Positions 1 through 54,182 of a stretch of 54,182 nucleotides of DNA are shown here, piece by piece (the stretch's first letter is position 1; each line of letters opens with the position of its first letter). The DNA comes from an uncultured bacterium. GTDB lineage: Bacteria > Patescibacteriota > Minisyncoccia > Moranbacterales > GWC2-37-73. The DNA is taken from positions 1 through 54,182 of the forward strand of contig CAIOVI010000037.1 in assembly GCA_903861715.1 (NCBI GenBank), in the 5' to 3' direction. Under the pieces are notes generated by a model, which saw nothing but the letters and a program-made list of their open reading frames with translations, was not told the origin of the DNA and made no database searches. The translations under genes and the position numbers were made by a program.

Positions 1-3000
1 TAAAATATAACGCTTGTGCATAACTTGCAGAATAAAACCTTCCAGCATTGTCTACATTAAACTTGCTCGCACCACCCACCTGCAAATCCATCAAATTCCC
101 TGTGTACCCACTCACTTCATCGACTGCAATCGAGGTTCCGTTTGCCGAACCGGCGAATTTGCCGGCGGTTGAACCGTCGAACGCTCCGCCTCCAATTGAG
201 AGCGTTCCATAATTAACCGAGGCTGTCGGAGCGCCGGAGACACTGAGTTTTCCGTAGGGCGTAGAGGTGCCGATGCCGACGTTGCCGTTCGTATTTATAT
301 ACATTGAATAAGCACCGGTAGTTCCAACGGAACCCTGATAGAATCCAATTCCTGCTTTACTATAGTCATCAAAAATTAACTTTTGACCACCAGACCACAG
401 ATAATTTCCACTTGAAGGACCCGCTACTTGCGTGCCGCCGTCTTTAACGGTCCCAAAGATAATTCCATCAGTGTATGCGCTCAGTTTGTTATCGCCCACA
501 AAGAATAGCGAATTATTTGCGGCAGCATCATAGGCTGCAAACACATAGCCGTTCTGAGAACTTGAAACTTGGAGCTTTCCGTAAGTATCGGCAACAGTAT
601 TGCCAATCACAGTAGTCCCGTTAACCTGCAAAGCCGCCCCCGGACTCGTCGTCCCGATTCCGACATTGCCGTTGCCCAAAACAGCCAAGCGAGAACCGCC
701 GGTCAGGGTGTAGGCCACACTAGTGTTGGCGTTGGTGATGGCAGCCACAGTCATGGAGGTGTCAGATCCAATAGCTGAAATTGCAACAGTTTGTCCGCCA
801 ACGGTCACCGTGTCTCCAACTTTGAAAGTGTTGGTGAATTGCGTTCCCACACCCGTAAGCGTTGTGCCACCCGCCGTGTTGGAAACTGTGCCAGGCCCCG
901 TGGTTGGTTGCGTGACCTGGAGAAGTCCTGCTGGCGCAGTGGTGCCAATGCCGACGTTGCCTTGATAATCTATAGTGACCTTTTCACTCGTCCCAGTATA
1001 AAAACGATACCCTCCTCCGTTTGCAGCACCAGTTTGAAACCAAATATCATATTTAGAATTTCTTAAAGCCCCTATCCCTTGTCCGAAGAAATTAGTAGGT
1101 GCACTATTAAATCCCAACAAAGCCCCCGTGCTAATACCAGCAATCGGGTCGGCAGTGACCACGTTTAATAGAGACAAATACCCGTTTGTGGTTGCTACAT
1201 TCCCAGAAGTGGGATTATAACCAATATTCACTAAAGGAATACTATTGGCAACATTATATCCAACGCTTAATAAATTACTCGGACTCGTCGTCCCGATCCC
1301 CACATTCCCCGCCGCCACAATGAGTCCATAGTTATTGGTTCCGCCTGAAGCATTGAGATAAAGTCCGACGTTGGTGCCAGAACCAGTGTGGGTGTTTGAA
1401 ATCTGCGCCCCATAGGTTGAAATAGCCGCCGTGGCATTGGCTCCGGTGGTCAGAATGTTGAGCGCCGTTTGCGAAGCGCCAGCTGCGGTGCCAGAAACTT
1501 GCAGATCCATGAGGTCTCCGGTGGTGAGGGTTGAAGAAGCGCCGTAAAAACCAGTTCCCGTGGTGAGCGAATTGGCCGAAAGATTGAGAGCGGCTCCTGT
1601 GGTGATGCCAGTAGCATTGGCCGAAACAATTGAAAGCGTGCCACCAGGCGTGGCGTTGCCAATTCCAATTCTCCCATTCGTGCTATCCACATTCAAAAGA
1701 GTTGTCCCAGCCGAATTGGTGAGATTAAGAGCGCTCGTGCCAGCTGCCAGCATCCAGGCTTGGGCTTGATTGAGAGCCACGCCGCCAGCTGCGTCCAAGA
1801 CAATTTTTCCAGCGTTGAAAGTTTGCAAAGTCAAATAACTGGAACCAAAAGTTTCACCAGCCGAAATGGCAACTGGTCCAGCCGAATGAATGGTGGCAGA
1901 AGTTGCGTTGGTGAAAGTCAAATCATAAGCCATGGAAACATCGCCCACCGCCATGAAGGAAGTTGGATTGTTGAAAGTTGAAGCCGCTTCAGAAATGGTC
2001 ACGATGTCAGAGCCGTTGGCATTGAGATTGAGCAAATTGCCCGTGCCATCCGTGCGAATGGAAAGTCCGCCAGCCGAGCTGCCAGGGTTGAGGTTGTAAA
2101 TTCTGGCCAGATAGTCATTGGTGGATTTGGAAACATCCAACAAATATTGTGGGCTTGTATTGCCCAGCCCCAAGCGACTGTTTGTTCCATCATAGAAAAA
2201 ATTGGAATTGTCTTGCGCCATGTTGCCAGAAGCGTTGGCATAAAGCACCGAGCCGGCCGTGACCGAAGCAATGTTGCCGCCAATGGCCATCCCACCAGCG
2301 CCGGCTGAAATGGAAGTCCAAGCGCCGGTGGAATTTCTATATTCAATAATTCCCCCATTGTCACGCATGCCATAACCGCCTGCACCCGCCGTGGCTCCCC
2401 AGTTGAGATAGGAAGACGCAGTCAAATTCAAATTGCCAAAAAGTTTGGTCAGTGTGGTGGAAGCATTGCCGATGACGGTGGTGTTGGCGCCAAGTCCAAC
2501 TGCGCCATAGCCAATCACAATCGAATTAGGATCACTATTGGTAGCGCCCCTGGAACCAGCTCCGAGATAAATGGAATTTTCTGGATCAGTCATGGCAGTG
2601 ACTCCATCAGCTTGGAATTGTCCAGCTTGATAACCAAATGCCACATTGTTGGAACCAATTGTGTTGGCAAAAAGAGCATTGCTGCCAAAAGTGCTGTTGT
2701 AATTTCCGGTGGTGTTGCCAGCCGAAGCGCCAGCGCCAACCGCTGAGTTATAAGCTCCATTTGTGAGCGCCGAAAGTGTCGTGACTCCCAAGCCAGTGTT
2801 GAAGGAGGCCTGCGTGCCAGTTCCTGACATCGTGAAATTGCCAGCGCTGGTGCCGGCAAAAAAATTGCTGCCGCTGGTTCCGCTAGCCGCAAAATTGTGA
2901 ATAAAACGATTGACGCCTTTGTAAATCACGCCCGTGGTGGCAGTGGTGGTGTCGACCATGGCCAAAGACCCCGTCAGAGAAAGTTGCTGCGCAGCCGAGG

Positions 3001-6000
3001 TGGTGCCAAGTCCGATGTTGCCATTATCAAGCGCCACGATGCCCAGCGTGCCAGTGGCACTTTGGGTTTGAAAAGCAATGCCAGTGCCGGTGCCAGCGCC
3101 ACGCACATCCAATCTGCCAGCTGGCACAATTGTGCCAAGTCCCAGCCTAGAGTTGGCATCATCCCAGAAAAAATTGGTGTTGCTTTGATTGTAAGCTCCG
3201 GAATTTCCAGCAAAAACCACTGAGCCTTTGGTGAAGCGAGTTGGCGAACCAGTGCCACCATAAATCGGATCGATCACGGCTCCATTCCAAGTTCCATTGG
3301 CAATGGTGCCGGTGCGAACAATGTCAGAAAGATTGCCAGAAGTGATGACGGTGCCAGAAGCATCAGGCAAGAAATAGGTGCGTGCAGCAGTCAGATCGTT
3401 GATGGTGAGTTGTCCCCTGCCTTGCGGATCATAAAACCAAAGTGAAGTGCCAGCTGCGCCAGTGGCGGAAAAAGCATCTCCCGTCAAAGCGTTGCCGACT
3501 GAAGTGATGTCGCCGATGCCACCAGAACCAGCTGAACTCCACGCAAAATTGCTGCTAGCCGAATTATAAATCAACACTTGCCCTTCTGCGCCTGCATTTG
3601 AGGTGCTCAGATCAACTGGCAAAATAGTGCCATTGGTGATTTCGCTTGAGTCAATCGATTGACCCAACAGTGAAACTTCCCCTGAAGCATCCGGAAAAGT
3701 GATGGCACGATTGGCCGTTGGATCAGTGGTGTGTAGGGTGGTTTTATTTTGATCAATCGTAGCTCCCTGCAAGGTGATGTCACCCGTGGAAACGTCAAAG
3801 AAAAAAGCTGAATCCGTGGTGCTATTGCCACCCAGCGCCATGTCGCTAGTAATTGAATTGAGATAGGTGTAGCTGCCAGCATCCGTCCATTTGGAAGCGC
3901 CTGCCCCACCCGTGTTGGAAATCCAAACAAAGCCAGTTGAAATTGGATCGTAGGATAGAATGTAACCAGCCGAAGGACCATTGGTTGCAGCTAGATTGCC
4001 TGATTTGATGGTGGCACTGGCAATTTTGTTGCCAGTGATTGCGCTAGCGCCGATTGAAAAAACTCCTGCCGCAGTGATGGAAGCGTCGCCAGAAAGAGAA
4101 ACAAAAGCTGGAGTCAAGGTTCCATTGGAAACAAGCAACTGACCAGCCGAGATCGGAGCAGTGGCGGTGATAGCACTAGTGCCGTTGCCCAACAAAACGC
4201 CGTGCGGAGTAAAGACCCCCGCTCCGGTGCCACCACTGGCGATTGGCAAAAGTCCAACCACCGCCGAAGTCAAATCCACGGTCGTCCCCAAGGTGGAAGA
4301 AATGGTAATCATTGCTGAATCATTGTTGATGGCAATACCTTGACCCGCCATGAGCGTTCCCAAAGTGTAGCCACTGCCATTGCCAATCAGCAGGGCTCCG
4401 AAACCAGCGACCGTTCCATCCAGCCCGGTTCCCCCGTGCGCCACCGAAAGAGTCGGCGAAATGCTCCAGGTGCCCGAAGAAATGGTTGGCACTCCGCTTA
4501 AAGCATGCGTGTCCAATCCTGTCCCGCCAAGGTTTGCAGCCAGGGTTGAAGTGATATTCCACGCCCCTAAAGCAACAGTTGCCACTCCTGTTAAGGCGGA
4601 CGTATTCAGCCCCGTCCCACCATAAGCAGCGCCAATAGCGGCGCCATGCCAAGTGCCATTCGTGATAGTTGCTAGCTGAGTAATGTCGGGGAAATTGCCA
4701 GTCGTGATGATGGTGCCCGATGCATCTGGCAAAGTGTAGGTGCGAGGATTAGAAAGCGGTGCCAGTGTAAGTTGGCCCCGCCCGTGAGAATCATAAAACC
4801 AAAGCGAAGAACCTTGCGTGGAAGTTGCGGTAAAAGCGTCGTTGGAAATCACATCGCCGATTGAAGTAATATCGCCAATTCCACCTGAACCGATAGCCAC
4901 GGAACCAAAACCGCCAGTCGCATTATCATACACAATCACCTCACCATCTCTCGGCGCACCAGTCACTCCCGTGAAATTAAGGTCGGCTCCCAAAATCGTG
5001 CCGTTGGTAATTTCGCCCGTTTCAATTGTCTGACCCAAAGCAGAAAGTTCGCCGCTAACATTTGGCAAAGTCAGCGTGCGGTTGGCCGTTGGATCAACCA
5101 AGGTAAATGTTGTGCGATATTCATCAATCGTTGCTCCTTGAAAAATGATGCTATTGGAAGCTGCATCAAAGAACAGCGGCGCATCGATGGCTGAAGAAGA
5201 ACCAAGCGCCAAACCATTGGTTGTCTTGGAAAGATAGGTGTAAGCGCCAGTATCCGTCCACTTGGAAGCGCCCGAGCCGCCCGTGTTGGAAATCCAAGTA
5301 AAGCGCCCCAAGGAATCATATGTCAGAATATAGCCAGCAGTCGGATCATTAGTAACACTAAGATTATTTTCCTTAATTGTGTTATCAGCAATTTTCAAGC
5401 TATCAATTGCTCCAGTTCCAATGGTGATGGCGCCCGTAGCCGCAAGCGTTGCGTCGCCGCCAAGCGTTGCGAAAAATGGAAGGCCGCTAGCATTTGCGAG
5501 CAAAAGTTGTCCGCTCGTGCCAGCAGCTGAAGCTGCCACCGCGCTCGTGCCATTGCCGAAAAGCACCCCGTTAGTTGTCAGCGTGCTAGTGCCAGTGCCA
5601 CCGTTGACCACCGGCAAAATTCCCTCCACTTCCGAAGCAAGGTCAACCGAAGTGCCCAAAGTTGATGCGATCGAAATGGCTCCTGACGTATTCGCAATCG
5701 AAATGCCTAAACCAGGAGTCAGAGTCGCCAAGGTATAGCCCGAGCCGTTGCCAATCAGCAGCGCTCCGAAACCTGCCCCCGAACCGTCCAATCCAGTGCC
5801 ACCATAGTGAGTGGAAATGTTGCTTCCCTGCCAAACCCCAGTCGTAATGGTGCCAAGACTTCCCCAAGTCGAGAGTGCCACATTTTCCACGTTGCTCAAA
5901 CCAAGATCAGCTTTGGTCAAAGTTTGCCAGTTGACATCAATGCCATCGGAACGCAACACCTTGCCAGTGTCGCCGATTGGCAAGCGTCTCCACAAAGGAG

Positions 6001-7075
6001 TTGAGCCTTGTCCCACAATGAGGTCGCCCCTTTGAACCGAAGAAGCTTCCGTGTCAGGGTGCATCGAAGAAAGCAAGTTATGCTGACTGCCCGTGGTGCA
6101 AAGTTCCCAATAGGGAACGTTGTCTCTAACCTTCAGGCAATATCCTTCCGTGCCAATCGGCAAGGCAGCGAGCGCATTTTGCGCACTAGCAAAAAGCAGG
6201 TCGCCAGGATTGAAAGACGCCAGCCCCAAACCTCCCCGCCCAACTGGCAGAATCCCTGACACAAGTTTATCAGTGCTAAATTGCGAAGCCGTAGTTAAAA
6301 CCTGATCAAAAACAGAACCGTTGTTGGAAAGTTTCCAAACTCGCTCAGTTGCATCGAAGCGCAAAGTTGGCTTGGCGCTGTCATTTGAAACCGCCAAGTC
6401 AAAATTGGTCGAACCAACTGAAGTGCCTGAACCCACATTGAAAATAGTTTGGTCAGTGCCAGTGTCAGTGTTTTGATTGTGCAAACGAGAGTCGCTGCCC
6501 GTGATGAGTTGGCCAGTGCCAGTGCCAGTTGGCAACATCGCAACGTCAATTTGTCCGCCCGCTCCCAACATTGGAATGTCGCCCGCTTGATTGCCAATAG
6601 TTTTGCCTTGCAAATAAACTGAGTTGATGGCTGCTGGCACCGAACCAATTTTTTTGCGCGGAGCCATTTCGCCATCATTGCCAATCATCACTCCCAAATA
6701 ATAATCACCATTACTGAAAGTCAAAGAAACTGGCAAAGGAGTGGTGCTGCCCAAATAAGTGCTGATGAGTCCATTGGTGATGCTGATTTTTTGAGTTTCT
6801 GACCACACCTGCGAAGCTTTGTCGGAGTTGGATGGATACGGATCAAAATTTTGACGATCAGTAGTGTAAATCGCAAAACGCACATCATAATCACCATTAG
6901 CCAAGGCGGTTTTATCCCTATTGAGGACATAAGCAGAAATTGGAATTTGAGCGTTGGTTTGATTGACTTTGGTTTGCGCTTGAGCCGAAACAAAATTAGT
7001 CAAAAAAGCCAAGCCAAAAAACACCAAGCCAACACTTGCTGAAAGCATTATTTTAATTTTGTTTTTGATGTTCAT
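1..7075 (-). CDS. Giant (>2358 aa, 3'-truncated by window edge) secreted fibre/adhesin-like protein with GNVGIGTTxP repeats
   Basis: Manual translation from ATG 7075 gives MNIKNKIKIMLSASVGLVFFGLAFLTNFVSAQAQ (signal-peptide-like), then ...RFAIY...VWSETQKISITNGLISTYLGSTTPL..., and stays open to ...SYAQALYF at position 2. G/T/S/A-rich with repeated GGTG and GNVGIGT motifs. Missing from the ORF track, probably because there is no stop in the window. Confidence 0.9.
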   Translation of the reverse strand, partial: MNIKNKIKIMLSASVGLVFFGLAFLTNFVSAQAQTKVNQTNAQIPISAYVLNRDKTALANGDYDVRFAIYTTDRQNFDPYPSNSDKASQVWSETQKISITNGLISTYLGSTTPLPVSLTFSNGDYYLGVMIGNDGEMAPRKKIGSVPAAINSVYLQGKTIGNQAGDIPMLGAGGQIDVAMLPTGTGTGQLITGSDSRLHNQNTDTGTDQTIFNVGSGTSVGSTNFDLAVSNDSAKPTLRFDATERVWKLSNNGSVFDQVLTTASQFSTDKLVSGILPVGRGGLGLASFNPGDLLFASAQNALAALPIGTEGYCLKVRDNVPYWELCTTGSQHNLLSSMHPDTEASSVQRGDLIVGQGSTPLWRRLPIGDTGKVLRSDGIDVNWQTLTKADLGLSNVENVALSTWGSLGTITTGVWQGSNISTHYGGTGLDGSGAGFGALLIGNGSGYTLATLTPGLGISIANTSGAISIASTLGTSVDLASEVEGILPVVNGGTGTSTLTTNGVLFGNGTSAVAASAAGTSGQLLLANASGLPFFATLGGDATLAATGAITIGTGAIDSLKIADNTIKENNLSVTNDPTAGYILTYDSLGRFTWISNTGGSGASKWTDTGAYTYLSKTTNGLALGSSSAIDAPLFFDAASNSIIFQGATIDEYRTTFTLVDPTANRTLTLPNVSGELSALGQTIETGEITNGTILGADLNFTGVTGAPRDGEVIVYDNATGGFGSVAIGSGGIGDITSIGDVISNDAFTATSTQGSSLWFYDSHGRGQLTLAPLSNPRTYTLPDASGTIITTGNFPDITQLATITNGTWHGAAIGAAYGGTGLNTSALTGVATVALGAWNITSTLAANLGGTGLDTHALSGVPTISSGTWSISPTLSVAHGGTGLDGTVAGFGALLIGNGSGYTLGTLMAGQGIAINNDSAMITISSTLGTTVDLTSAVVGLLPIASGGTGAGVFTPHGVLLGNGTSAITATAPISAGQLLVSNGTLTPAFVSLSGDASITAAGVFSIGASAITGNKIASATIKSGNLAATNGPSAGYILSYDPISTGFVWISNTGGAGASKWTDAGSYTYLNSITSDMALGGNSTTDSAFFFDVSTGDITLQGATIDQNKTTLHTTDPTANRAITFPDASGEVSLLGQSIDSSEITNGTILPVDLSTSNAGAEGQVLIYNSASSNFAWSSAGSGGIGDITSVGNALTGDAFSATGAAGTSLWFYDPQGRGQLTINDLTAARTYFLPDASGTVITSGNLSDIVRTGTIANGTWNGAVIDPIYGGTGSPTRFTKGSVVFAGNSGAYNQSNTNFFWDDANSRLGLGTIVPAGRLDVRGAGTGTGIAFQTQSATGTLGIVALDNGNIGLGTTSAAQQLSLTGSLAMVDTTTATTGVIYKGVNRFIHNFAASGTSGSNFFAGTSAGNFTMSGTGTQASFNTGLGVTTLSALTNGAYNSAVGAGASAGNTTGNYNSTFGSNALFANTIGSNNVAFGYQAGQFQADGVTAMTDPENSIYLGAGSRGATNSDPNSIVIGYGAVGLGANTTVIGNASTTLTKLFGNLNLTASSYLNWGATAGAGGYGMRDNGGIIEYRNSTGAWTSISAGAGGMAIGGNIASVTAGSVLYANASGNMAQDNSNFFYDGTNSRLGLGNTSPQYLLDVSKSTNDYLARIYNLNPGSSAGGLSIRTDGTGNLLNLNANGSDIVTISEAASTFNNPTSFMAVGDVSMAYDLTFTNATSATIHSAGPVAISAGETFGSSYLTLQTFNAGKIVLDAAGGVALNQAQAWMLAAGTSALNLTNSAGTTLLNVDSTNGRIGIGNATPGGTLSIVSANATGITTGAALNLSANSLTTGTGFYGASSTLTTGDLMDLQVSGTAAGASQTALNILTTGANATAAISTYGAQISNTHTGSGTNVGLYLNASGGTNNYGLIVAAGNVGIGTTSPSNLLSVGYNVANSIPLVNIGYNPTSGNVATTNGYLSLLNVVTADPIAGISTGALLGFNSAPTNFFGQGIGALRNSKYDIWFQTGAANGGGYRFYTGTSEKVTIDYQGNVGIGTTAPAGLLQVTQPTTGPGTVSNTAGGTTLTGVGTQFTNTFKVGDTVTVGGQTVAISAIGSDTSMTVAAITNANTSVAYTLTGGSRLAVLGNGNVGIGTTSPGAALQVNGTTVIGNTVADTYGKLQVSSSQNGYVFAAYDAAANNSLFFVGDNKLSAYTDGIIFGTVKDGGTQVAGPSSGNYLWSGGQKLIFDDYSKAGIGFYQGSVGTTGAYSMYINTNGNVGIGTSTPYGKLSVSGAPTASVNYGTLSIGGGAFDGSTAGKFAGSANGTSIAVDEVSGYTGNLMDLQVGGASKFNVDNAGRFYSASYAQALYF
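3258..5805 (-). repeat. Internal ~1.37-kb (~455 aa) duplication inside the giant protein
   Basis: GGTGLDG.GAGFGALLIGNGSGYTL, SKWTDxGxYTYL, DPTANR, GGIGDITS and SLWFYDxxGRGQLT each occur twice. DNA anchors are at 5751/4383, 5252/3881 and 4792/3431. Confidence 0.85.
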
Positions 7076-7265
7076 CACCCTGATAATTTTTCGGCAATTA
7101 AAAGCTTTTTTTGCTTCTTAGCCAACCTTCTTTTACTTCCAAAGTATAGCATGATTTTGACTTTTTTTGTAGTGGAAATTTGGGCGTTTTTTTGACGCAA
7201 CTGTGGATAACTTTTTGGAGCTTGTTTTGAAGTCCCAACCTCCCTAAAATCCACAACCAAGCAAA

Positions 7266-7296
7266 CAAAAAAAGCATTCCGAAAAATGCTTTTTTC
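7266..7296. terminator. Hairpin with A/T tails downstream of gyrB
   Basis: AAAAAAAGCATT-CCGAAA-AATGCTTTTTT. Confidence 0.6.
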
Positions 7297-7325
7297 AAAT
7301 CCCCAAAATCCCAAACTGCCCAATT

Positions 7326-9425
<2,100 letters not shown>

Positions 9426-9459
9426 CTAATTTTTAATTTAAAATTTTAAATTTTTAATC

Positions 9460-9489
9460 TCAGCCCAAGGCTGATCCGCCTAGGGCGGA
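9460..9489. repeat. REP-like double hairpin of the TCCGCC-n-GGCGGA family
   Basis: TCAGCCCAAGGCTGA-TCCGCCTAGGGCGGA; same family as 10338, 51198 and 52686. Confidence 0.8.
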
Positions 9490-9605
9490 AATTTCTCAAA
9501 TGAATAAACTTTCTAACATTTAATCATTTAGGATTTCATTTTAAATTAAAAATTTCAAATTTCAAATTAATTATCTCCCTAAAAAAATTAAACTCCCAAA
9601 TCACC

Positions 9606-9986
9606 CTAACTCCCATTCCTAGTCAAGAAATAAAGTTCAATAAGGAATATTCCTGCCACGCTGAGCGCTCCATCCCACCAGGTCAAAACTCGATATTGCT
9701 GCAAGAAAAGCAAGCCTACAAACAGCAGCGCCAACAAAGCGCCTTGGCGGAAGCTGGTGCCGATATACATCATGGCTGCGTCTTCATCTTTTTGCCAGTG
9801 GTGCCAAATCCAAATGAGCAGCAATGCGAAAGTGCTTGCCAGCAGCAGAAAAAAACTGACATAAAAAAGCAGCCAACCTGGCGCTCCCGATTTTTCAGGA
9901 TCAATATGCGTCAAAACCAGCCCCCAAGCAATCAAGGTAACTGCCCAGCTGATTCTCATTCCCCACAGATATGCTTTTAAGGTCAT
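9606..9986 (-). CDS. Hypothetical 4-TM membrane protein
   Basis: Four hydrophobic segments, SFRQGALL motif; ATG 9986 preferred over the upstream TTG. Confidence 0.8.
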   Translation of the reverse strand: MTLKAYLWGMRISWAVTLIAWGLVLTHIDPEKSGAPGWLLFYVSFFLLLASTFALLLIWIWHHWQKDEDAAMMYIGTSFRQGALLALLFVGLLFLQQYRVLTWWDGALSVAGIFLIELYFLTRNGS

Positions 9987-10136
9987 GTTTTTCTTGCCCA
10001 ACCAATACCAAATCAATTTAATTCATACTAGGTAGGCGTTGGAGGCTTAGCCTCCTTGCAACTGGTAGCAATATTTAATTCAGTATAATTTGCTCTTTAA
10101 ACGGTTGGGTGTTTTTTTGTTTTTTCTTACTTATCC

Positions 10137-10165
10137 ATTATAGCTGGAAAAACTCCGAAAGGCAA
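10137..10165 (-). promoter_or_regulatory. Sigma70-type promoter for the membrane protein gene
   Basis: TTGCCT-N17-TATAAT on the minus strand. Confidence 0.55.
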
Positions 10166-10192
10166 GCAAAAAAATCAAGAAAGCGGCTTTAA

Positions 10193-10220
10193 TTGACATA
10201 ATTTCAAAAACCCGTATAAT
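10193..10220 (+). promoter_or_regulatory. Consensus sigma70 promoter of the tRNA cluster
   Basis: TTGACA-N16-TATAAT. Confidence 0.85.
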
Positions 10221-10234
10221 AAGGAATGTTATCG

Positions 10235-10315
10235 CAATTTTACGTAGCGTGCTACGTGATTGTGAAACAATTTTACGTAGCGTGCTACGTGATTGTGAAA
10301 CAATTTTACGTAGCG
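10235..10315 (+). repeat. 33-bp tandem repeat (2.5 copies) with an internal palindrome
   Basis: CAATTTTACGTAGCGTGCTACGTGATTGTGAAA at 10235 and 10268, partial copy at 10301. Confidence 0.95.
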
Positions 10316-10353
10316 GGATGGAGCAGTCTGGCAGCTCTCCGCCGGTTGGCGGA
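10312..10353 (+). pseudogene. Duplicated 5' 26 nt of tRNA-fMet followed by a REP-like hairpin
   Basis: AGCGGGATGGAGCAGTCTGGCAGCTC is identical to 10390-10415, then TCCGCCGGTTGGCGGA. Confidence 0.9.
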
Positions 10354-10389
10354 TCAAACTACAGTCAGGAAATTAGGTTTTAAAAATAT

Positions 10390-10463
10390 AGCGGGATGGA
10401 GCAGTCTGGCAGCTCGCGTGGCTCATAACCACGAGGTCGTAGGTTCGAATCCTACTCCCGCAA
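10390..10463 (+). tRNA. tRNA-fMet (CAT), initiator
   Basis: Cloverleaf, CAT anticodon, 1:72 mismatch, A11:U24, GGTTCGAATCC T arm. Confidence 0.92.
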
Positions 10464-10566
10464 CAAATCATAGAACATGAAACAAGAAACATGGAACATA
10501 AAAATGCAAAAAATATGTTTTTTTGTTTTTGCTCCATGCTCCATGTTTTGTGCTTTATGAAATCTT

Positions 10567-10640
10567 GGCAGGGTAGCTCAGTTGGTTAGAGCACAGCCTT
10601 CATAAGGCTGGGGTCGCGAGTCCGAGTCTCGCCCCTGCTA
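10567..10640 (+). tRNA. tRNA-Met (CAT), elongator (Ile2 not excluded)
   Basis: GGCAGGG/CCCTGCT acceptor stem, CAGCC-TTCATAA-GGCTG anticodon arm; T loop TCCGAGT is atypical. Confidence 0.88.
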
Positions 10641-10710
10641 CATTCAATAATTTCAAATTTCAAATTTCAAATTTCAAATTATTGAGTCGCTTTGCGACGA
10701 AAAGTTATTT

Positions 10711-10784
10711 GGGGGCGTAGCTCAGTTGGTTAGAGCGTCTGCCTGTCACGCAGAAGGTCACCGGTTCGAGCCCGGCCGTCCCCG
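10711..10784 (+). tRNA. tRNA-Asp (GTC)
   Basis: GGGGGCG/CGTCCCC acceptor stem, TCTGC-CTGTCAC-GCAGA anticodon arm, G73. Confidence 0.95.
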
Positions 10785-10790
10785 CACCAA

Positions 10791-10825
10791 CAAAAAAGCA
10801 TTCATTTTTCATGAATGCTTTTTTG
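10791..10825. terminator. Bidirectional intrinsic terminator
   Basis: CAAAAAAGCATTCAT-N5-ATGAATGCTTTTTTG between the convergent tRNA-Asp and GH130 genes. Confidence 0.8.
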
Positions 10826-10842
10826 ATTGCGGTGATACCCAG

Positions 10843-12738
10843 CTAAACGTCCAACGCCTCCAGAATTTCTGCCAGACTGGCGGTGGCCACGCCGACGACA
10901 CTGTCGCCGCCGCCATAATACATGAAAATTTTGTCTGCTCGGTTTATGATGCCGCAAGGAAAAACCACTTTGGAAACTTGACCATTTTTTTCATAATCAG
11001 TTTCGGGTTCAAAAATAAAGTCCGTGCTTCTGGCCAGCACGACCGTTGGATCTTTCAAGGCAAGCAGCAACACTCCGACGCGATAGGTGCTGTTGTCAGA
11101 AACTCCGTGATAAAAAAGCAGCCAGCCTTTTTTGGTTTTGATTGGTGGCGCCGCAATGCCAACTTTTTGACTGTCCCACATGCCAATGCGCGGCCCCACA
11201 ATCGGCGTGAAACTTTCCACGTGCTCCCTTTCAAAATTTTCCGCTTTGACTGGATCAAGACAAATGTGATTGTGCGCTCGATGAAAAACGAAATGTCGTC
11301 CTTTGATTTTTTCTGGAAAAAGACAGGCATCTTTGTTGTCGATGCCAACCGGGGTGATGATGGTTGGCTGCGTCCAATTTTGCCACTGCCTTTTTGCAAA
11401 ATCTTTCAAGCTGATGCTTGCCGCAGCCACCACTGGCGGATTGACTCCATCATAAGCCGTGTAAAACAGATGCAAAGTATCTTCAATTTGAGTGAGGCGT
11501 GGGTCTTCGCAGCCCGAGTTTCCAGGATGCGATTTCATTTCAAAAGCTTCCCGAGGCCCATAAATAGGGCCTTCTAGCCTTTCCAAAATATCTTTGCCAT
11601 TTTTTGAAATCGCTAAACCCATCACCGAAGTGTCCTCGGAGCCCATTGCCCGATAAACAATGTAAATTTTGCCTTTCAGCTCAACCGCCGCTGGATTAAA
11701 CACCGCCTTGTTTTCCCAAGCGTGATTTTCAAGGGGCAGCAAAATTGGATTTTGCTGACTGCGAGTAAAAACTGGCTGCCTTTTGATGCTCCTTAGCAAA
11801 TCTTCCAAATTGACACTAGCCCGACAACAAGTCGTGTCGGTGGCGCCATAATAAATGAAAAGTTTTTTGCCAGCCACAAAAGCCCCCGATGGAAAAATGA
11901 CATTCGGCACTTGGCCAAATTCCTCATAAGTTTCTTCTGGCACCAGCAGTGGTCCAGAAGTTCTGGCCACAACTTTCGTCGGATCTTTCAAATCCAGCAG
12001 CAGCGCTTCGATTCCAAAAATTTTGTTGTCACTAAAATAATTTTGAATGTGAGAATAAATCAAAAGCCAACCATCTTTCGTTTTGATTGGAGCTGAACCT
12101 ATCTCGACGTGATCGCTCTCACCTCTGCGCAAAACAATGCGATGACTTTCAATTTCACGGTGCCACTTTTCCCAATAAGCTGGCGACCAAATTTCTTCCA
12201 AACTGTCAAACTCTGCCAAGGCCGTGATGACTGGCGGAGCGTCTGTGTGAGCACTGAGCATGGCCACATATTTTCCGTTTATTTTTTCCGGAAAAAGCAC
12301 CATAGCTTTAGCATTAAAAGGGGTGACCAGGTGCTTGCTGATAATTTTTTTGAAATCCTTGGTCGTGGCCACTGCAATCTTGATGCCCTCAGCGGCGAAA
12401 GGAAAAACTGAAAGCGCAGTGTAAAAAATGTAGTAAGTGTCATCAATTTTGGTCACGCGAGGATCTTCACAGCCAAACTGCTCCCATTCATATTCAGGAA
12501 AAATGAACTGCTTGCGTTTTTCATAGTGATGACCGTCCTTACTTTGAACATGGCCCACGGAAGAAATTCGCAGTTCTTTTTTGTGAACATACTGCGTGTC
12601 AGACTCGGCTCGATAAAGGGCATGAATTTTATTTTTGTCTTGAATCGGACACCAGTTGAAGGCGGCAAAAGATTCCCAAGAATGATCCAGTACTGGTTTC
12701 AGCAAAGGATTGTGAGTTGATTTTCTGACAACAAACAT
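10843..12738 (-). CDS. Tandem double-domain GH130 (DUF377) glycosidase/mannoside phosphorylase
   Basis: Two domains, each with NPxL, FNxxx, GCEDPR, GWLL and V(I/V)FP...YYGxxD. Confidence 0.9.
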   Translation of the reverse strand: MFVVRKSTHNPLLKPVLDHSWESFAAFNWCPIQDKNKIHALYRAESDTQYVHKKELRISSVGHVQSKDGHHYEKRKQFIFPEYEWEQFGCEDPRVTKIDDTYYIFYTALSVFPFAAEGIKIAVATTKDFKKIISKHLVTPFNAKAMVLFPEKINGKYVAMLSAHTDAPPVITALAEFDSLEEIWSPAYWEKWHREIESHRIVLRRGESDHVEIGSAPIKTKDGWLLIYSHIQNYFSDNKIFGIEALLLDLKDPTKVVARTSGPLLVPEETYEEFGQVPNVIFPSGAFVAGKKLFIYYGATDTTCCRASVNLEDLLRSIKRQPVFTRSQQNPILLPLENHAWENKAVFNPAAVELKGKIYIVYRAMGSEDTSVMGLAISKNGKDILERLEGPIYGPREAFEMKSHPGNSGCEDPRLTQIEDTLHLFYTAYDGVNPPVVAAASISLKDFAKRQWQNWTQPTIITPVGIDNKDACLFPEKIKGRHFVFHRAHNHICLDPVKAENFEREHVESFTPIVGPRIGMWDSQKVGIAAPPIKTKKGWLLFYHGVSDNSTYRVGVLLLALKDPTVVLARSTDFIFEPETDYEKNGQVSKVVFPCGIINRADKIFMYYGGGDSVVGVATASLAEILEALDV

Positions 12739-12795
12739 ATTTGTGATAATATTTACGATTTAAATTTGCAAAAAATTTGCAAACAGGTTTAAGCC

Positions 12796-14637
12796 CTAGC
12801 CTTGCAACTGCTGCAGAACTTCCTCGCCGGCAACTTCCTCTCCAGCAACTTCCCCTGAAGCAATCAAACCTTCCAAGAACTCATCCAGTTTTTCCGTCGC
12901 CACGCAAACCACACTATCAGCTCCGCCATAATAAACAAAAAGAGTCTCGTCTTTAATGGCAGCTCCGCAAACATAAACCACCCCAGCTTTGGCTCCGTGA
13001 TTTTCATAGTGGGCAGTTGGTTCCAAAATTGGATAAGTGCAGCGATGCAAAATTTTCGTCGGATCTTGATAATCCAAAATCAGCGCCCCAACTTTATATT
13101 TATCTGGGTCGCGCTTGTCCATTGCGTGATACAAAAGTAGCCAACCATATTTAGTCAAAAGTGGCGGCGCGCCAGCTCCTCTGACAACGTTATCCCAACG
13201 ATGTTCATCAAGCCCTGGTTTTTTCAAACTCTCAATCGTGATTTCTTCACCGTCCAAATCATCGACATATTCAATGGAAATTTTCGGTGTGATGCTGTGC
13301 AAAATTGCATATTTGCCGTTGATTTTCTCGGGAAAAATCATCCAATTTTTTTGAATTTCTCCCGCCCTGGAAATCAACTTTGGTTTTTTCCATTTCCAAT
13401 CTTTGCTCAAAAAATCCTGCACCTTGATGGAAGTCAAGGCAACTCCTGGTGGATTGCAACCATCAAAAAAAACATAGGTCACGAAAATTCTTTTGCCAAT
13501 TTGAGTTGCCCGAGGATCTTCGCAGCCAGCCCAACTGCCGCCTGAAACATAGGGAGAAGCAGTGGAGGGACTTTGTTGAATTCTCAAATTTTCTGCCAAC
13601 GAAAAAACTGGTTGGTCCAATCGTTCGCTGATGGAAATTCCATCCTGAGAGTTGGCATAGCCCAAAACCGAAATCCCATTTTCTCCAATTGCCCGATAGA
13701 GCAAATGAATCTTGCCCTCCAGGCACAAGGCCGCTGGATTGAAAGTGGCATCTTTCTCCCAGCTGTTGGCTGGCTCTGGTTTAAGGATAGGATTGCTAGC
13801 GTGTCTTTTTAGTTGCCTGGCTTTTTCACTTGGCACCAAACCAGAAGAAGCCAAATTAATTGTTTTGACAAAAAATTCATTTTCAAAAGATGACCAATAT
13901 ATTTGCAAGGACTGCTTGACCAAGGCGCAACCCAAAAAACGCACGTCATATTTTTTCTTGGCCACAGATTCTTCCCACAGTGGGAGCTGCGATCTCCAAA
14001 TAGGCGCATAGGGTTTGTCCAAGGAAAACAAAGCGCAACCAATCTTTATTTCATAGTTGCTTTTTTTGTCGACTCTAGCATCATACAAAACCAAAATCCC
14101 GCGCGGCACAATCACTGTGCCAATGACATGCAAGGCGGCGCCCTCATCAAAAAAAGCCTCTGCTCTTTTCGGCAACAAGGATCCCGTTTTGTGCCAATGC
14201 ACCAAGTTGTCTGAAGCGGCCACCTGCAACGACTCGCCGCCAAAATAGGTCAGGAAGTTTTTCTTATATTTAAAGTTTGAAACAATCGGAAACAGAGCCG
14301 CCACGTCAGAAGTTTCAGCTGTAATTTTGAAATTGAGCAAGTCACTTGATTGAGCAATCAGGATTTGCTTTTCCCCTTTGCTCGTTTGCGAAAAGATGAG
14401 ATTAGCCTGATTTCCATAAGCAAAAAAGGAAAGTTGCCCACAATCAAACAGGCTCTTTTTTTGGCCGTCTTCATCAGTGAGATGCAGCTCATATTTGTTG
14501 CCAAAGGTCAGCCCATCTTCACTTTGCGACAAAAATATTCTTGTCTCACTAGGAGTCTTAACTCCATAAACAAACATCACCTTCTTCCCGTGAGGCACGA
14601 CTGAAAAAGGATAAAATGTAGCCTTCGCTGTTTTCAT
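12796..14637 (-). CDS. GH130 family glycosidase with a degenerate N-terminal propeller
   Basis: C-terminal half has NPILKP, FNPAA, GCEDPR, QKNW, GWLLLYH, YYGGAD; N-terminal half lacks EDPR. Confidence 0.85.
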   Translation of the reverse strand: MKTAKATFYPFSVVPHGKKVMFVYGVKTPSETRIFLSQSEDGLTFGNKYELHLTDEDGQKKSLFDCGQLSFFAYGNQANLIFSQTSKGEKQILIAQSSDLLNFKITAETSDVAALFPIVSNFKYKKNFLTYFGGESLQVAASDNLVHWHKTGSLLPKRAEAFFDEGAALHVIGTVIVPRGILVLYDARVDKKSNYEIKIGCALFSLDKPYAPIWRSQLPLWEESVAKKKYDVRFLGCALVKQSLQIYWSSFENEFFVKTINLASSGLVPSEKARQLKRHASNPILKPEPANSWEKDATFNPAALCLEGKIHLLYRAIGENGISVLGYANSQDGISISERLDQPVFSLAENLRIQQSPSTASPYVSGGSWAGCEDPRATQIGKRIFVTYVFFDGCNPPGVALTSIKVQDFLSKDWKWKKPKLISRAGEIQKNWMIFPEKINGKYAILHSITPKISIEYVDDLDGEEITIESLKKPGLDEHRWDNVVRGAGAPPLLTKYGWLLLYHAMDKRDPDKYKVGALILDYQDPTKILHRCTYPILEPTAHYENHGAKAGVVYVCGAAIKDETLFVYYGGADSVVCVATEKLDEFLEGLIASGEVAGEEVAGEEVLQQLQG

Positions 14638-14753
14638 TTTTATTTTTTTTATTTATATCAAACCAACTTAACCAGCAAGCAAAAAACTGAAAAAAACTCC
14701 TTCCCCGCATAGGTCAACTTTTTCTTCGAGACAGTATTTCAGTTAACCCATCG

Positions 14754-15098
14754 CTACAACTTCCGACCGTAAGCATCCTCTATTCTGAGTATATCACTTT
14801 CTTCAAAATCTCCAAAGGCAATTTCCAAAATTTCCACTTTTTCTGTCTGCGCCTCCAGACGATGAACCGTTTTTTGCGGAATGAAAAATTCATCTCCAGC
14901 TTTTGCCTTTTGAATTTCTGCTCCCACGGTGACCAGCGGATCGCCCAAAAGAACCACCCAAAATTCACTGCGCTTCTGATGAGATTGCAAACTCAAACTC
15001 TGACCACTTTCGACACTTATCAGCTTGATGGTTGAATTTTCATTCTCCGTAAACTGACGAAACTGACCCCACGGCCTTTGATCATTTTTGATGTTCAT
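14754..15098 (-). CDS. Mannose-6-phosphate isomerase, cupin type II C-terminal domain
   Basis: RPWG, LSLQSHQKRSEFWVV, HRL, ESDILRIEDAYGR. Confidence 0.92.
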   Translation of the reverse strand: MNIKNDQRPWGQFRQFTENENSTIKLISVESGQSLSLQSHQKRSEFWVVLLGDPLVTVGAEIQKAKAGDEFFIPQKTVHRLEAQTEKVEILEIAFGDFEESDILRIEDAYGRKL

Positions 15099-15177
15099 TT
15101 TTTTGTTTTAAAAGTTGCTTAATTTCAATACGCCCGCAAATCAAACTTTCTGTCAAAAAAGAATTGGAAAAATACCT

Positions 15178-15282
15178 TATACCAACTTAATTTAATTCAT
15201 TCCGCCTTGTAAGCGACCAAGTCCCCCATTGGGGATTTAGTCCCTTTGCGTGCAGTAGCACTAATTTAGTTAATTCGATATT
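15178..15282. mobile_element. MITE-like element, copy 1
   Basis: TATACCAACTTAA...AGTTAATTCGATAT; homologous to 22471-22556, imperfect terminal inverted repeats. Confidence 0.75.
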
Positions 15283-15814
15283 ACTGCAAAAATTCCAAGT
15301 ATCGTAAGAAGTTTTCATAAACTTCCAGCGCATTTTGAGTGGTTTGGCGATCAACTTCAAAATCAGTTTCGTGCACGATGCGATTGCGAAGTTTGTGGAC
15401 TTCGGAAAGAGTTTCGCGATGATCATCCAAATGCATCTCACTGACCTGCTCAAGTTTTTGAGTCATATTTTCGCCGCGAAAACCAACCCCAGCCAAAAGT
15501 TCCTCCACCAGGGCGTCCGCTTCAATAATAGCCACTTTGTATTGGGAAACATTTTCGCTCTTGAGTCTGTCTTTGATTTTGTCCCAACGTTTTTGCATTT
15601 TGTTTTTTGATATCAGCGGAATATCCGACCCTTTGGTTCCGACTCGCAGATCCCATGTGATGTCCCTAAGCACCAAAAGCAAGACGATGTCGGCAAAAAC
15701 CACCACCACATAAATCGCAATCAAAATTTTGAATACCAAAAACAGCGGTGAATAATAAAGGCCCACCACACCCGAAGTCAAATTGTCCACAAAAGTTATT
15801 GCACCGTAATCCAT
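15281..15814 (-). CDS. Hypothetical membrane-anchored protein with an RNxxxH motif
   Basis: N-terminal TM helix, AIIEAD, HKLRNRIVHE. Confidence 0.85.
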   Translation of the reverse strand: MDYGAITFVDNLTSGVVGLYYSPLFLVFKILIAIYVVVVFADIVLLLVLRDITWDLRVGTKGSDIPLISKNKMQKRWDKIKDRLKSENVSQYKVAIIEADALVEELLAGVGFRGENMTQKLEQVSEMHLDDHRETLSEVHKLRNRIVHETDFEVDRQTTQNALEVYENFLRYLEFLQ

Positions 15815-15948
15815 ATTTTTTAGCCAAGGACTTTATCCGTCTTATCGGTCTTATTCGTCCTATGATTTTTGTCTTATTTTTATTATCTAGCAAAGTGAGC
15901 GAAATGAAAGTAATCTTTCATTTCCGAACGAGCGACGATAACAAAAGG

Positions 15949-16012
15949 TTAATACCTCACCGATTTTATCGGTGTGATCCCGAAGGGTACAGGGCTTGCC
16001 CTGGGGTATTAA
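15949..16012. repeat. Multi-hairpin palindromic element downstream of gatA
   Basis: TTAATACC...GGTATTAA outer stem enclosing CACCGAT/ATCGGTG, CCC/GGG and CAGGGC/GCCCTG hairpins. Confidence 0.6.
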
Positions 16013-16019
16013 TACCCTT

Positions 16020-17519
16020 TTATTGATTTATTTCAAACGTATGCGCAGCATTGAGAATGCCTTCTTCATCAAACCACTGCCCAATCAATTGTCCGCCCAC
16101 TGGAAGTCCCCCAGCTGGTGGATTGCCCTCTTTCACAACCCTGCCAATCGGAAAAGAAATTGCTGGCAGCCCGGCCAAATTCACAGAAATCGTAAAGATG
16201 TCTGAAAGATACATCTTGATTGGATCCTCGCTTTTCTCACCAAATTTGAAAGCCACTTCCGGAGAGGTTGGACAATAAATCAAATCCACTTTTTCATAAG
16301 CTTTTTCAAAATCCCGGCGAATGAGCGCCCGCACTTTTTGAGCTTTGAGATAATAAGCATCATAGTAACCAGCGCTCAAGGCATACGTTCCCAACATGAT
16401 GCGACGTTTGATCTCATCCCCAAAACCAATTTTGCGCGTGTCCAAATAAGTCTCCAACAAATTTTTTGAAGATTTTGGCAAATTTTCGTTTCTGCCCAAT
16501 TCGCTTTCTTGATTCGCCTTTAATTCGTTTTCCAATTCAGATATTCGCAGCCCAAATTTAATTCCATCAAATTTCGCCAAGTTGGAACTGACCTCACTGG
16601 TCATCAAAATATAGTAAACTGGCAAGGCATACTGACTGTGAGGCAAACTAATTGTTTCGATTTTGGCTCCCAAGGTTTTGAATTTTTCTACTGATTTTTG
16701 AAAAATTTCCAAAATTTCTCCTTCCAAATTTTCCACGTATTCTTTCGGCACGCCAATAATCTTGCCAGCAATGTCACCAGTCAAAAAGTCTTCATATTTT
16801 TTGTCGCCACTTTGCGCGCTGGTTGCATCCAGTGGGTCTTGCCCAGCCAGGGCGCTCAGCACAATCGCTGCATCTTCGACAGTTTTCGTGAAGGGTCCAA
16901 TTTGATCAAGACTTGAAGCCATCGCCATAGCTCCAAATCTGGAAACTCGACCATAAGTAGGCTTGAGTCCCACCACGCCGCAAAAAGAAGCAGGTTGCCT
17001 GATTGAACCGCCTGTATCAGTGCCCAAAGACCAAACCGCCTCGCCAGCTGCCACCGCCGCTGCGCTGCCACCCGAAGATCCGCCCGGCACCCGAGTTGTG
17101 TCCACTGGATTTTTCGTCAATTGATAGGCACTGGTTTCCGTGGAAGATCCCATCGCAAACTCGTCCTGATTAGTTTTACCTAAAATTATCGCCCCATTTT
17201 CCTTGAGCTTTCTGATCACAGTTGCATCATAGGGCGCGACATAATTGTCCAAAATTTTTGAACCAGCCGTAGCGCGCACGCCTTCCACCAAAATCAAATC
17301 CTTAATCGCCCCAGGAATGCCTGCCAACAAATTTATTTCTTCGCCTTGGGCAATTTTTTCATCCACCAGCTTGGCCTGCGCCAAAGCCAGCTCTCTTGTC
17401 AAAGTCAAATAAGCTCCAATTTCTCCATCTTTTTCCTCAATCACGTCAAAATACTGCTCCGCCAATTGAGTGGCCGTGATTTCTTTGCCTATTAATTTAT
17501 TGTGAAGATCCCTAATCAT
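16020..17519 (-). CDS. gatA: Asp-tRNA(Asn)/Glu-tRNA(Gln) amidotransferase subunit A
   Basis: GKTNQDEFAMGSS, PGGSSGGS, GTDTGGSIRQPA, RRIMLGTYALSAGYYDAYY. Confidence 0.97.
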   Translation of the reverse strand: MIRDLHNKLIGKEITATQLAEQYFDVIEEKDGEIGAYLTLTRELALAQAKLVDEKIAQGEEINLLAGIPGAIKDLILVEGVRATAGSKILDNYVAPYDATVIRKLKENGAIILGKTNQDEFAMGSSTETSAYQLTKNPVDTTRVPGGSSGGSAAAVAAGEAVWSLGTDTGGSIRQPASFCGVVGLKPTYGRVSRFGAMAMASSLDQIGPFTKTVEDAAIVLSALAGQDPLDATSAQSGDKKYEDFLTGDIAGKIIGVPKEYVENLEGEILEIFQKSVEKFKTLGAKIETISLPHSQYALPVYYILMTSEVSSNLAKFDGIKFGLRISELENELKANQESELGRNENLPKSSKNLLETYLDTRKIGFGDEIKRRIMLGTYALSAGYYDAYYLKAQKVRALIRRDFEKAYEKVDLIYCPTSPEVAFKFGEKSEDPIKMYLSDIFTISVNLAGLPAISFPIGRVVKEGNPPAGGLPVGGQLIGQWFDEEGILNAAHTFEINQ

Positions 17520-17594
17520 AAATAAAAAAAATTAAAAAATTTTATCCGCCTTATCAGTCCTATTTCCCCAAAACACCCTAATCCCCCTAAAAAC

Positions 17595-17882
17595 CTATAA
17601 AACCGACTTAACCTTCACATATCCATCCTTTTGCTCTGGCGCATTTTGCATGATTGCTTGTTTTCCAAGGTCGCCAAAATCAACTTGCCTGTCTGTGCGA
17701 AAAACATTTTCCATGCCTGTGATGTGCCCAATCGGCTCAATTCCGTCAACATTCACTTCGTCCAACTTTTTGAAATAATCCAAAATTTCAGACAAGTCAT
17801 GTTGATACTTTTCCACATCTTTTTCGCTGACTCCAATTCTGGCCAGCGTGGCAATGTGCAAAATTTCTTCTTTAGTTAACAT
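17595..17882 (-). CDS. gatC: Amidotransferase subunit C
   Basis: HIATLARI...NVFRTD...NAPE; directly upstream of gatA. Confidence 0.95.
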   Translation of the reverse strand: MLTKEEILHIATLARIGVSEKDVEKYQHDLSEILDYFKKLDEVNVDGIEPIGHITGMENVFRTDRQVDFGDLGKQAIMQNAPEQKDGYVKVKSVL

Positions 17883-17964
17883 AAATTTTTGAAAAAAATA
17901 ATCAGTCTTATTGGTCCTATTTGTCTTATTCTTATTCTTATTCTTATTCCTATTCTTATCAGTC

Positions 17965-20568
<2,604 letters not shown>

Positions 20569-20633
20569 TCAAAAAAAGCATCCAAAAATGCTTTTTAAAA
20601 GAAGTAAGCTGCTGTCTATTCCAAGCTTTAAAC

Positions 20634-21194
20634 TCAGTTTGGCTTGTAGTTTCGCAGCGAAACTGCCATTTGAATTTGCATCGGTGCCGAAGTTTGTGTG
20701 TCATCCTTAATAGTCAAAGCAATTATGACAAAACCAAGTGTTGTTGGAGTTGAAGGCACCACCTTAAAAGAAGCACTTTGCACATCCGCTGCCGTCAAAT
20801 CCTGCGCTCCACCCATTGAAGTAAAAGCACATTTATCCACTGTCCCCTGTCCAGCTTCAGTGCTATAGCTGGCCTGCATTTTCTTTCCCACTGAATCCCA
20901 AGAATATTTCAAACACTTTGCTTGGGAAAAGTCATAAACCTGCAGGATATTTGTTCCTTCAGCTTTAACATCACTAACTCTAATTGTCTTAGCCATCAGG
21001 TTCATGGCAAACTGGCCGCCTTCAACCCCTTGCAAAGTTTTTTTGCTTTCCGTGTAATTTTTCAAAAAAGAAGAAAAAACTCCAGACACCAAAACCGACA
21101 ACAATGAAAAAAGCAACACCGCAATCAGCGTTTCGATCAGCGTGAAGCCCTTTGAATTTTTTTTCGGCTGCTGCATTTTTTTGGATAGTGACAT
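20634..21194 (-). CDS. Minor type IV pilin-like protein (PilW-like)
   Basis: KG/FTLIETL prepilin cleavage motif. Confidence 0.9.
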   Translation of the reverse strand: MSLSKKMQQPKKNSKGFTLIETLIAVLLFSLLSVLVSGVFSSFLKNYTESKKTLQGVEGGQFAMNLMAKTIRVSDVKAEGTNILQVYDFSQAKCLKYSWDSVGKKMQASYSTEAGQGTVDKCAFTSMGGAQDLTAADVQSASFKVVPSTPTTLGFVIIALTIKDDTQTSAPMQIQMAVSLRNYKPN

Positions 21195-21204
21195 AAAAAT
21201 AGAT

Positions 21205-21762
21205 TTAATAGGAAATAACCAGGGTTGCGGTCACACACTTGTTTGAAATAGTGCAACTGGCTGGAAAACCACCACTACCGTCCCAGGAAACCGTGCTAGT
21301 GATTGTTCTTTGCCCAGCAACAGCACCGTTTATATCAACTCTTCTGCTAAACTTAGTTGTTTGCGCACTAACAGTGTGCGAATAAAAGCCATTTGCATCT
21401 AAATACAACTGATACGCTCCCCCGGCTGACACAAATCTGATGGCAGCTGGAGAAACAGCAACATTCGCATCAATTCGATAACTGCTATAGTTGCTGCCAT
21501 TGACCAACACGCCATTATCATTCAAATTCTTGACCAACTCAAGACTCTCTTGCACCAGCTGGGCTGCAATAACTTGATTTTTGGCTGTCATGGAAACTCT
21601 GATGCTTGAAGTCATAATGGAAACAACACTAAGAATGCCAAAAGAAAAAACCAGCAAAGTGAACAAAACCTCAACCAAAGAAAAACCCTTTGCTCGCCTT
21701 AAGCCAGTCAAAGTTTTTTCTTTTTTGAATTTTTTTTTCAGTTTCAAATTCTTCACAACCAT
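21205..21762 (-). CDS. Minor type IV pilin-like protein (PilV-like)
   Basis: KG/FSLVEVL, AAQLVQESLELVKN, FSRRVDI, STVSW. Confidence 0.9.
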   Translation of the reverse strand: MVVKNLKLKKKFKKEKTLTGLRRAKGFSLVEVLFTLLVFSFGILSVVSIMTSSIRVSMTAKNQVIAAQLVQESLELVKNLNDNGVLVNGSNYSSYRIDANVAVSPAAIRFVSAGGAYQLYLDANGFYSHTVSAQTTKFSRRVDINGAVAGQRTITSTVSWDGSGGFPASCTISNKCVTATLVISY

Positions 21763-21812
21763 TTTAATGATTCTTATGACAAATTATTTCTAGTCGACTG
21801 CTAAACTAGCTG

Positions 21813-22457
21813 CTAGGGGCACCCGGTTTTCTTGGCATAAATATTAGCTGCGCCCGTAACTGAGCCGTCAACCGTTCCTCCCACGGAGACACAAACATAA
21901 TAATCATCAGTTCCTGTTGAAAGTTTTATAAAGCCAGAGCTTGCATCCCCACGAGGTGAAAAGAAACTGATGCCAGCAGTTGGCGTAAAGGTGGCTGTGA
22001 CGTTGCTCCGGTCTCGGTTGGAAGTCAAAAATCCCCCAATTTGATAATTGATTGTCGGCGTAGCATTGGCCATATCAGCGCAAGTCCGATAAGCAAAAAG
22101 ATATTTTTTGGGATTAACAGGCTCAATTGAGGCCATATTGGAAGGATAAAAAGTGAGCATGCAAACAGCCGAACCCCCTATCAGCCTGCCATTGATAGCG
22201 TCATTCTGTAAAGCTCTAATATTTGCCACAACTTGCAAGGCCGCAACTTCAGCTTCACTATTGCTCTTGCGGCTACCGAGATTGACAAACAAGGCTGCGC
22301 TCATGATAGCGATAATAACGATCACAATCAAAAGTTCCAGCAAGGAAAAGCCGCGCCTAGTATTCAAGCCGATATTTTTTGCTCTTTGATCTAGTTGAAT
22401 TTTGAAATCGCTCCTTCCAACTAAATTTTGTTTTTGTTTTTTTTGTTTGATTGCCAT
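21813..22457 (-). CDS. Minor type IV pilin-like protein (FimT/GspH-like)
   Basis: RG/FSLLELLIVI, IRALQNDA, ISFFSPRG. Confidence 0.88.
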   Translation of the reverse strand: MAIKQKKQKQNLVGRSDFKIQLDQRAKNIGLNTRRGFSLLELLIVIVIIAIMSAALFVNLGSRKSNSEAEVAALQVVANIRALQNDAINGRLIGGSAVCMLTFYPSNMASIEPVNPKKYLFAYRTCADMANATPTINYQIGGFLTSNRDRSNVTATFTPTAGISFFSPRGDASSGFIKLSTGTDDYYVCVSVGGTVDGSVTGAANIYAKKTGCP

Positions 22458-22470
22458 AAGAGATACCAAC

Positions 22471-22556
22471 TATACCAACTTAACTTAATTCATTTCACCC
22501 TGTAAGGGACTAAGTCCCTTTGCGTGAAGTAGCACTAGTTTAGTTAATTCGATATA
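22471..22556. mobile_element. MITE-like element, copy 2
   Basis: TATACCAACTTAACT...AGTTAATTCGATATA with TA-ended imperfect terminal inverted repeats; adjoins the pilD stop. Confidence 0.78.
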
Positions 22557-22557
22557 A

Positions 22558-23358
22558 CTAACCCAGAAGCAAGAAATAACTTTGCAATTGAGGAAAAATT
22601 TGGGGCAGCAGAATCACTAGGAAAACGCCACTAATCAAAAAGGGCGCAAAGGGAACTTGACTTTTCAAACTTTTGCTGCCAAAAGCAATGAGCAGCACGC
22701 TCACAAAAGCTCCGATCACAAAGGAAAGCAGGAGCGCTCCCAAAATATTCGGCCAACCGACAACCAAACCTGCCAAAAAACCTAAATAAGCATCACCCCA
22801 GCCCATCCAAGTTTCCTTGGAATAGCCTGCCAGGGCTGCAAAGAAACCGCCCGCCACCAAGCCGCCCAAAATTCCAGCCGCAATTTTCAAATCAAAAATA
22901 GAACTTGCTAAGGCAAAATTTTGCCAATCTGTGAAAACAAAATAAACCAAACTCACGCCAACCCCCAACCACAAAATGAGCATGGGGATTTCCATATATT
23001 TGAAATCATACACAAAAATGATTAACAAGATGGCAAAAATAATCAAATAAAAGGCCACCAGTGGCCAAGTTGAAAAATCAAGGGCATCAAAAAAATAGCT
23101 GCCTACCAAGGCGAAAAGCACCCCCGTGGAAGCCTCCACGACTGGATATTGCCAAGAAATTTTTTCGCCACAATCCCGACAGCGCGCACTGAGCAAAATA
23201 AAACTCAGCACTGGCACATTGTCAAACCAACGAACTTGCTTTTTGCAATGCGGACAATGACTGCGCTCCAATAAAGATTCCACCACATTAAGACGATACA
23301 CCACCGCATTGAGAAAACTGCCAATGATCAGTCCGAAAATCAAAAAAATAATCCACAT
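22558..23358 (-). CDS. pilD: Prepilin peptidase/N-methyltransferase
   Basis: GSFLNAVVYR, RSHCPHC, RCRDC, ISWQYP, MGWGD, VPFAPFL. Confidence 0.96.
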   Translation of the reverse strand: MWIIFLIFGLIIGSFLNAVVYRLNVVESLLERSHCPHCKKQVRWFDNVPVLSFILLSARCRDCGEKISWQYPVVEASTGVLFALVGSYFFDALDFSTWPLVAFYLIIFAILLIIFVYDFKYMEIPMLILWLGVGVSLVYFVFTDWQNFALASSIFDLKIAAGILGGLVAGGFFAALAGYSKETWMGWGDAYLGFLAGLVVGWPNILGALLLSFVIGAFVSVLLIAFGSKSLKSQVPFAPFLISGVFLVILLPQIFPQLQSYFLLLG

Positions 23359-23546
23359 AAGGTTTTTGGTTTTAAAAAAATTTTAAAATCACCAACTAGC
23401 TCATTAAACCTATTTCATTTTATCACATTCAGCCAAAAAGCAACAGAGAAAAATTTAAGGTTATGCACAAGCATATAGCCATGGTTAAAAAATGCTAACT
23501 TAGTTTCTAAAAACCATAACTTGCGCATGACCTAAGGTTTACAAAA

Positions 23547-24800
23547 CTATTTTAGAACGTATTTCTTTACCAAATACCATTGACCCAAAAAATCCAAACC
23601 AAAATTAACTGAAAACAGAATCACCACCATTTCCAGGCTAAAAAGTTGCCAATGGGCAACTAACAAAATAGCTAGTATTAATAATGCGCTTCTAAGGATT
23701 AAAAGTGCCAGTGCCAAATTTAGCGAGGTCAAAGAATGCATCAACACCACTGGCTCATAAACAAAGGCCATAAAATAAAAACAACCATAAACCGCAAACA
23801 AAAACTGCAACCATAAATTTGACGGATATTGTGAGCCATAAAGCTTAAGGCCTAAAAATAAACTTCCTAGCAAAGAAAAAAGCAAAGGAAGTAAGCTAAA
23901 ATTAATTAATTTGTTTAATTTAGCATAAATAAGGCTTTTTTGCTTACTTTTTGCAATTAAGGGTAATGACACGTTATTAGCAACAGAAACCAACACTCCC
24001 ACAATTGTCAAAGAAAGCGTATAGTGAACAGAAAAAATTCCCAAGGCATGACTACCAAGATATTTATTTACCACTAATTTATCTCCCATAAAAATAACGC
24101 CGCTAAAGCTCATGTAGGCAAGCATTTTACTATTGAAAGATAAAACTTTTTTAACTACTTGCCAGGAAAATTTCCCAGACCGCCAAAATGGATATACGAG
24201 GGGTAATGCTAAAAAAATACTCAAAACATGGGCTGCAGCAATAGCCAAAATTAAGAACTCAAATTTGGCTGCCTGCGTCCAATAAAGTAAGCCTCCAAAC
24301 AAAGTCAGCGCGACCAAGGCTTCGATGATTTTTATTTTGGCTTGCAACTTGAATTTGCCCAAAGCTCGCAGAAAGCTATCCAGTAAAAGCCTTAGAGCTA
24401 CAATAACTGCGTAAATCAACGTGTAAGCAAAAAGTTGTTCATCCAACGAAAGCATCCCCATTAAAATTCTTCTAATTTGAAAAACCAGGGAAGCCACCAA
24501 TAAAATCACCGCCAATGCAATCAATGTGATAGTGACAATATGATCAGCTTGCTCTTTTTGATTTTTTGCTCCAGAAACCAAGCGCAAACTAGAAGTATCC
24601 AGCGAAAACAACATCCAAATGTTGGCAACTTGAGCAATGACTAATATAATACTAGCCTTGCCAAATTCTGTGGGGCCAAGTACCTTGCCAGCGATTACAT
24701 AAAGCACGAAAAGGGTTAGGCTACCAATCATTACGCCCAAAAAAGAATGCGCAAAATGCCATTGCACTTGCGTAAAATCAAATAGCTTCTTTTTTTCCAT
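23547..24800 (-). CDS. Oligosaccharide flippase (Wzx/MOP family)
   Basis: About 12 TM segments, LGPTEFG, DKLVV...LGIFS. Confidence 0.85.
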   Translation of the reverse strand: MEKKKLFDFTQVQWHFAHSFLGVMIGSLTLFVLYVIAGKVLGPTEFGKASIILVIAQVANIWMLFSLDTSSLRLVSGAKNQKEQADHIVTITLIALAVILLVASLVFQIRRILMGMLSLDEQLFAYTLIYAVIVALRLLLDSFLRALGKFKLQAKIKIIEALVALTLFGGLLYWTQAAKFEFLILAIAAAHVLSIFLALPLVYPFWRSGKFSWQVVKKVLSFNSKMLAYMSFSGVIFMGDKLVVNKYLGSHALGIFSVHYTLSLTIVGVLVSVANNVSLPLIAKSKQKSLIYAKLNKLINFSLLPLLFSLLGSLFLGLKLYGSQYPSNLWLQFLFAVYGCFYFMAFVYEPVVLMHSLTSLNLALALLILRSALLILAILLVAHWQLFSLEMVVILFSVNFGLDFLGQWYLVKKYVLK

Positions 24801-24841
24801 AAGGATAAACCAAGTGTAAAATAATAAGAAACTTAGAAATC

Positions 24842-25573
24842 TTAGCTTTTACGACAAACTGCCACCAGATATTCATATTCATAGCGAGCATTGACTTTTT
24901 CAATCTGATAATTTCCAAGATCATCCCGAAAAATTTTCCAGAACTTTTTGAGATTTGTCCAAACATAACCATTGATCCGAAAAATTTTGCGAATTTTGTT
25001 TTCAAAAGCCAGTTGCGTTAAGCTTAGTTTATTGAAACCATACATTTGAACCTGCTCAAATTCTGTTTGCAATAAAGCGCTGAATTCAGTTTGAGTATAT
25101 TCCCTGATATGAAATTTATTCCAGGGCTTGCTATCCAAGCCAATGCCAGGATTAGTGACTGTCCGATTGGGAGTCGAGCAAACAAAAACTCCGTCATTTT
25201 TCAAAACCCTCCTCGCCTCCCTTAAAAATTCTTCGGCCTGATCGATGTGTTCAATTGTTTCCAAAGAAATGAAGACGTCCGTAAATTCATTTTCCACTGG
25301 CAAGTCATTACCATCAGCAACTGAGAAGCTCCCTTGTTTTGCTTTTTGATTATTACTATGCGCCAAGGCTATTGCCGCTGGCGAAACATCAAAACCCAGC
25401 AATTGCATTGCCCCTTTTTCCAAAAAAATACTTGCTCCAATTCCAGCTCCGCAAGCACAATCCACCACTATTTTGCCCGCTACAAAATTAGCCGCAAACA
25501 AATACCTGGTCAAATGTTCATTCCAAAGCCATAAAGGGAAAATTTTACTCATTCTTTCTGTGCCTATTCGCAT
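24842..25573 (-). CDS. Class I SAM-dependent methyltransferase (glycan-associated)
   Basis: EHLTRY, VVDCACGAGIG, SLETIEHI, STPN. Confidence 0.92.
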   Translation of the reverse strand: MRIGTERMSKIFPLWLWNEHLTRYLFAANFVAGKIVVDCACGAGIGASIFLEKGAMQLLGFDVSPAAIALAHSNNQKAKQGSFSVADGNDLPVENEFTDVFISLETIEHIDQAEEFLREARRVLKNDGVFVCSTPNRTVTNPGIGLDSKPWNKFHIREYTQTEFSALLQTEFEQVQMYGFNKLSLTQLAFENKIRKIFRINGYVWTNLKKFWKIFRDDLGNYQIEKVNARYEYEYLVAVCRKS

Positions 25574-25666
25574 ATATTTAATATTATATTGAATTAAAAA
25601 ATCAAATGCAATTTATGATTTTGGATGTAAAAAATAAATTGGAATTTTTAGAAAAATAGCTTAGGA

Positions 25667-26707
25667 TTATTGATATAGCGAATCAAAAAAAGTCAGCCCG
25701 AACTTTGAAAACCAACTTTCAATTTTTTGCTTAGAAACCTTGGTATTTTTCTTTATTAGTCTTCTTTTTTTCAACATAGCAGGTAGTTGCCGAAACACGT
25801 CCAGCCATCCTTTGCCGCAAGCTCTTAGCATTTTAAAGGGGCCTATTTGCTTGTGAATTTTACCAGCTGGACCTTTCGCTTGAAAAATCCCAGCCAACAA
25901 AAAAACATAGCGCAGAAAAGTCAGCGTCAAAGCTCTGAGAAAAAAAATGCCCTGATAATTTTTCAGCATAATAAAAAAAATATTGCGATTGGTGTGAAAA
26001 GCCACAAATTCAGAATAAGCTCCAGCGGTGGCGCTTTTCAGGTGATACACCACTGCCCTTGGCGCATAGCTGCACTTCCAGCCTCGCAGCCTTGCGCGCC
26101 AACCCAAATCCAACTCTTCAAAATAAAAGCCGAATGTTTCATCCAAATATTGCCCATCTTCTTGAACATCTTCCAGCAATTCTTTGGTGTAGAGGGCTGC
26201 TGCTCCTGCTGGACAAAAAACTTCAGCTCTTTCGCCAAACAATTCAACTGCTTGTTCAAAACCCCTGTTTTTGGCCAAGCCGTCTGGAGTGATCACCAGC
26301 CCGCAAGAATCCAAAACATTCTTGCGTTTCAAGAATGGGATTTGAGCTGCCACCATGCCTATTTTTTCAGTTTGGTTTAGCTCGCCAACCATCGCCGTCA
26401 AAAAATCTGGCTCAACCTCAGTGTCATTGTTAAGCAGCAAAATTGCCTCGCATCCAAGCTCCCAAGCTTTTTTAATGCCAACGTTGTTAGCTTTGCAAAA
26501 ACCTGAATTGTGGCCCATTGGCAGCCAACTAACCTGAGGAAATTTTTCACTCGCCATTTCCCAGGAGCCATCGCTTGAACCATTGTCCACCACCAAAGTT
26601 TCAAAGTTAGCATAGGAAACTTTTTCCAAAGATTTGAGACAATTTTCCAACAAATCTTTTTTATTGTAACTGACAATAATAATTCCAATTTTCATTTGTT
26701 TATTCAA
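25667..26707 (-). CDS. GT2 family glycosyltransferase
   Basis: VVDNGSSDGS, LLNNDT, EELDLGWR. Confidence 0.93.
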   Translation of the reverse strand: MNKQMKIGIIIVSYNKKDLLENCLKSLEKVSYANFETLVVDNGSSDGSWEMASEKFPQVSWLPMGHNSGFCKANNVGIKKAWELGCEAILLLNNDTEVEPDFLTAMVGELNQTEKIGMVAAQIPFLKRKNVLDSCGLVITPDGLAKNRGFEQAVELFGERAEVFCPAGAAALYTKELLEDVQEDGQYLDETFGFYFEELDLGWRARLRGWKCSYAPRAVVYHLKSATAGAYSEFVAFHTNRNIFFIMLKNYQGIFFLRALTLTFLRYVFLLAGIFQAKGPAGKIHKQIGPFKMLRACGKGWLDVFRQLPAMLKKRRLIKKNTKVSKQKIESWFSKFGLTFFDSLYQ

Positions 26708-26767
26708 AAAAAATAATGCCTCCTTAATGATTTAAAATTCACAACTATTTTTCCATAAAACCATTTT

Positions 26768-27805
26768 TTATATCTTATAAATAGAATCAAAAAATGGAAT
26801 TCCTAATTCTTTAAACCATCTTTTTACTTCAAGCCTCGTTACTTTTTTATTTTTTTGAATATAACTTCTTTTTTCAAACATTCGTCTGATTTTTTTCATA
26901 GCATCGATATGACTGCTCAAGAATATTTTTACTAACTTTCCGCCGCCATTTTTGTCTTTAACTTTTTTGCCAACACCTTTGCCGAAAAAAATTCCCAGAA
27001 ATAAAAACACATCTCTCAAAAATGCAAGCAAAAAAGCCCTTGCAACATAAAAAAATGAAGGATAATTTTTTATTATGTTAAAAGTAATATTTCTGCTTGA
27101 GTAATAAGCAAAAAAATCAGAATAAGCACCCCCAGTTCCACTTTTTTTGTGATAAACAATAGCCTTGGGTGCAAAAAAGCACTTCCAGCCCTTCAAGCGA
27201 GCTCTCCAGCCTAAATCCAATTCTTCATAACAAAATTCGAAATCCTCGTCAAAATATTCCCCATCTTGCTTAATATCTTCAAGCAACTCTTTGCTATAAA
27301 AAGTTGCTGCTCCAGTTGGACAAAAAACTTCTTGCTGGAAATCTCCAAATTCTTTTGCTTTTCCAGCATTAAGATTTTTGCCAAGACCATCTGGAGTTAT
27401 CAAAAAGCCATTTGCATCTATGATTTGAGGTGAATCAAGTAGTCTGATGTTAGTAGAAATCATTCCGATTTTTTCCGAATTATTAAACGAAAGCATAACT
27501 CCCCTTAAAAAAAAGCTATCAACCACCGTATCATTATTCAAAATCACAACTGCATCACACCCCAAGCTAAAAGCTTTTTTTATTCCCAGATTGTTTCCCT
27601 TACAAAATCCAGAATTATATCCCACTTCAACCAAAAAAACTTTCTCAAATTTTTTTCTGACCAAATCAATTGAGCCATCACTAGAACCATTGTCAACCAC
27701 TATTATATCAAAATTTTCATATTCCAAATCAAACAAGGAAAGCAAGCACCTTTCCAACAACTCTTTCTTATTATAATTTAATACGACAACGCCAATGTGA
27801 CACAT
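26768..27805 (-). CDS. GT2 family glycosyltransferase (paralog of the adjacent gene)
   Basis: VVDNGSSDGS, ILNNDT, EELDLGWR; more AT-rich codons. Confidence 0.93.
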   Translation of the reverse strand: MCHIGVVVLNYNKKELLERCLLSLFDLEYENFDIIVVDNGSSDGSIDLVRKKFEKVFLVEVGYNSGFCKGNNLGIKKAFSLGCDAVVILNNDTVVDSFFLRGVMLSFNNSEKIGMISTNIRLLDSPQIIDANGFLITPDGLGKNLNAGKAKEFGDFQQEVFCPTGAATFYSKELLEDIKQDGEYFDEDFEFCYEELDLGWRARLKGWKCFFAPKAIVYHKKSGTGGAYSDFFAYYSSRNITFNIIKNYPSFFYVARAFLLAFLRDVFLFLGIFFGKGVGKKVKDKNGGGKLVKIFLSSHIDAMKKIRRMFEKRSYIQKNKKVTRLEVKRWFKELGIPFFDSIYKI

Positions 27806-27829
27806 ACATAATAACTCAATTAATAAAGT

Positions 27830-29008
27830 CTACACTTTCTTTATTCTCAAAATACTATAAAAAAATCCAAAAAATATTGTCTGCAGTCCCAACACCATTA
27901 ACGTAACAGCTATGATCATTTTTCTCACTTCAAAAAAAGTAGCAACACCTAAATTATTTCTTCTCATCCAAAGGTAATAAACATACCCCAAGAGAGAAAA
28001 ACCTATTAAGAAAATTATTAACCCAATCAAAATCATCGTTTCAAGTTTAATATATTTTGAAAGAAATTTGACTATTTTATCATTTTTTTCATCTTCAAAT
28101 TTCTCAGAATAGGCATACATTTTTGTAAAGAAGGCTAAATTGATAATTTGATAACCAATGAGCATCATCATACTTCCCAAAAACATATAATTATAGTCAA
28201 AGAAAAATCCAAAAATGACAACCGGACCTATCGTCAAAGGTGCGATTATTATTGTCCCAAGAAAAAAGAGCACTGCGCCTGGAAAAAGGAACAAGAAGGT
28301 CGGACTATAAAGCAACATAAACCGCAGATGTCTCCATCCATCTTTAAAGGTCCTTAGCTTCGACTCCCCCATTCTTAATCTATAATTAATAGGCAGTTCG
28401 GCGATTTTAAGTTGCGCTTTCCCTGCGTTTATAATCATTTCTGAAGCAAATTCCATCCCAGTTGTTTGCAAAAAAAGTTTTTGATAAGCTTCCCTAGTAA
28501 AAGCTCGCATTCCACAGTGCGCATCTTTAACCTCTATCTTGAACAAAAAATTCAGCAACCAAGTTAAAAAAGGACTTCCAATATAACGATGCAACCAGGG
28601 CATTGCACCCTTCCCTTGAGCGATATCCCCATTTAAACGATTGCCTATAACAAAATCATTTCCTTCTTTCAACTTTTCTAAAAATTTTGAAATTTCAAAA
28701 AAATCATACGTATCGTCAGCGTCGGCCATAATTAGAAAATCTCCCTTGGCCGCAGCAAAGCCTTTCAAATAAGCGCTCCCGTATCCACGCCTCGACTCTT
28801 CAATTAACCTGGCTTGGCTTTTAAGAATTATTTCCTTAGATCTATCACTTGAACCATTATCCACAACCACGACCTCCCCTGCAATCCCTTGCTCAGAAAA
28901 TATCTGAAAACACTTTTCAATACAGATGCCTACACTAGCTTCCTCATTCAAACAAGGTAAAATCACCGAGACCACTACTTTTAATTCGTCCTCTTTTTTA
29001 TCAAGCAT
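27830..29008 (-). CDS. GT2 polyprenol-phosphate glycosyltransferase (DPM-synthase-like) with C-terminal TM domain
   Basis: LPCLNEE, VDNGSSD, GYGSA, MADADDTY, GMEFASEM, GESKLRTFKDGWRHL, 4 TM. Confidence 0.92.
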   Translation of the reverse strand: MLDKKEDELKVVVSVILPCLNEEASVGICIEKCFQIFSEQGIAGEVVVVDNGSSDRSKEIILKSQARLIEESRRGYGSAYLKGFAAAKGDFLIMADADDTYDFFEISKFLEKLKEGNDFVIGNRLNGDIAQGKGAMPWLHRYIGSPFLTWLLNFLFKIEVKDAHCGMRAFTREAYQKLFLQTTGMEFASEMIINAGKAQLKIAELPINYRLRMGESKLRTFKDGWRHLRFMLLYSPTFLFLFPGAVLFFLGTIIIAPLTIGPVVIFGFFFDYNYMFLGSMMMLIGYQIINLAFFTKMYAYSEKFEDEKNDKIVKFLSKYIKLETMILIGLIIFLIGFSLLGYVYYLWMRRNNLGVATFFEVRKMIIAVTLMVLGLQTIFFGFFYSILRIKKV

Positions 29009-29071
29009 AGGCTGGGCAGATGTAAAAAATTATCCAAAGAAATGCTAAGTCCTCTCCAGAATATGATGAGG

Positions 29072-30754
29072 TTATTTTAATTCATATCCCCGAATGTTCA
29101 CGTCATCTGTTTCGGAGCGCTTTTCAATCTTAGCAATAATCAAGTCTGGATTCAAGTCTAAGACGTTTCCCAGCTCGCCAGAAACAATCACAAAATGTGC
29201 TCCAAAATCATTTTTGATAGACTCAATGATTTTGCGAGAATTTTCTTGTTTCAATTGTTGTTTCTGTGCTTCACTGGCAGTCTTCAGGGTGGCCGTAAAC
29301 TTTTCTTGCGCTGTTGCGCAATCTAGCGGCTGATCGCAATACATCCGATATACCAAGATATTATACCACTTCCAATAAAGTGGCGCATCCCGCCAACGAA
29401 CAATTTCTGGCTCCAGGCCAGTGTTGTAAAAATTTTTCGAATTATAAAAAAACACCACTGGGAAAAAACTCCAGTTGTCCAAAAAAACTTTTTCATTCTC
29501 ATTGGATCTTTCCCCCACCCAAGTTGCCACTTCGCCAATCAAACGATAGTGACCGCCATCCATTTCCCGCTTAATATTCAAAAAGCTACTCAAAGTTGCC
29601 ACCAAGAAAAAAATAGTGAGCCCCCCAAGGAAAACTTTTCTGGGCGTCGCCTGAACAACGATGGCTTTTCTTTTTAGTAAAATTGTCGCCACCGAAGCGG
29701 CCAGAAAAACAACTGCCACAAAATAATAATCAAACAGACGCCCGCTGACTGACATTGAACCCACAAGTGACATCAGCGCAAAAAGAAAAGCGCTAAAAAC
29801 CAAGGTGCCATCTTCTTTGTCTAGTGAAAAAGCTTTTTTTCTTTTAGCGCTCACGTAGCAAAAGATCACTATTCCAAAACAAACTAGCAGTAGTAGCAAA
29901 AAAATTTCTGAAGATTCCAACACTTTAAACAAGTCCACTGGATAAAGTTCGCTGCCACCAATTGCAACCGCTGGACTGTTGGCTTTTTGAATAGCTGTCA
30001 ATTGCACATCAAGCACTTGCCGCAAAAAGCCCAGCAAGTCAAAGGAAATTAATTTAAGGCCCACCAAAAGCGCTACCCCCGCCCCGGGCAAGCTTTTCCA
30101 GGAAAATTTGCTCCCAGCCAAAATTCTGGCCGCTTCAACCAGCAGAGCCATCACGACTGGGAAAAACAAGGTGGCTGGATGCCACACAATTTGCAGCAAG
30201 GAAACAAAAAAGAATTTGAAATATTTTTTTTCTTTGGCAAAATAAAGCTCCAGCATCAAAAAAGCTGGCACCAGCACCAAGGCCCTGCCAACCAACATTC
30301 TCTCGGCGAAGAAAATAACTGAAACCAGTGCCAGAATCCAGAAAGCTGCGCCTTTGAGTTTGAGTTTGCGAAAAACCCAATAAATCGTGCTCACGGATAA
30401 ACTCGCCCAAAAAATATCGCTGATCTTGAGACCCAATTCCAGGTTTTTGAAATAGGTGAAAGGAATAAGCGCCAGATTAAACAAAGTCAAAGGGTAAGCG
30501 AGGCTCTGATTGAGGTTAATTGGAATCCAGCGAAAATTTTGCACCGCTGTCCAGCCTTGCGTTCTGATCAGATAGGCATATTTAAAATGAAAAAAATGAT
30601 CATCTTTAAATAAAAAACCTGGACTGGCTAGATAAACACTGGCGTATAGCAGAAAAACGCTCACAAAAACCAGCCCTGCACCAAGCGAGGGGAACTTTTC
30701 AAAATTTACTCTTAATTTCTCCCAGCTGATTTTGACTTGATCAATTACTGTCAT
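29072..30754 (-). CDS. Polytopic membrane protein, probable GT-C fold glycosyltransferase, copy 1
   Basis: DDHFFH acidic motif after TM1, about 11 TM segments, soluble C-terminal domain; glycosylation context. Confidence 0.7.
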   Translation of the reverse strand: MTVIDQVKISWEKLRVNFEKFPSLGAGLVFVSVFLLYASVYLASPGFLFKDDHFFHFKYAYLIRTQGWTAVQNFRWIPINLNQSLAYPLTLFNLALIPFTYFKNLELGLKISDIFWASLSVSTIYWVFRKLKLKGAAFWILALVSVIFFAERMLVGRALVLVPAFLMLELYFAKEKKYFKFFFVSLLQIVWHPATLFFPVVMALLVEAARILAGSKFSWKSLPGAGVALLVGLKLISFDLLGFLRQVLDVQLTAIQKANSPAVAIGGSELYPVDLFKVLESSEIFLLLLLVCFGIVIFCYVSAKRKKAFSLDKEDGTLVFSAFLFALMSLVGSMSVSGRLFDYYFVAVVFLAASVATILLKRKAIVVQATPRKVFLGGLTIFFLVATLSSFLNIKREMDGGHYRLIGEVATWVGERSNENEKVFLDNWSFFPVVFFYNSKNFYNTGLEPEIVRWRDAPLYWKWYNILVYRMYCDQPLDCATAQEKFTATLKTASEAQKQQLKQENSRKIIESIKNDFGAHFVIVSGELGNVLDLNPDLIIAKIEKRSETDDVNIRGYELK

Positions 30755-30873
30755 GCTATGTGATGTATAAAATTAAATCCCTGCATTCTCTTCGAGAATT
30801 AATTTCTAATCAACCAAAGAATATTCAAAAATCTTTCCTTGCAACCAGCAATAATTGCTACTTTAATCCTTGA

Positions 30874-32556
30874 TCACTTTAACTCATATCCCCGAATATT
30901 TGCGTCATCTATCTCAGAATGCTTTTCAATCTTGTCGACAATCAAGTCTGGATTCAAATCCAAAACATTTCCCAGCTCGCCAGAAATAATCACAAAATGT
31001 GCTCCAAAATCATTTTTGATAGACTCAATAATTTTGCGAGAATTTTCTTTCTGCATTTCTTTTTTTTGTTCCCCATCAGCCACTTTAATTTTTTCTACCA
31101 AGTTTTTTTTCTCCGCCACACAATCCCGCTCCTGATCGCAATACATCCGATAAACAAAGATATTATACCATTTCCAATATAACGCTGGATTGGTCTTATG
31201 TGAACTCTCTGGCTCTAATCCAACGTTATAACTATTTTTCGAATCATAGAAAAAAGCCACTGGGAAAAAACTCCAATTATCCAAGAAAACCCGGTCATTT
31301 TCTTTGGATTTTTCCGCCACCCAAGTCGCCACCTCGCCAGTCAGCCAATAATGACCACCACCAACATCTCGCTTAATATTCAAAAAACTATTCAGGGTCG
31401 CCACCAAGAAAAAAACCGTGAGCCCAGCCAAAATGACTCTTCCGAGCACCGCTTGGACAACAATGGCTTTTCTTTTTGATAAAACCGTAAATACAGATGC
31501 GGCCAAAAAAACAATTGAAACAAAATAATAATCATAGAATCTTCCACTAACCGACATCGCACCAGCAAAAGACATCAACGCAAAAAGAAAAGCGCTATAA
31601 ATTAAAATGCCATCTTCTTCATTCAGAGAATAATCTTTTTTTCTTTTAGCACTCACGTAGCAATAAATCACCACTGCAAAACAAACCAAGATTAGTAATA
31701 AAAAAAATTCAGAAATTGCAAGCATTTTAAATAAATCGACTGGATATAATTCACCGCCACCAATCGCAACTTCATTGCTGCCAACTTTTTTCATCGCTAT
31801 CAGTTGCACATTAAACACTTGTTGTGAAAGCCCCACCAAACTATTGGAAATTAATGCGTTGCCCACTATCAGAGCCGCTGCTGAGCCTGCTAGGTTTTTC
31901 CAAAAAAATTTACTCCCGGCCAAAATTCTGGCCGCTTCAACCAGTAGCGCCATTACCAGCGGAAGAAAAAACGTGGCTGGATGCCAAACAATATGTAGCA
32001 ACGAAACAAAAAAGAACTTGAGATATTTTTTCTCCTTAGTGAAATAGAGTTCTAACATTAAAAAAGCTGGTACCAATACCAAGGCCCTGCCACTTAATAG
32101 TCTCTCGGCAAAGTAAGTGCCTGAAATGAGAAGCAAAATCCAAAAAAAAGCATATCTGAGTTTGAACTTACGCATCACGTAAAAAAAGATACTCAAACTC
32201 GAACTAGCCCAAAAAATATCGCTAATTTTAAGCCCAAATTCAAGATTTTTAAAATAAGTAAACGGAATTAACGCAAGATTAAACAAGGTCAGTAGATAAG
32301 TAACCCTCCCGTTAGGCACAATTGAAATCCATTTGAAATTTCGAACCACCTCCCAACCTTGCGTTCTGATCAAATAGGCATATTTAAAATGAAAAAAATG
32401 ATCGTCCGTAAATAAAATGCCAGAATTATTCAGATAAATGCTAACATAAAGCAAAAACACACCCACAAAAACCAGCCCCGAACCAAGCAAGGGGGACTTC
32501 TCAAAATTTACTCTTAATTTCTCCCAGCTGATTTTGACTTGATCGATTACTGTCAT
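30874..32556 (-). CDS. Polytopic membrane protein, probable GT-C fold glycosyltransferase, copy 2
   Basis: Same length (560 aa) and motifs as copy 1; identical upstream sequence. Confidence 0.7.
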   Translation of the reverse strand: MTVIDQVKISWEKLRVNFEKSPLLGSGLVFVGVFLLYVSIYLNNSGILFTDDHFFHFKYAYLIRTQGWEVVRNFKWISIVPNGRVTYLLTLFNLALIPFTYFKNLEFGLKISDIFWASSSLSIFFYVMRKFKLRYAFFWILLLISGTYFAERLLSGRALVLVPAFLMLELYFTKEKKYLKFFFVSLLHIVWHPATFFLPLVMALLVEAARILAGSKFFWKNLAGSAAALIVGNALISNSLVGLSQQVFNVQLIAMKKVGSNEVAIGGGELYPVDLFKMLAISEFFLLLILVCFAVVIYCYVSAKRKKDYSLNEEDGILIYSAFLFALMSFAGAMSVSGRFYDYYFVSIVFLAASVFTVLSKRKAIVVQAVLGRVILAGLTVFFLVATLNSFLNIKRDVGGGHYWLTGEVATWVAEKSKENDRVFLDNWSFFPVAFFYDSKNSYNVGLEPESSHKTNPALYWKWYNIFVYRMYCDQERDCVAEKKNLVEKIKVADGEQKKEMQKENSRKIIESIKNDFGAHFVIISGELGNVLDLNPDLIVDKIEKHSEIDDANIRGYELK

Positions 32557-32645
32557 GCTATGTGATGTATAAAATTAAATCCCTGAAATCTCCTCAAGGA
32601 TTAACTCTGACCATTGTATATTTAAACGCTATCCTTGAACACATG

Positions 32646-33026
32646 TTAAATGCAAGAACCCAGGGCTGCATTGCAAGTTATCGTTTTTCCGCCACAAACC
32701 CCCGTAAAAATGTTAGTTCCAGCGACTGAAGTAAAAGAAGTGCAAGATGAGCCAAGCACTGGCCACTTAGCATTCGTCATTAAAGTATCATTGCAGATAT
32801 TTCCATTAACAGCATAATCCGTATTAGTGCTATTACCACTAATGCATAAAACCATATGGGTCAGCACACTTCGCATAGTTGTCCTGCCGGTTTGCTCTTT
32901 TGCCCGATCAGCATTAAAAGTAGTGTTGACCAAGATTGCAGCCGCCAAAATCCCAATGATTGCAAGCACAATCAAAATTTCAATCAAAGTGAAACCCTGT
33001 CCAGAAGACAGGCGAGATTTTTGCAT
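32646..33026 (-). CDS. Type IV pilin
   Basis: QG/FTLIEIL; Cys-rich C-terminus CNAALGSCI. Confidence 0.92.
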   Translation of the reverse strand: MQKSRLSSGQGFTLIEILIVLAIIGILAAAILVNTTFNADRAKEQTGRTTMRSVLTHMVLCISGNSTNTDYAVNGNICNDTLMTNAKWPVLGSSCTSFTSVAGTNIFTGVCGGKTITCNAALGSCI

Positions 33027-33155
33027 ATTTTTTACTGTTCAAATTTCAAATATTATTTTTGGAAATCAGCCGCCACTGAAAAACATTTTCTGCAAACAGA
33101 TCTGCTTAACTGCAGCAGCGTTATTTAAAAAAATTCCTAATTTCAAATTAAAATT

Positions 33156-33563
33156 TTAGATGCAAGAACCCAGTGCAGCATCACAGTTGATGGAAACTCC
33201 TCCGCAAGTTCCACTGAGTTTATTGGAATTCGCTGTGAAGTTGCCTCCGCAGCCAGTTGGTTGAGCTGGCCATTTGGCATCCGTGATAGCTGTGCTAGAA
33301 CAAATACTATTGCCTGCGCCATAAGCCTGCACGGTTCCGGCGCCACCTACACACAAAACCATGTAGGTCAGCGCACTTCGCATGGTTGAGCGACCAGCTT
33401 GTTCTTGAGCTTTGGTTCGAGCACTGCTGGTGCTGACCAAAATCACTCCAGCCAAAATTCCAATGATGGCAATCACGATCAAAAGTTCAATCAAAGTGAA
33501 ACCTTTTGAGATTTTAAAAAAATCTCTCCCAACCGACAACTGATTAGAACTATTTTTATTCAT
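33156..33563 (-). CDS. Type IV pilin
   Basis: KG/FTLIELLIVIAIIGILA; ends CDAALGSCI. Confidence 0.93.
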   Translation of the reverse strand: MNKNSSNQLSVGRDFFKISKGFTLIELLIVIAIIGILAGVILVSTSSARTKAQEQAGRSTMRSALTYMVLCVGGAGTVQAYGAGNSICSSTAITDAKWPAQPTGCGGNFTANSNKLSGTCGGVSINCDAALGSCI

Positions 33564-33849
33564 ATTCAAGTTATAATACCCCATCAGCCTCACCTAAAAC
33601 GATTAGCTCAAAAAGATCAAGCCTCCCTAGGATCAACGCTGGCTTAATGGATTACGTATGTTTTAAAAACTCACAAAAAAATTTGAGAAATTCAAACCGC
33701 TATGGGACAACTATTGCCAAAATCCTACTCTGAAACACTTGCTTAAAAAGTTTTTCAAAATTTGTTAAAGTTTTGGCAATAGCCTTTCCACATAAAATAT
33801 AGCATCTAAAAATACTATATTAAAAATACAAAAAAGCGTCAGCTTAAAC

Positions 33850-34224
33850 CTAGATGCAAGAACCCAGTGCAGCATCACAGTTGATGGAAACTCCTCCGCA
33901 ATTTCCACTAAGTTTATTAGAAGAAACACTGAAGCTACCTGAGCAGCCAGCTGGTTGGGCTGGCCATCTGGCATCCGTGATGTTTGCATCAGAGCAGATA
34001 GCGGTATTTGAAGAATAATTACCCACAGTTCCGCCACCACCCACACACAAAACCATGTAGGTCAAGGCACTTCGCATAGTTGAGCGACCAGCTTGTTCTT
34101 GAGCCTTGGTTCGAGCACTGCTGGTGCTGACCAAAATCACTCCAGCCAAAATTCCAATGATTGCAATCACGATCAAAAGTTCAATCAATGTGAAACCTTT
34201 TTTCATATTTTTCATATTTTTCAT
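33850..34224 (-). CDS. Type IV pilin (candidate major pilin)
   Basis: Short leader, KG/FTLIELLIVIAIIGILA; ends CDAALGSCI. Confidence 0.93.
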   Translation of the reverse strand: MKNMKNMKKGFTLIELLIVIAIIGILAGVILVSTSSARTKAQEQAGRSTMRSALTYMVLCVGGGGTVGNYSSNTAICSDANITDARWPAQPAGCSGSFSVSSNKLSGNCGGVSINCDAALGSCI

Positions 34225-34349
34225 ATTTACTTAAAAATTACTTTTTTTAAATTAATTACATCGACCTTTCTGTTTTGTAATTGTTTATATCTAAACTTTC
34301 CATTTTTATCTTAGCACATTTTTCCAAAATTGGCACTCAATTATTGTTT

Positions 34350-34440
34350 TCTGTATCTTGTATCTTGTATCTTGTTCCCTGCTGCATGTTCTATGTTCTA
34401 TGTTCTATGTTCTATGTTCTATTTTCCCTTGCTCCATGTT
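34350..34440. repeat. Heptamer tandem repeats (TGTATCT, TGTTCTA)
   Basis: tgtatct x3 and tgttcta x5. Confidence 0.85.
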
Positions 34441-34461
34441 TCACGTTATGCTTTCCACGAC

Positions 34462-34878
34462 CTAGTTGCAATCATTCGTCGCATAACTGCAAGTTATGGT
34501 TGTCTGCCCAGTCTTGGCTGCCGTAAAAGTATAAGTCAGAATTTGAGCATTGGTCGCTGCCGCTGCCGTCACTGTGTAGCCTGTTTTAGTGTTGACATCT
34601 GGCCACTTGACCGTGTGACTAGCATCATTGCAAATTGTGCTAGCAGTGTTGTAAGCATTGACTGAAAAACCATCGTCCTGGCAAGTCGCCAACTCTGGCA
34701 AAACACTCGCCATAGTGGTGATCGCCGAGGCCCGTTTGGATTTTTCCACTCCACCCTGCGTGCTGACCAACACAATCCCAGCCAAAATGCCAATGATAGT
34801 AATCACAATCATCAATTCCACCAAGGTGAAACCTCTTTTAGTCTCAAGGGTTGTTTTAATTTTGTTTTCTTTTTTCAT
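34462..34878 (-). CDS. Type IV pilin
   Basis: RG/FTLVELMIVI; ATG 34878 lies 6 nt after TGCTATAAT. Confidence 0.92.
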   Translation of the reverse strand: MKKENKIKTTLETKRGFTLVELMIVITIIGILAGIVLVSTQGGVEKSKRASAITTMASVLPELATCQDDGFSVNAYNTASTICNDASHTVKWPDVNTKTGYTVTAAAATNAQILTYTFTAAKTGQTTITCSYATNDCN

Positions 34879-34971
34879 AGGACAATTATAGCACAAAAGT
34901 CGTTTTTGATTCAAGACCACTAGGAAATTAATTACGAAAAACCTATTTATAAACTGGAGCACCTTTTCATC

Positions 34972-36180
34972 TTACATCATTGAAGAAAGATTGTATATTG
35001 GCATCAAAATCGCAAATACCAAAACCGCAACGCCAATGCCCAAGAAGGTAATCAGGATAGGCTCCAGCATAGTTGAAAGATTGCGGGTGATACTATCCGT
35101 TTCCTTCCCATAAAAAACTGCAATGTGTTTCAAAACTTCACTGATTTTGCCGGAATCCTCTCCGATCTTAATCATCTGGGAAACGATCGGTGGAAAAATT
35201 GGTGACCGCGCAAAAACGCTACTCATGGTGCCACCTTTTTTAACCTCGTCAGCTGCCCTCAGAATAACACTCTCATAGGCCGTGCTATTAACAACCCCAC
35301 TGATGATTACCAATGCTCGCACAATTGGAATGCCGCCGGACAAGAGCACGGCTAAATTTTCAGCAAAGCGAGCCAGGTAAACGTATTTAAAAACATTGCC
35401 CACGATTGGAATTTTCATTTTAATAAAGTCCCATTCTCTTTTGCCATCTTCGCTGCGCATATAATACATCGTGCCAAAAACCAGACCCAGAATCAAAAAC
35501 AAGACTCCCCACCAATACTGACTCATAAAATCACCCACACTCATCAGGATCTTCGTATACCAAGGGACTTCAACTCCCAAATCCTTGAAAACCGCTGTTA
35601 ATTTTGGCAGCACCACCACAGAAACCACGAAACCGATAACCACCGCTGCCGACAAAACGAAACCTGGATAAAAAAGTGCTCCTTTGATTTTGGAAGTCAA
35701 ATCATAATTTTTTTCAGCGTTATCGGCCAAAAAAGAAATCGAACGTTCCAAATTTCCTGAGAGTTCTCCCGCTTGAATCATACTAATGGCCAACGGTTCA
35801 AAAACATCTGGATGCTTCGACATAGCTTCTGAAAGAGTCATGCCGTCCTCCACGTCATCAACCATATCCCAAATGATCGTTCGCAAATAAACATTTTCTG
35901 TTTGATCGGCCACCGCTCGCATGGAATAAACAATGGCGACTTTCGCTTCAATTAAAGTTGCCATCTGCCTGAAGAAGACAGATACTTCGCGCAAACTAAT
36001 CCCTTCCCAAAGATGCTGCAAATCCTTGAGAAGTTCGGGGGTTTTCTTTTCTTGCTCAATCGAAATAGGCACGAATCCCTTGGCCTGGAGCGTTGCTGCA
36101 GCAGCGTCCTTATTTATTGCCTCAATATGGCCTTCCCTCAAATCTCCAGTCGAACTTTTTGCCTGAAAATAAAATTTCAT
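34972..36180 (-). CDS. pilC: Type IV pilus platform protein (GspF family)
   Basis: FFRQMATL, AGELSGNL, GALFYP, MIKIGEDSG, LEP...PIY. Confidence 0.95.
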   Translation of the reverse strand: MKFYFQAKSSTGDLREGHIEAINKDAAAATLQAKGFVPISIEQEKKTPELLKDLQHLWEGISLREVSVFFRQMATLIEAKVAIVYSMRAVADQTENVYLRTIIWDMVDDVEDGMTLSEAMSKHPDVFEPLAISMIQAGELSGNLERSISFLADNAEKNYDLTSKIKGALFYPGFVLSAAVVIGFVVSVVVLPKLTAVFKDLGVEVPWYTKILMSVGDFMSQYWWGVLFLILGLVFGTMYYMRSEDGKREWDFIKMKIPIVGNVFKYVYLARFAENLAVLLSGGIPIVRALVIISGVVNSTAYESVILRAADEVKKGGTMSSVFARSPIFPPIVSQMIKIGEDSGKISEVLKHIAVFYGKETDSITRNLSTMLEPILITFLGIGVAVLVFAILMPIYNLSSMM

Positions 36181-36274
36181 AACATTAAAATTGATTATTT
36201 TTTAGTTACCCTTCCGTCCTGAGAGAGTTTAACTCTCGTATGAGAGTACAGCTCCCAAGCGCCAATTTTAAATT

Positions 36275-37360
36275 TTATCTATTATTGCCACTAATCAGCA
36301 TCTGCAGATATTCTCGATTGCTGGAGTATAGCAAAGCATCATCCACTGAAATCAGCCCTCTTTGCACCAGATCGGCCAAAGATTTGTCCAAAGAAATCAT
36401 GCCATCCCGCAAACTAGTTTCAATGACTGAATCAATCTGATAAGTTTTGTTTTCTCTAATAAGATTTTCAACTGCATGATTGTTGATCATGATTTCCAAG
36501 GCAGGAATTCGTCCGCCGCCAACTTTTGACAACAAGCGCTGCGAAACCACTCCCAACAGCACGCTGGCCAACTGCGATCTGATTTGATTTTGCTGATGAG
36601 CTGGAAAAACATCAATGATTCGATCGATTGTTTGCGAAGTGTCATTAGTATGCAAAGTGGCTAAAATCAAATGTCCTGTTTCAGCCGCTGTCATGGCCGT
36701 GCTAATAGTGTCCAAATCTCGCAACTCGCCAATCAGCACCACATTGGCGTCTTCCCTGAAAACACTGCGCAGACCAGATTGAAATGATTTTGTGTCTTTG
36801 CCAACTTCGCGTTGATTGATGATGCAGCGATCTTGTTCATAAACATATTCAATCGGATCTTCCACCGTCACAATGTGTTTGTCCTGATTGTGATTAATAA
36901 AATCAATCAAAGCAGCAAGCGTGGTCGATTTTCCGTGTCCAACTGGACCCGTAATCAACAGCAACCCTTGCAACTTATGCGTAAATTCATAAAGCGCTGG
37001 AGGGAGATTCAATTCCTCCAAAGTCTTGATTCGACCAGCAACCAAGCGCATTGCCACACTCACATTGCCTTTTTGAAAGAAAACGTTTGTTCGAAATCTG
37101 GCTTTTTCTTCAAAATTATAGGAAAAATCCACCTGACCATCGGCAATCAATCTTTTTTTATTTTCTTCGCTCATCAAGCCATCGCTCAAGGCCTGGGTAT
37201 CCTCGACCGACAAGATGCTTTCCTGGGTCAAGGGATAAAGTTTTCCATCCAAGCGGATAGTCGGATATCGCCCAACCACCAAATGCAAATCAGAAGCATT
37301 TTGCTGTGCGACCAATCGTAAAAGGTTTTTGATTCTTTGTTCACTGTGCAAGGTTGTCAT
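36275..37360 (-). CDS. pilT: Type IV pilus retraction ATPase
   Basis: ASDLHL, GPVGHGKSTT, EDPIE, QREVG, AETGHL, TLHT, NLIRE. Confidence 0.96.
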   Translation of the reverse strand: MTTLHSEQRIKNLLRLVAQQNASDLHLVVGRYPTIRLDGKLYPLTQESILSVEDTQALSDGLMSEENKKRLIADGQVDFSYNFEEKARFRTNVFFQKGNVSVAMRLVAGRIKTLEELNLPPALYEFTHKLQGLLLITGPVGHGKSTTLAALIDFINHNQDKHIVTVEDPIEYVYEQDRCIINQREVGKDTKSFQSGLRSVFREDANVVLIGELRDLDTISTAMTAAETGHLILATLHTNDTSQTIDRIIDVFPAHQQNQIRSQLASVLLGVVSQRLLSKVGGGRIPALEIMINNHAVENLIRENKTYQIDSVIETSLRDGMISLDKSLADLVQRGLISVDDALLYSSNREYLQMLISGNNR

Positions 37361-37533
37361 TTTTATTTTTCTTTTTAAAACTATTTTAATTTAAAAATTC
37401 TCTTTAGCCTTGACCCAACTTTCATGCTGGAGTTTTTTACGAGCAAATGAAATTTGGGATATTCCTTTAATTCATTTGAAACATTCGCAGGCTAATTCGA
37501 ATTATTCGCATCGTAATTATATTATACTAATTT

Positions 37534-37920
37534 TTACATTTTCAGCAAAGTTCTCACTTTGGCCACAACCTCTGAAGGGGTGAAATGCGATTTAATCAAA
37601 TAATCATTCGCACCTTCCTCCACTGCCTTCTCGACTTTTTCTTTTTCAGAAATATTCGTGAGCATAATAATGGGAATGTCTTTCAAGTTTTGATTGTTTT
37701 TTATTTTCTGCAGAACTTCCATTCCATCCATGTAGGGCATAATAATGTCCAGCAAAATAGCGTCTGGCAGAAAAGTTTCCATTTTTTCAAGCGCAACAAC
37801 TCCATTTTCAGCCATCACAACTTCAAAACCCTCCTGCTCAAATTTTATTTGGTAAATATCCCGAATAAAAACATCATCTTCGATAATTAAAAGCTTTTTT
37901 TTGTTTTCGACATTTTCCAT
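37534..37920 (-). CDS. Stand-alone response regulator receiver protein
   Basis: IIEDD, LLDIIMP.MDG, MLTN, YLIK. Confidence 0.93.
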   Translation of the reverse strand: MENVENKKKLLIIEDDVFIRDIYQIKFEQEGFEVVMAENGVVALEKMETFLPDAILLDIIMPYMDGMEVLQKIKNNQNLKDIPIIMLTNISEKEKVEKAVEEGANDYLIKSHFTPSEVVAKVRTLLKM

Positions 37921-38003
37921 ATCCTTGGTAAATCTTGAAATCTAAAATTAATTTTTTGAGAATTAATTAAAAATTAAAAATTAAAAATTAAAAATTTTCG
38001 ACA

Positions 38004-39713
38004 TTAGGCTTCATCCACTTCTCCTCCCACGCTTCGGCTGCCTTCAGTCACTCTTTCAACTTCAGAAAAGGTGGTCATGCCCGCAATCACTTTCAAGATT
38101 CCATCTTGTTTGATTGTTATCATGCCCTTGTTTTTTGCGTAATCTTTAATTTCTTGCTCATTTCCATTATTTCCTGAAATGATCTCCTTGATGCCATCAT
38201 CAATATCAAGAGCTTCAAAAATTGCCGTTCTGCCCTTGTAGCCAGTTTTGGCGCATTCCTCACAACCACTTCCTTCAAACAAGGAAACTCCTTTGCTGAG
38301 ATCAACTCCATATCTAGCAATATCCTCTTGGGATACTCCTTCAATTTCTTGCAAAATGTAATCCCGCACCGCTTCGGAGACCTTAACTTCATGCTTACAT
38401 TTATCACAAATTCTTCTAACTAGTCGCTGCGCAGCCACCACTCGCAAAGAAGAAGCCAGCAAAAAAGCCTCGATGTTCATGTCTACAAGCCTAGGAATAG
38501 CCCCAATAGAACTGTTGGTGTGGAGGGTTGAGAGCACTAAATGTCCAGTCAAAGCAGCGTGAATTGTCAATTCAGCCGTTTCGTTGTCTCGAATTTCACC
38601 CACCATAATCACATTCGGATCTTGACGCAAGATTGAGCGCAGACCGCTAGCGAAAGTATATCCAATTTCTGGATTTATCTGACTTTGATTAACCCCCACC
38701 ATAGAATATTCCACTGGATCTTCCAAGGTAATAATATTTCGATCTTCCTTATTTAAAACGCCCAAACAAGAATACAATGTCGTTGATTTTCCAGAGCCCG
38801 TAGGACCAGTTATTAAAATAATTCCAAAAGGTTCATTGATATTTTTAATTAGCACGTCTCCGCCTTTTCCAATAATCCCCATGTTCTCAAGACTGGCCAA
38901 TTTGCTATCTTTGTCCAAAATTCGCATCACCAGTTTTTCCCCATCCATAATGGGCAGGGTTGAAACTCGGAAATCAATTGGGTGACCATTTTCAACCACG
39001 TTAAAACGACCGTCCTGAGGCTTTCTTTTTTCATCGATTTTCAAATTAGCCAAAATTTTTATTCTCGAAACGACTGCCTTGCCAACTTCTTTGGGAACTG
39101 AGAGCGAGGAATGCAGCAGTCCATCCACTCTGAATCTCACCCGATATTCTTTTTCAAATGGCTCAACGTGAATATCACTAGCCTTACCATCAATTGCGTG
39201 CCTGATAATCACACTCAAAAGTTTCGTCACTGGTGCTGATTGCACATCGTTGTCACCACGGCTGCCATCTCCATCCAAAAAATTGTTTTCGCTATCTCCA
39301 AACTCATCTTCCTTCAGAGAATCAACTGCTTCCTCAATTGCTTTCTCCGCTCCCCCAGCGTATTGCACCAAAATATCTTGAAAAATTTTCTCCGAAATCA
39401 AATAAACTTCAAATTTTAACTGAGTTTTTTCGGAAATAAATCGCAAAACATTCAAAGCATTAATATTCTGTGGGTCGACTATTCCGACTTTGACAAGCTT
39501 GTCTTTCTTCTCGAAAGCAACCATCTGATTTCCCCTGGCAACATCTTCGGGAATGATATTAAGCACATTAATAAAAACTGGCACACTTTTGTCCAAATAT
39601 GGCATATTTAATTTCTTGGCATTTTCAGCCAAAATCGCTTCCGGATCAGTTTCCGCAACTGCCTGCTCCATTGAAGTTATTTTTTTGTCGCTATCATCAA
39701 CCGAAGTATCCAT
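38004..39713 (-). CDS. pilB: Type IV pilus extension ATPase (GspE/PilB)
   Basis: ASDIHVEP, PQDGR, GPTGSGKSTTLY, LRQDP, GEIRD, tetracysteine motif. Confidence 0.96.
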   Translation of the reverse strand: MDTSVDDSDKKITSMEQAVAETDPEAILAENAKKLNMPYLDKSVPVFINVLNIIPEDVARGNQMVAFEKKDKLVKVGIVDPQNINALNVLRFISEKTQLKFEVYLISEKIFQDILVQYAGGAEKAIEEAVDSLKEDEFGDSENNFLDGDGSRGDNDVQSAPVTKLLSVIIRHAIDGKASDIHVEPFEKEYRVRFRVDGLLHSSLSVPKEVGKAVVSRIKILANLKIDEKRKPQDGRFNVVENGHPIDFRVSTLPIMDGEKLVMRILDKDSKLASLENMGIIGKGGDVLIKNINEPFGIILITGPTGSGKSTTLYSCLGVLNKEDRNIITLEDPVEYSMVGVNQSQINPEIGYTFASGLRSILRQDPNVIMVGEIRDNETAELTIHAALTGHLVLSTLHTNSSIGAIPRLVDMNIEAFLLASSLRVVAAQRLVRRICDKCKHEVKVSEAVRDYILQEIEGVSQEDIARYGVDLSKGVSLFEGSGCEECAKTGYKGRTAIFEALDIDDGIKEIISGNNGNEQEIKDYAKNKGMITIKQDGILKVIAGMTTFSEVERVTEGSRSVGGEVDEA

Positions 39714-39774
39714 AAAATAAATACACTCTTAAAAAAATCACCAAACCAAACTAAGAACAGCTGCGAGCTCTAAA

Positions 39775-40518
39775 CTAAGGCAAAAATGGGTTGCTGCTGC
39801 CTGAAACTATGCCTTCCATGCTAACCTTGGGCGTGCTGTTGGAAGTATAATCTTTTAACTTCTGAATAGTCGCATTGTCAATACTAGAATTAAAATTAGC
39901 CAATTTTTTGTCATCCGCTTTCACTTGTTTCAAATATCCAAAATCAACCACCAACTTGGACACAATTGTAACTGCGCTTTGAGTTGCAGCTGGATCACTG
40001 CTTGAATTTTTTTCCACCGTAGAAATGCTCAAGGACTTCACGGTGTTTAAAAGTGACATCCGCTGAACAGCGTCAAAGAATGTTTTCAGTTTGTTATAAT
40101 CACCCTCGGCTGTGATTGTTAGTTGGATATTCTGCAAAGCATCGCTGGTCTTAACGTCTGCTGGGCTAACGGGAACAATGACTCCTGGGGCTGGCGACGG
40201 GCTACTGACAATTTCAAGGTTGTTCAAAAATACGCCAGAGTTTGAGGCAATGTAATTCACATCTCCAATGATTTTTTCTTCCATCTTATTGCTAGGAAGA
40301 TAATTAAGCACCAACGCACTGCCATCATCTGTTTGAATTTTGGAGCTCAATGTCTCTAGGGCGCTTTTCTTGCTTTCAACATTCTGCAAGATTTGTTGAT
40401 TCAAATTATAATCATCCCTGGCAGCTTGCAGAGAAGAAATTTCAGGTCTGATATAGGCCCAAAAAACAATCGCAGCAAGAATCAAAATTACAGGCAGAAA
40501 AAAATATTTCAATCTCAT
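39775..40518 (-). CDS. pilO: PilO-like alignment protein
   Basis: N-terminal TM, coiled coil, GDYNKLKTFF; position after pilM and pilN. Confidence 0.7.
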   Translation of the reverse strand: MRLKYFFLPVILILAAIVFWAYIRPEISSLQAARDDYNLNQQILQNVESKKSALETLSSKIQTDDGSALVLNYLPSNKMEEKIIGDVNYIASNSGVFLNNLEIVSSPSPAPGVIVPVSPADVKTSDALQNIQLTITAEGDYNKLKTFFDAVQRMSLLNTVKSLSISTVEKNSSSDPAATQSAVTIVSKLVVDFGYLKQVKADDKKLANFNSSIDNATIQKLKDYTSNSTPKVSMEGIVSGSSNPFLP

Positions 40519-40644
40519 TTTTTTATTTTCTACTATTTTGTTACCTTGAACAAAAAAATAATAGACTTGGATTATTAAAATTTTATATTTTAAGCTGAGC
40601 CACGCTAACAACTTTTTTGACTTTGCTGTTTGCGATAAACTCCT

Positions 40645-41163
40645 TTATTTAATGCTAAGCTCAATATCACACTTGATGCCTTTTTCATCCCTAACCAAAC
40701 CCTTAACTCCAACGCCTGAAACAAAATCAGCCTGCTTAAAGTTGAAAATTTGCTTAGAGACACTGCTGAAATCATTCGCCCTGAAGCTTATGTCTATTTT
40801 CTTATCCGCATCCCCATAAGAAGAAAAAACAACTCCCGGGATCACTGCCTTTGCGACCTTATCCAGGGTGCTTGTAGCTTCAACCTTAGAAGCGAGATTG
40901 TCTTTTATCTGCTTAACTCTGAATTGCAAGTCAATCACATCATCCACGCTTTTGCTGCCATTCAGAGAAGCCCCTGTCGACAAAATTTGTTCCCGCAATT
41001 TAGCATTTTTTTGATTAAAAAAATTAGAGCCCACTTTTAAACCAATATAAGAAAGAAGAATGATGGAAAAAACAATTGCAAACACCACCAAGCCAAAATT
41101 AAGCTTGCCAGTATTATTAATTAATTCTTCTCGTTGATCTTGCTGAAGATTGATTGTAGTCAT
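40645..41163 (-). CDS. pilN: PilN-like alignment protein
   Basis: INL motif followed by a TM helix; directly after pilM. Confidence 0.72.
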   Translation of the reverse strand: MTTINLQQDQREELINNTGKLNFGLVVFAIVFSIILLSYIGLKVGSNFFNQKNAKLREQILSTGASLNGSKSVDDVIDLQFRVKQIKDNLASKVEATSTLDKVAKAVIPGVVFSSYGDADKKIDISFRANDFSSVSKQIFNFKQADFVSGVGVKGLVRDEKGIKCDIELSIK

Positions 41164-41279
41164 ATTTGTAAAATAAATTCCTAATTAACTCGAATTTAAA
41201 CTCGAATGATCGCGAATAAAAAAAGTATCAGAGAAAATTAGTGAAATAATTAATGTTAATGAATGATTTATATCATTTA

Positions 41280-42407
41280 TTATTTTCTTTTATAATCATC
41301 AACTCCACGCAGTGCCAAACCGATAGCCACCGAAAAAGAAGCTCCCAATTCTTTCACAAAAGGCGCAACTTCATTTTTGACGGTTATGCCCCGCCAAGGA
41401 TTGCCTATCTGGACTTTCTCACCCAGCGCTTGTGCGAAATATTCAACCACGCCCTTCATTTTTGAAGTTCCACCTGAAATAATCAAGGCCTCAATCTCAG
41501 CCTTGCTATTCTTTTCTTTGTAAGCAACGATGATGCGACGCAATTCGCCCACAATCAAATCCAGCACCGGAACAATAATGGCACTTTCCTTGCTGTTGAG
41601 AATATCCTTTTCTCCTTTTTTGAAAATCTCCGCCCTGGCTTTTGAAACATTCATGCCGTCAATGATAGCTGAAGTGATTTCATCCCCACCAGCATCGATA
41701 TTACGGTTAGCGCAAATAACGCCCTTCTCAACTAAGATAATGTTAGTCGCCCGAGAACCGATGTCTACCACCAAAATAGTTCCGCTGCTGTCACCGACGA
41801 GTGAACGAGCAATGGAAAAAGTTTCCAGTTCTATGGCGCTGACTTCCAGCCCAACTCCCGAAACCAAGCGATCACAATGTTCGATATCCTTTTTAGGGGC
41901 AGCGACCAAAAGCACCTTAATTTTTCCAGCTGGATTATTTTTTGAATCACCTTTTAATTTAAGCTTGGCCATGATTCCATCTTGCTCTGGAAGTTTGACA
42001 TTTGTGGACTCTCTTTCGATAACCTCCCAACTCATGGCCACCTCATCAAGAGCGCTCGGGATATATTTATGGGCTTCAAATTGAATGGCCTTTGCCAATT
42101 CTGCTTCTGGCATGTCAGGCAGTTCAATGATGGTCACTAACCCACTAAAGCCAGGGATGGAAACGAAGGTCGAGGCAGGCTTAACTTTCATTTTGACAAT
42201 CAATTTTTTTAAAGATTCATTTAGCGTCTGCTCTACGGAGGTTGTTTTGAGATTATTATTAAAATTTTCCAAATTCAAACTAACAAACCCATAATTTTCT
42301 AAGCGAGTTTGCTGGTTGGTGTATGAAAGCTCGACCACCTTAATCGAAGACGTTCCAAAATCAACTCCAATAAAATGATTTTTATTTGTTTTAAACAGTT
42401 CAAACAT
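41280..42407 (-). CDS. pilM: Type IV pilus assembly protein PilM
   Basis: IGVDFGTSSIKVVEL, EAHKYIP, VDIG, SGG, VAIGLALR. Confidence 0.95.
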   Translation of the reverse strand: MFELFKTNKNHFIGVDFGTSSIKVVELSYTNQQTRLENYGFVSLNLENFNNNLKTTSVEQTLNESLKKLIVKMKVKPASTFVSIPGFSGLVTIIELPDMPEAELAKAIQFEAHKYIPSALDEVAMSWEVIERESTNVKLPEQDGIMAKLKLKGDSKNNPAGKIKVLLVAAPKKDIEHCDRLVSGVGLEVSAIELETFSIARSLVGDSSGTILVVDIGSRATNIILVEKGVICANRNIDAGGDEITSAIIDGMNVSKARAEIFKKGEKDILNSKESAIIVPVLDLIVGELRRIIVAYKEKNSKAEIEALIISGGTSKMKGVVEYFAQALGEKVQIGNPWRGITVKNEVAPFVKELGASFSVAIGLALRGVDDYKRK

Positions 42408-42484
42408 ATTTATTTTTATGTTATCCTAAAGCATATCAACTATCAAAATAATAACACATATCCCAAAAGTCAACAAGTAAAAAA

Positions 42485-43240
42485 ATGAAAAAACTGTGGA
42501 TAAAAATTATTTTCAGCCTAAGAAAAATAAGACTAGCCGTGCTTGATGTTTTTTTCCCCATCAGTTGCCTTGGCTGTGGGACTCCAGACAATTGGCTCTG
42601 TGAAAGTTGCCAGCGAAAAATAAAGAGGCGTGATCAGCAGCTTTGCCCAGTTTGCGAAAAAAACATCACCCCTGATGGTCAAGTCTGTTTTGCTTGCAAA
42701 AAGAAAACTTCTTTGACGGGTCTGCTAGTTGCAACAAGCTATCAGCAACCTCTGATTTCAAAAACTGTCCATCTCTTCAAATATCGTTTTCTCGCAGAGC
42801 TTGCAAGGCCGCTAGCTGAGTTAATTTTGCAAGCAATTCAAACTTGTGAATTGCCCTTGCCAGAACTCATTATCCCGATTCCTCTCCACCCCCGCAGACT
42901 CCGCTGGCGAGGTTTCAACCAAGCAACGCTGCTAACCGAGGAGATGGCTGACAAACTTTTGCCAGATGCAAAACTAGAAATTTCAACTGACACCCTGATT
43001 CGCCAGCGTTACACCCTGCCCCAAATGACCCTCAAAGACCATCGCCAACGCAACGCCAATATTCAAAATGCTTTTGTCGTCACCGATGCTGCAAAAATAA
43101 AAAACAAAAGGATCCTGCTGATTGATGACATCACCACCACTGGTTCTACAATTTTTGAATGCGCCCGCGTCCTCAAAAAAGCCGGGGCCAAAGAAATCTA
43201 CGGCGCCGTTATCGCCCGGCAAGAATACAAGCAAAAATAA
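42485..43240 (+). CDS. comF: ComF family protein (zinc ribbon plus PRTase domain)
   Basis: CxxC clusters, PIPLH...RGFNQA, LIDDITTTGST. Confidence 0.95.
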   Translation: MKKLWIKIIFSLRKIRLAVLDVFFPISCLGCGTPDNWLCESCQRKIKRRDQQLCPVCEKNITPDGQVCFACKKKTSLTGLLVATSYQQPLISKTVHLFKYRFLAELARPLAELILQAIQTCELPLPELIIPIPLHPRRLRWRGFNQATLLTEEMADKLLPDAKLEISTDTLIRQRYTLPQMTLKDHRQRNANIQNAFVVTDAAKIKNKRILLIDDITTTGSTIFECARVLKKAGAKEIYGAVIARQEYKQK

Positions 43241-43304
43241 TTACCTCCACCCCAACATCCCTAACCGCTCAAACTTTCCCACCCAACTTTCCCACTTCTT
43301 GCTT

Positions 43305-43340
43305 TGTGTCATAATCCCACGGCCGACGTCAGATGACACT
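43305..43340. repeat. Palindrome family B, copy 1
   Basis: TGTGTCATAATCCCACGGCCGACGTCAGATGACACT. Confidence 0.8.
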
Positions 43341-43406
43341 TTTTTCTTTCTTCTTTTCTCTCCTTATTTCCCCTTGTATTTCAATAATTTGGCAAAATTT
43401 TTTCTT

Positions 43407-44024
43407 TTATGTTTCAGCTTCCACAATTCCCGCCTCCACCAAAGCTGCAAAGTGCTTTGGTTTTTTCTGAAAAAGATATTCCGCTACTTTGCCCCGAATG
43501 TTTTCAGCCTTGAGCTGATTTTTTTTGGCAAAATTTTCAATTTTCTCGGTGGCCTGAAAGGTCTCAGTTTTATTTTCAACCAACAACTCCACTTCAGCAA
43601 CTTGATAACAAAAATCTTGCTCACCTGGCAAGTCAGAAGTTGCCACATCTAAATCAATTGCAAGACCTTCTTTTTGATATTTTCTGCGAGTTGTCTTGAG
43701 TCGGCAAAAAATTTCATAGCCAAAGGCCTTGATGTCAGTTTCAAAATCCAACACTGGCGCCACCGCAAAAATTTCCCTGATTTTTTCAGCGCCCGAAATT
43801 TCTTGAAACTGAGTAGTCTGCAATTTCTCCCCTTGAAGGACGGGCAATTTTAATTGAAATTCTTTATCTCTTTTTCTCAGCCAAATATTATTTTTCGAGA
43901 GCGTAAAATCCTCGGTGTCAAAGTAGGCATCCGTGAAAGTTTTTTCACCGACAAAAATTGCGCCCGCCAACAAGCTTTCTTTTTCTGCTTCATCTAATTT
44001 AAATTTCCTTTCAACCTCAATCAT
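43407..44024 (-). CDS. CYTH domain protein (triphosphate tunnel metalloenzyme)
   Basis: EVERKF, DAYFD, WLRKR, LK, AEVE. Confidence 0.92.
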   Translation of the reverse strand: MIEVERKFKLDEAEKESLLAGAIFVGEKTFTDAYFDTEDFTLSKNNIWLRKRDKEFQLKLPVLQGEKLQTTQFQEISGAEKIREIFAVAPVLDFETDIKAFGYEIFCRLKTTRRKYQKEGLAIDLDVATSDLPGEQDFCYQVAEVELLVENKTETFQATEKIENFAKKNQLKAENIRGKVAEYLFQKKPKHFAALVEAGIVEAET

Positions 44025-44060
44025 AATATTTTTATCCCCCCCCTTTTTTTATTCCCCCAC

Positions 44061-44096
44061 TGTGTCCTGATTCCACGGCCGACGCCAGATGACACA
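44061..44096. repeat. Palindrome family B, copy 2
   Basis: TGTGTCCTGATTCCACGGCCGACGCCAGATGACACA, 31/36 identical to copy 1. Confidence 0.8.
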
Positions 44097-44174
44097 TTAT
44101 TTCTTTTCCTCTTATTCCCCTTATTTCTCTCTAGTTCCCTTCCTCCCCTCATTCCCCTTATTCCCTTTCTTTTT

Positions 44175-45374
44175 TCACCCCATCACTTCGACTTTTTCCA
44201 GCTGCGAGATTTTTTCATTCTCGCAACATTGCTTAGCTAGCCCAAAAGCCACCATCAGCAAAACTGCACTGAGCAAAAACGGCCAATGCAAATTCCTGAC
44301 AAACAAAACCCCACCAACAAGCGGTCCGACAATCATCGAGACTGACAAAATCGAAGACATGATTCCCATCACTTCCCCTCGACGATTGGCTCCGCCAGCC
44401 TTGGCAATAGCGCTCGAAAGCACCACCCGCAAAGTTGATTGAGAAAAGGTAATCAAAATTACACCGAAAATAAAAACAATTGGACTCTTAAAATCCATCA
44501 AGAGAAAGCTTCCCGCCATAACTGGAAAGAACCAAACTTCCAATTGTTTTTCCGTGAAATATTTGAGCCAAATGTTTTTCAGAAAAACAGTTTGGTTGAA
44601 AACCAAAATAATTCCCATGCCAGCAAAAATATAGCCTATCACCCAAGCCGACCAACCGAAAAGTTCTTTCACAAAAAGCGAGAAAATTCCGTTCATGAGA
44701 GCAAAGGCAGTCCCATAAAGAAAAAAAGAAAAATATCTCAAACTCAAAGTTTTATCTTTGGCAGCTCGAAGCAGTGGCAAAAAGGGATTGATTTCAATTT
44801 TCTTTTCAGAAACTGTTCTGTTGTGATGAGTTTCTGGCAAAAAGAACCAAGCGCCAACCATGTTAAGCAGCGCCAAGACTCCCACAAACCAAAAGGGGAA
44901 AGCTGGAGAAATAGCACTAAGCATCGCACCCAAAAATGGCCCGATGATAAATCCAATGCCAAAAACTGCCCCAATGATTCCCAAATTTGATGTTCGTTCT
45001 TTGTCATCCTTGGCAATATCCACCAAATAACTTTGAGCAATCGGAAAATTTCCAGCTGCTGCTCCATCAATGATGCGCCCCAAAAACAAAACCCAGACCG
45101 CATTGGCCCCGGCAAACACAAACCAACCCAAAGCTGTGCTGGCAATGCTCAAAATCAAAACCGGTCTTCTGCCAATGCGATCTGAAAGTGCTCCCAAAAA
45201 TGGCCCGCTCACAAAAGAAAAAAGCGCAAAAACTGAAAAAAGCAACGTCACCACAAAAGAAGAAACCCCAAAACTCTCCACATAAAAAGGCAAAACCGGA
45301 ATAATAATCCCAATTCCCAAGACATCAATAAACACCGTCGCCATTATAATCAACTTATCTTTTTGAATTTTCAT
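44175..45374 (-). CDS. MFS efflux transporter (TetA/DHA1-like)
   Basis: DVLGIGIIIPVLP, GALSDRIGRRPVL, GRIIDG, GFIIGP.LG, LPET. Confidence 0.93.
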   Translation of the reverse strand: MKIQKDKLIIMATVFIDVLGIGIIIPVLPFYVESFGVSSFVVTLLFSVFALFSFVSGPFLGALSDRIGRRPVLILSIASTALGWFVFAGANAVWVLFLGRIIDGAAAGNFPIAQSYLVDIAKDDKERTSNLGIIGAVFGIGFIIGPFLGAMLSAISPAFPFWFVGVLALLNMVGAWFFLPETHHNRTVSEKKIEINPFLPLLRAAKDKTLSLRYFSFFLYGTAFALMNGIFSLFVKELFGWSAWVIGYIFAGMGIILVFNQTVFLKNIWLKYFTEKQLEVWFFPVMAGSFLLMDFKSPIVFIFGVILITFSQSTLRVVLSSAIAKAGGANRRGEVMGIMSSILSVSMIVGPLVGGVLFVRNLHWPFLLSAVLLMVAFGLAKQCCENEKISQLEKVEVMG

Positions 45375-45486
45375 TTATTTTAAATTTTGACTAATTTATT
45401 ACAGAAATCCTATCCAAGCTTAACACACTCCAAAAATCAAACCAAACCCCAGCAAAGAACTACCAAAACAAAAAAACTCTCTCAAC

Positions 45487-45530
45487 AAAGTGTGACAGAA
45501 GTCTGCGGTCGCAGACTTCTGTCACACTTT
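45487..45530. repeat. Palindrome family A, copy P1 (perfect 21-bp arms)
   Basis: AAAGTGTGACAGAAGTCTGCG-GT-CGCAGACTTCTGTCACACTTT. Confidence 0.97.
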
Positions 45531-45571
45531 TATTTTCTAATTAGCAAAACAGTAAAAAGTTTATTAATCAT

Positions 45572-46369
45572 TTAACTCAACGAAATAACAAACAAGTCAA
45601 TTTTCTCACCATAAAATAATTCCGCCAACGCTTGGACATGTGGTGAATTTTCAGTCGTTAAAAATATTTTCTTTCCCCCTTCCTTTAACTTATCTTTAAA
45701 TTCAGGATGCCGATCGAGATACTCTTTTAGTTTTTTTGCGACAATTTCTCCTTGAGAAAATATTTTAATCCCATCTGGAAGATATTTACGAAAAGTTTTT
45801 TCGACTATTGCATAATGCGTGCACCCCAAAATTATAGCATCCATTGAAATACTTTTTTCGAAAAGCTCTTGCGCATATTCCTGAACAACGCTATCAAGTT
45901 GTTCAAAATTTCCAGCCTCAATAATCGGTACCAGCAAAGGACAAGCTTGTTGGAAAACCTTCGCCTGCGGATTAAACTTTGAAATTTCAGCCAAATAAGC
46001 ACACGAGGAAACAGTTGCCTCGGTTGCAAAAATTCCAACATTTCTCGTCCCAATCATTTCTTCCGCAGTCGGAATAATTATTCCCAAAACTTTTTTGCCA
46101 GGATGTTTATCTGGAAGATATTCCTGCTGCAATCTTCTCAATGCCATAGTTGAGGATGTGTTACAGGCTAAAATGATAAGATTAGCTCCTCGCCGAAACA
46201 ACTCCTCAACACCCTGACAGGTATATTGATAAATTTTTTCTTGAGAAAGATTCCCATAAGGAGTTCGAGCATTATCACCCAAATAAATATAGGAATAATT
46301 CGGCAAAGCCTTTTCCACTTCCTTTAAAATAGTCAGGCCTCCAAAGCCAGAATCAAAAAATCCAATCAT
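45572..46369 (-). CDS. murI: Glutamate racemase
   Basis: FDSGFGGLT, GDNARTPYG, ACNT, LGCTHY. Confidence 0.95.
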   Translation of the reverse strand: MIGFFDSGFGGLTILKEVEKALPNYSYIYLGDNARTPYGNLSQEKIYQYTCQGVEELFRRGANLIILACNTSSTMALRRLQQEYLPDKHPGKKVLGIIIPTAEEMIGTRNVGIFATEATVSSCAYLAEISKFNPQAKVFQQACPLLVPIIEAGNFEQLDSVVQEYAQELFEKSISMDAIILGCTHYAIVEKTFRKYLPDGIKIFSQGEIVAKKLKEYLDRHPEFKDKLKEGGKKIFLTTENSPHVQALAELFYGEKIDLFVISLS

Positions 46370-46412
46370 AATAAAATTTATAAATATTTATCCCAAATAA
46401 ACATACCCTCAA

Positions 46413-46456
46413 AAAGTGTGACACATCTCTGCGGTCGCAGACTTCTGTCACACTTT
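46413..46456. repeat. Palindrome family A, copy P2
   Basis: AAAGTGTGACACATCTCTGCG-GT-CGCAGACTTCTGTCACACTTT. Confidence 0.97.
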
Positions 46457-46457
46457 A

Positions 46458-47885
46458 TTATTCCATTATAAGGGCATCCGAACTTTCGGTGTATTTCTTT
46501 ATAAGGGTTGTGATTGTTCCATTTTGTTTCAAAATATTTAGCTCAGTATCCAAGAAATCTTTTAGTCTCTTTTCGCCTAATTTAAAAATGAAAGGATTTT
46601 CGTAAACCCTAATTGGCTTTGCTGGAATTGGCACCAATTCAACCGCTGAATTTTTGTTAAAACTTTCAACAATACAAGGTTCCGTAAATGTAAAATCTGC
46701 TTTATCCTCAGCCACAAATTTTAGAGCTCCCATCACGCTGTCCAATTGCGGAATTCCGACTTGTCGATTGTTTGGAAAGTCAGCTTTCACAATTGAATCC
46801 GTGATGTCATTTTCAATCACGGCCACCCGAATATTTTTATCACCACGAATTTCTTCAATGGTTTTTCCATAGTCAGCGCGAACCCAGGCAAAAGCTGGGC
46901 TTTTATATAGTGACATTGAAAAATCAGCCTTTACCTTTCGCTCTGGCGTCGGCCAAGCAGTGCTGCCAAACATATCAAATCGATTGCTTTCCAAACCTTC
47001 AATAATCACCCCATAACCAACCTCTTCAGTCCAACGAACTTGCCAACTATATTTTTCAGAAATCAAAGAAATAATCTCAAAAAATATTCCCGAGAAAGCA
47101 TTGCGCTCTTCATTATGAATAAAAGCTGGCGGATAATTGATAAAACCAACTCGCAAGATTTTTGTTTTTTCTATCCTATCCAAAACATCCGCAAAACTCT
47201 CATCTTCCTGATCATCCTCCAGCCCCCAGATTGGGTTATATGTTTCATACGGATTTTCAATCAGCAGAAAATCTAGTTGATTCCTAACTATATCGTCGAA
47301 TTTTCCAGAAACATAGCTTTCGTAAACCTCCCAATTTTTATGATAAACATAAACAGCCTTTTGAGTTTTGAGAAATTGCGGCGCGAATTCCAAAAATGCC
47401 AACTCTGAAAGCAGATAGTGAACAGCTATGTCAGTTGATTTTTCCAAATCTTCAATCTTTCGTTCGCCACCTTCTAAAACTTTTCGCGTTGTCAAACTCG
47501 CGACAGCGTGAAATTTTTTATTATTTTTATATAGGTCCAAAACCTGCGCGTATTTCTCCTTATAGTCAGGATTATTTTCAACTTCACCCTCCCAATCAAT
47601 AATTCTCACAATATCATTCAAATAGCCTAACTCCTTTGCTACCTTCAAAACCCTATTTTTCAAAGCATTTCCTTTTGGAATTGCTTTATCTCTGCGCGCT
47701 CGATTTTCTGGATAACCAAAAGCCACATAAGTTGAAATGGCAGGAATGTCAGCCACCAAAATGGCTACTCTGCCAAACCGTTCCACAATGGTCTTCAAAA
47801 GATAACTAATTTCCTCATCTTTAAAATAGCTATTCCCAGGACTCATTCCAATGATATGATAGACTTTTTGGTCAATATTCGACAT
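46458..47885 (-). CDS. tRNA-dependent cyclodipeptide synthase (NYH type) fused to a C-terminal family-3 solute-binding domain
   Basis: N-terminal IIGMSPGNSYF, YVAFGY, HYLLSELAF and VYVYH match AlbC-type CDPS motifs. C-terminal LDRIEKTKILRVG..YPP, G+FFEI, LESNRFD, TPERK..DFS, L.QNGT+..L+KKY match SBP_bac_3. Confidence 0.85.
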   Translation of the reverse strand: MSNIDQKVYHIIGMSPGNSYFKDEEISYLLKTIVERFGRVAILVADIPAISTYVAFGYPENRARRDKAIPKGNALKNRVLKVAKELGYLNDIVRIIDWEGEVENNPDYKEKYAQVLDLYKNNKKFHAVASLTTRKVLEGGERKIEDLEKSTDIAVHYLLSELAFLEFAPQFLKTQKAVYVYHKNWEVYESYVSGKFDDIVRNQLDFLLIENPYETYNPIWGLEDDQEDESFADVLDRIEKTKILRVGFINYPPAFIHNEERNAFSGIFFEIISLISEKYSWQVRWTEEVGYGVIIEGLESNRFDMFGSTAWPTPERKVKADFSMSLYKSPAFAWVRADYGKTIEEIRGDKNIRVAVIENDITDSIVKADFPNNRQVGIPQLDSVMGALKFVAEDKADFTFTEPCIVESFNKNSAVELVPIPAKPIRVYENPFIFKLGEKRLKDFLDTELNILKQNGTITTLIKKYTESSDALIME

Positions 47886-47949
47886 ACGGCTAAATTATAC
47901 AATTTAAGATATTTCCTCTTTTTATCCTACCAGACAAATTTTAATTTTA

Positions 47950-47993
47950 GAAGTGTGACACATCTCTGCGACCGCAGACTTCTGTCACACTTT
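47950..47993. repeat. Palindrome family A, copy P3 (central dinucleotide inverted)
   Basis: GAAGTGTGACACATCTCTGCG-AC-CGCAGACTTCTGTCACACTTT. Confidence 0.97.
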
Positions 47994-48008
47994 TTTTGGA
48001 AAATAATT

Positions 48009-48605
48009 TCATTTATTTCCACCCTTTTTATCAATTTTTGAATAATCAAAAATTTTGTCAACTAAAAGATAATTCACAAATTTATTCATCTTTCTTTTTT
48101 GAATTTCAACGATTATGTCTTCTGTTAAAGAAAACTTACTAATGAAAACACTTTCTTGTAGCTGCTCATATTGCAGAAGATAAAGTTCCCCTCGCAACCA
48201 ATTCCGATCTGCTCTATTTTTTTCCGGAATATCAAAAATTACAAGTCGATATTTTCCATCCCATTTTTTTGCTAAAACTTTTCTGCGCAAACCAATACTT
48301 TCAAACAATTTTATTCCCCTTACACTTAGCGAAAAGATACTGCCTTTCTTTTTCACAATTCCCTGTGCGATCAATCTTTCCAGATTTTTTCTGATTGTAT
48401 TTTTGCTGATTTTCTTATTTTCGAAACCAGTTTCAAATCCAAACAACATTCTTGTTGGTTTTGTGAAGGAATATTTTGGAGAGAAAAATGACTGCGAAGT
48501 CGCCTCGCCTAATTCCCAAAGAGTGGCACAAATATAGTCATTAACCGCTGGTACGCTTTTAAGGATGTGCTTCTGAGCCTGTTTAAGAAAAGTTTTGCTA
48601 GCCAT
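48009..48605 (-). CDS. PaaX-like protein: winged helix plus Cas2-like ferredoxin-fold domain
   Basis: TIRKNLERLIAQGIV...FSLSVRG (wHTH); WDGKYRLVIFDIPE..R..R..LR..L......LQESVF. Confidence 0.88.
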   Translation of the reverse strand: MASKTFLKQAQKHILKSVPAVNDYICATLWELGEATSQSFFSPKYSFTKPTRMLFGFETGFENKKISKNTIRKNLERLIAQGIVKKKGSIFSLSVRGIKLFESIGLRRKVLAKKWDGKYRLVIFDIPEKNRADRNWLRGELYLLQYEQLQESVFISKFSLTEDIIVEIQKRKMNKFVNYLLVDKIFDYSKIDKKGGNK

Positions 48606-48668
48606 ATTTTTAAATTAAAATATTAAGCATGGATTTATTTTAATTTTACCAAATATTTTTTGATTTTA

Positions 48669-48712
48669 AAAGTGTGACAGAAGTCTGCGGTCGCAGACTT
48701 CTGTCACACTTT
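48669..48712. repeat. Palindrome family A, copy P4 (identical to P1)
   Basis: AAAGTGTGACAGAAGTCTGCG-GT-CGCAGACTTCTGTCACACTTT. Confidence 0.97.
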
Positions 48713-48740
48713 TTTCAATTCTCAGTTTTTTTATTTCTCG

Positions 48741-49250
48741 CTACATCCTTTCGCCAAAATTTCTGTTTGAGTGATAAGCTTGCTCCTCTTCCTCAACTGG
48801 CGTGATGTGATATTTAACAATGGTGAGTTTTGAGCCAACATACAGGTCACTATCGTCGGTTTCCTCAACCATATTGCGAAAGTTTTTTTCGTATTTTCGG
48901 CCTTTTGACTCAACCGTGAAAACGTCGAAATATTCAATTGATTCTTTCATGCCATAGTCGCCTTTCACATTTAAATTGATTTCTTTTTCGCCGCTGCCCA
49001 AATCATCAATCACAATTTTCACTTTTTCGCTGTCAAAAATGGCCGTGACTTTTCCATCACCTTTTCCATCGCTCAAAGAATTTTTCACGAGCTCAACCAA
49101 ATAGTTCCCAATCGCATAAAGTTTGCCAGGAGTCGCTGGCGATTTCGCTTCTTTTGAAATCTCTTTCCACCAAGCTCCAACAATGCTAGCGATGTTTCCT
49201 GCTTGCACTGCTTTGATTTCCAAACTTCTCTCGAAAATTTCTTCGGTCAT
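48741..49250 (-). CDS. Stand-alone GHKL/HATPase_c protein (RsbW/anti-sigma-like)
   Basis: ELVKNS (N box), IVIDDLGSG (G1), GDYGM (G2). Confidence 0.7.
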   Translation of the reverse strand: MTEEIFERSLEIKAVQAGNIASIVGAWWKEISKEAKSPATPGKLYAIGNYLVELVKNSLSDGKGDGKVTAIFDSEKVKIVIDDLGSGEKEINLNVKGDYGMKESIEYFDVFTVESKGRKYEKNFRNMVEETDDSDLYVGSKLTIVKYHITPVEEEEQAYHSNRNFGERM

Positions 49251-49358
49251 ATTAATTGTTGTTATTGTTATTTATCAACCTTACATATTTTCATTATATC
49301 GCACTTTCAAGGTAAGCAAAACAACAGCAAAAGTAAAGAAAAATGGACCGCAAAATGC

Positions 49359-49387
49359 TTGACAGCTAAGCTGGAAAGGCATAAACT
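49359..49387 (+). promoter_or_regulatory. Sigma70-type promoter
   Basis: TTGACA-N17-TAAACT upstream of the 49446 ORF. Confidence 0.6.
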
Positions 49388-49445
49388 ATTATGAAGTTTA
49401 TTTAAGGTTAAAAGTTAGTCTAATTTAGAACATTTAAAACATGGG

Positions 49446-49727
49446 ATGATTATGAAAACTCTAAAAGGAACACTTTCGAAAACGGGGGTTTTGAGGAAAA
49501 ATCTCCAAAAGATAAAAAACTATGCCGTCAATGGTGGTGACGCATATGAAATAGGAATTCTACTTTCGCTTATTCTGCAAGACGATGATGAATATGTACC
49601 CTTTTGGGCAAAAGGATATGTTGACAAATATGTAATAAACAAACTTCCAGACGAACAACAGACAGAGGAGCTAAGACAATCAGAAGCTCAGAAACTCATT
49701 GAAAAACTTTCAGCAATGCTGGAATAA
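49446..49727 (+). CDS. Hypothetical protein
   Basis: 93-aa ORF with its own promoter and a downstream hairpin; no family recognised. Confidence 0.65.
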   Translation: MIMKTLKGTLSKTGVLRKNLQKIKNYAVNGGDAYEIGILLSLILQDDDEYVPFWAKGYVDKYVINKLPDEQQTEELRQSEAQKLIEKLSAMLE

Positions 49728-49748
49728 AAACTTCAAGACATTACGTTT

Positions 49749-49798
49749 AGCATCAGGACTATGGCAACATTGCCATGTTACAGTCCTGATGCTTTTTT
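49749..49798. terminator. Hairpin between convergent genes
   Basis: AGCATCAGGACT...AGTCCTGATGCT followed by a T run. Confidence 0.65.
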
Positions 49799-50162
49799 AT
49801 TTCCTCCCCAGTCTTCCATTTGTTTTGTAGCCATCATCAGAAGACCAAACAAGAAACAACCTTTTCTCAAAGCCACCTTTCTTTTCAAAATTTTTCTGTT
49901 GCTGTTTGGCAATTTCTGCTGAAGTAATTTTTTTCAGTTTTAAAATTTCTTCAATCACATCCAGAACATCAGCAATTTCCTCAATAAACTGGCTTTTGTT
50001 TTTAGCTTGCAAAAGTTCACTGCTCTCTTCCCCAGCTTTTTTCAAAAGCTCTTTCAAAAAATCAACTTTTGAAAGTTTGCGAGTTTCAAGCTCGCTTCCC
50101 CGATTAATTATCTTTTCCGGAATTTTGTCCCGTATCAATTTTCGATAATAGATTTTTTTCAT
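49797..50162 (-). CDS. Nucleoside triphosphate pyrophosphohydrolase (MazG-like, all-alpha)
   Basis: Y.KLIRDKIPE.I, EE..E, EEIADVLDV, KKGGFEKR. Confidence 0.9.
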   Translation of the reverse strand: MKKIYYRKLIRDKIPEKIINRGSELETRKLSKVDFLKELLKKAGEESSELLQAKNKSQFIEEIADVLDVIEEILKLKKITSAEIAKQQQKNFEKKGGFEKRLFLVWSSDDGYKTNGRLGRK

Positions 50163-50174
50163 AGTCTTAAATTT

Positions 50175-50666
50175 TTACCACTTTTCCTGATGAATTTTCT
50201 CAATTTTAAACTCTTCGTCGCTGTGCTCGGGTTTTTCCTCGGCAGGAAAACCGATTGGAATGATATCAATCATACGAAAATTTTTGGGCACGCCAAGGAT
50301 TTCTTTGACTTTTTCTTCCCAGACTGGCGTCAGATTTTTCCAAACACTGCCAAGCCCAAGCTCGGCAGCTTGCAAAAAAATATTTTCGGAAACGATGGAA
50401 AGATCCTGCACTGGCAAAACAGATTGATCGGTGGCGACCGGCGCAATCAGCACCGGCGCGGTTTTGATGTAGTCCTGATCAATAACTTCAAAAACTGCTT
50501 CCTTGATTTTTTGATCTCTGATCACAATAAACTCAACCGCACTTCTGCCCATCGCGCTCGGTGCAAATTGCCCAGCTTTGATAATCTCATTTATCATCTC
50601 ATCTGAAACCGAATCACTTTTGTAAGTTCGAAAGCTCCGACGTTTTTTGATTGCGTTGATAATCAT
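50175..50666 (-). CDS. Nitroreductase family protein
   Basis: IKKRRSFR.Y, APSA, NIFLQAAELGLGSVW, IPIGFP. Confidence 0.93.
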   Translation of the reverse strand: MIINAIKKRRSFRTYKSDSVSDEMINEIIKAGQFAPSAMGRSAVEFIVIRDQKIKEAVFEVIDQDYIKTAPVLIAPVATDQSVLPVQDLSIVSENIFLQAAELGLGSVWKNLTPVWEEKVKEILGVPKNFRMIDIIPIGFPAEEKPEHSDEEFKIEKIHQEKW

Positions 50667-50810
50667 AAAGTTTTTAGGTTATTGTTAGGTATTTTCATTA
50701 TAACCCACTTTGGAACTCAAACAAGGCACCCATCGTAAAGCCACCCCGAAGCTGACTCTTGATATTTATAAAATTATCTGTTAATCTAAATTTTGTAAAT
50801 GAGTGATTTT

Positions 50811-51036
50811 GGAGAAGTGACTGAGAGGGTCGGATGCGAGTGTGCGAGCATCAGACGGGTTTCAAAAGAAACCCTGGCGGCCCGAAGTCCACAAATTTTT
50901 GAATTTACAAAGTAAATAGATATGGAGAAGTGACTGAGAGGGTCGGATGCGAGTGTGCGAGCATCAGACGGGTTTCAAAAGAAACCCGGGCGGCCCGAAG
51001 TCCACAAATTTTTGAATTTACGAAGTAAATAGATAT
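50811..51036 (+). repeat. Two 113-bp tandem units, each a tRNA-Ser(GCT) 5' fragment plus a two-hairpin element
   Basis: GGAGAAGTGACTGAGAGG at 50811, 50924 and 51037. Confidence 0.95.
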
Positions 51037-51126
51037 GGAGAAGTGACTGAGAGGCCGAAAGTACCTCACTGCTAACGAGGCAGGGCTTAACCGCCCTCGA
51101 GGGTTCGAATCCCTCCTTCTCCTCCA
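51037..51126 (+). tRNA. tRNA-Ser (GCT)
   Basis: GGAGAAG/CTTCTCC acceptor stem, GCT anticodon, long variable arm, encoded CCA. Confidence 0.95.
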
Positions 51127-51185
51127 AAAAACCAGGCTTTAATTTCGAGGCCCTCAGTTTTTTGTATTTTTGAAAAAAATAAATT

Positions 51186-51235
51186 GGAAGCATGGCCTCC
51201 GCCCAAGGCGGATCCGCCTTGGGCGGAGAGTGGTT
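51186..51235 (+). pseudogene. tRNA-Ser(TGA) 5' fragment interrupted by a 30-bp perfect palindrome
   Basis: GGAAGCATGGCC[TCCGCCCAAGGCGGATCCGCCTTGGGCGGA]GAGTGGTT. Confidence 0.9.
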
Positions 51236-51252
51236 ATTATTTCTTGTGGCTT

Positions 51253-51501
51253 ATGTACTACGTATATATTCTAAAAAGTAAGAAAAATAGCAAATTGTAT
51301 AAAGGATTTACTGCGGATTTACGTAGAAGAGTTGTGGAGCATAATTCTGGAAATTCTGAGTTTACAAAAAATAATAGGCCATGGAAACTTGTTTATTATG
51401 AAGCGTTTGTGAATGAAAAAGATGCAAGAAGAGAAGAAAAATTTGTAAAATCTGGAAAGGGGAGAGAAAGAATAAAATATTTATTTGAAAATCTAGAATA
51501 A
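51253..51501 (+). CDS. Small GIY-YIG nuclease (82 aa)
   Basis: YYVYILKS...LYKGFT.DL.RR..EHN.G...T...RPW.LVYYE......A..E...KSG.GR. Confidence 0.93.
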   Translation: MYYVYILKSKKNSKLYKGFTADLRRRVVEHNSGNSEFTKNNRPWKLVYYEAFVNEKDARREEKFVKSGKGRERIKYLFENLE

Positions 51502-51504
51502 ATT

Positions 51505-51615
51505 GGAAGCATGGCCGAGTGGGTCAAATGCGAAAAAAGAGCATTTGACGGGTTTCAAAAGAAACCCAGGAACCCGAGGTCATTCAAATTTTTGCATTTT
51601 TGAAAAAAATATTAA
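51505..51615 (+). repeat. tRNA-Ser(TGA) 5' fragment plus two-hairpin element (111-bp unit)
   Basis: GGAAGCATGGCCGAGTGG then GTCAAATGC/GCATTTGAC and GGGTTTC-AAAA-GAAACCC. Confidence 0.92.
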
Positions 51616-51700
51616 GGAAGCATGGCCGAGTGGTTGAAGGCAACAGTCTTGAAAACTGTCATGGGGAGACCCATCGTGAGTTCGAATCTCACTGCTTCCT
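51616..51700 (+). tRNA. tRNA-Ser (TGA)
   Basis: GGAAGCA/TGCTTCC acceptor stem, ACAGT-CTTGAAA-ACTGT anticodon arm, long variable arm. Confidence 0.95.
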
Positions 51701-51806
51701 CAAAAAATAAACACCTTTTGGTGTTTTTTTGCTTACTTGAAAAAATTTTGAACAACCCAAGGTTTATGCTAAAGTTAAGTCAGTAAAAGTAACAACGAAA
51801 AAACCT

Positions 51807-52400
51807 ATGCCAGTTGACTTGCGACAATTTATTGAAAAACCAAAAGAAGACGGTCGGCGCATCCCACCATATTCGCCACCTCAAACCCCAAAGGAAAATT
51901 TTCGAGAACAGGAAACTGAAAATGCCGAAGAACCTCGAGGTGAAATTCTGCACCAGTGGCAAGCGCCAGAATTTGAAGTTTATGAAAAATCCAATCGCTG
52001 GTATCTTTTGGCAGGAGCTTTCTTGCTGGCCATCATCACCTATGCGATGTTTACCAATGGCCCAATTATGGCCATTACTTTCATTCTGATTGGCATCGTC
52101 GGCTATATCCACCTGCAAAAAGAGCCCCGCCTTGTGACTTTCACCATCACCAACGAAGGAATCATCGCCGACAAAGACATGTATCTTTTTGAAAACATTC
52201 ATTCTTTCTGGGTTTTTTATGAACCCCATCATATGGAACTGATCAGTCTGCACACCAAAGCCGCCATGCTCCCCTTTGTGCACATTCCCTTGGAAAACGA
52301 AGACCCAGTGCACCTGCGTGAGATGTTGCTTCCTTTCATTCCCGAAATCAAACAAGAGCCCAGCTTCGTCGACACCCTCGAAAGAATTTTGCATATCTAG
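51807..52400 (+). CDS. Conserved CPR-type 2-TM membrane protein
   Basis: W.APEF....KS.RWY, two TM helices, SFWVFYEP. Confidence 0.85.
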   Translation: MPVDLRQFIEKPKEDGRRIPPYSPPQTPKENFREQETENAEEPRGEILHQWQAPEFEVYEKSNRWYLLAGAFLLAIITYAMFTNGPIMAITFILIGIVGYIHLQKEPRLVTFTITNEGIIADKDMYLFENIHSFWVFYEPHHMELISLHTKAAMLPFVHIPLENEDPVHLREMLLPFIPEIKQEPSFVDTLERILHI

Positions 52401-52409
52401 GTCATACAA

Positions 52410-52610
52410 TCATACAAACATGCAAACATACAAACAAAATGCTCAAATATTTCCATGATTAAACGCTTACATGTTTAAATGTTTAGATGTTTAGATGTTT
52501 AGATGTTTAGATGTTTAGATGCTTAAATGTTCGTATGTTTAAATGATTACATGTTCGTATGTTTAAATGTTTAGATGCTTAGATGATTACATTTTTATAT
52601 GTTTAAATGA
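52410..52610. repeat. Octamer tandem repeats (AAACATAC-like, then the inverse ATGTTTAG/ATGTTTAA)
   Basis: atgtttag and variants, more than 15 units. Confidence 0.9.
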
Positions 52611-52674
52611 TATTGCCTTTACTTTTTCAGTTAATCCTATATACTAAATTTCGTAGTAAAAAATAGCCATTTTA

Positions 52675-52713
52675 TCCTTGTAGCTTCCGCCCAAGGCGGA
52701 CAGGCAGTGGATA
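52675..52713 (+). pseudogene. tRNA-Arg 5' fragment interrupted by a REP-like hairpin
   Basis: TCCTTGTAGCT[TCCGCCCAAGGCGGACAGG]CAGTGGATA. Confidence 0.88.
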
Positions 52714-52722
52714 AAATTTAAT

Positions 52723-52795
52723 GTCCTTGTAGCTCAGTGGATAGAGCGTCTGGTTGCGGTCCAGAAGGTCGCAGGTTCGATTCTTGCCAAGGACA
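52723..52795 (+). tRNA. tRNA-Arg (GCG)
   Basis: GTCCTTG/CAAGGAC acceptor stem, TCTGG-TTGCGGT-CCAGA anticodon arm, A20. Confidence 0.93.
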
Positions 52796-53042
52796 CAAAG
52801 ATAGCCCGCCGAAAGGTGGGTTTTTGTGTGCTTGGAGTGAGTGAATGATTTCACTCACGTCAGGAATCGAACGCCGGAGCAATTTTTGTCAGCAGACAAA
52901 AATGCGAGGCGGTGGCCAGACAAATTTTTGCGACGGCAAAAATTTAGTCGCGGCCGATTCTTGCCAAGGACACAAAGATAGCCCGCCGAAAGGCGGGTTT
53001 TTGTGTGCCTGGAGTGAGTGAAAGATTTCACTCACTCCAGGA
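52778..53042 (+). repeat. Duplicated tRNA-Arg 3' end plus terminator (177-bp period) enclosing a structured insert
   Basis: CGATTCTTGCCAAGGACACAAAGATAGCCCGCCGAAAGG... at 52778 and 52955. Confidence 0.92.
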
Positions 53043-53132
53043 TTAGACATTCATAGATTTTGTAAATTTGTAGCCAATTTGTATATTTGTAGGATTATTG
53101 ATTTTTCTCCACTTTTAGGGCAAAATGAAGAT

Positions 53133-53579
53133 ATGGGCACTATTGCATTCAACAAAAGAGCAAATTTTGACTACGAGCTATCGGATCATTTCGAGGCTGG
53201 TTTAGTGTTGACTGGGGCCGAGGTTAAATCGGTCAAAAACGGCCATTTGAGCCTCAAAGGAAGCTTTGTGACCCTCCACGAAGGCGAACTGCTTTTGACC
53301 AATGCCAACATCCCGCCCTACCCTTTTGCCAAGGTCTCCCTGAGTTATGACCCGACCCGCTCGCGCAAACTTTTGGTGCACAAAGCGCAAATCCGCTCAC
53401 TGATTGGCAAATTGCACACCAAAGGCTTGACATTAGTGCCTCTCCGTGTGTATACTAAGAAACGACTCATCAAGTTGGAATTCGCTCTAGGTCGCGGAAA
53501 AAAGGCCTTTGATAAAAGATCGGATATTGCAAAAAAAGAGTCAAAAAGAAACATAGAGCGAGCGCTCAAAAATGCTTAG
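53133..53579 (+). CDS. smpB: SsrA-binding protein
   Basis: NKRA.FDY, EAGLVLTGAEVKS, R.RKLL.HK, GKK.FDKR. Confidence 0.97.
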   Translation: MGTIAFNKRANFDYELSDHFEAGLVLTGAEVKSVKNGHLSLKGSFVTLHEGELLLTNANIPPYPFAKVSLSYDPTRSRKLLVHKAQIRSLIGKLHTKGLTLVPLRVYTKKRLIKLEFALGRGKKAFDKRSDIAKKESKRNIERALKNA

Positions 53580-53777
53580 GCGTTTTTGAGAATTTGAAAT
53601 TTAAAATTTAAAATTTGAAATGATTTAATATTAAAACATTTTATCATTAAAATTTGATTAAAAATTTGAAATTTAAAATTAAAAATTCCCGCAACTGAAA
53701 AATCACAAAATTGTTTTACTTTTAAAAAATATAATTTGACACTCCCAGCCCTCTACTCTCTTTGAGTGTTGCGGGTT

Positions 53778-54180
53778 GGGGTTGTTTAGTTTCGACAGGT
53801 TGTACTTTTCAAAATATGCAAGTCGATCACCGCTGCTGTCATCGTAAAAAGTGTGGCGAAGATATAAGTGCAAACTTCATATCAAAGGCGAAAGCTACAT
53901 TTGCGCAAGCATTTGCTAGTTTCTCTCCTGTTTTAGCTTAGGCTGAAACCATCGAACTGCTGATTTCTCATACGCAGAGCTCGGTGTCAATCATGAGGAT
54001 AGCTTGATGCGGTTTTTCAGACGCAACAAGCAAAACAACTCTGAAAACGAAATGCGTGGGTTTTGTTTGTTTCCTACTGCGCAACTTCGTATCCCGATTC
54101 GTCGGGGGTGAAACAAACTAAACTTGTAGAGGATTTTGAAATGAATGATTTGGACATGGGTGCAATTCCCATCAACTCCA
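53778..54180 (+). ncRNA. ssrA: tmRNA
   Basis: 5' GGGGTTG...TTCGAC pairs with 3' CAACTCCA (G3:U70, A73); T arm ATGGGTGCAATTCCCAT; tag ORF 53870-53941 ANFISKAKATFAQAFASFSPVLA*; next to smpB. Confidence 0.95.
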
Positions 54181-54182
54181 CA

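Follow-up and report, generated by a model that had tools for sequence, protein, structure and literature searches.

Organization of the array

The window (the whole stretch of DNA that was analysed, 54,182 nucleotides) contains five co-oriented genes, all on the minus strand. They are separated by sites of two kinds: family A, with four near-identical palindromes of 44 bp, and family B, with two inverted repeats that are weaker. The family B sites at 43306..43339 and 44062..44095 enclose a backbone gene for a CYTH-domain protein (PF01928; 43407..44024), beyond which lies a conserved backbone gene for an MFS transporter (PF07690; 44175..45374). Palindrome P1 (45487..45530) is followed by a MurI-like Asp/Glu racemase gene (PF01177; 45572..46369), palindrome P2 (46413..46456) and a lineage-specific gene, CDPS-SBP (46458..47885), in which Pfam recognizes a CDPS fused to SBP_bac_3. 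CDPS-SBP is bounded on its other side by P3 (47950..47993), which lies 16 nt past the stop codon of a 198-residue PaaX-like protein (mini-PaaX, PF20803; 48009..48605), and P4 (48669..48712) precedes the mini-PaaX start by 64 nt. The adjoining gene (unk169; 48741..49250, minus strand) encodes a 169-residue protein without a Pfam family; it is conserved and anchors the variable stretch on its upstream side. The original prediction of five units, each with one co-oriented gene between palindromes, is borne out in coordinates and strand, as is the position of P2, which starts 1 nt past the stop codon of CDPS-SBP.

Also as predicted, the arms of family A (21-22 nt) surround a 2-nt centre and P1 is identical in sequence to P4, both being perfect palindromes. 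P2 and P3 have three arm mismatches in common, and thus the same asymmetry, with arms that are 85-86% complementary. The 18-nt half-site of family A occurs eight times in the window (0.05 expected), a number reached in 0 of 100 shuffles, and family B has two matches where 0.00 are expected. Six long palindromes had been proposed, but only the four of family A qualify; in a family B site the outer inverted repeat measures 7 bp, the centre reads CGGCCG and the middle is not complementary, and the site folds no better than shuffled sequence (z of -0.07 and -2.7; the 44062..44095 site lacks a hairpin).

Since the sole matches in the genome to a tyrosine recombinase (PF00589) and to Y1_Tnp are on contigs C38 and C46, and Cas1 (PF01867) has no match in the whole genome, the window contains none of the three, in agreement with the expected absence of an integrase, RAYT or Cas1. 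A plasmid DNA search and searches of phage and plasmid proteins gave no match. The stretch is present in four DNA runs (X1-X4), with no RNA run among the matches listed.

The mini-PaaX protein

Mini-PaaX matches PaaX_M (PF20803) at 56.1 bits (cut-off 24), and the same domain is matched in all seven paralogs of this genome. An AF2 model (pLDDT 70.5; H68-80, strands 84-93) depicts an N-terminal winged helix joined to a Cas2-like domain, for which the best Foldseek matches are E. coli PaaX (8a39, E 2e-4) and 3kfw, with 5xvn_F also among them. Pfam yields neither a PaaX_C match nor any HTH family above threshold. While it resembles the PaaX repressor in domain and fold, mini-PaaX is 198 rather than 316 residues long and is without the C-terminal ligand domain, and its TIGR02277 score (27.7 bits, cut-off 264.55) is below the full-length equivalog level. 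A PDB sequence search with a seven-paralog profile had no match, and a 56-sequence profile reached E. coli PaaX. The score for a predicted dimer, 0.40, is just under the mark of 0.42.

Likeness to Cas2 extends to a ferredoxin-like domain, the Asp at the end of β1 (D125, the same in 56 of 56 aligned relatives) and SV(W/F) motifs. In an HMM alignment the signature FDIPE / R..LR / LQ.SVW is kept in mini-PaaX, unlike in E. coli PaaX, which has lost it. Unlike Cas2, however, mini-PaaX is a winged-helix fusion in a genome without Cas1, and it scores below the curated cut-offs of TIGR01573 (22.5 vs 24.5 bits; all seven paralogs match, below cut-off) and PF09827 (15.6 vs 23.8 bits). No paa genes are nearby, the neighbours being CDPS-SBP, the racemase, the MFS transporter and an unknown protein.

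PaaX_M genes are paired with palindromes of their own

The central finding is a palindrome family particular to each PaaX_M gene, a pairing seen again in relatives. In this genome six of the seven PaaX_M genes are bracketed, each by a different family, and the seventh, unbracketed here, has a bracketed ortholog in G005. (A ACATTCTC-type family, once considered the partner of the C40 paralog, gave way to the one found on either side of its G005 ortholog.) Genomes carry 2-7 PaaX_M paralogs, and across the genus 18 of 28 such genes are bracketed by scan and two more by eye, with 8 of 28 lacking any palindrome. Among Patescibacteria relatives a flanking palindrome is present at 37 of 73 genes compared with 17 of 289 control genes (Fisher 1e-17), and palindromes occur at both ends of 16 of 73 compared with 1 of 289 (Fisher 3e-11), where related genomes are not independent samples and about half of the 73 have no palindrome at the thresholds used. 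The proposal that CPR PaaX/Cas2-like genes are flanked by cognate palindromes is therefore upheld at the level of genome, genus and Patescibacteria.

The pairing is specific: upstream and downstream palindromes are of one type in 14 of 20 loci, compared with 3 of 190 pairs between loci. Similarity of the proteins also tracks that of their palindromes (Mantel r = 0.23; 0 of 2000 permutations as high), and of 16 group-specific residues 14 fall in the N-terminal half of the alignment, that of the winged helix. A common RCG-N2-CGY centre is present in 48 of 61 flanking palindromes, many of them loop-less. Literature searches on PaaX-like proteins and on Patescibacteria intergenic palindromes listed nothing on such pairing.

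Hairpins and terminators

Family A palindromes fold well as RNA (-24 to -36 kcal/mol, z -5.4 to -10.5; -36.2 kcal/mol for P4), and an A-run and a T-run flank most copies. The order of A-run, hairpin and T-run directly past stop codons, often between convergent genes, is that of a bidirectional intrinsic terminator, and a plain terminator role is possible because G003 has an ordinary terminator at the spot where G000, G002 and G005 have a palindrome. The repeats could in that case be independent of the protein, either as bidirectional terminators or as MITE-like elements moved by something else, with PaaX-like genes merely residing in repeat-rich accessory regions. Orphan sites without the protein are compatible with this explanation, as are the other repeat families and the one Y1_Tnp gene in the genome. 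It is nevertheless very unlikely, in that gene-specific, two-sided pairing and the co-variation of protein and palindrome across phyla are left unexplained. In contrast to terminators, the palindromes have stems of 20-21 bp and form sequence families each linked to a single protein gene. Family B is a variant that does not fold, and many flanking palindromes are loop-less. None of P1-P4 is called a terminator on the coding strand, where the T-runs are 3-5 long (P1 and P4 were flagged, on the antisense strand only), and ordinary terminators are found alongside the palindromes. An Rfam search produced only a sub-threshold chance hairpin match.

Copy number, position and spread of the sites

Cognate palindrome families have 3-16 copies each. 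Family A has about 16 in the 1.28-Mb genome, 12 of them outside the array as single sites, which is far too few for DNA-uptake sequences, and that reading was dropped on this reasoning. By a strict pattern, seven genomes of the genus have 11, 8, 6, 4, 4, 0 and 0 sites, and identical arm asymmetry is found in many copies. Family A does not track its own protein well: G005 (100% complete) has four sites, three of them perfect, and G001 has eight, and no mini-PaaX ortholog was found in either genome (best matches 27% and 42% identical). Among other families, the GTTACA type has about 8 and 9 sites in the two genomes with its protein and 0, 0, 0, 0 and 1 in the other five, and the CGTCAT type has about 8 in the sole genome with its protein and 0-2 elsewhere.

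By crude gene calls (longest ORFs of 90 aa or more), 14 of 32 intergenic sites lie between convergent genes, where 13.8% are expected (p = 3.5e-5), and 2 of 32 between divergent ones. A further copy has overwritten 13 codons of atpH in frame, and comparison with an outgroup identifies this patch as the derived state. At the C7 site the flanks are too diverged among relatives to be read. Conservation of the palindromes (33-44 of 42-46 nt) showed no clear excess over that of intergenic flanks (68-95%). A metagenome scan with the half-site returned only 5 short contigs, with orthologous copies and one rearrangement at C10 sites.

These distributions bear on the proposal of a plain regulon, under which mini-PaaX would be an ordinary autoregulated repressor with operators before CDPS-SBP, MurI, MFS and about 10 other genes, spread by ordinary recombination only, the breakpoints being a side effect of repeat homology. 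Both Pfam and the fold place mini-PaaX in the PaaX family, its sites have a PaaX-like geometry (see below), and PaaX-like genes have palindromes 2-120 nt ahead of their start codons. Several genes for peptidoglycan precursors are also neighbours of family A sites (MurI, MurA-like and GlmM-like, with a Mur ligase in G002). The convergent position of the dispersed copies, however, argues against promoter control, and one copy is within the atpH coding sequence. Near-identical 38-bp copies with a common asymmetry, numbering 0-11 per genome in the genus, would be hard to attain through point mutation, and CDPS-SBP is itself no conserved partner. A plain regulon thus appears unlikely. Of the regulon originally suggested for a cyclodipeptide synthesis and export module, what survives is the operator geometry and the one site that abuts a predicted promoter of the PaaX-like gene; the module itself is not conserved, and the dispersed sites favour convergent ends rather than promoters. 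A single module for CDP synthesis and export was rejected, as unk169-MFS-CYTH is kept without CDPS in relatives.

Gene content changes at the palindromes

The gene content of close relatives differs exactly at palindromes, as a comparison proposed with the original prediction bears out. CDPS-SBP, which is foreign to the class (1 of 401 genomes), is missing in G003, where a single palindrome contains the junction; in G002 a gene for an 840-residue Mur ligase replaces CDPS-SBP and MurI between palindromes. In G004, G015 and G021 the MFS gene adjoins unk169 with no palindrome between them. Logan contigs are interrupted within each palindrome, with no joint that skips a cassette and even depth over the cassettes; contigs cannot show rare forms, and these do not bear on excision or circles.

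Such changes, along with co-oriented single-gene units between palindromic sites, are reminiscent of integron attC arrays, and mini-PaaX might be envisaged as a nuclease or recombinase with site specificity, cutting out and inserting cassettes of one gene each. That CDPS-SBP is foreign to the class and that the Cas2 signature and invariant Asp are retained, unlike in E. coli PaaX, would be in keeping with such an activity. Integron-like capture is quite improbable, however. No IntI or attI-like site is present, and the genome's one tyrosine recombinase match lies on a different contig. attC sites are imperfect and cassette-specific with a conserved core, an architecture that differs from P1-P4, which are one near-identical family with two perfect members. 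The family A copies mostly stand alone, and conserved housekeeping genes are among the units: MFS, CYTH and MurI belong to the backbone, and relatives have them with no palindrome present. The 44-bp direct repeats are enough for RecA- or slippage-mediated deletion, and we know of no activity for PaaX_M domains. Of the integron- or REPtron-like gene-capture array first put forward, the integron-like half is consequently not sustained, with no integrase nearby and 12 of about 16 copies solitary. The REPtron-like half is favoured by the cognate palindromes at CPR PaaX/Cas2-like genes together with the content changes at palindromes.

Site geometry and a model for mini-PaaX

The outer half-sites next to the mini-PaaX gene, GTGTGAC-N24-GTCACAC, constitute a candidate binding site. 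According to published work (PMC9493321), E. coli PaaX recognizes two distant inverted half-sites, TGATTC-N27-GAATCA, and autorepresses at Px. In the approximately 24-bp separation of its outer half-sites, family A resembles this operator; the mini-PaaX sites differ in being full palindromes that stand on either side of the gene and that are also dispersed, in varying numbers. A consensus scan places a promoter-like site (TTTAAA, 16 nt, TG-TAAAAT; 48643..48670, minus strand) such that its -35 hexamer abuts P4.

With about an even chance of being correct, the reading that we prefer is that family A palindromes are private DNA sites of the adjacent mini-PaaX, one instance of a large Patescibacteria class of proteins with a palindrome of their own, and that the sites multiply in a REP-like manner and act as breakpoints. 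Mini-PaaX is probably the cognate binding protein and an autorepressor. We infer that a dimer would read the two outer half-sites (24 bp apart) via its winged helices, with the conserved Cas2-like core over the conserved CG-N2-CG centre, and would repress its own gene from the upstream site, since that site abuts the -35 of the putative promoter. Binding as duplex DNA seems favoured by the form of the E. coli PaaX site, by the retention of outer repeats and centre in the non-folding family B, and by the position of P4. At gene ends the sites may serve as boundary elements (a roadblock or bidirectional terminator). Rather than static operators, they would multiply to other gene ends, at times replacing existing sequence, and because they are 44-bp identical repeats they would be breakpoints for gain or loss of single genes, giving rise to the array in the window. 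What the data show directly is the cognate pairing with its generality and co-variation, the spread of the sites and the breakpoints, whereas binding, dimer geometry, autorepression and above all the agent that copies the sites are inferred. If spreading is real, that mini-PaaX itself is the copier is a guess, one evenly balanced between right and wrong.

Comparison with REP elements and significance

REP and REPIN sequences are palindromic repeats of tens to hundreds of copies that are dispersed outside genes, favour gene 3' ends and persist as orphans after gene loss; the partner RAYT gene is flanked by its own repeat, and a genome may have several protein-repeat pairs. PaaX_M genes and their palindromes are alike in every one of these respects except copy number, at 3-16 rather than hundreds. 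They are unlike them in that mini-PaaX is a PaaX_M protein and no HUH Y1 transposase, that its palindromes have greater length, in many cases no loop, and a CG-N2-CG centre, and that at least one new copy (in atpH) replaced sequence instead of inserting.

A bolder and on the whole doubtful proposal is that of a RAYT-independent counterpart of REPIN-RAYT, in which thousands of CPR wHTH-Cas2 proteins would each maintain and copy a private palindrome of ~40 bp. The Cas2-like domain, through its invariant Asp, would nick or cleave the site, new copies would overwrite sequence by short-patch conversion (as in atpH), and identical sites would become movable boundaries and points of recombination, driving the turnover of single-gene cassettes in such tiny genomes. 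The in-frame replacement of codons in atpH, an essential gene, reflects a still unexplained mutational process and merits separate study.

Few regulators and few mobile-element systems are recognized in CPR/Patescibacteria, and the pairing of PaaX_M proteins with palindromes offers a route, open to testing, into the gene regulation or genome plasticity of uncultured bacteria. It may also represent a second answer, one without HUH enzymes, to the "domesticated palindrome" lifestyle. For each family member a DNA site can be predicted and read, which provides dozens of protein-site pairs for the recognition code of this fold. The family, which sources call only "PaaX-like" or "putative Cas2", numbers 6,983 cluster representatives (50% identity) at E up to 0.001 and 5,092 at E up to 1e-10.

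Relationship of mini-PaaX to PaaX and Cas2

The 198-residue product of the minus-strand gene at 48009-48605 (mini-PaaX) matches only PaaX_M in Pfam, and in NCBIfam all seven paralogs of the genome score far under the cut-off for PaaX and just under that for Cas2. An AlphaFold model (pLDDT 70.5) predicts a winged helix and a beta-alpha-beta-beta-alpha-beta domain, for which Foldseek gives E. coli PaaX (8a39) and Rv0674 (3kfw) as best matches, with a Cas2 chain further down. A profile of 56 relatives aligns with E. coli PaaX over the WDGKW motif, but the E. coli protein lacks the FDIPE, R..LR and LQ.SVW motifs that come after WDGKW in the CPR proteins and match the Cas2 signature. Asp125, invariant in the CPR proteins, lies within this motif set. 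The family has 6,983 representatives at E ≤0.001, the best 150 of which are 177-259 residues long.

Pairing of PaaX-like genes with palindromes

That CPR PaaX/Cas2-like genes would be flanked by cognate palindromes, as the original prediction proposed, was borne out. Six of the seven PaaX_M genes in the genome of the window (G000; 1.28 Mb in 63 contigs, including the window as C37, 39.7% G+C) are bracketed by a family-specific palindrome, each gene by another family; for the seventh, the ortholog in the congeneric genome G005 has a further family on both sides, one that occurs on G000 C44 too. The seven genomes of the genus (G000-G006) hold 28 PaaX_M genes, 2 to 7 each, and own-type flanking palindromes were found for 18 by scan and for two more by eye. 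Orthologs in different genomes share both palindrome and offsets, and most are syntenic.

Searching species-representative genomes with the paralog alignment gave 435 relatives, and the best 80 loci are nearly all from Patescibacteria. Wide windows around these 80 contain a long palindrome upstream in 38, downstream in 42 and on both sides in 25. Under a stricter rule (arm ≥14, loop ≤2, ≤150 nt from the gene end), and leaving out seven loci with the gene <160 nt from the locus end as well as the immediate neighbors of the PaaX-like gene, a palindrome was present at 37 of 73 PaaX-like genes versus 17 of 289 other genes of the same loci, and at both ends of 16 of 73 versus 1 of 289. In 14 of 20 loci, the palindrome upstream of the gene shares sequence with the one downstream, compared with 3 of 190 pairs between different loci, and an RCG-N2-CGY centre is found in 48 of 61 flanking palindromes. 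Protein distance correlates with arm distance (Mantel r = 0.23, reached by 0 of 2000 permutations, genome relatedness contributing; r = 0.24 with two near-identical orthologs removed). In one clade with a common GCATATGC centre, a small sample, 14 of 16 group-specific residues fall in the N-terminal, winged-helix half, and the Cas2-like half is conserved. These comparisons show that genes and palindromes are paired, and paired specifically.

Within the genus, sites of the GTTACA-type family number about 8 and 9 in the two protein-bearing genomes (0, 0, 0, 0 and 1 elsewhere), and those of the CGTCAT-type family about 8 in the sole genome with its protein (0-2 elsewhere). Co-occurrence is less clear for the ATATCAAAT-type family, and family A, the 44-bp palindrome of the window, is an exception: its ortholog protein was not found in G005 and G001, though both have family A sites. 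A G001 contig stops at the palindrome.

The array and its copies in the genome

On the minus strand, the array reads unk169 (a 169-residue protein without Pfam family), P4, mini-PaaX, P3, CDPS-SBP (a cyclodipeptide synthase fused to a family-3 solute-binding domain), P2, racemase, P1, MFS, a family B site, CYTH and a second family B site, followed by a convergent ComFC-like gene. Six long palindromes had been proposed here, a description that fits the four family A copies but fails for family B. P1-P4 are a single 44-bp family in which P1 and P4 are identical and perfect, and P2 and P3 have three mismatches in common, all in the same arm; eight half-site matches against 0.05 expected rule out chance. 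Family B has a 7-bp outer inverted repeat and a CGGCCG centre, and does not fold. It is present at five sites in G000 (window 43306-43339 and 44062-44095; C19, C30 and C46) and three in G006, and its middle, which is not palindromic, is conserved; no cognate protein was identified for it, and its sites may have been left behind by a lost paralog. A perfect, loop-less, G+C-rich 32-bp palindrome at window 51197-51228 also occurs in the ortholog locus L024 (209-240), there beside a LAGLIDADG-domain ORF.

The family A half-site has 23 matches in G000, representing about 16 sites on 9 contigs, almost all intergenic and most bordered by an A-run and a T-run. Scanning G000 for long palindromes in general gave 394, in several sequence families. 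By strict pattern, family A counts are 11 in G000, 8 in G001, 6 in G002, 4 each in G003 and G005, and 0 in G004 and G006. With crude gene calls, six cognate families together have 38 two-arm sites: 16 lie between tandem genes, 14 between convergent and 2 between divergent ones, 2 are genic and 4 fall at contig ends. Convergent placement (14 of 32) compares with 13.8% expected by length. Such placement is what terminators might show; set beside the pairing with PaaX-like genes, an account of the palindromes as protein-independent terminators or MITEs seems to us improbable. Within window 45502-48692, and at contig ends in relatives, assembly and Logan contigs stop inside palindromes; these repeats fragment CPR assemblies, and the breaks may hide further copies.

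Neighbors of family A include four peptidoglycan-precursor enzymes, MurA-like, GlmM-like, MurI-like and, in G002, a Mur ligase (G000 C52:5517-6854, C60:3290-4693, window 45572-46369 and L024:4743-7265), which may be coincidental or may point to a regulon. A plain regulon could accommodate these neighbors and the specific pairing, less readily the spread of sites described below, and is considered unlikely.

Spread of family A and gene turnover at its sites

In atpH (ATP synthase delta subunit), G000, G001 and G003 have a family A palindrome (G000 C63:12982-13019, the same copy as L016:4983-5020) at a spot occupied by 13 ordinary codons in G002, G004, G005, G006 and the outgroup G007; length and reading frame are the same with or without it. 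Because the outgroup and four congeners are ordinary there and length and frame are unchanged, the palindrome is derived and replaced existing sequence. Downstream of a TrxR-like gene, a palindrome is present in G000, G002 and G005, an ordinary terminator in G003 and unrelated sequence in G004. In G006, which has no standard family A copies, the orthologous spot (C15, L158) holds a variant whose outer repeats differ (ATATGAC) and whose centre is CGGCCG. G000 and G001 have the palindrome at the C60 site and G004 does not; an ordinary terminator beside it is conserved. Derived copies and swings in copy number support the multiplication of the sites.

Gene content was also predicted to differ between relatives at palindrome boundaries, and it does. 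G003 (unk169, palindrome, PaaX, palindrome, MurI, palindrome, MFS, CYTH) is without CDPS-SBP, the junction lying inside a single palindrome that aligns with both P3 and P2. In G002, an 840-residue Mur-ligase-like gene lies between palindromes in place of CDPS-SBP and MurI; G005 has, in this order, other genes, one palindrome and CYTH; and G004, G015 and G021 have unk169 and MFS, with or without CYTH, and no palindrome. Since just 1 of 401 genomes sampled from the class yielded CDPS-SBP, and its best non-self homolog has 69% identity to it, CDPS-SBP is an acquired gene lying between two palindrome copies. The fusion itself (window 46458-47885) is a common CPR architecture, with 244 homologs having both domains. 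Integron-like capture by the mini-PaaX protein would produce turnover of this kind, but we think it quite doubtful.

Candidate operators and a proposed role for mini-PaaX

E. coli PaaX is described in a review (PMC9493321) as recognizing TGATTC-N27-GAATCA and as repressing its own expression at Px. Family A, with the layout GTGTGAC-N24-GTCACAC, likewise has two far-apart inverted half-sites, at a spacing of N24 rather than N27. Outer repeats and centre are all that family B and several variants retain, many flanking palindromes have no loop, and P4 directly adjoins the -35 of a promoter-like site (a consensus match only) for the mini-PaaX gene. Such sites would be read as duplex DNA. From protein family, site geometry and co-variation, we strongly infer that the protein binds its sites.

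That inference and the supported multiplication of sites are the reasons for choosing, at roughly even odds, a reading in which mini-PaaX is the binding protein of its own palindromes and probably serves there as autorepressor and boundary factor, and the palindromes would spread in REP-like fashion while the same sites act as recombination breakpoints. The components are of known kinds, a PaaX-type repressor and REP-like repeats. A literature search (covering few subscription journals) returned nothing on pairing of a PaaX-like protein with palindromes, and as far as seen the way these are combined, the Cas2 signature and the spread by replacement are new.

Other repeats in the genome

A repeat of about 105 nt with a nested GGAGG...CCTCC double palindrome (e.g., G000 C60:3125-3232, L015) has 54 sites in G000 and is present in all seven congeneric genomes. 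No partner of PaaX type was seen for it; the C60 copy is an insertion relative to G001 and G004, and the repeat looks MITE-like. The sole Y1_Tnp (RAYT/IS200-like) gene of G000, at C46:25332-25694, is followed within 600 nt by two palindromes. Their 12-nt arms have about 15 and 12 occurrences genome-wide, and gene and palindromes may form a conventional REP-RAYT pair.

Follow-up and report, generated by a model that had tools for sequence, protein, structure and literature searches.

A one-gene fusion of a cyclodipeptide synthase with a cytoplasmic SBP family 3 domain, and its predicted ligand control

We have identified a bacterial gene in which a cyclodipeptide synthase (CDPS) and a type II periplasmic-binding-protein (SBP_bac_3) domain form a single polypeptide. 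The gene lies in a 54,182-nt stretch of Patescibacteriota DNA, the whole of which is referred to here as the window. The fusion is real: a CDPS profile match and a CDPS fold were both found, neither a frameshift nor a misassembly was, and HMM, fold and contig evidence all support it. CDPSs are regarded as free-standing enzymes of secondary metabolism, with an output set by transcription and by the supply of aminoacyl-tRNA (aa-tRNA). Our explanation is that the window protein is a cytoplasmic, single-polypeptide CDPS with predicted control by a small zwitterionic ligand, and we hold the chances for and against this to be about even. If gated, it would represent the first case in which a small molecule directly controls the tRNA-dependent formation of peptide bonds outside the ribosome, as well as a compact, naturally occurring pair of biosensor and synthase.

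The gene and its locus

The CDPS-SBP open reading frame (ORF) encodes 475 amino acids from an ATG start and has no internal stops, in agreement with the one-gene fusion of CDPS (PF16715) and SBP family 3 (PF00497) domains proposed in a sequence-only reading of this DNA (Table 1). The open frame around it comprises only 478 codons, three beyond the ORF, and therefore leaves no space upstream for a signal peptide. The maximum 19-residue Kyte-Doolittle mean is 1.59, and a transmembrane (TM) segment is thus absent. The full-length model has a pLDDT of 91.5, with a pTM for the whole protein of 0.85 in AlphaFold2 versus 0.49 in the Atlas single-sequence model, which makes the modelled arrangement of the two halves tentative. 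The protein is small and soluble-looking.

Table 1. Positions of the CDPS-SBP gene, its domains and flanking elements in the window
Feature	Coordinates	Strand	Basis or remark
Whole CDPS-SBP gene	46458..47885	(-)	475 codons + stop
CDPS domain, NYH type, residues 1-212	47250..47885	(-)	PF16715, TIGR04539, structure alignments
Acidic linker, residues 213-232	47190..47249	(-)	Composition, family alignment
Type II periplasmic-binding-protein (SBP_bac_3) domain, residues 233-475, no export signal	46461..47189	(-)	
Extended -10-like element TGTATAAT	47894..47901	(-)	8 nt 5' of ATG; read by eye, unlisted by consensus scan
Upstream copy of 38-nt palindromic hairpin repeat	47953..47990	.	After stop of PaaX-like gene
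Downstream hairpin copy	46416..46453	.	4 nt past CDPS-SBP stop; then T-run on minus strand, terminator-like

A frameshift or a chimeric assembly of two genes could in principle mimic such a fusion, and short-read contigs do break at the flanking hairpins. The break points are outside the ORF, however, and a 1554-bp contig (46427-47980) covers the whole ORF with no differences in runs X1 and X3. The domain junction is bridged by contigs, among them one of 91% identity that stems from a separate study, and an identical protein was found on 76 contigs. The two-domain architecture recurs in hundreds of independent sequences, and a homologue search gave 244 matches, the best 120 of which all carry PF16715 and PF00497 in proteins of 436-500 aa. 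These homologues, together with the ORF-spanning contigs, rule out misassembly, and the probability that the gene is an artefact is negligible.

In this genome, a genus-specific hairpin repeat flanks the CDPS-SBP gene on both sides, and the 1.54-kb segment is an indel of this one gene. A same-genus genome (G003) has an empty site with one hairpin, which is identical to the downstream copy, although the absence of the gene there carries the caveat that contigs break at hairpins, such that a repeat-bounded 1.5-kb segment could drop from a metagenome-assembled genome. The source of the gene is a tiny freshwater bacterium. An integron-cassette reading of the flanking hairpins was considered; both are near-perfect palindromes. 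With respect to a REP/RAYT-type repeat, in which dispersed palindromes flank a Y1 transposase gene, the hairpin occurs at ~12 places in the genome, and one Y1_Tnp gene is located on contig C46, where no hairpin match was found. Hairpin flanking was also considered as a family-wide trait and rejected, as a 14-mer shared between the upstream and downstream flanks (250 nt on each side) was found at only one of 36 other fused loci. Between TGTATAAT and the ATG, a Shine-Dalgarno-like sequence is absent, and it is possible, judging from these bases, that the transcript is leaderless or near-leaderless. Conserved neighbours or tailoring genes were not found: no neighbour family occurs in more than six of 61 loci save for antisense artefacts, the multi-locus clusters besides the CDPS-SBP gene being antisense ORFs inside that gene.

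The synthase half and the linker

Residues 10-195 match the Pfam CDPS family PF16715 (E 1.5e-28; 100.5 bits, cut-off 27), and the NCBIfam model for tRNA-dependent cyclodipeptide synthase, TIGR04539, is matched at 1.4e-35 (122.9 bits, cut-off 45). The CDPS-domain model (pLDDT 96.3) has the Rossmann-type fold of the family, with Foldseek TM scores of 0.79-0.82 to YvmC, 0.77 to AlbC and 0.76 to Rv2275. The sequence-only reading had named equivalents of AlbC Ser37, Tyr178, Glu182 and Tyr202 and an N-Y-H signature, all of which are present. The catalytic positions align to YvmC and Rv2275, and in the AlbC match (query 9-184 versus chain 31-205), S15, N18, Y157, E161, Y181 and H182 are the equivalents of Ser37, Asn40, Tyr178, Glu182, Tyr202 and His203, respectively. 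All six residues are invariant in 63/63 fused members, including the N18, Y181 and H182 that mark the NYH subfamily. From its sequence, the CDPS half looks catalytically competent. Also invariant in the same 63 members is a family-specific motif at residues 45-53, A-D-x-P-A-x-x-T-Y. A basic helix at residues 59-85, a candidate tRNA-binding patch, carries R62, R64, R65, K67, K71, K76, R78, K81 and K84.

Positions of the substrate pockets (eight for P1, seven for P2) were placed by transferring the cYY motifs of Table 2 in Gondry et al. 2018 onto the Rv2275 alignment. The first pocket obtained in this way (I/V-G-L/M-A-W-F-L-Y) is hydrophobic, and the first substrate is therefore probably Pro, Leu, Ile or Phe-like. 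The pocket mapping and this product guess are of low confidence because the fourth P1 residue is placed differently in the Gondry 2018 text ('position 119') and in the mapping used (strand beta-3); the fifth P1 position is in addition ambiguous by one column (W98 versus E99). The inferred second-pocket residues T132, V136, K183 and W185 are kept in at least 59 of the 63 fused members. In a 45-row CDPS-domain alignment of the window's domain with stand-alone relatives, they are found in 29 (T132), 43 (V136), 17 (K183, with R in 14) and 43 (W185) rows.

This conservation bears on whether the binding domain might deliver an acceptor, i.e. whether a free amino acid or amine held in its cleft attacks aminoacyl-Ser15 to yield a linear aminoacyl conjugate instead of, or besides, a cyclodipeptide. 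A 20-residue linker does tether an acyl-enzyme that depends on aa-tRNA to a pocket of the amino-acid type. The second pocket is nevertheless retained in the fused members, if more loosely in the 45-row alignment, and stand-alone CDPSs nest within the fused clade. The closest of these, L044 (70% identity), has catalytic residues and a first-pocket motif as in the window protein, with the SBP remnant absent, which argues that the chemistry is unchanged. Acceptor delivery is thus quite unlikely in our estimation.

The linker is acidic, as had been claimed, with seven D+E, no K+R and a pI of 4.05 over residues 213-232. Its start is conserved in the family up to residue 224 (consensus YETYNPxWGLED), and the model pLDDT drops at the linker to 10-residue block means of 73 and 59.

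The binding domain and its candidate ligands

Residues 244-466 match SBP_bac_3 (PF00497) with an E of 1.1e-16 and 61.3 bits (cut-off 26.4). The match spans profile positions 1-130 of 132, and the expectation of a complete domain was thereby upheld. The C-terminal half of the full-length model matches AncCDT-1 at a TMt of 0.88 along with other type II binding proteins, and the range of 0.83-0.88 to AncCDT-1, AncCDT-5 and ArgBP is that of a two-lobe fold. A signal peptide or lipoprotein anchor is absent from the protein, in which the domain is internal, sits behind a tRNA-dependent enzyme and has no hydrophobic segment; the binding domain must be cytoplasmic, as the sequence-only reading had held. 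No ABC permease and ATPase flank the CDPS-SBP gene in the window.

The pocket signature consists of Y251, E287, E288, Y291, W311, R316, E358, D360, Q380, F400 and E402, of which Y291, W311, R316, D360, Q380 and F400 are among the 54 invariant columns of the fused family. The pocket mapping rests on residue roles in related binding proteins and on pairwise alignments at ~20-25% identity, which place R316 and E402 opposite an Arg and an Asp in AncCDT-1, and Y291, W311 and R316 opposite Tyr, Phe and Arg in EhuB. The ligand-contact residues of EhuB are Tyr60, Phe80 and Arg85, and those of the LAO-binding protein are Tyr14, Phe52, Ser72, Arg77 and Asp161; in the window protein, the position equivalent to Ser72 of amino-acid binders is a Trp, a difference to be set against the ligand-control explanation. 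We take R316 and E402 to be the positions that bind free carboxylate and ammonium in amino-acid-binding proteins. Among 82 stand-alone exported homologues, Y/W251, E287/288, an aromatic residue at 291, acidic residues at 358 and 360, Q380, F400 and E402 are common, and W311 and R316 occur in 63 and 70, respectively. By alignment, then, the pocket signature retained in the binding domain is that of an exported SBP family nearest EhuB/AncCDT. The EhuB equivalog, TIGR02995, scored 42 bits versus a cut-off of 190.9, and the ligand class is a guess because this nearest named SBP family is so far under its cut-off.

Structures of AncCDT and PaCDT are the best sequence and fold matches of the domain, which would suit a binding-protein fold turned enzyme, i.e. 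a cyclohexadienyl-dehydratase-like tailoring domain. The closest match, AncCDT-1, is however titled an ancestral amino-acid-binding protein, and the pocket signature is common to the 82 exported homologues, one of which (L068:1390-2271, a paralogue checked in this genome) adjoins an ABC permease and ATPase; we consider a dehydratase-like role extremely improbable. A domain that has lost its small ligand, and instead scaffolds oligomerisation or contacts with tRNA or a partner protein, has a precedent in the reuse of binding-protein folds outside transport, e.g. the N-terminal module of MltF (weak NCBIfam match to PRK10859, E 0.0038), and a transporter paralogue is missing from most small carrier genomes. 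Yet the invariant residues lie in the cleft, at positions that exported transport SBPs conserve as well, and the domain is acidic (pI 5.14), which is unfavourable to tRNA binding, so that we give the scaffold little chance.

The sequence-only reading had also suggested that the protein senses its own product. The domain might hold that product, or a linear dipeptide by-product, so as to inhibit the enzyme by feedback, sequester the compound or pass it to an exporter, given the conserved pocket, an aromatic-rich cleft (Y251, Y291, W311, F400) suited to a flat ring, and fold neighbours that bind cyclic or peptide ligands (EhuB-ectoine; GshT in 4c0r). An MFS gene is found two genes downstream in this genome, but it is not kept at other loci. 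Sensing of the product became less likely because R316 and E402, the positions of carboxylate and ammonium binding in amino-acid-binding proteins, are kept, and the diketopiperazine ring has neither group. Overall, we judge this alternative to be unlikely.

Distribution, proposed role and known systems

The 54 invariant columns hold across 63 sequences, each 50-67% identical to the window protein. A single fused ORF is present at 37/63 loci of GTDB genomes under table 11 and at two more under table 25, and of the 77 members of an Atlas cluster, 100% contain CDPS and 99% SBP_bac_3. No match to longer fusions was found among proteins of 833-2375 aa, which is weak evidence. The gene is rare and patchy (0/40 relatives; a fused-size frame in 2/401 genomes of the phylum) and also present outside Patescibacteria. 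By record title, carrier lineages comprise Patescibacteria, including code-25 lineages, Obscuribacterales/Melainabacteria and Bdellovibrionota, and the unfused form also occurs in DPANN archaea. Of the fused loci, L013 is titled Woesearchaeota, and L027 (4.8-Mb genome) is titled Bryobacterales yet groups with Obscuribacterales. We infer that the CDPS-SBP gene is a self-contained accessory module that moves horizontally.

Stand-alone relatives terminate near residue 209-212, and tblastn of 19 stand-alone loci revealed no significant SBP remnant, the sole match at E<=1 being 38 residues at L058 (E 0.83). Because close domain-less CDPSs keep an identical active site, the binding domain looks accessory or regulatory and not catalytic. 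The conserved pocket and the unchanged active site of domain-less relatives are consistent with ligand gating. Sensing of a cognate importer's cargo is unsupported as a general role, since 19/20 carrier genomes <=1.2 Mb contain no member of this SBP family (E<=1e-15) besides the fused gene.

A patchy, mobile, single-gene distribution would also fit a toxin or defence effector that acts conditionally, using up charged tRNA once its ligand appears, and a tRNA-draining or defence role had been raised for the window protein. It found no backing: no family in PADLOC-DB was matched at E<=0.01, and no conserved immunity or partner gene was found. Reported CDPS rates are also slow, with product formation by ParaCDPS and ParcuCDPS at 0.0024-0.05 per min (PMC7613923). 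A toxin is accordingly very unlikely.

Under the ligand-control explanation that we favor, the CDPS half would load an aminoacyl group from aa-tRNA onto Ser15, take a second aa-tRNA and release a diketopiperazine. The binding half would capture a free zwitterionic metabolite, either an amino acid, the side chain of which may be cationic, or a solute of the ectoine/betaine type, with Arg316 and Glu402 holding it within an aromatic, acidic pocket. Flytrap closure, relayed via the short conserved linker, would then switch or tune the synthase, such that diketopiperazine output reports the cellular supply of the sensed metabolite. With no tailoring or partner genes, the product would therefore be an unmodified diketopiperazine, which may exit the cell as a signal or allelochemical.

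The gene is under strong constraint in carrier genomes of 0.6-1.3 Mb from which most biosynthesis has been lost. Such constraint in reduced genomes, combined with single-gene movement between lineages, suggests that the product likely matters for the dealings of ultra-small symbionts with other cells. More speculatively, and with a rather low chance of being right in full, the gene could be a mobile 'sense-and-signal' device of host-dependent or predatory microbes, in which the flytrap reads an intracellular, host-derived amino acid or solute and directly sets how much is made of one specific diketopiperazine with effects on the host or neighbours. If true, no CDPS before it would have been shown to be gated allosterically by a ligand, and the interaction of episymbiont and host would have a defined small-molecule channel.

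In the portion of the literature covered, a characterisation of the CDPS-SBP architecture was not found, in line with its having been regarded as uncharacterised; there is one passing mention in print, in Gondry et al. 2018 (PMC5816076), where 'ABC-transporter domains' are named among CDPS fusion partners, and these fusions may be the CDPS-SBP family. The CDPS-tailoring fusions of that paper (CDPS 71, CDPS-P450) likewise have an N-terminal NYH CDPS and a C-terminal extra domain, but carry a tailoring enzyme where the window protein carries a ligand-binding fold. An XYP-subfamily CDPS from the same superphylum is active (cHP, cHE), but is a single-domain protein of 230 residues, whereas the window protein is of the NYH type; its fold match to the window CDPS is distant (TM 0.58-0.64), and it was absent among sequence matches at E<=0.1. 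Stand-alone NYH CDPSs (YvmC 3OQH, BtCDPS 7AZU, Rv2275 2X9Q, AlbC 3OQV) share with the window protein their HMM family, fold (TM 0.76-0.82), Ser/Tyr/Glu/Tyr catalytic set and N-Y-H signature, at only ~17-22% identity to the solved structures. Unlike them, the window protein adds a C-terminal 243-residue binding domain, and its gene lies outside any biosynthetic cluster, in ultra-small genomes.

MltF-type enzymes have an SBP_bac_3 fold fused to an enzyme as an allosteric module and not for transport, and MltF itself is periplasmic with the module at its N-terminus. Given the weak match, the likeness of the window protein to MltF is an analogy only. By both sequence and fold, residues 233-475 are matched best by class F binding proteins of the EhuB/AncCDT-1 type (2Q88, 5T0W), whose Arg (R316), acidic (E402) and aromatic (Y291, W311) positions align with the window domain. 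Compared to these proteins, the window domain is without a signal peptide and, in most carriers, without a transporter partner, and it has the extra invariant acids E287 and D360.

Reading frame and family of the fused gene

The sequence-only reading had claimed that a cyclodipeptide synthase (CDPS) and a solute-binding domain (SBP) are joined in one gene, naming PF16715 and PF00497 as the profiles to search, and both assignments hold. A single minus-strand frame of 475 codons with an ATG start, preceded by three sense codons after the upstream stop (open frame of 478 codons), encodes both domains. In Pfam, residues 10-195 match CDPS PF16715 (1.5e-28; 100.5 bits against a cut-off of 27) and residues 244-466 match SBP_bac_3 PF00497 (1.1e-16; 61.3 bits against 26.4), and NCBIfam adds TIGR04539, "tRNA-dependent cyclodipeptide synthase" (1.4e-35). 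The linker described there as acidic (residues 213-232) has seven acidic residues and none that is basic. Hydrophobicity over 19-residue windows of the protein peaks at 1.59, too low for a membrane segment, which that reading had likewise not seen in the binding domain. Because an enzyme that uses aminoacyl-tRNA must be cytoplasmic, the attached binding domain is cytoplasmic too. These annotation-level claims are secure.

A word-indexed search returned 244 matches, and the best 120 of these are 436-500 aa long, 51-69% identical, and all contain PF16715 and PF00497 together; the identical protein was found on 76 contigs. A scan that took a single genome for each GTDB species found 63 loci, which were sorted by script and re-read with table 25. 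Both domains share one ORF in 37 loci (one clipped by a contig end), two are unbroken only if TGA codes for Gly, one fused gene is split in two, three are fragments, and one is an internal-deletion remnant in which CDPS residues 1-82 (79% identical) are joined straight to the final third of the binding domain. The remaining 19 loci hold stand-alone CDPSs, 204-238 aa long. In a 77-member ESM Atlas cluster, CDPS occurs in 100% and SBP_bac_3 in 99%. The fused protein is thus a genuine, constrained family, widespread but rare.

An assembly artefact, which the sequence-only reading had raised as a frameshift or misassembly, is ruled out by the listed homologues with both domains and by contigs from read runs. 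A 1554-bp contig from two lake-water runs, possibly the source sample, spans 46427-47980 with 0 differences, and a 602-bp contig (91% identical) from a peat run of a separate study crosses the domain junction.

Locus, hairpin repeats and distribution

Four consecutive minus-strand genes, the CDPS-SBP gene among them, each have the same 38-nt palindromic hairpin (44 nt with flanks) just past the stop codon. Two copies are perfect palindromes and the other two share an internal 4-nt mismatch; those on either side of the CDPS-SBP gene differ only by an inverted central loop. Copies lie at about 12 sites in the 1.28-Mb genome, and same-genus genomes carry the hairpin too. No link was found between the hairpins and the genome's single Y1 transposase gene, on whose contig no hairpin copy was found. 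An extended -10-like sequence, TGTATAAT, lies 8 nt 5' of the CDPS-SBP ATG with no Shine-Dalgarno-like sequence between the two, and a T-run follows the downstream hairpin, which together point to a transcription unit of its own that may be leaderless.

Features of the window and of related loci (window positions unless a locus is named)
Feature	Position	Strand	Remarks
ORF, >2359 aa	2-7078	-	Extends past window edge; no Pfam family at E<=1e-5; GC ~0.47-0.54 vs ~0.33-0.44 across most of the remaining window
Tandem GH130 genes (beta-1,4-mannooligosaccharide phosphorylase family)	10843-12738; 12796-14637	-	Both proteins with N-terminal extensions of ~280-330 aa without Pfam match
Hairpin	45490-45527		After Glu-racemase-like gene (-)
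Hairpin	46416-46453		After CDPS-SBP gene (-)
CDPS-SBP gene	46458-47885	-	475 aa
Hairpin	47953-47990		After PaaX/Cas2-like gene (-)
PaaX-like gene	48009-48605	-	198 aa; PaaX central Cas2-like domain (4e-15); weak PADLOC Cas2 matches; directly upstream of CDPS-SBP, position kept in G003
Hairpin	48672-48709		After 169-aa unknown gene (-)
tRNA genes	51037; 51616; 52723		Just past variable region
tmRNA	53778-54182	+	Tag peptide ANFISKAKATFAQAFASFSPVLA; just past variable region
Y1 (IS200/RAYT-type) transposase gene	G000:C46:25332-25694		Elsewhere in the window's genome
Fused gene	L040:5980-7329		449 aa; 11 in-frame TGA; table 25 only; C-P-T-R-A at the W311-equivalent stretch, where S-T-x-W-P is usual
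Fused gene	L038:5992-7344		450 aa; 2 in-frame TGA; table 25 only
Internal-deletion remnant	L055:6001-6579		192 aa; Kerfeldbacteria

In the same-genus genome G003 these genes follow one another as in the window (169-aa gene, PaaX-like gene, racemase, MFS, CYTH; 80-83% DNA identity), but the CDPS-SBP gene is missing and a single hairpin lies between the PaaX-like stop and the racemase start, with flanks equal to those of the two window copies save one right-flank substitution. This empty site makes the CDPS-SBP gene together with one hairpin (1537 bp) a clean, repeat-bounded single-gene indel, with the caveat that contigs assembled from short reads end at these hairpins. The gene was absent from all 40 relatives searched (same genus, family and order; query P0001), so an insertion acquired by transfer explains the indel more simply. 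In comparison with three further same-genus genomes (G002, G005, G006), the part of 42400-52000 between the CYTH gene and the tRNA-Ser genes is rearranged, and hairpin-separated single genes are reordered or missing; this resembles a variable, cassette-like region adjoining tRNA and tmRNA genes.

The gene is rare and patchy. Of the 401 genomes sampled from the phylum, six had a PF16715 match, that of the window included, and only two of the six have a frame of fused size. Taxa are mixed across the CDPS tree, and carriers include, by record title, Obscuribacterales/Melainabacteria (7-9.6 Mb) and Bdellovibrionota (3.8 Mb). No conserved neighbour gene family was found among 61 loci, the largest neighbour cluster, the gene itself and antisense artefacts aside, covering 6 of them. 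The locus is therefore no biosynthetic cluster, and the likely product is a diketopiperazine without further modification.

Active site and binding cleft

Pairwise HMMER alignments to YvmC, BtCDPS, Rv2275 and AlbC place S15, N18, Y157, E161, Y181 and H182 at AlbC Ser37, Asn40, Tyr178, Glu182, Tyr202 and His203, which assigns the CDPS half to the NYH subfamily. These equivalents had been proposed from sequence, and none of the six varies among the 63 aligned fused homologues. The AlphaFold2 model of residues 1-215 (pLDDT 96.3) resembles solved CDPSs (TM 0.79-0.82 for YvmC, 0.77 for AlbC, 0.76 for Rv2275), and its long, Arg/Lys-rich helix 60-85 would suit the tRNA-binding face of a CDPS. By alignment and model, the CDPS half looks catalytically competent. 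Specificity pockets were placed by fitting cYY motifs (Gondry 2018, Table 2, PMC5816076) onto the Rv2275 alignment, which predicts a first pocket of I11-G13-L43-A45-W98-F164-L165-Y179 and a second of T132-K135-V136-G139-K183-W185-E186. The predicted first pocket is hydrophobic and near-constant over the family and, with low confidence, resembles the x-G-x-P/A-W-x-x-F/Y motifs tabulated there for Pro-, Leu- or Phe/Ile-accepting enzymes.

The full-length AlphaFold2 model (pLDDT 91.5) has a pTM of 0.85, which suggests a defined interdomain arrangement; the ESM Atlas single-sequence model has a pTM of 0.49. Residues ~233-475 superpose on AncCDT-1 (TMt 0.88), AncCDT-5, PaCDT, ArgBP, EhuB and other class F binding proteins, and AncCDT-1 (7e-10) and EhuB (6e-7) are the nearest solved relatives by sequence. 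In alignments to these two, R316 matches the conserved Arg of the T-x-E-R motif and E402 the Asp after the "ADA" strand, and Y291 and W311 match a Tyr and a Phe of EhuB. Binders of amino acids and ectoine use these positions to contact the ligand's carboxylate and ammonium and to stack on it. Across the 63-member fused alignment Y291, W311, R316, D360, Q380 and F400 show no variation, and E358 and E402 almost none. By model and alignment, the binding half forms a complete flytrap whose cleft is conserved.

An exhaustive HMMER search found many stand-alone SBP homologues of 255-330 aa with N-terminal extensions, and 82 of these share the cleft signature to a large extent (W311 in 63, R316 in 70, an acidic residue at 358 in 76, Q380 in 50, F400 in 65, E/D402 in 64). 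One such homologue, a paralogue on another contig of the window's genome (L068:1390-2271; 32% identical), starts with a hydrophobic segment, and ABC permease and ATPase genes follow it. The shared signature and this paralogue indicate that the fused domain retains the cleft of that uncharacterised SBP family, which favours small-molecule binding over a derived enzyme or a dead scaffold. The EhuB model is the nearest named family, with the family of the binding half scoring well short of it, 42-65 bits against a cut-off of 190.9. Given the Arg/Glu pair and the aromatic and acidic lining, our best guess for the ligand is a free zwitterion, either an amino acid, perhaps basic, or an ectoine- or betaine-like solute.

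Role of the binding domain and comparison with known CDPSs

A quick maximum-likelihood tree was built from the CDPS columns of 37 fused rows, 19 stand-alone locus rows and 13 stand-alone representatives (omitting L019, L038-L040, L055, L061, L063 and L064). Every fused form falls with 13 stand-alone forms in one clade (SH-aLRT 99), within which 36 fused and three stand-alone forms sit on a branch of support 89. The fused/stand-alone label needs five changes, at least three of them forced by starred branches. The closest stand-alone relative, L044, is 70% identical, with catalytic residues and first-pocket motif unchanged. No significant tblastn match to a binding-domain remnant was found within ~6 kb of the 19 stand-alone loci, the lone match covering 38 residues at E 0.83. 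Delivery of substrate by the binding domain is the alternative role; since the domain appears to be gained or lost while the active site stays constant, a regulatory add-on fits better, and the domain would be accessory to the chemistry. A ligand-gated CDPS is the best-supported reading, to which we give about an even chance.

That the domain monitors the cargo of a sister importer was rejected as a general account because, of the 20 carrier genomes no larger than 1.2 Mb, 19 have no member of the SBP family besides the fused gene (E<=1e-15).

The architecture had been put forward as uncharacterised, and this agrees with the full-text literature, in which no publication was found on a CDPS joined to a solute-binding domain or on one in the candidate phyla radiation. 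None of the literature matches pairing a CDPS with a substrate-binding protein or a fused ABC transporter domain appeared relevant, and two CDPS reviews searched by term do not mention it. As far as these sources go, CDPS-SBP is a widespread but rare CDPS architecture that lacks a published characterisation. In the Patescibacteria literature covered, CDPS seems to be named only as a gene-cluster class, and the corresponding Parcubacteria work concerns ParcuCDPS, a single-domain XYP enzyme (PMC7613923). Gondry 2018 (PMC5816076) names "ABC-transporter domains" among the partners fused to CDPSs, a remark that may refer to the CDPS-SBP family.

What the first reader, a model, noticed from the sequence alone, without database searches (positions are those of the whole stretch)
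50811..51700. tRNA-targeted array: tRNA 5' fragments, hairpin cargo and a GIY-YIG nuclease gene
Seen: tRNA-Ser(GCT) is preceded by two 113-bp units and tRNA-Ser(TGA) by two units, each starting with the 5' end of its own tRNA. One unit carries an 82-aa GIY-YIG gene flanked by direct repeats AATAAATTGGAAGCATGGCC (51178 and 51497). The intact tRNA is always last. Established: integrase-driven islands normally duplicate tRNA 3' ends; small GIY-YIG proteins include structure-specific nucleases. Inference: an integrase-free selfish system in which the nuclease cuts at tRNA D-arm sequences and repair leaves a 5' duplication plus cargo, with the short units as non-autonomous derivatives.
Basis: partly seen in the sequence, partly recalled or inferred. 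Interest (0 to 1): 0.8.

Follow-up and report, generated by a model that had tools for sequence, protein, structure and literature searches.

The report
tRNA-linked GIY-YIG and hairpin cassettes
A tiny nuclease gene and small hairpin-forming DNA units sit just upstream of two serine tRNA genes, each behind a broken copy of that tRNA's start, and the same layout recurs at many tRNA genes across this bacterial phylum, which points to a little-known kind of selfish element that invades tRNA genes without destroying them.

Summary
There are two 113-nt units before tRNA-Ser(GCT). Before tRNA-Ser(TGA) lie an 82-aa GIY-YIG gene between 20-nt direct repeats and one more unit. Every unit starts with its own tRNA's 5' end, and the intact tRNA comes last.

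The pattern is general:
- In 41 related genomes, 58 of 106 homologous GIY-YIG genes lie within 300 nt of a tRNA. In a phylum-wide sample it is 49 of 65. All 107 are co-oriented with the tRNA; the base rate is 2%.
- 50 of 74 genes just upstream of a tRNA are preceded by a 5' pseudo-copy of that tRNA (controls 0-5). The pseudo-copy is usually split in the D-loop or anticodon loop by GC-rich hairpins.
- Hairpin type tracks the nuclease lineage, not the tRNA.
- The window's cassette is 97% identical to one in a congener whose neighbouring gene is only 73% identical. Other congeners have an empty site.

The 113-nt units are a separate family. They form a covarying double hairpin found only before tRNA-Ser and tRNA-Cys genes, and no Rfam family matches.

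The selfish, integrase-free reading is largely supported. Cleavage itself was not tested, and "non-autonomous derivative" is not shown. No description was found in the literature searched.

The parts
50811..50923 (+). Unit A1: tRNA-Ser(GCT) nt 1-18 (50811-50828), variable hairpin 1 (50829-50856), conserved hairpin 2 (50857-50874), 18-nt tail, then T-run and AT-rich promoter-like stretch (50893-50923)
50924..51036 (+). Unit A2: second tandem copy, 111 of 113 bases identical to A1
   Evidence: the unitig covering it has 1.9x flank depth in 4 runs
51037..51126 (+). Intact tRNA-Ser(GCT)
51135..51162 (+). Terminator-like hairpin plus T-run after tRNA-Ser(GCT); it separates the two transcription units
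51178..51197 (+). Left 20-nt direct repeat: 8 nt upstream of the tRNA plus tRNA-Ser(TGA) nt 1-12
51186..51235 (+). Pseudo 5' copy of tRNA-Ser(TGA), nt 1-12 and nt 13-20, split by a 30-nt insertion
51198..51227 (+). Two 15-nt GC-rich hairpins (6-bp stem, 3-nt loop), the second being the reverse complement of the first; inserted at the D-stem/D-loop boundary
51253..51501 (+). 82-aa catalytic-domain-only GIY-YIG nuclease gene (UPF0213/YhbQ-like)
51497..51516 (+). Right 20-nt direct repeat; it contains the ORF's stop codon
51505..51615 (+). Unit B1: tRNA-Ser(TGA) nt 1-18, hairpin 1 (51523-51549), hairpin 2 (51550-51567), tail, and a copy of the tRNA's upstream promoter region (51586-51615)
51616..51701 (+). 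Intact tRNA-Ser(TGA)
51709..51736 (+). Terminator-like hairpin plus T-run ending the GIY / B1 / tRNA-Ser(TGA) unit
52674..52716 (+). Same architecture without an ORF: pseudo 5' fragment of tRNA-Arg(GCG) (12 nt, 11 matching nt 1-12) + the same 15-nt hairpin (52686-52700) + about nt 13-23, a few nt before the intact tRNA at 52723
10313..10353 (+). Same architecture without an ORF: 25 nt (10313-10337) equal to the first bases of tRNA-Met + 16-nt hairpin of the same family (10338-10353), 36 nt before the intact tRNA-Met called at 10390

Best explanation
The locus holds two kinds of small insertion that target the 5' half of tRNA genes and leave the tRNA intact, because the segment from a few bases upstream of the gene to the insertion point is present twice. 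(1) The GIY-YIG cassette: cognate GC-rich hairpins plus a minimal, probably dimeric, structure-specific nuclease gene. It lies between the tRNA-Ser(TGA) promoter and the tRNA, co-oriented, so the tRNA promoter could transcribe it and RNase P could release the tRNA (inferred). It belongs to a phylum-wide class of such cassettes that sit at many different tRNA genes and spread laterally to the same site in other genomes. I infer that the nuclease nicks or cuts tRNA-gene DNA at loop positions, and that copying from a cassette-bearing allele, or unequal repair, gives the 5' pseudo-copy, the cargo and tandem arrays with the working tRNA last. (2) The 113-nt units are a distinct family: a 5' fragment of a tRNA-Ser or tRNA-Cys ending at G18G19, followed by a double hairpin whose structure is maintained on the sense strand, then a T-run and promoter-like stretch. 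They vary in presence and copy number among relatives. They are most likely ORF-less elements of the same insertion style, possibly mobilised in trans, whose transcript or single strand is under structural constraint. Shown: anatomy, enrichment, co-orientation, breakpoints, hairpin-nuclease co-inheritance, site polymorphism, lateral transfer, covariation. Inferred: cleavage, the repair route, co-transcription, trans-mobilisation.
For: Enrichment in relatives: 40 of 106 GIY hits lie within 50 nt of a tRNA and 58 of 106 within 300 nt. These came from the first 100 listed non-own places, fetched.
Enrichment across the phylum: 36 of 65 within 50 nt and 49 of 65 within 300 nt. The 60 loci were the first listed hit of 57 genomes plus 3 more of one genome, taken.
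Base rate in the own genome: 1.0% and 2.1%.
Orientation: all 58 and all 49 are co-oriented with the tRNA; the tRNA is downstream in 43 and 33, upstream in 15 and 16. Anticodon classes number 22 and 27.
Pseudo-copies: 50 of 74 'gene just upstream of tRNA' pairs carry a collinear 5' copy of that tRNA starting at nt 8 or earlier. With tRNAs of another anticodon the count is 0-5 of 74 in 20 controls.
Insertions inside the pseudo-copies: 43 in all. 19 are in the D-loop, 14 at the D-stem/loop boundary, 7 in the anticodon loop and 3 elsewhere. 33 of 43 have a perfect stem of 6 bp or more, and 38 of 43 are at least 60% G+C.
Hairpin family against the nuclease tree: 3 label changes for 27 cassettes; 500 shuffles gave a minimum of 7; each hairpin family spans several tRNA identities.
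The nuclease tree also clusters by tRNA identity: 47 changes against 64-73 in shuffles, n = 96. Among pairs at least 60% identical, 45 share the amino acid and 8 do not.
Lateral transfer: ORF 96.8% and 5' part 95.7% nt identical between the window's genome and congener G002, against 73% for the adjacent orf197.
Site polymorphism: congeners G003 and G005 lack the cassette at the same tRNA. 4 of 19 syntenic loci carry a GIY gene beside the Ser tRNAs.
Protein: invariant Y5, Y16, R26, H30, E62, K66 in 30 homologues. Model pLDDT 94. Best fold matches are UPF0213 1ZG2, At-HIGLE 7WME, Slx1 and the I-TevI catalytic domain. The model supports, but does not show, a homodimer: score 0.64 with best of 3 controls 0.00; runs agree in at least 96% of contacts; partner pLDDT at least 85; the mark was reached by 20 of 30 proteins solved as pairs of one chain and 1 of 23 solved as single chains.
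Units: 18 units from 12 genomes give 97.6% paired cells, 7 pairs changed on both sides, 0 of 500 shuffles as high, and slid controls of 27-54% paired. About 11 G-U cells point to the sense strand. The covariance model matches in 19 of 41 relatives, 44 matches. All 19 units with a readable downstream tRNA precede tRNA-Ser (16) or tRNA-Cys (3).
Against: No biochemical evidence: cleavage, target and strand are unknown.
An 82-aa domain has no DNA-binding module of the kind known homing endonucleases use.
48 of 106 and 16 of 65 homologues are not near a tRNA, and some of those form conserved clades that look vertically inherited. The family is therefore not uniformly tRNA-linked.
The phylum sample used a profile built from tRNA-adjacent members, so its 75% is inflated.
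Kin are not independent, so the counts overstate the number of separate events.
The pseudo-copy runs on after the hairpin: by 7-9 nt in 18 of 39 loci, my tally, where 7 is the detection floor. No simple one-step insertion model explains this.
In public runs no contig joins across an empty site, and depth ratios from unitigs are not copy numbers.
The units could be functional RNAs unrelated to mobility. Their hairpins are not those of any GIY cassette seen.
The 27 cassettes used for the hairpin-family test were picked by eye from the 50.
Confidence: 0.6

Rival explanations
1. The 113-nt units are functional small RNAs or leaders of tRNA-Ser and tRNA-Cys genes, for example a terminator/attenuator or a decoy that mimics the tRNA's 5' part. 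They evolved by duplication of the promoter and the first 18 nt of the tRNA. They are unrelated to the GIY-YIG cassette, which is an independent insertion nearby.
For: There is strong sense-strand covariation with G-U pairs and an almost invariant second hairpin. The units occur only before tRNA-Ser (4 isoacceptors) and tRNA-Cys, 19 of 19 readable cases. They are present in 14 of 24 genomes of the same family and in three other families of the order (f3, f7, f8). Each unit ends in a T-run and is followed by a promoter-like stretch. Its hairpins were not seen in the 130 nt upstream of any of the 112 GIY genes listed.
Against: Distribution is patchy even within the genus: no match in 2 of 6 congeners, and copy number runs from none through 1 to 2 at the same tRNA. 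The architecture is the same as that of the ORF-bearing cassettes and of the ORF-less hairpin sites at tRNA-Met and tRNA-Arg in this window. The restriction to Ser and Cys is equally explained by their shared D-loop sequence acting as an insertion target. No Rfam family matches.
Confidence: 0.3
2. The GIY-YIG protein is a housekeeping enzyme functionally tied to tRNA, such as a processing or repair nuclease, and is co-transcribed with tRNA genes for that reason. The pseudo-tRNA pieces are by-products of neutral tandem duplication and decay. REP-like hairpins simply accumulate in this dispensable DNA.
For: Co-orientation is perfect and spacing is tight, 0-30 nt in most cases. Catalytic residues are conserved. 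The same hairpin motif also occurs 17 times away from tRNAs in the own genome (29 copies, 12 at tRNA or pseudo-tRNA sites).
Against: There are 1-15 divergent paralogues per genome, each at a different tRNA, and 4 of 41 relatives have none. The gene is present or absent at one site among congeners, and it is 97% identical across species whose flanking gene is 73% identical. Hairpin type follows the nuclease lineage across different tRNAs. Several copies in the own genome lie at contig ends.
Confidence: 0.1
3. The fragments are scars (attL/attR remnants) of ordinary integrase-mediated integration and excision of larger islands or phages at tRNA genes, and the GIY-YIG gene is a leftover passenger.
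For: Partial tRNA genes beside complete ones are a known result of integration (bioRxiv 10.1101/2022.07.05.498093, passages read). The own genome also has 3' fragments downstream of several tRNAs.
Against: Here the duplicated part is the 5' end, upstream of the tRNA. The inserts are only 95-320 nt. The ORFs of the locus give no integrase: Pfam assigns the four scanned to GIY-YIG, nitroreductase, a weak PRA-PH match and no family. The same compact layout recurs in 50 of 74 cases.
Confidence: 0.04
4. The repeats are an assembly artefact of a metagenome bin.
For: The genome is a 63-contig draft and several GIY-YIG copies lie at contig ends. For tRNA-Lys, two contigs give conflicting joins.
Against: A1 and A2 differ at 2 bases. 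The A-unit unitig lies at 1.9x flank depth in four runs. Units of the same family lie upstream of the same tRNAs in independent genomes.
Confidence: 0.02

Closest known systems
Free-standing GIY-YIG homing endonuclease genes, e.g. phage T4 segB in the tRNA gene cluster (PMC2330249, abstract seen)
   Same: A GIY-YIG nuclease gene outside any intron, lodged among tRNA genes. Inheritance and spread are tied to cleavage of alleles that lack it. Here that fits the site polymorphism and the excess similarity between species.
   Different: The protein here is only 82 aa, a catalytic domain with no room for the DNA-binding part that known homing endonucleases use (that part is recalled, not taken from the abstract). 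The host is a cellular chromosome, not a phage. The cassette comes with lineage-specific hairpins and a 5' pseudo-copy of the target tRNA, and many different tRNAs are occupied.
GIY-YIG proteins encoded in non-intron insertion sequences of CPR rRNA genes (Tsurumaki et al. 2024, PMC11270868; passages read)
   Same: If the window's phylum is CPR (not verified here), this is the same group of bacteria and the same protein superfamily. Insertion is into structural RNA genes, not in group I or II introns, and mostly at the top or base of stem-loops.
   Different: That paper treats rRNA genes only (the term 'tRNA' had 0 occurrences in its main text) and judged its GIY-YIG cases sparse and outside homing. 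The tRNA cases here keep an intact gene copy through a partial duplication. The paper's supplementary tables were not available to me.
Integrase-driven islands and prophages in tRNA genes (bioRxiv 10.1101/2022.07.05.498093, passages read)
   Same: The target is a tRNA gene. One partial and one complete copy flank the insert, and the working tRNA is preserved.
   Different: Here the inserts are 0.1-0.3 kb, there is no recombinase, and mostly the 5' part is duplicated, with the insert between promoter and tRNA.
Mitochondrial double-hairpin elements of chytrid fungi and fission yeasts (PMC10085805, passages read), and mitochondrial mobile GIY-YIG ORFs that carry a replacement gene end (Allomyces atp6 case; recalled, not read here)
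   Same: Short GC-rich double hairpins in AT-rich genomes, in intergenic DNA and in rRNA genes, with identity across species that suggests transfer. A GIY-YIG ORF whose insertion leaves a displaced gene fragment beside a working gene.
   Different: No sequence homology was tested. Those are organellar elements; here the setting is a bacterial chromosome, the targets are tRNA genes, and the hairpins co-vary with the nuclease lineage.
UPF0213 / YhbQ-like proteins and the Slx1 nuclease domain (PDB 1ZG2, 1YWL, 7WME, 6SEH)
   Same: Best sequence and fold matches. A single small GIY-YIG domain with the same conserved Tyr, Tyr, Arg, His and Glu.
   Different: The depositors call the UPF0213 proteins hypothetical. 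Slx1 carries extra domains and works with Slx4 on branched DNA. No genomic link to tRNA genes was found in the papers searched.
REP elements and their RAYT transposases (recalled, not searched)
   Same: Dispersed short palindromes together with a gene flanked by them, in an autonomous/non-autonomous relationship.
   Different: RAYTs are Y1 (HUH) transposases, not GIY-YIG enzymes, and REPs do not target tRNA loops or come with pseudo-tRNA copies.

Membership tests
GIY-YIG nuclease superfamily (Pfam PF01541) | Profile match above the curated threshold | tested here: met
   56.6 bits against a cut-off of 22.6, E 3.2e-15
GIY-YIG nuclease superfamily (Pfam PF01541) | Conserved catalytic Tyr (GIY), Tyr (YIG), Arg and Glu | tested here: met
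   Y5, Y16, R26, H30, E62 and K66 are invariant in 30 homologues; assigning them to catalytic roles is from recall
GIY-YIG nuclease superfamily (Pfam PF01541) | Three-stranded sheet flanked by helices | tested here: met
   Model with pLDDT 94, order strand-strand-helix-strand-helix-helix; Foldseek matches to 1ZG2, 7WME, Slx1 and I-TevI 1LN0
GIY-YIG nuclease superfamily (Pfam PF01541) | Metal-dependent nuclease activity | not testable with these tools
   Needs purified protein
UPF0213 / YhbQ-like small GIY-YIG proteins | Single-domain protein of about 80-110 aa, closest to BH0048 and EF2693 | tested here: met
   phmmer: 1ZG2 E 2e-8, 1YWL E 9.5e-6; 82 aa
Homing endonuclease gene (free-standing) | Present or absent at one conserved site among close relatives | tested here: met
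   At tRNA-Ser(TGA) the cassette is present in the own genome, G001 and G002 and absent in G003 and G005
Homing endonuclease gene (free-standing) | Element more similar between genomes than its flanks | tested here: met
   96.8% against 73% nt identity
Homing endonuclease gene (free-standing) | Sequence-specific DNA-binding module that recognises a long target | tested here: not met
   82 aa with only the catalytic domain; TIGR01453 group I intron endonuclease scores 16.7 bits against a cut-off of 56
Homing endonuclease gene (free-standing) | Cleavage of the allele that lacks the gene | not testable with these tools
   Needs an assay
Integrase-mediated tRNA-targeted island | Tyrosine or serine recombinase gene within the insert | tested here: not met
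   The GIY-YIG gene is the only ORF of the array with a family match or conserved homologues; the shorter ORFs of 40-72 aa listed across it were not scanned. Neighbours are a nitroreductase, a weak PRA-PH-like match and an unassigned 197-aa protein
Integrase-mediated tRNA-targeted island | Duplicated 3' part of the tRNA at the far end of the insert | tested here: not met
   The duplicated part is nt 1-18 or 1-20, upstream of the intact gene
Group I intron in a tRNA gene | Both exons flank the insert, with a ribozyme core | tested here: not met
   No 3' exon follows the ORF, a complete tRNA follows instead, and Rfam gives no intron match in 50000-54182
Any Rfam 15 family (for the 113-nt units) | Covariance-model match | tested here: not met
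   Nothing but tRNAs and tmRNA above threshold; no match with E up to 1 covers the units
Transposon or MITE with terminal inverted repeats and a short target duplication | Inverted repeats at both ends | tested here: not met
   The only inverted repeat inside the array is the internal 32-nt palindrome

The most novel reading that the evidence does not exclude
A phylum-wide class of minimal mobile cassettes, each a dimeric catalytic-domain-only GIY-YIG nuclease with its own cognate hairpins, invades the loops of single-copy tRNA genes. It keeps the host viable through a built-in duplication that rebuilds the tRNA, and it borrows the tRNA promoter for its own expression. This would be an integrase-free, intron-free way of parasitising essential RNA genes, and it would give the widespread UPF0213/YhbQ family its first biological role. 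The Ser/Cys double-hairpin units would then be either trans-mobilised non-autonomous partners or RNA decoys that interact with such nucleases.
Probability: 0.4. Interest if true: 0.85.

Novelty: new variant of a known kind. Interest (0 to 1): 0.78.

Why it matters
Small-genome bacteria of this phylum carry mostly single-copy tRNA genes, so anything that inserts into them must solve the problem of not killing the host. The layout found here is one such solution: a pseudo 5' copy, then hairpins, then the nuclease gene, then a rebuilt tRNA.

It recurs at 27 anticodon classes in the phylum-wide sample. That ties a very common protein family, whose solved structures are deposited as 'hypothetical', to a concrete and testable activity on tRNA-gene DNA or hairpins.

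It also explains why tRNA regions break assemblies of these genomes, and why tRNA finders meet 5' fragments there.

The double-hairpin unit before tRNA-Ser and tRNA-Cys genes is a new, well-supported structured element with no Rfam match. If the mechanism holds, a dimeric 80-aa structure-guided nuclease with a portable hairpin would be of interest for evolution and as a tool.

Tried and rejected
- Rfam at E up to 1 over 50000-54182: only tRNAs, tmRNA and chance-level matches.
- My first reading, that each unit is a pseudo-tRNA running through the whole D-arm with the closing stem covarying between units A and B. Rejected: the segment after hairpin 2 matches the cognate tRNA no better than other tRNAs (mean 4.47 against 4.32, 19 units), and RNAalifold keeps only the two hairpins.
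- Group I intron reading: rejected.
- Sigma-70 promoter scan of 50650-51850: 3 sites against 2.3 expected, none at the unit tails, so the 'promoter-like' label rests on position only.
- The search for related loci with alignment A1 on genome contigs failed for lack of a conserved stretch. Nothing outside the phylum was surveyed.
- Sequencing runs: no RNA holder listed. Laying the contigs of 4 runs of one study gave no joints across the cassette or units. The GIY unitig (51199-51652) lies at 0.33-0.56 of the flanking unitigs' depth. That may mean co-occurring strains lack the cassette, but unitig depth is not a copy number.
- tblastn against phage records: 9 weak hits (32-42% identity) in unannotated records, uninformative.
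- Literature: searches found no paper that links UPF0213/GIY-YIG genes with bacterial tRNA genes or 5' tRNA fragments.
- The contig pair C35/C40 gives both an 'array' join and an 'empty' join for tRNA-Lys. This is suggestive of polymorphism, but assembly ambiguity is not excluded.
Full report
**1. What is in the window**

ARAGORN and Rfam agree on tRNA-Ser(GCT) at 51037-51126 and tRNA-Ser(TGA) at 51616-51701.

Two tandem 113-nt units lie upstream of tRNA-Ser(GCT): A1 (50811-50923) and A2 (50924-51036). They differ at two bases.

Each A unit has five parts:
- 18 nt identical to nt 1-18 of the tRNA;
- a 28-nt hairpin;
- the 18-nt hairpin GGGTTTCAAAAGAAACCC;
- an 18-nt tail;
- a T-run with an AT-rich stretch that ends exactly where the next copy, or the tRNA, begins.

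A terminator-like hairpin follows the tRNA.

The second transcription unit runs in this order:
- the upstream region of tRNA-Ser(TGA);
- tRNA nt 1-12 (51186-51197);
- two 15-nt hairpins (51198-51227: TCCGCCCAAGGCGGA and its reverse complement);
- tRNA nt 13-20 (51228-51235);
- a 17-nt linker;
- an 82-aa ORF (51253-51501);
- unit B1 (51505-51615), built like the A units but starting with tRNA-Ser(TGA) nt 1-18;
- the intact tRNA and a terminator-like hairpin.

It covers positions -8 to +12 of the tRNA, and its second copy contains the ORF's stop codon.

**2. The protein**

The ORF matches Pfam GIY-YIG (56.6 bits, cut-off 22.6). Its nearest solved relatives are the 'hypothetical UPF0213' proteins 1ZG2 and 1YWL, followed by SLX1 homologues.

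In 30 tRNA-adjacent homologues, Y5, Y16, R26, H30, E62 and K66 are invariant.

The AlphaFold model (pLDDT 94) has the expected fold. Foldseek ranks UPF0213, At-HIGLE, Slx1-Slx4 entries and the I-TevI catalytic domain.

A two-copy prediction supports, but does not show, a homodimer. The score is 0.64 with the best of 3 controls at 0.00. Runs agree in at least 96% of contacts, and partner pLDDT is at least 85. The mark was reached by 20 of 30 proteins solved as pairs of one chain and by 1 of 23 solved as single chains. The interface is strand 45-54 plus the C-terminal helix.

The gene therefore encodes a minimal, apparently active nuclease domain with no DNA-binding module.

**3. The same layout elsewhere in this genome**

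The 1.28-Mb, 63-contig genome has six GIY-YIG paralogues and one fragment, several of them at contig ends.
- One lies about 300 nt from tRNA-Pro.
- One lies between tRNA-Thr(TGT) and tRNA-Tyr, beside a pseudo-tRNA-Thr that carries copies of one palindrome in its D-loop and T-loop.
- One sits in an array of at least five 84-nt units on contig C35. Each unit is made of tRNA-Lys nt 1-23, a 16-nt hairpin and nt 32-52.

A blast of all 40 tRNAs against the genome shows 5' fragments upstream of tRNA-Met, Ser(GCT), Ser(TGA) and Ala. It shows 3' fragments downstream of Thr(CGT), Arg(GCG), Leu(TAA), Glu(TTC) and Leu(TAG).

The hairpin motif (TCCGCC, 3-4 nt, GGCGGA) occurs 29 times. Twelve copies sit at tRNA or pseudo-tRNA sites. 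Two of these are further sites in the window:
- 10338, behind a 25-nt copy of the start of tRNA-Met;
- 52686, inside a pseudo 5' fragment of tRNA-Arg(GCG) a few nt before that tRNA.

**4.

With the window's protein, 37 of 41 genomes of the same order have homologues. I fetched the first 100 listed places outside the own genome with 1.2-kb flanks.
- Of 106 GIY hits in them, 40 lie within 50 nt of a tRNA and 58 within 300 nt.
- All 58 are on the tRNA's strand.
- The tRNA is downstream in 43 and upstream in 15, and 22 anticodon classes are represented.

Across the phylum, a profile of A1 finds the family in 89 of 121 genomes.

I sampled 60 loci: the first listed hit of 57 genomes plus three more from one complete genome.
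- 36 of 65 hits lie within 50 nt of a tRNA and 49 of 65 within 300 nt.
- All 49 are co-oriented.
- 27 anticodon classes are represented.

Random 240-nt segments of the own genome lie that close to a tRNA in 1.0% and 2.1% of draws.

Caveats: the profile was built from tRNA-adjacent members, related genomes are not independent, and nothing outside the phylum was sampled.

**5. Pseudo-copies and hairpins are the rule**

For 74 pairs in which the GIY gene lies up to 130 nt upstream of a co-oriented tRNA, I chained exact seeds between the tRNA and the 170 nt before the ORF.
- 50 pairs have a collinear copy starting at tRNA nt 8 or earlier. With tRNAs of other anticodons the count is 0-5 of 74 in 20 controls.
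- Inside these copies there are 43 insertions of 10 nt or more: 19 in the D-loop, 14 at the D-stem/D-loop boundary, 7 in the anticodon loop and 3 elsewhere.
- 33 of the 43 contain a perfect stem of 6 bp or more, and 38 are at least 60% G+C.

The insertions fall into families:
- pairs of 15-nt hairpins, as in the window;
- a 20-nt palindrome, CCTGCCTGCCGGCAGGCAGG;
- a 34-nt form.

On a tree of the nuclease domains, the hairpin family changes 3 times among 27 cassettes. In 500 shuffles the minimum was 7. Each family spans several tRNA identities (I chose the 27 by eye). The hairpins therefore travel with the nuclease lineage.

The nuclease tree also clusters by tRNA identity: 47 label changes against 64-73 in shuffles (n = 96). 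Among pairs at least 60% identical, 45 share the amino acid and 8 do not. A large clade is not tRNA-linked.

In the 'tRNA upstream' class, 8 of 31 pairs show the mirror image, with a 3' fragment just after the ORF.

One regularity is unexplained. After the hairpin, the pseudo-copy runs on for only 7-9 nt in 18 of 39 loci. This is my tally, and 7 is the detection floor.

**6. Evidence for mobility at this very site**

The block tRNA-Ser(GCT) / tRNA-Ser(TGA) / orf197 / tRNA-Arg(GCG) is syntenic in the relatives. orf197 is found in 35 of 41 genomes, and I inspected 19 loci.
- Congeners G002 and G001 carry the same cassette directly before tRNA-Ser(TGA), without a B unit.
- G005 has one A unit and one B unit and no cassette.
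- G003 has neither at this locus.

Between the window's genome and G002, the ORF is 96.8% identical and the hairpin-bearing 5' part 95.7% identical in nucleotides. The adjacent orf197 is only 73% identical. That is the signature of recent lateral spread to the same target.

Only 4 of 19 syntenic loci have any GIY gene beside the Ser tRNAs, and those genes differ (46-96% identity).

In four public runs of one study, the A-unit unitig has 1.9 times the depth of the flanking unitigs, and the cassette unitig has 0.33-0.56 times. No contig joins across an empty site. I take this only as a hint of strain-level polymorphism.

**7. The 113-nt units are a family of their own**

BLAST and a covariance model built from 18 units find them in 13 and 19 of 41 relatives respectively. 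The model gives 44 matches, including 14 of 24 genomes of the same family.

In the own genome there are five copies. Besides A1, A2 and B1, one lies before tRNA-Cys and one before tRNA-Ser(GGA).

All 19 units with a readable tRNA within 260 nt downstream precede tRNA-Ser or tRNA-Cys: GCT 6, TGA 6, CGA 2, GGA 2, Cys 3. Two more units ended at a contig end or in masked bases. About 25 model matches were not inspected.

Each unit starts with the 5' end of its own tRNA, with 0-3 mismatches by eye, up to the two conserved D-loop guanines.

The two hairpins are strongly supported:
- 97.6% of cells are paired.
- 7 of 16 pairs changed on both sides.
- 0 of 500 shuffles reached the observed values.
- Slid controls gave 27-54% paired cells.

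About 11 G-U cells would be C-A mismatches on the other strand, so the constraint acts on the sense strand, as RNA or as single-stranded DNA.

Hairpin 1 is hypervariable and hairpin 2 is almost invariant. No Rfam family matches.

Among the 112 GIY genes listed with their upstream palindromes, none had these hairpins in the 130 nt before it. 'Non-autonomous derivative' therefore holds only in the sense of shared architecture.

The ORF-less sites with the cassette-type hairpin are better candidates for derivatives of GIY cassettes. These are tRNA-Met, tRNA-Arg and the tRNA-Lys array.

**8. How it most likely works**

Shown: the anatomy, the association, the orientation, the loop-centred breakpoints, hairpin-nuclease co-inheritance, site polymorphism and excess similarity.

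Inferred:
- A dimeric, structure-guided nuclease cuts or nicks tRNA-gene DNA at loop positions. These may be exposed as cruciforms or on the displaced strand of this heavily transcribed DNA.
- Repair from a cassette-bearing allele copies hairpins, ORF and the 5' segment, so the recipient ends with a dead 5' copy and a working tRNA.
- Repeated cutting of the working copy, with unequal repair, would build tandem arrays with the intact gene last.
- Placement between promoter and tRNA, always co-oriented, would let the cassette use the tRNA promoter, with RNase P freeing the tRNA.

I put about 0.6 on this selfish-cassette reading as a whole. I put about 0.3 on the units being primarily functional RNAs; the two readings are not exclusive.

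**9. Comparison with what is known**

The closest known systems are listed here.
- Free-standing GIY-YIG homing endonucleases such as T4 SegB in a tRNA gene cluster (abstract seen).
- GIY-YIG ORFs in non-intron insertions of CPR rRNA genes (PMC11270868, passages read). That text does not mention tRNA.
- Integrase-made partial tRNA genes.
- Mitochondrial double-hairpin elements.

The cassette fails the homing-endonuclease criterion of a DNA-binding module. It also fails both integrase-island criteria.

Seven literature searches found no description of UPF0213-type genes linked to bacterial tRNA genes, or of 5' pseudo-tRNA copies split by hairpins. Supplementary tables were not available.

I rate the finding as a new variant of a known kind (selfish GIY-YIG elements), together with a new structured element.

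Noticed in passing
window 10313-10353: A 25-nt copy of the start of tRNA-Met followed by a 16-nt hairpin of the TCCGCC...GGCGGA family, 36 nt before the intact tRNA-Met called at 10390. Same architecture as the finding, without an ORF.
   Followed up: partly
window 52674-52716 and 52955-52973: tRNA-Arg(GCG) has a pseudo 5' fragment split by the same 15-nt hairpin just upstream. Its T-loop-to-3'-end segment plus terminator is also duplicated about 160 nt downstream, and the intervening insert begins with an inverted T-loop-like sequence.
   Followed up: partly
window 52403-52598: A dense array of 8-nt repeats between orf197 and tRNA-Arg. Copies in one orientation are followed, after about 40 nt, by about 14 copies of the reverse complement. 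It looks iteron-like; its function is unknown.
   Followed up: no
own genome C4:8353-8634, C38:8260-8358, C31:26245-26369; L017 about 1275-1390; L018 about 2290-2390: A second family of ORF-less inserts lies downstream of tRNAs. Each starts with an inverted copy of that tRNA's T-loop or 3' end, has a shared core, and ends with a direct copy of the tRNA's 3' part. It is seen after Glu, Leu and Ser tRNAs in several genomes.
   Followed up: partly
own genome C35:1-670 and C40:41459-41630 (L012): An array of at least five 84-nt pseudo-tRNA-Lys units with a GIY-YIG gene in one of them. Contig C40 joins the same upstream flank directly to the intact tRNA-Lys, so both an 'array' join and an 'empty' join were assembled.
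   Followed up: partly
L011 (own genome C2), upstream of tRNA-Thr(TGT): A nearly full-length pseudo-tRNA-Thr carries copies of one 18-nt palindrome in its D-loop and T-loop, with a third copy just after it. It lies directly before the intact tRNA-Thr, which is followed by a GIY-YIG gene and tRNA-Tyr.
   Followed up: partly
own genome C8:21165-21790 (L014): A GIY-YIG paralogue that is not near a tRNA is flanked by two direct repeats of about 100 nt, each containing a hairpin of the same family. The same repeat occurs at several other places in the genome.
   Followed up: no
L018 468-548 (G003): A truncated GIY-YIG reading frame lies between smpB and the tmRNA gene, so the tRNA-like 5' end of tmRNA may also be a target.
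   Followed up: no
L057, L103 (relatives): Some GIY-YIG reading frames run without a stop into the first bases of the downstream tRNA-Ser gene, so their C-terminal residues are encoded by tRNA sequence.
   Followed up: no
L114 (relative), tRNA-Glu locus: The layout is: 5' half with double hairpin, GIY gene, intact tRNA-Glu, then a second double hairpin with the 3' half. It looks as if a cassette carrying a whole tRNA had been inserted into a hairpin-disrupted tRNA.
   Followed up: no
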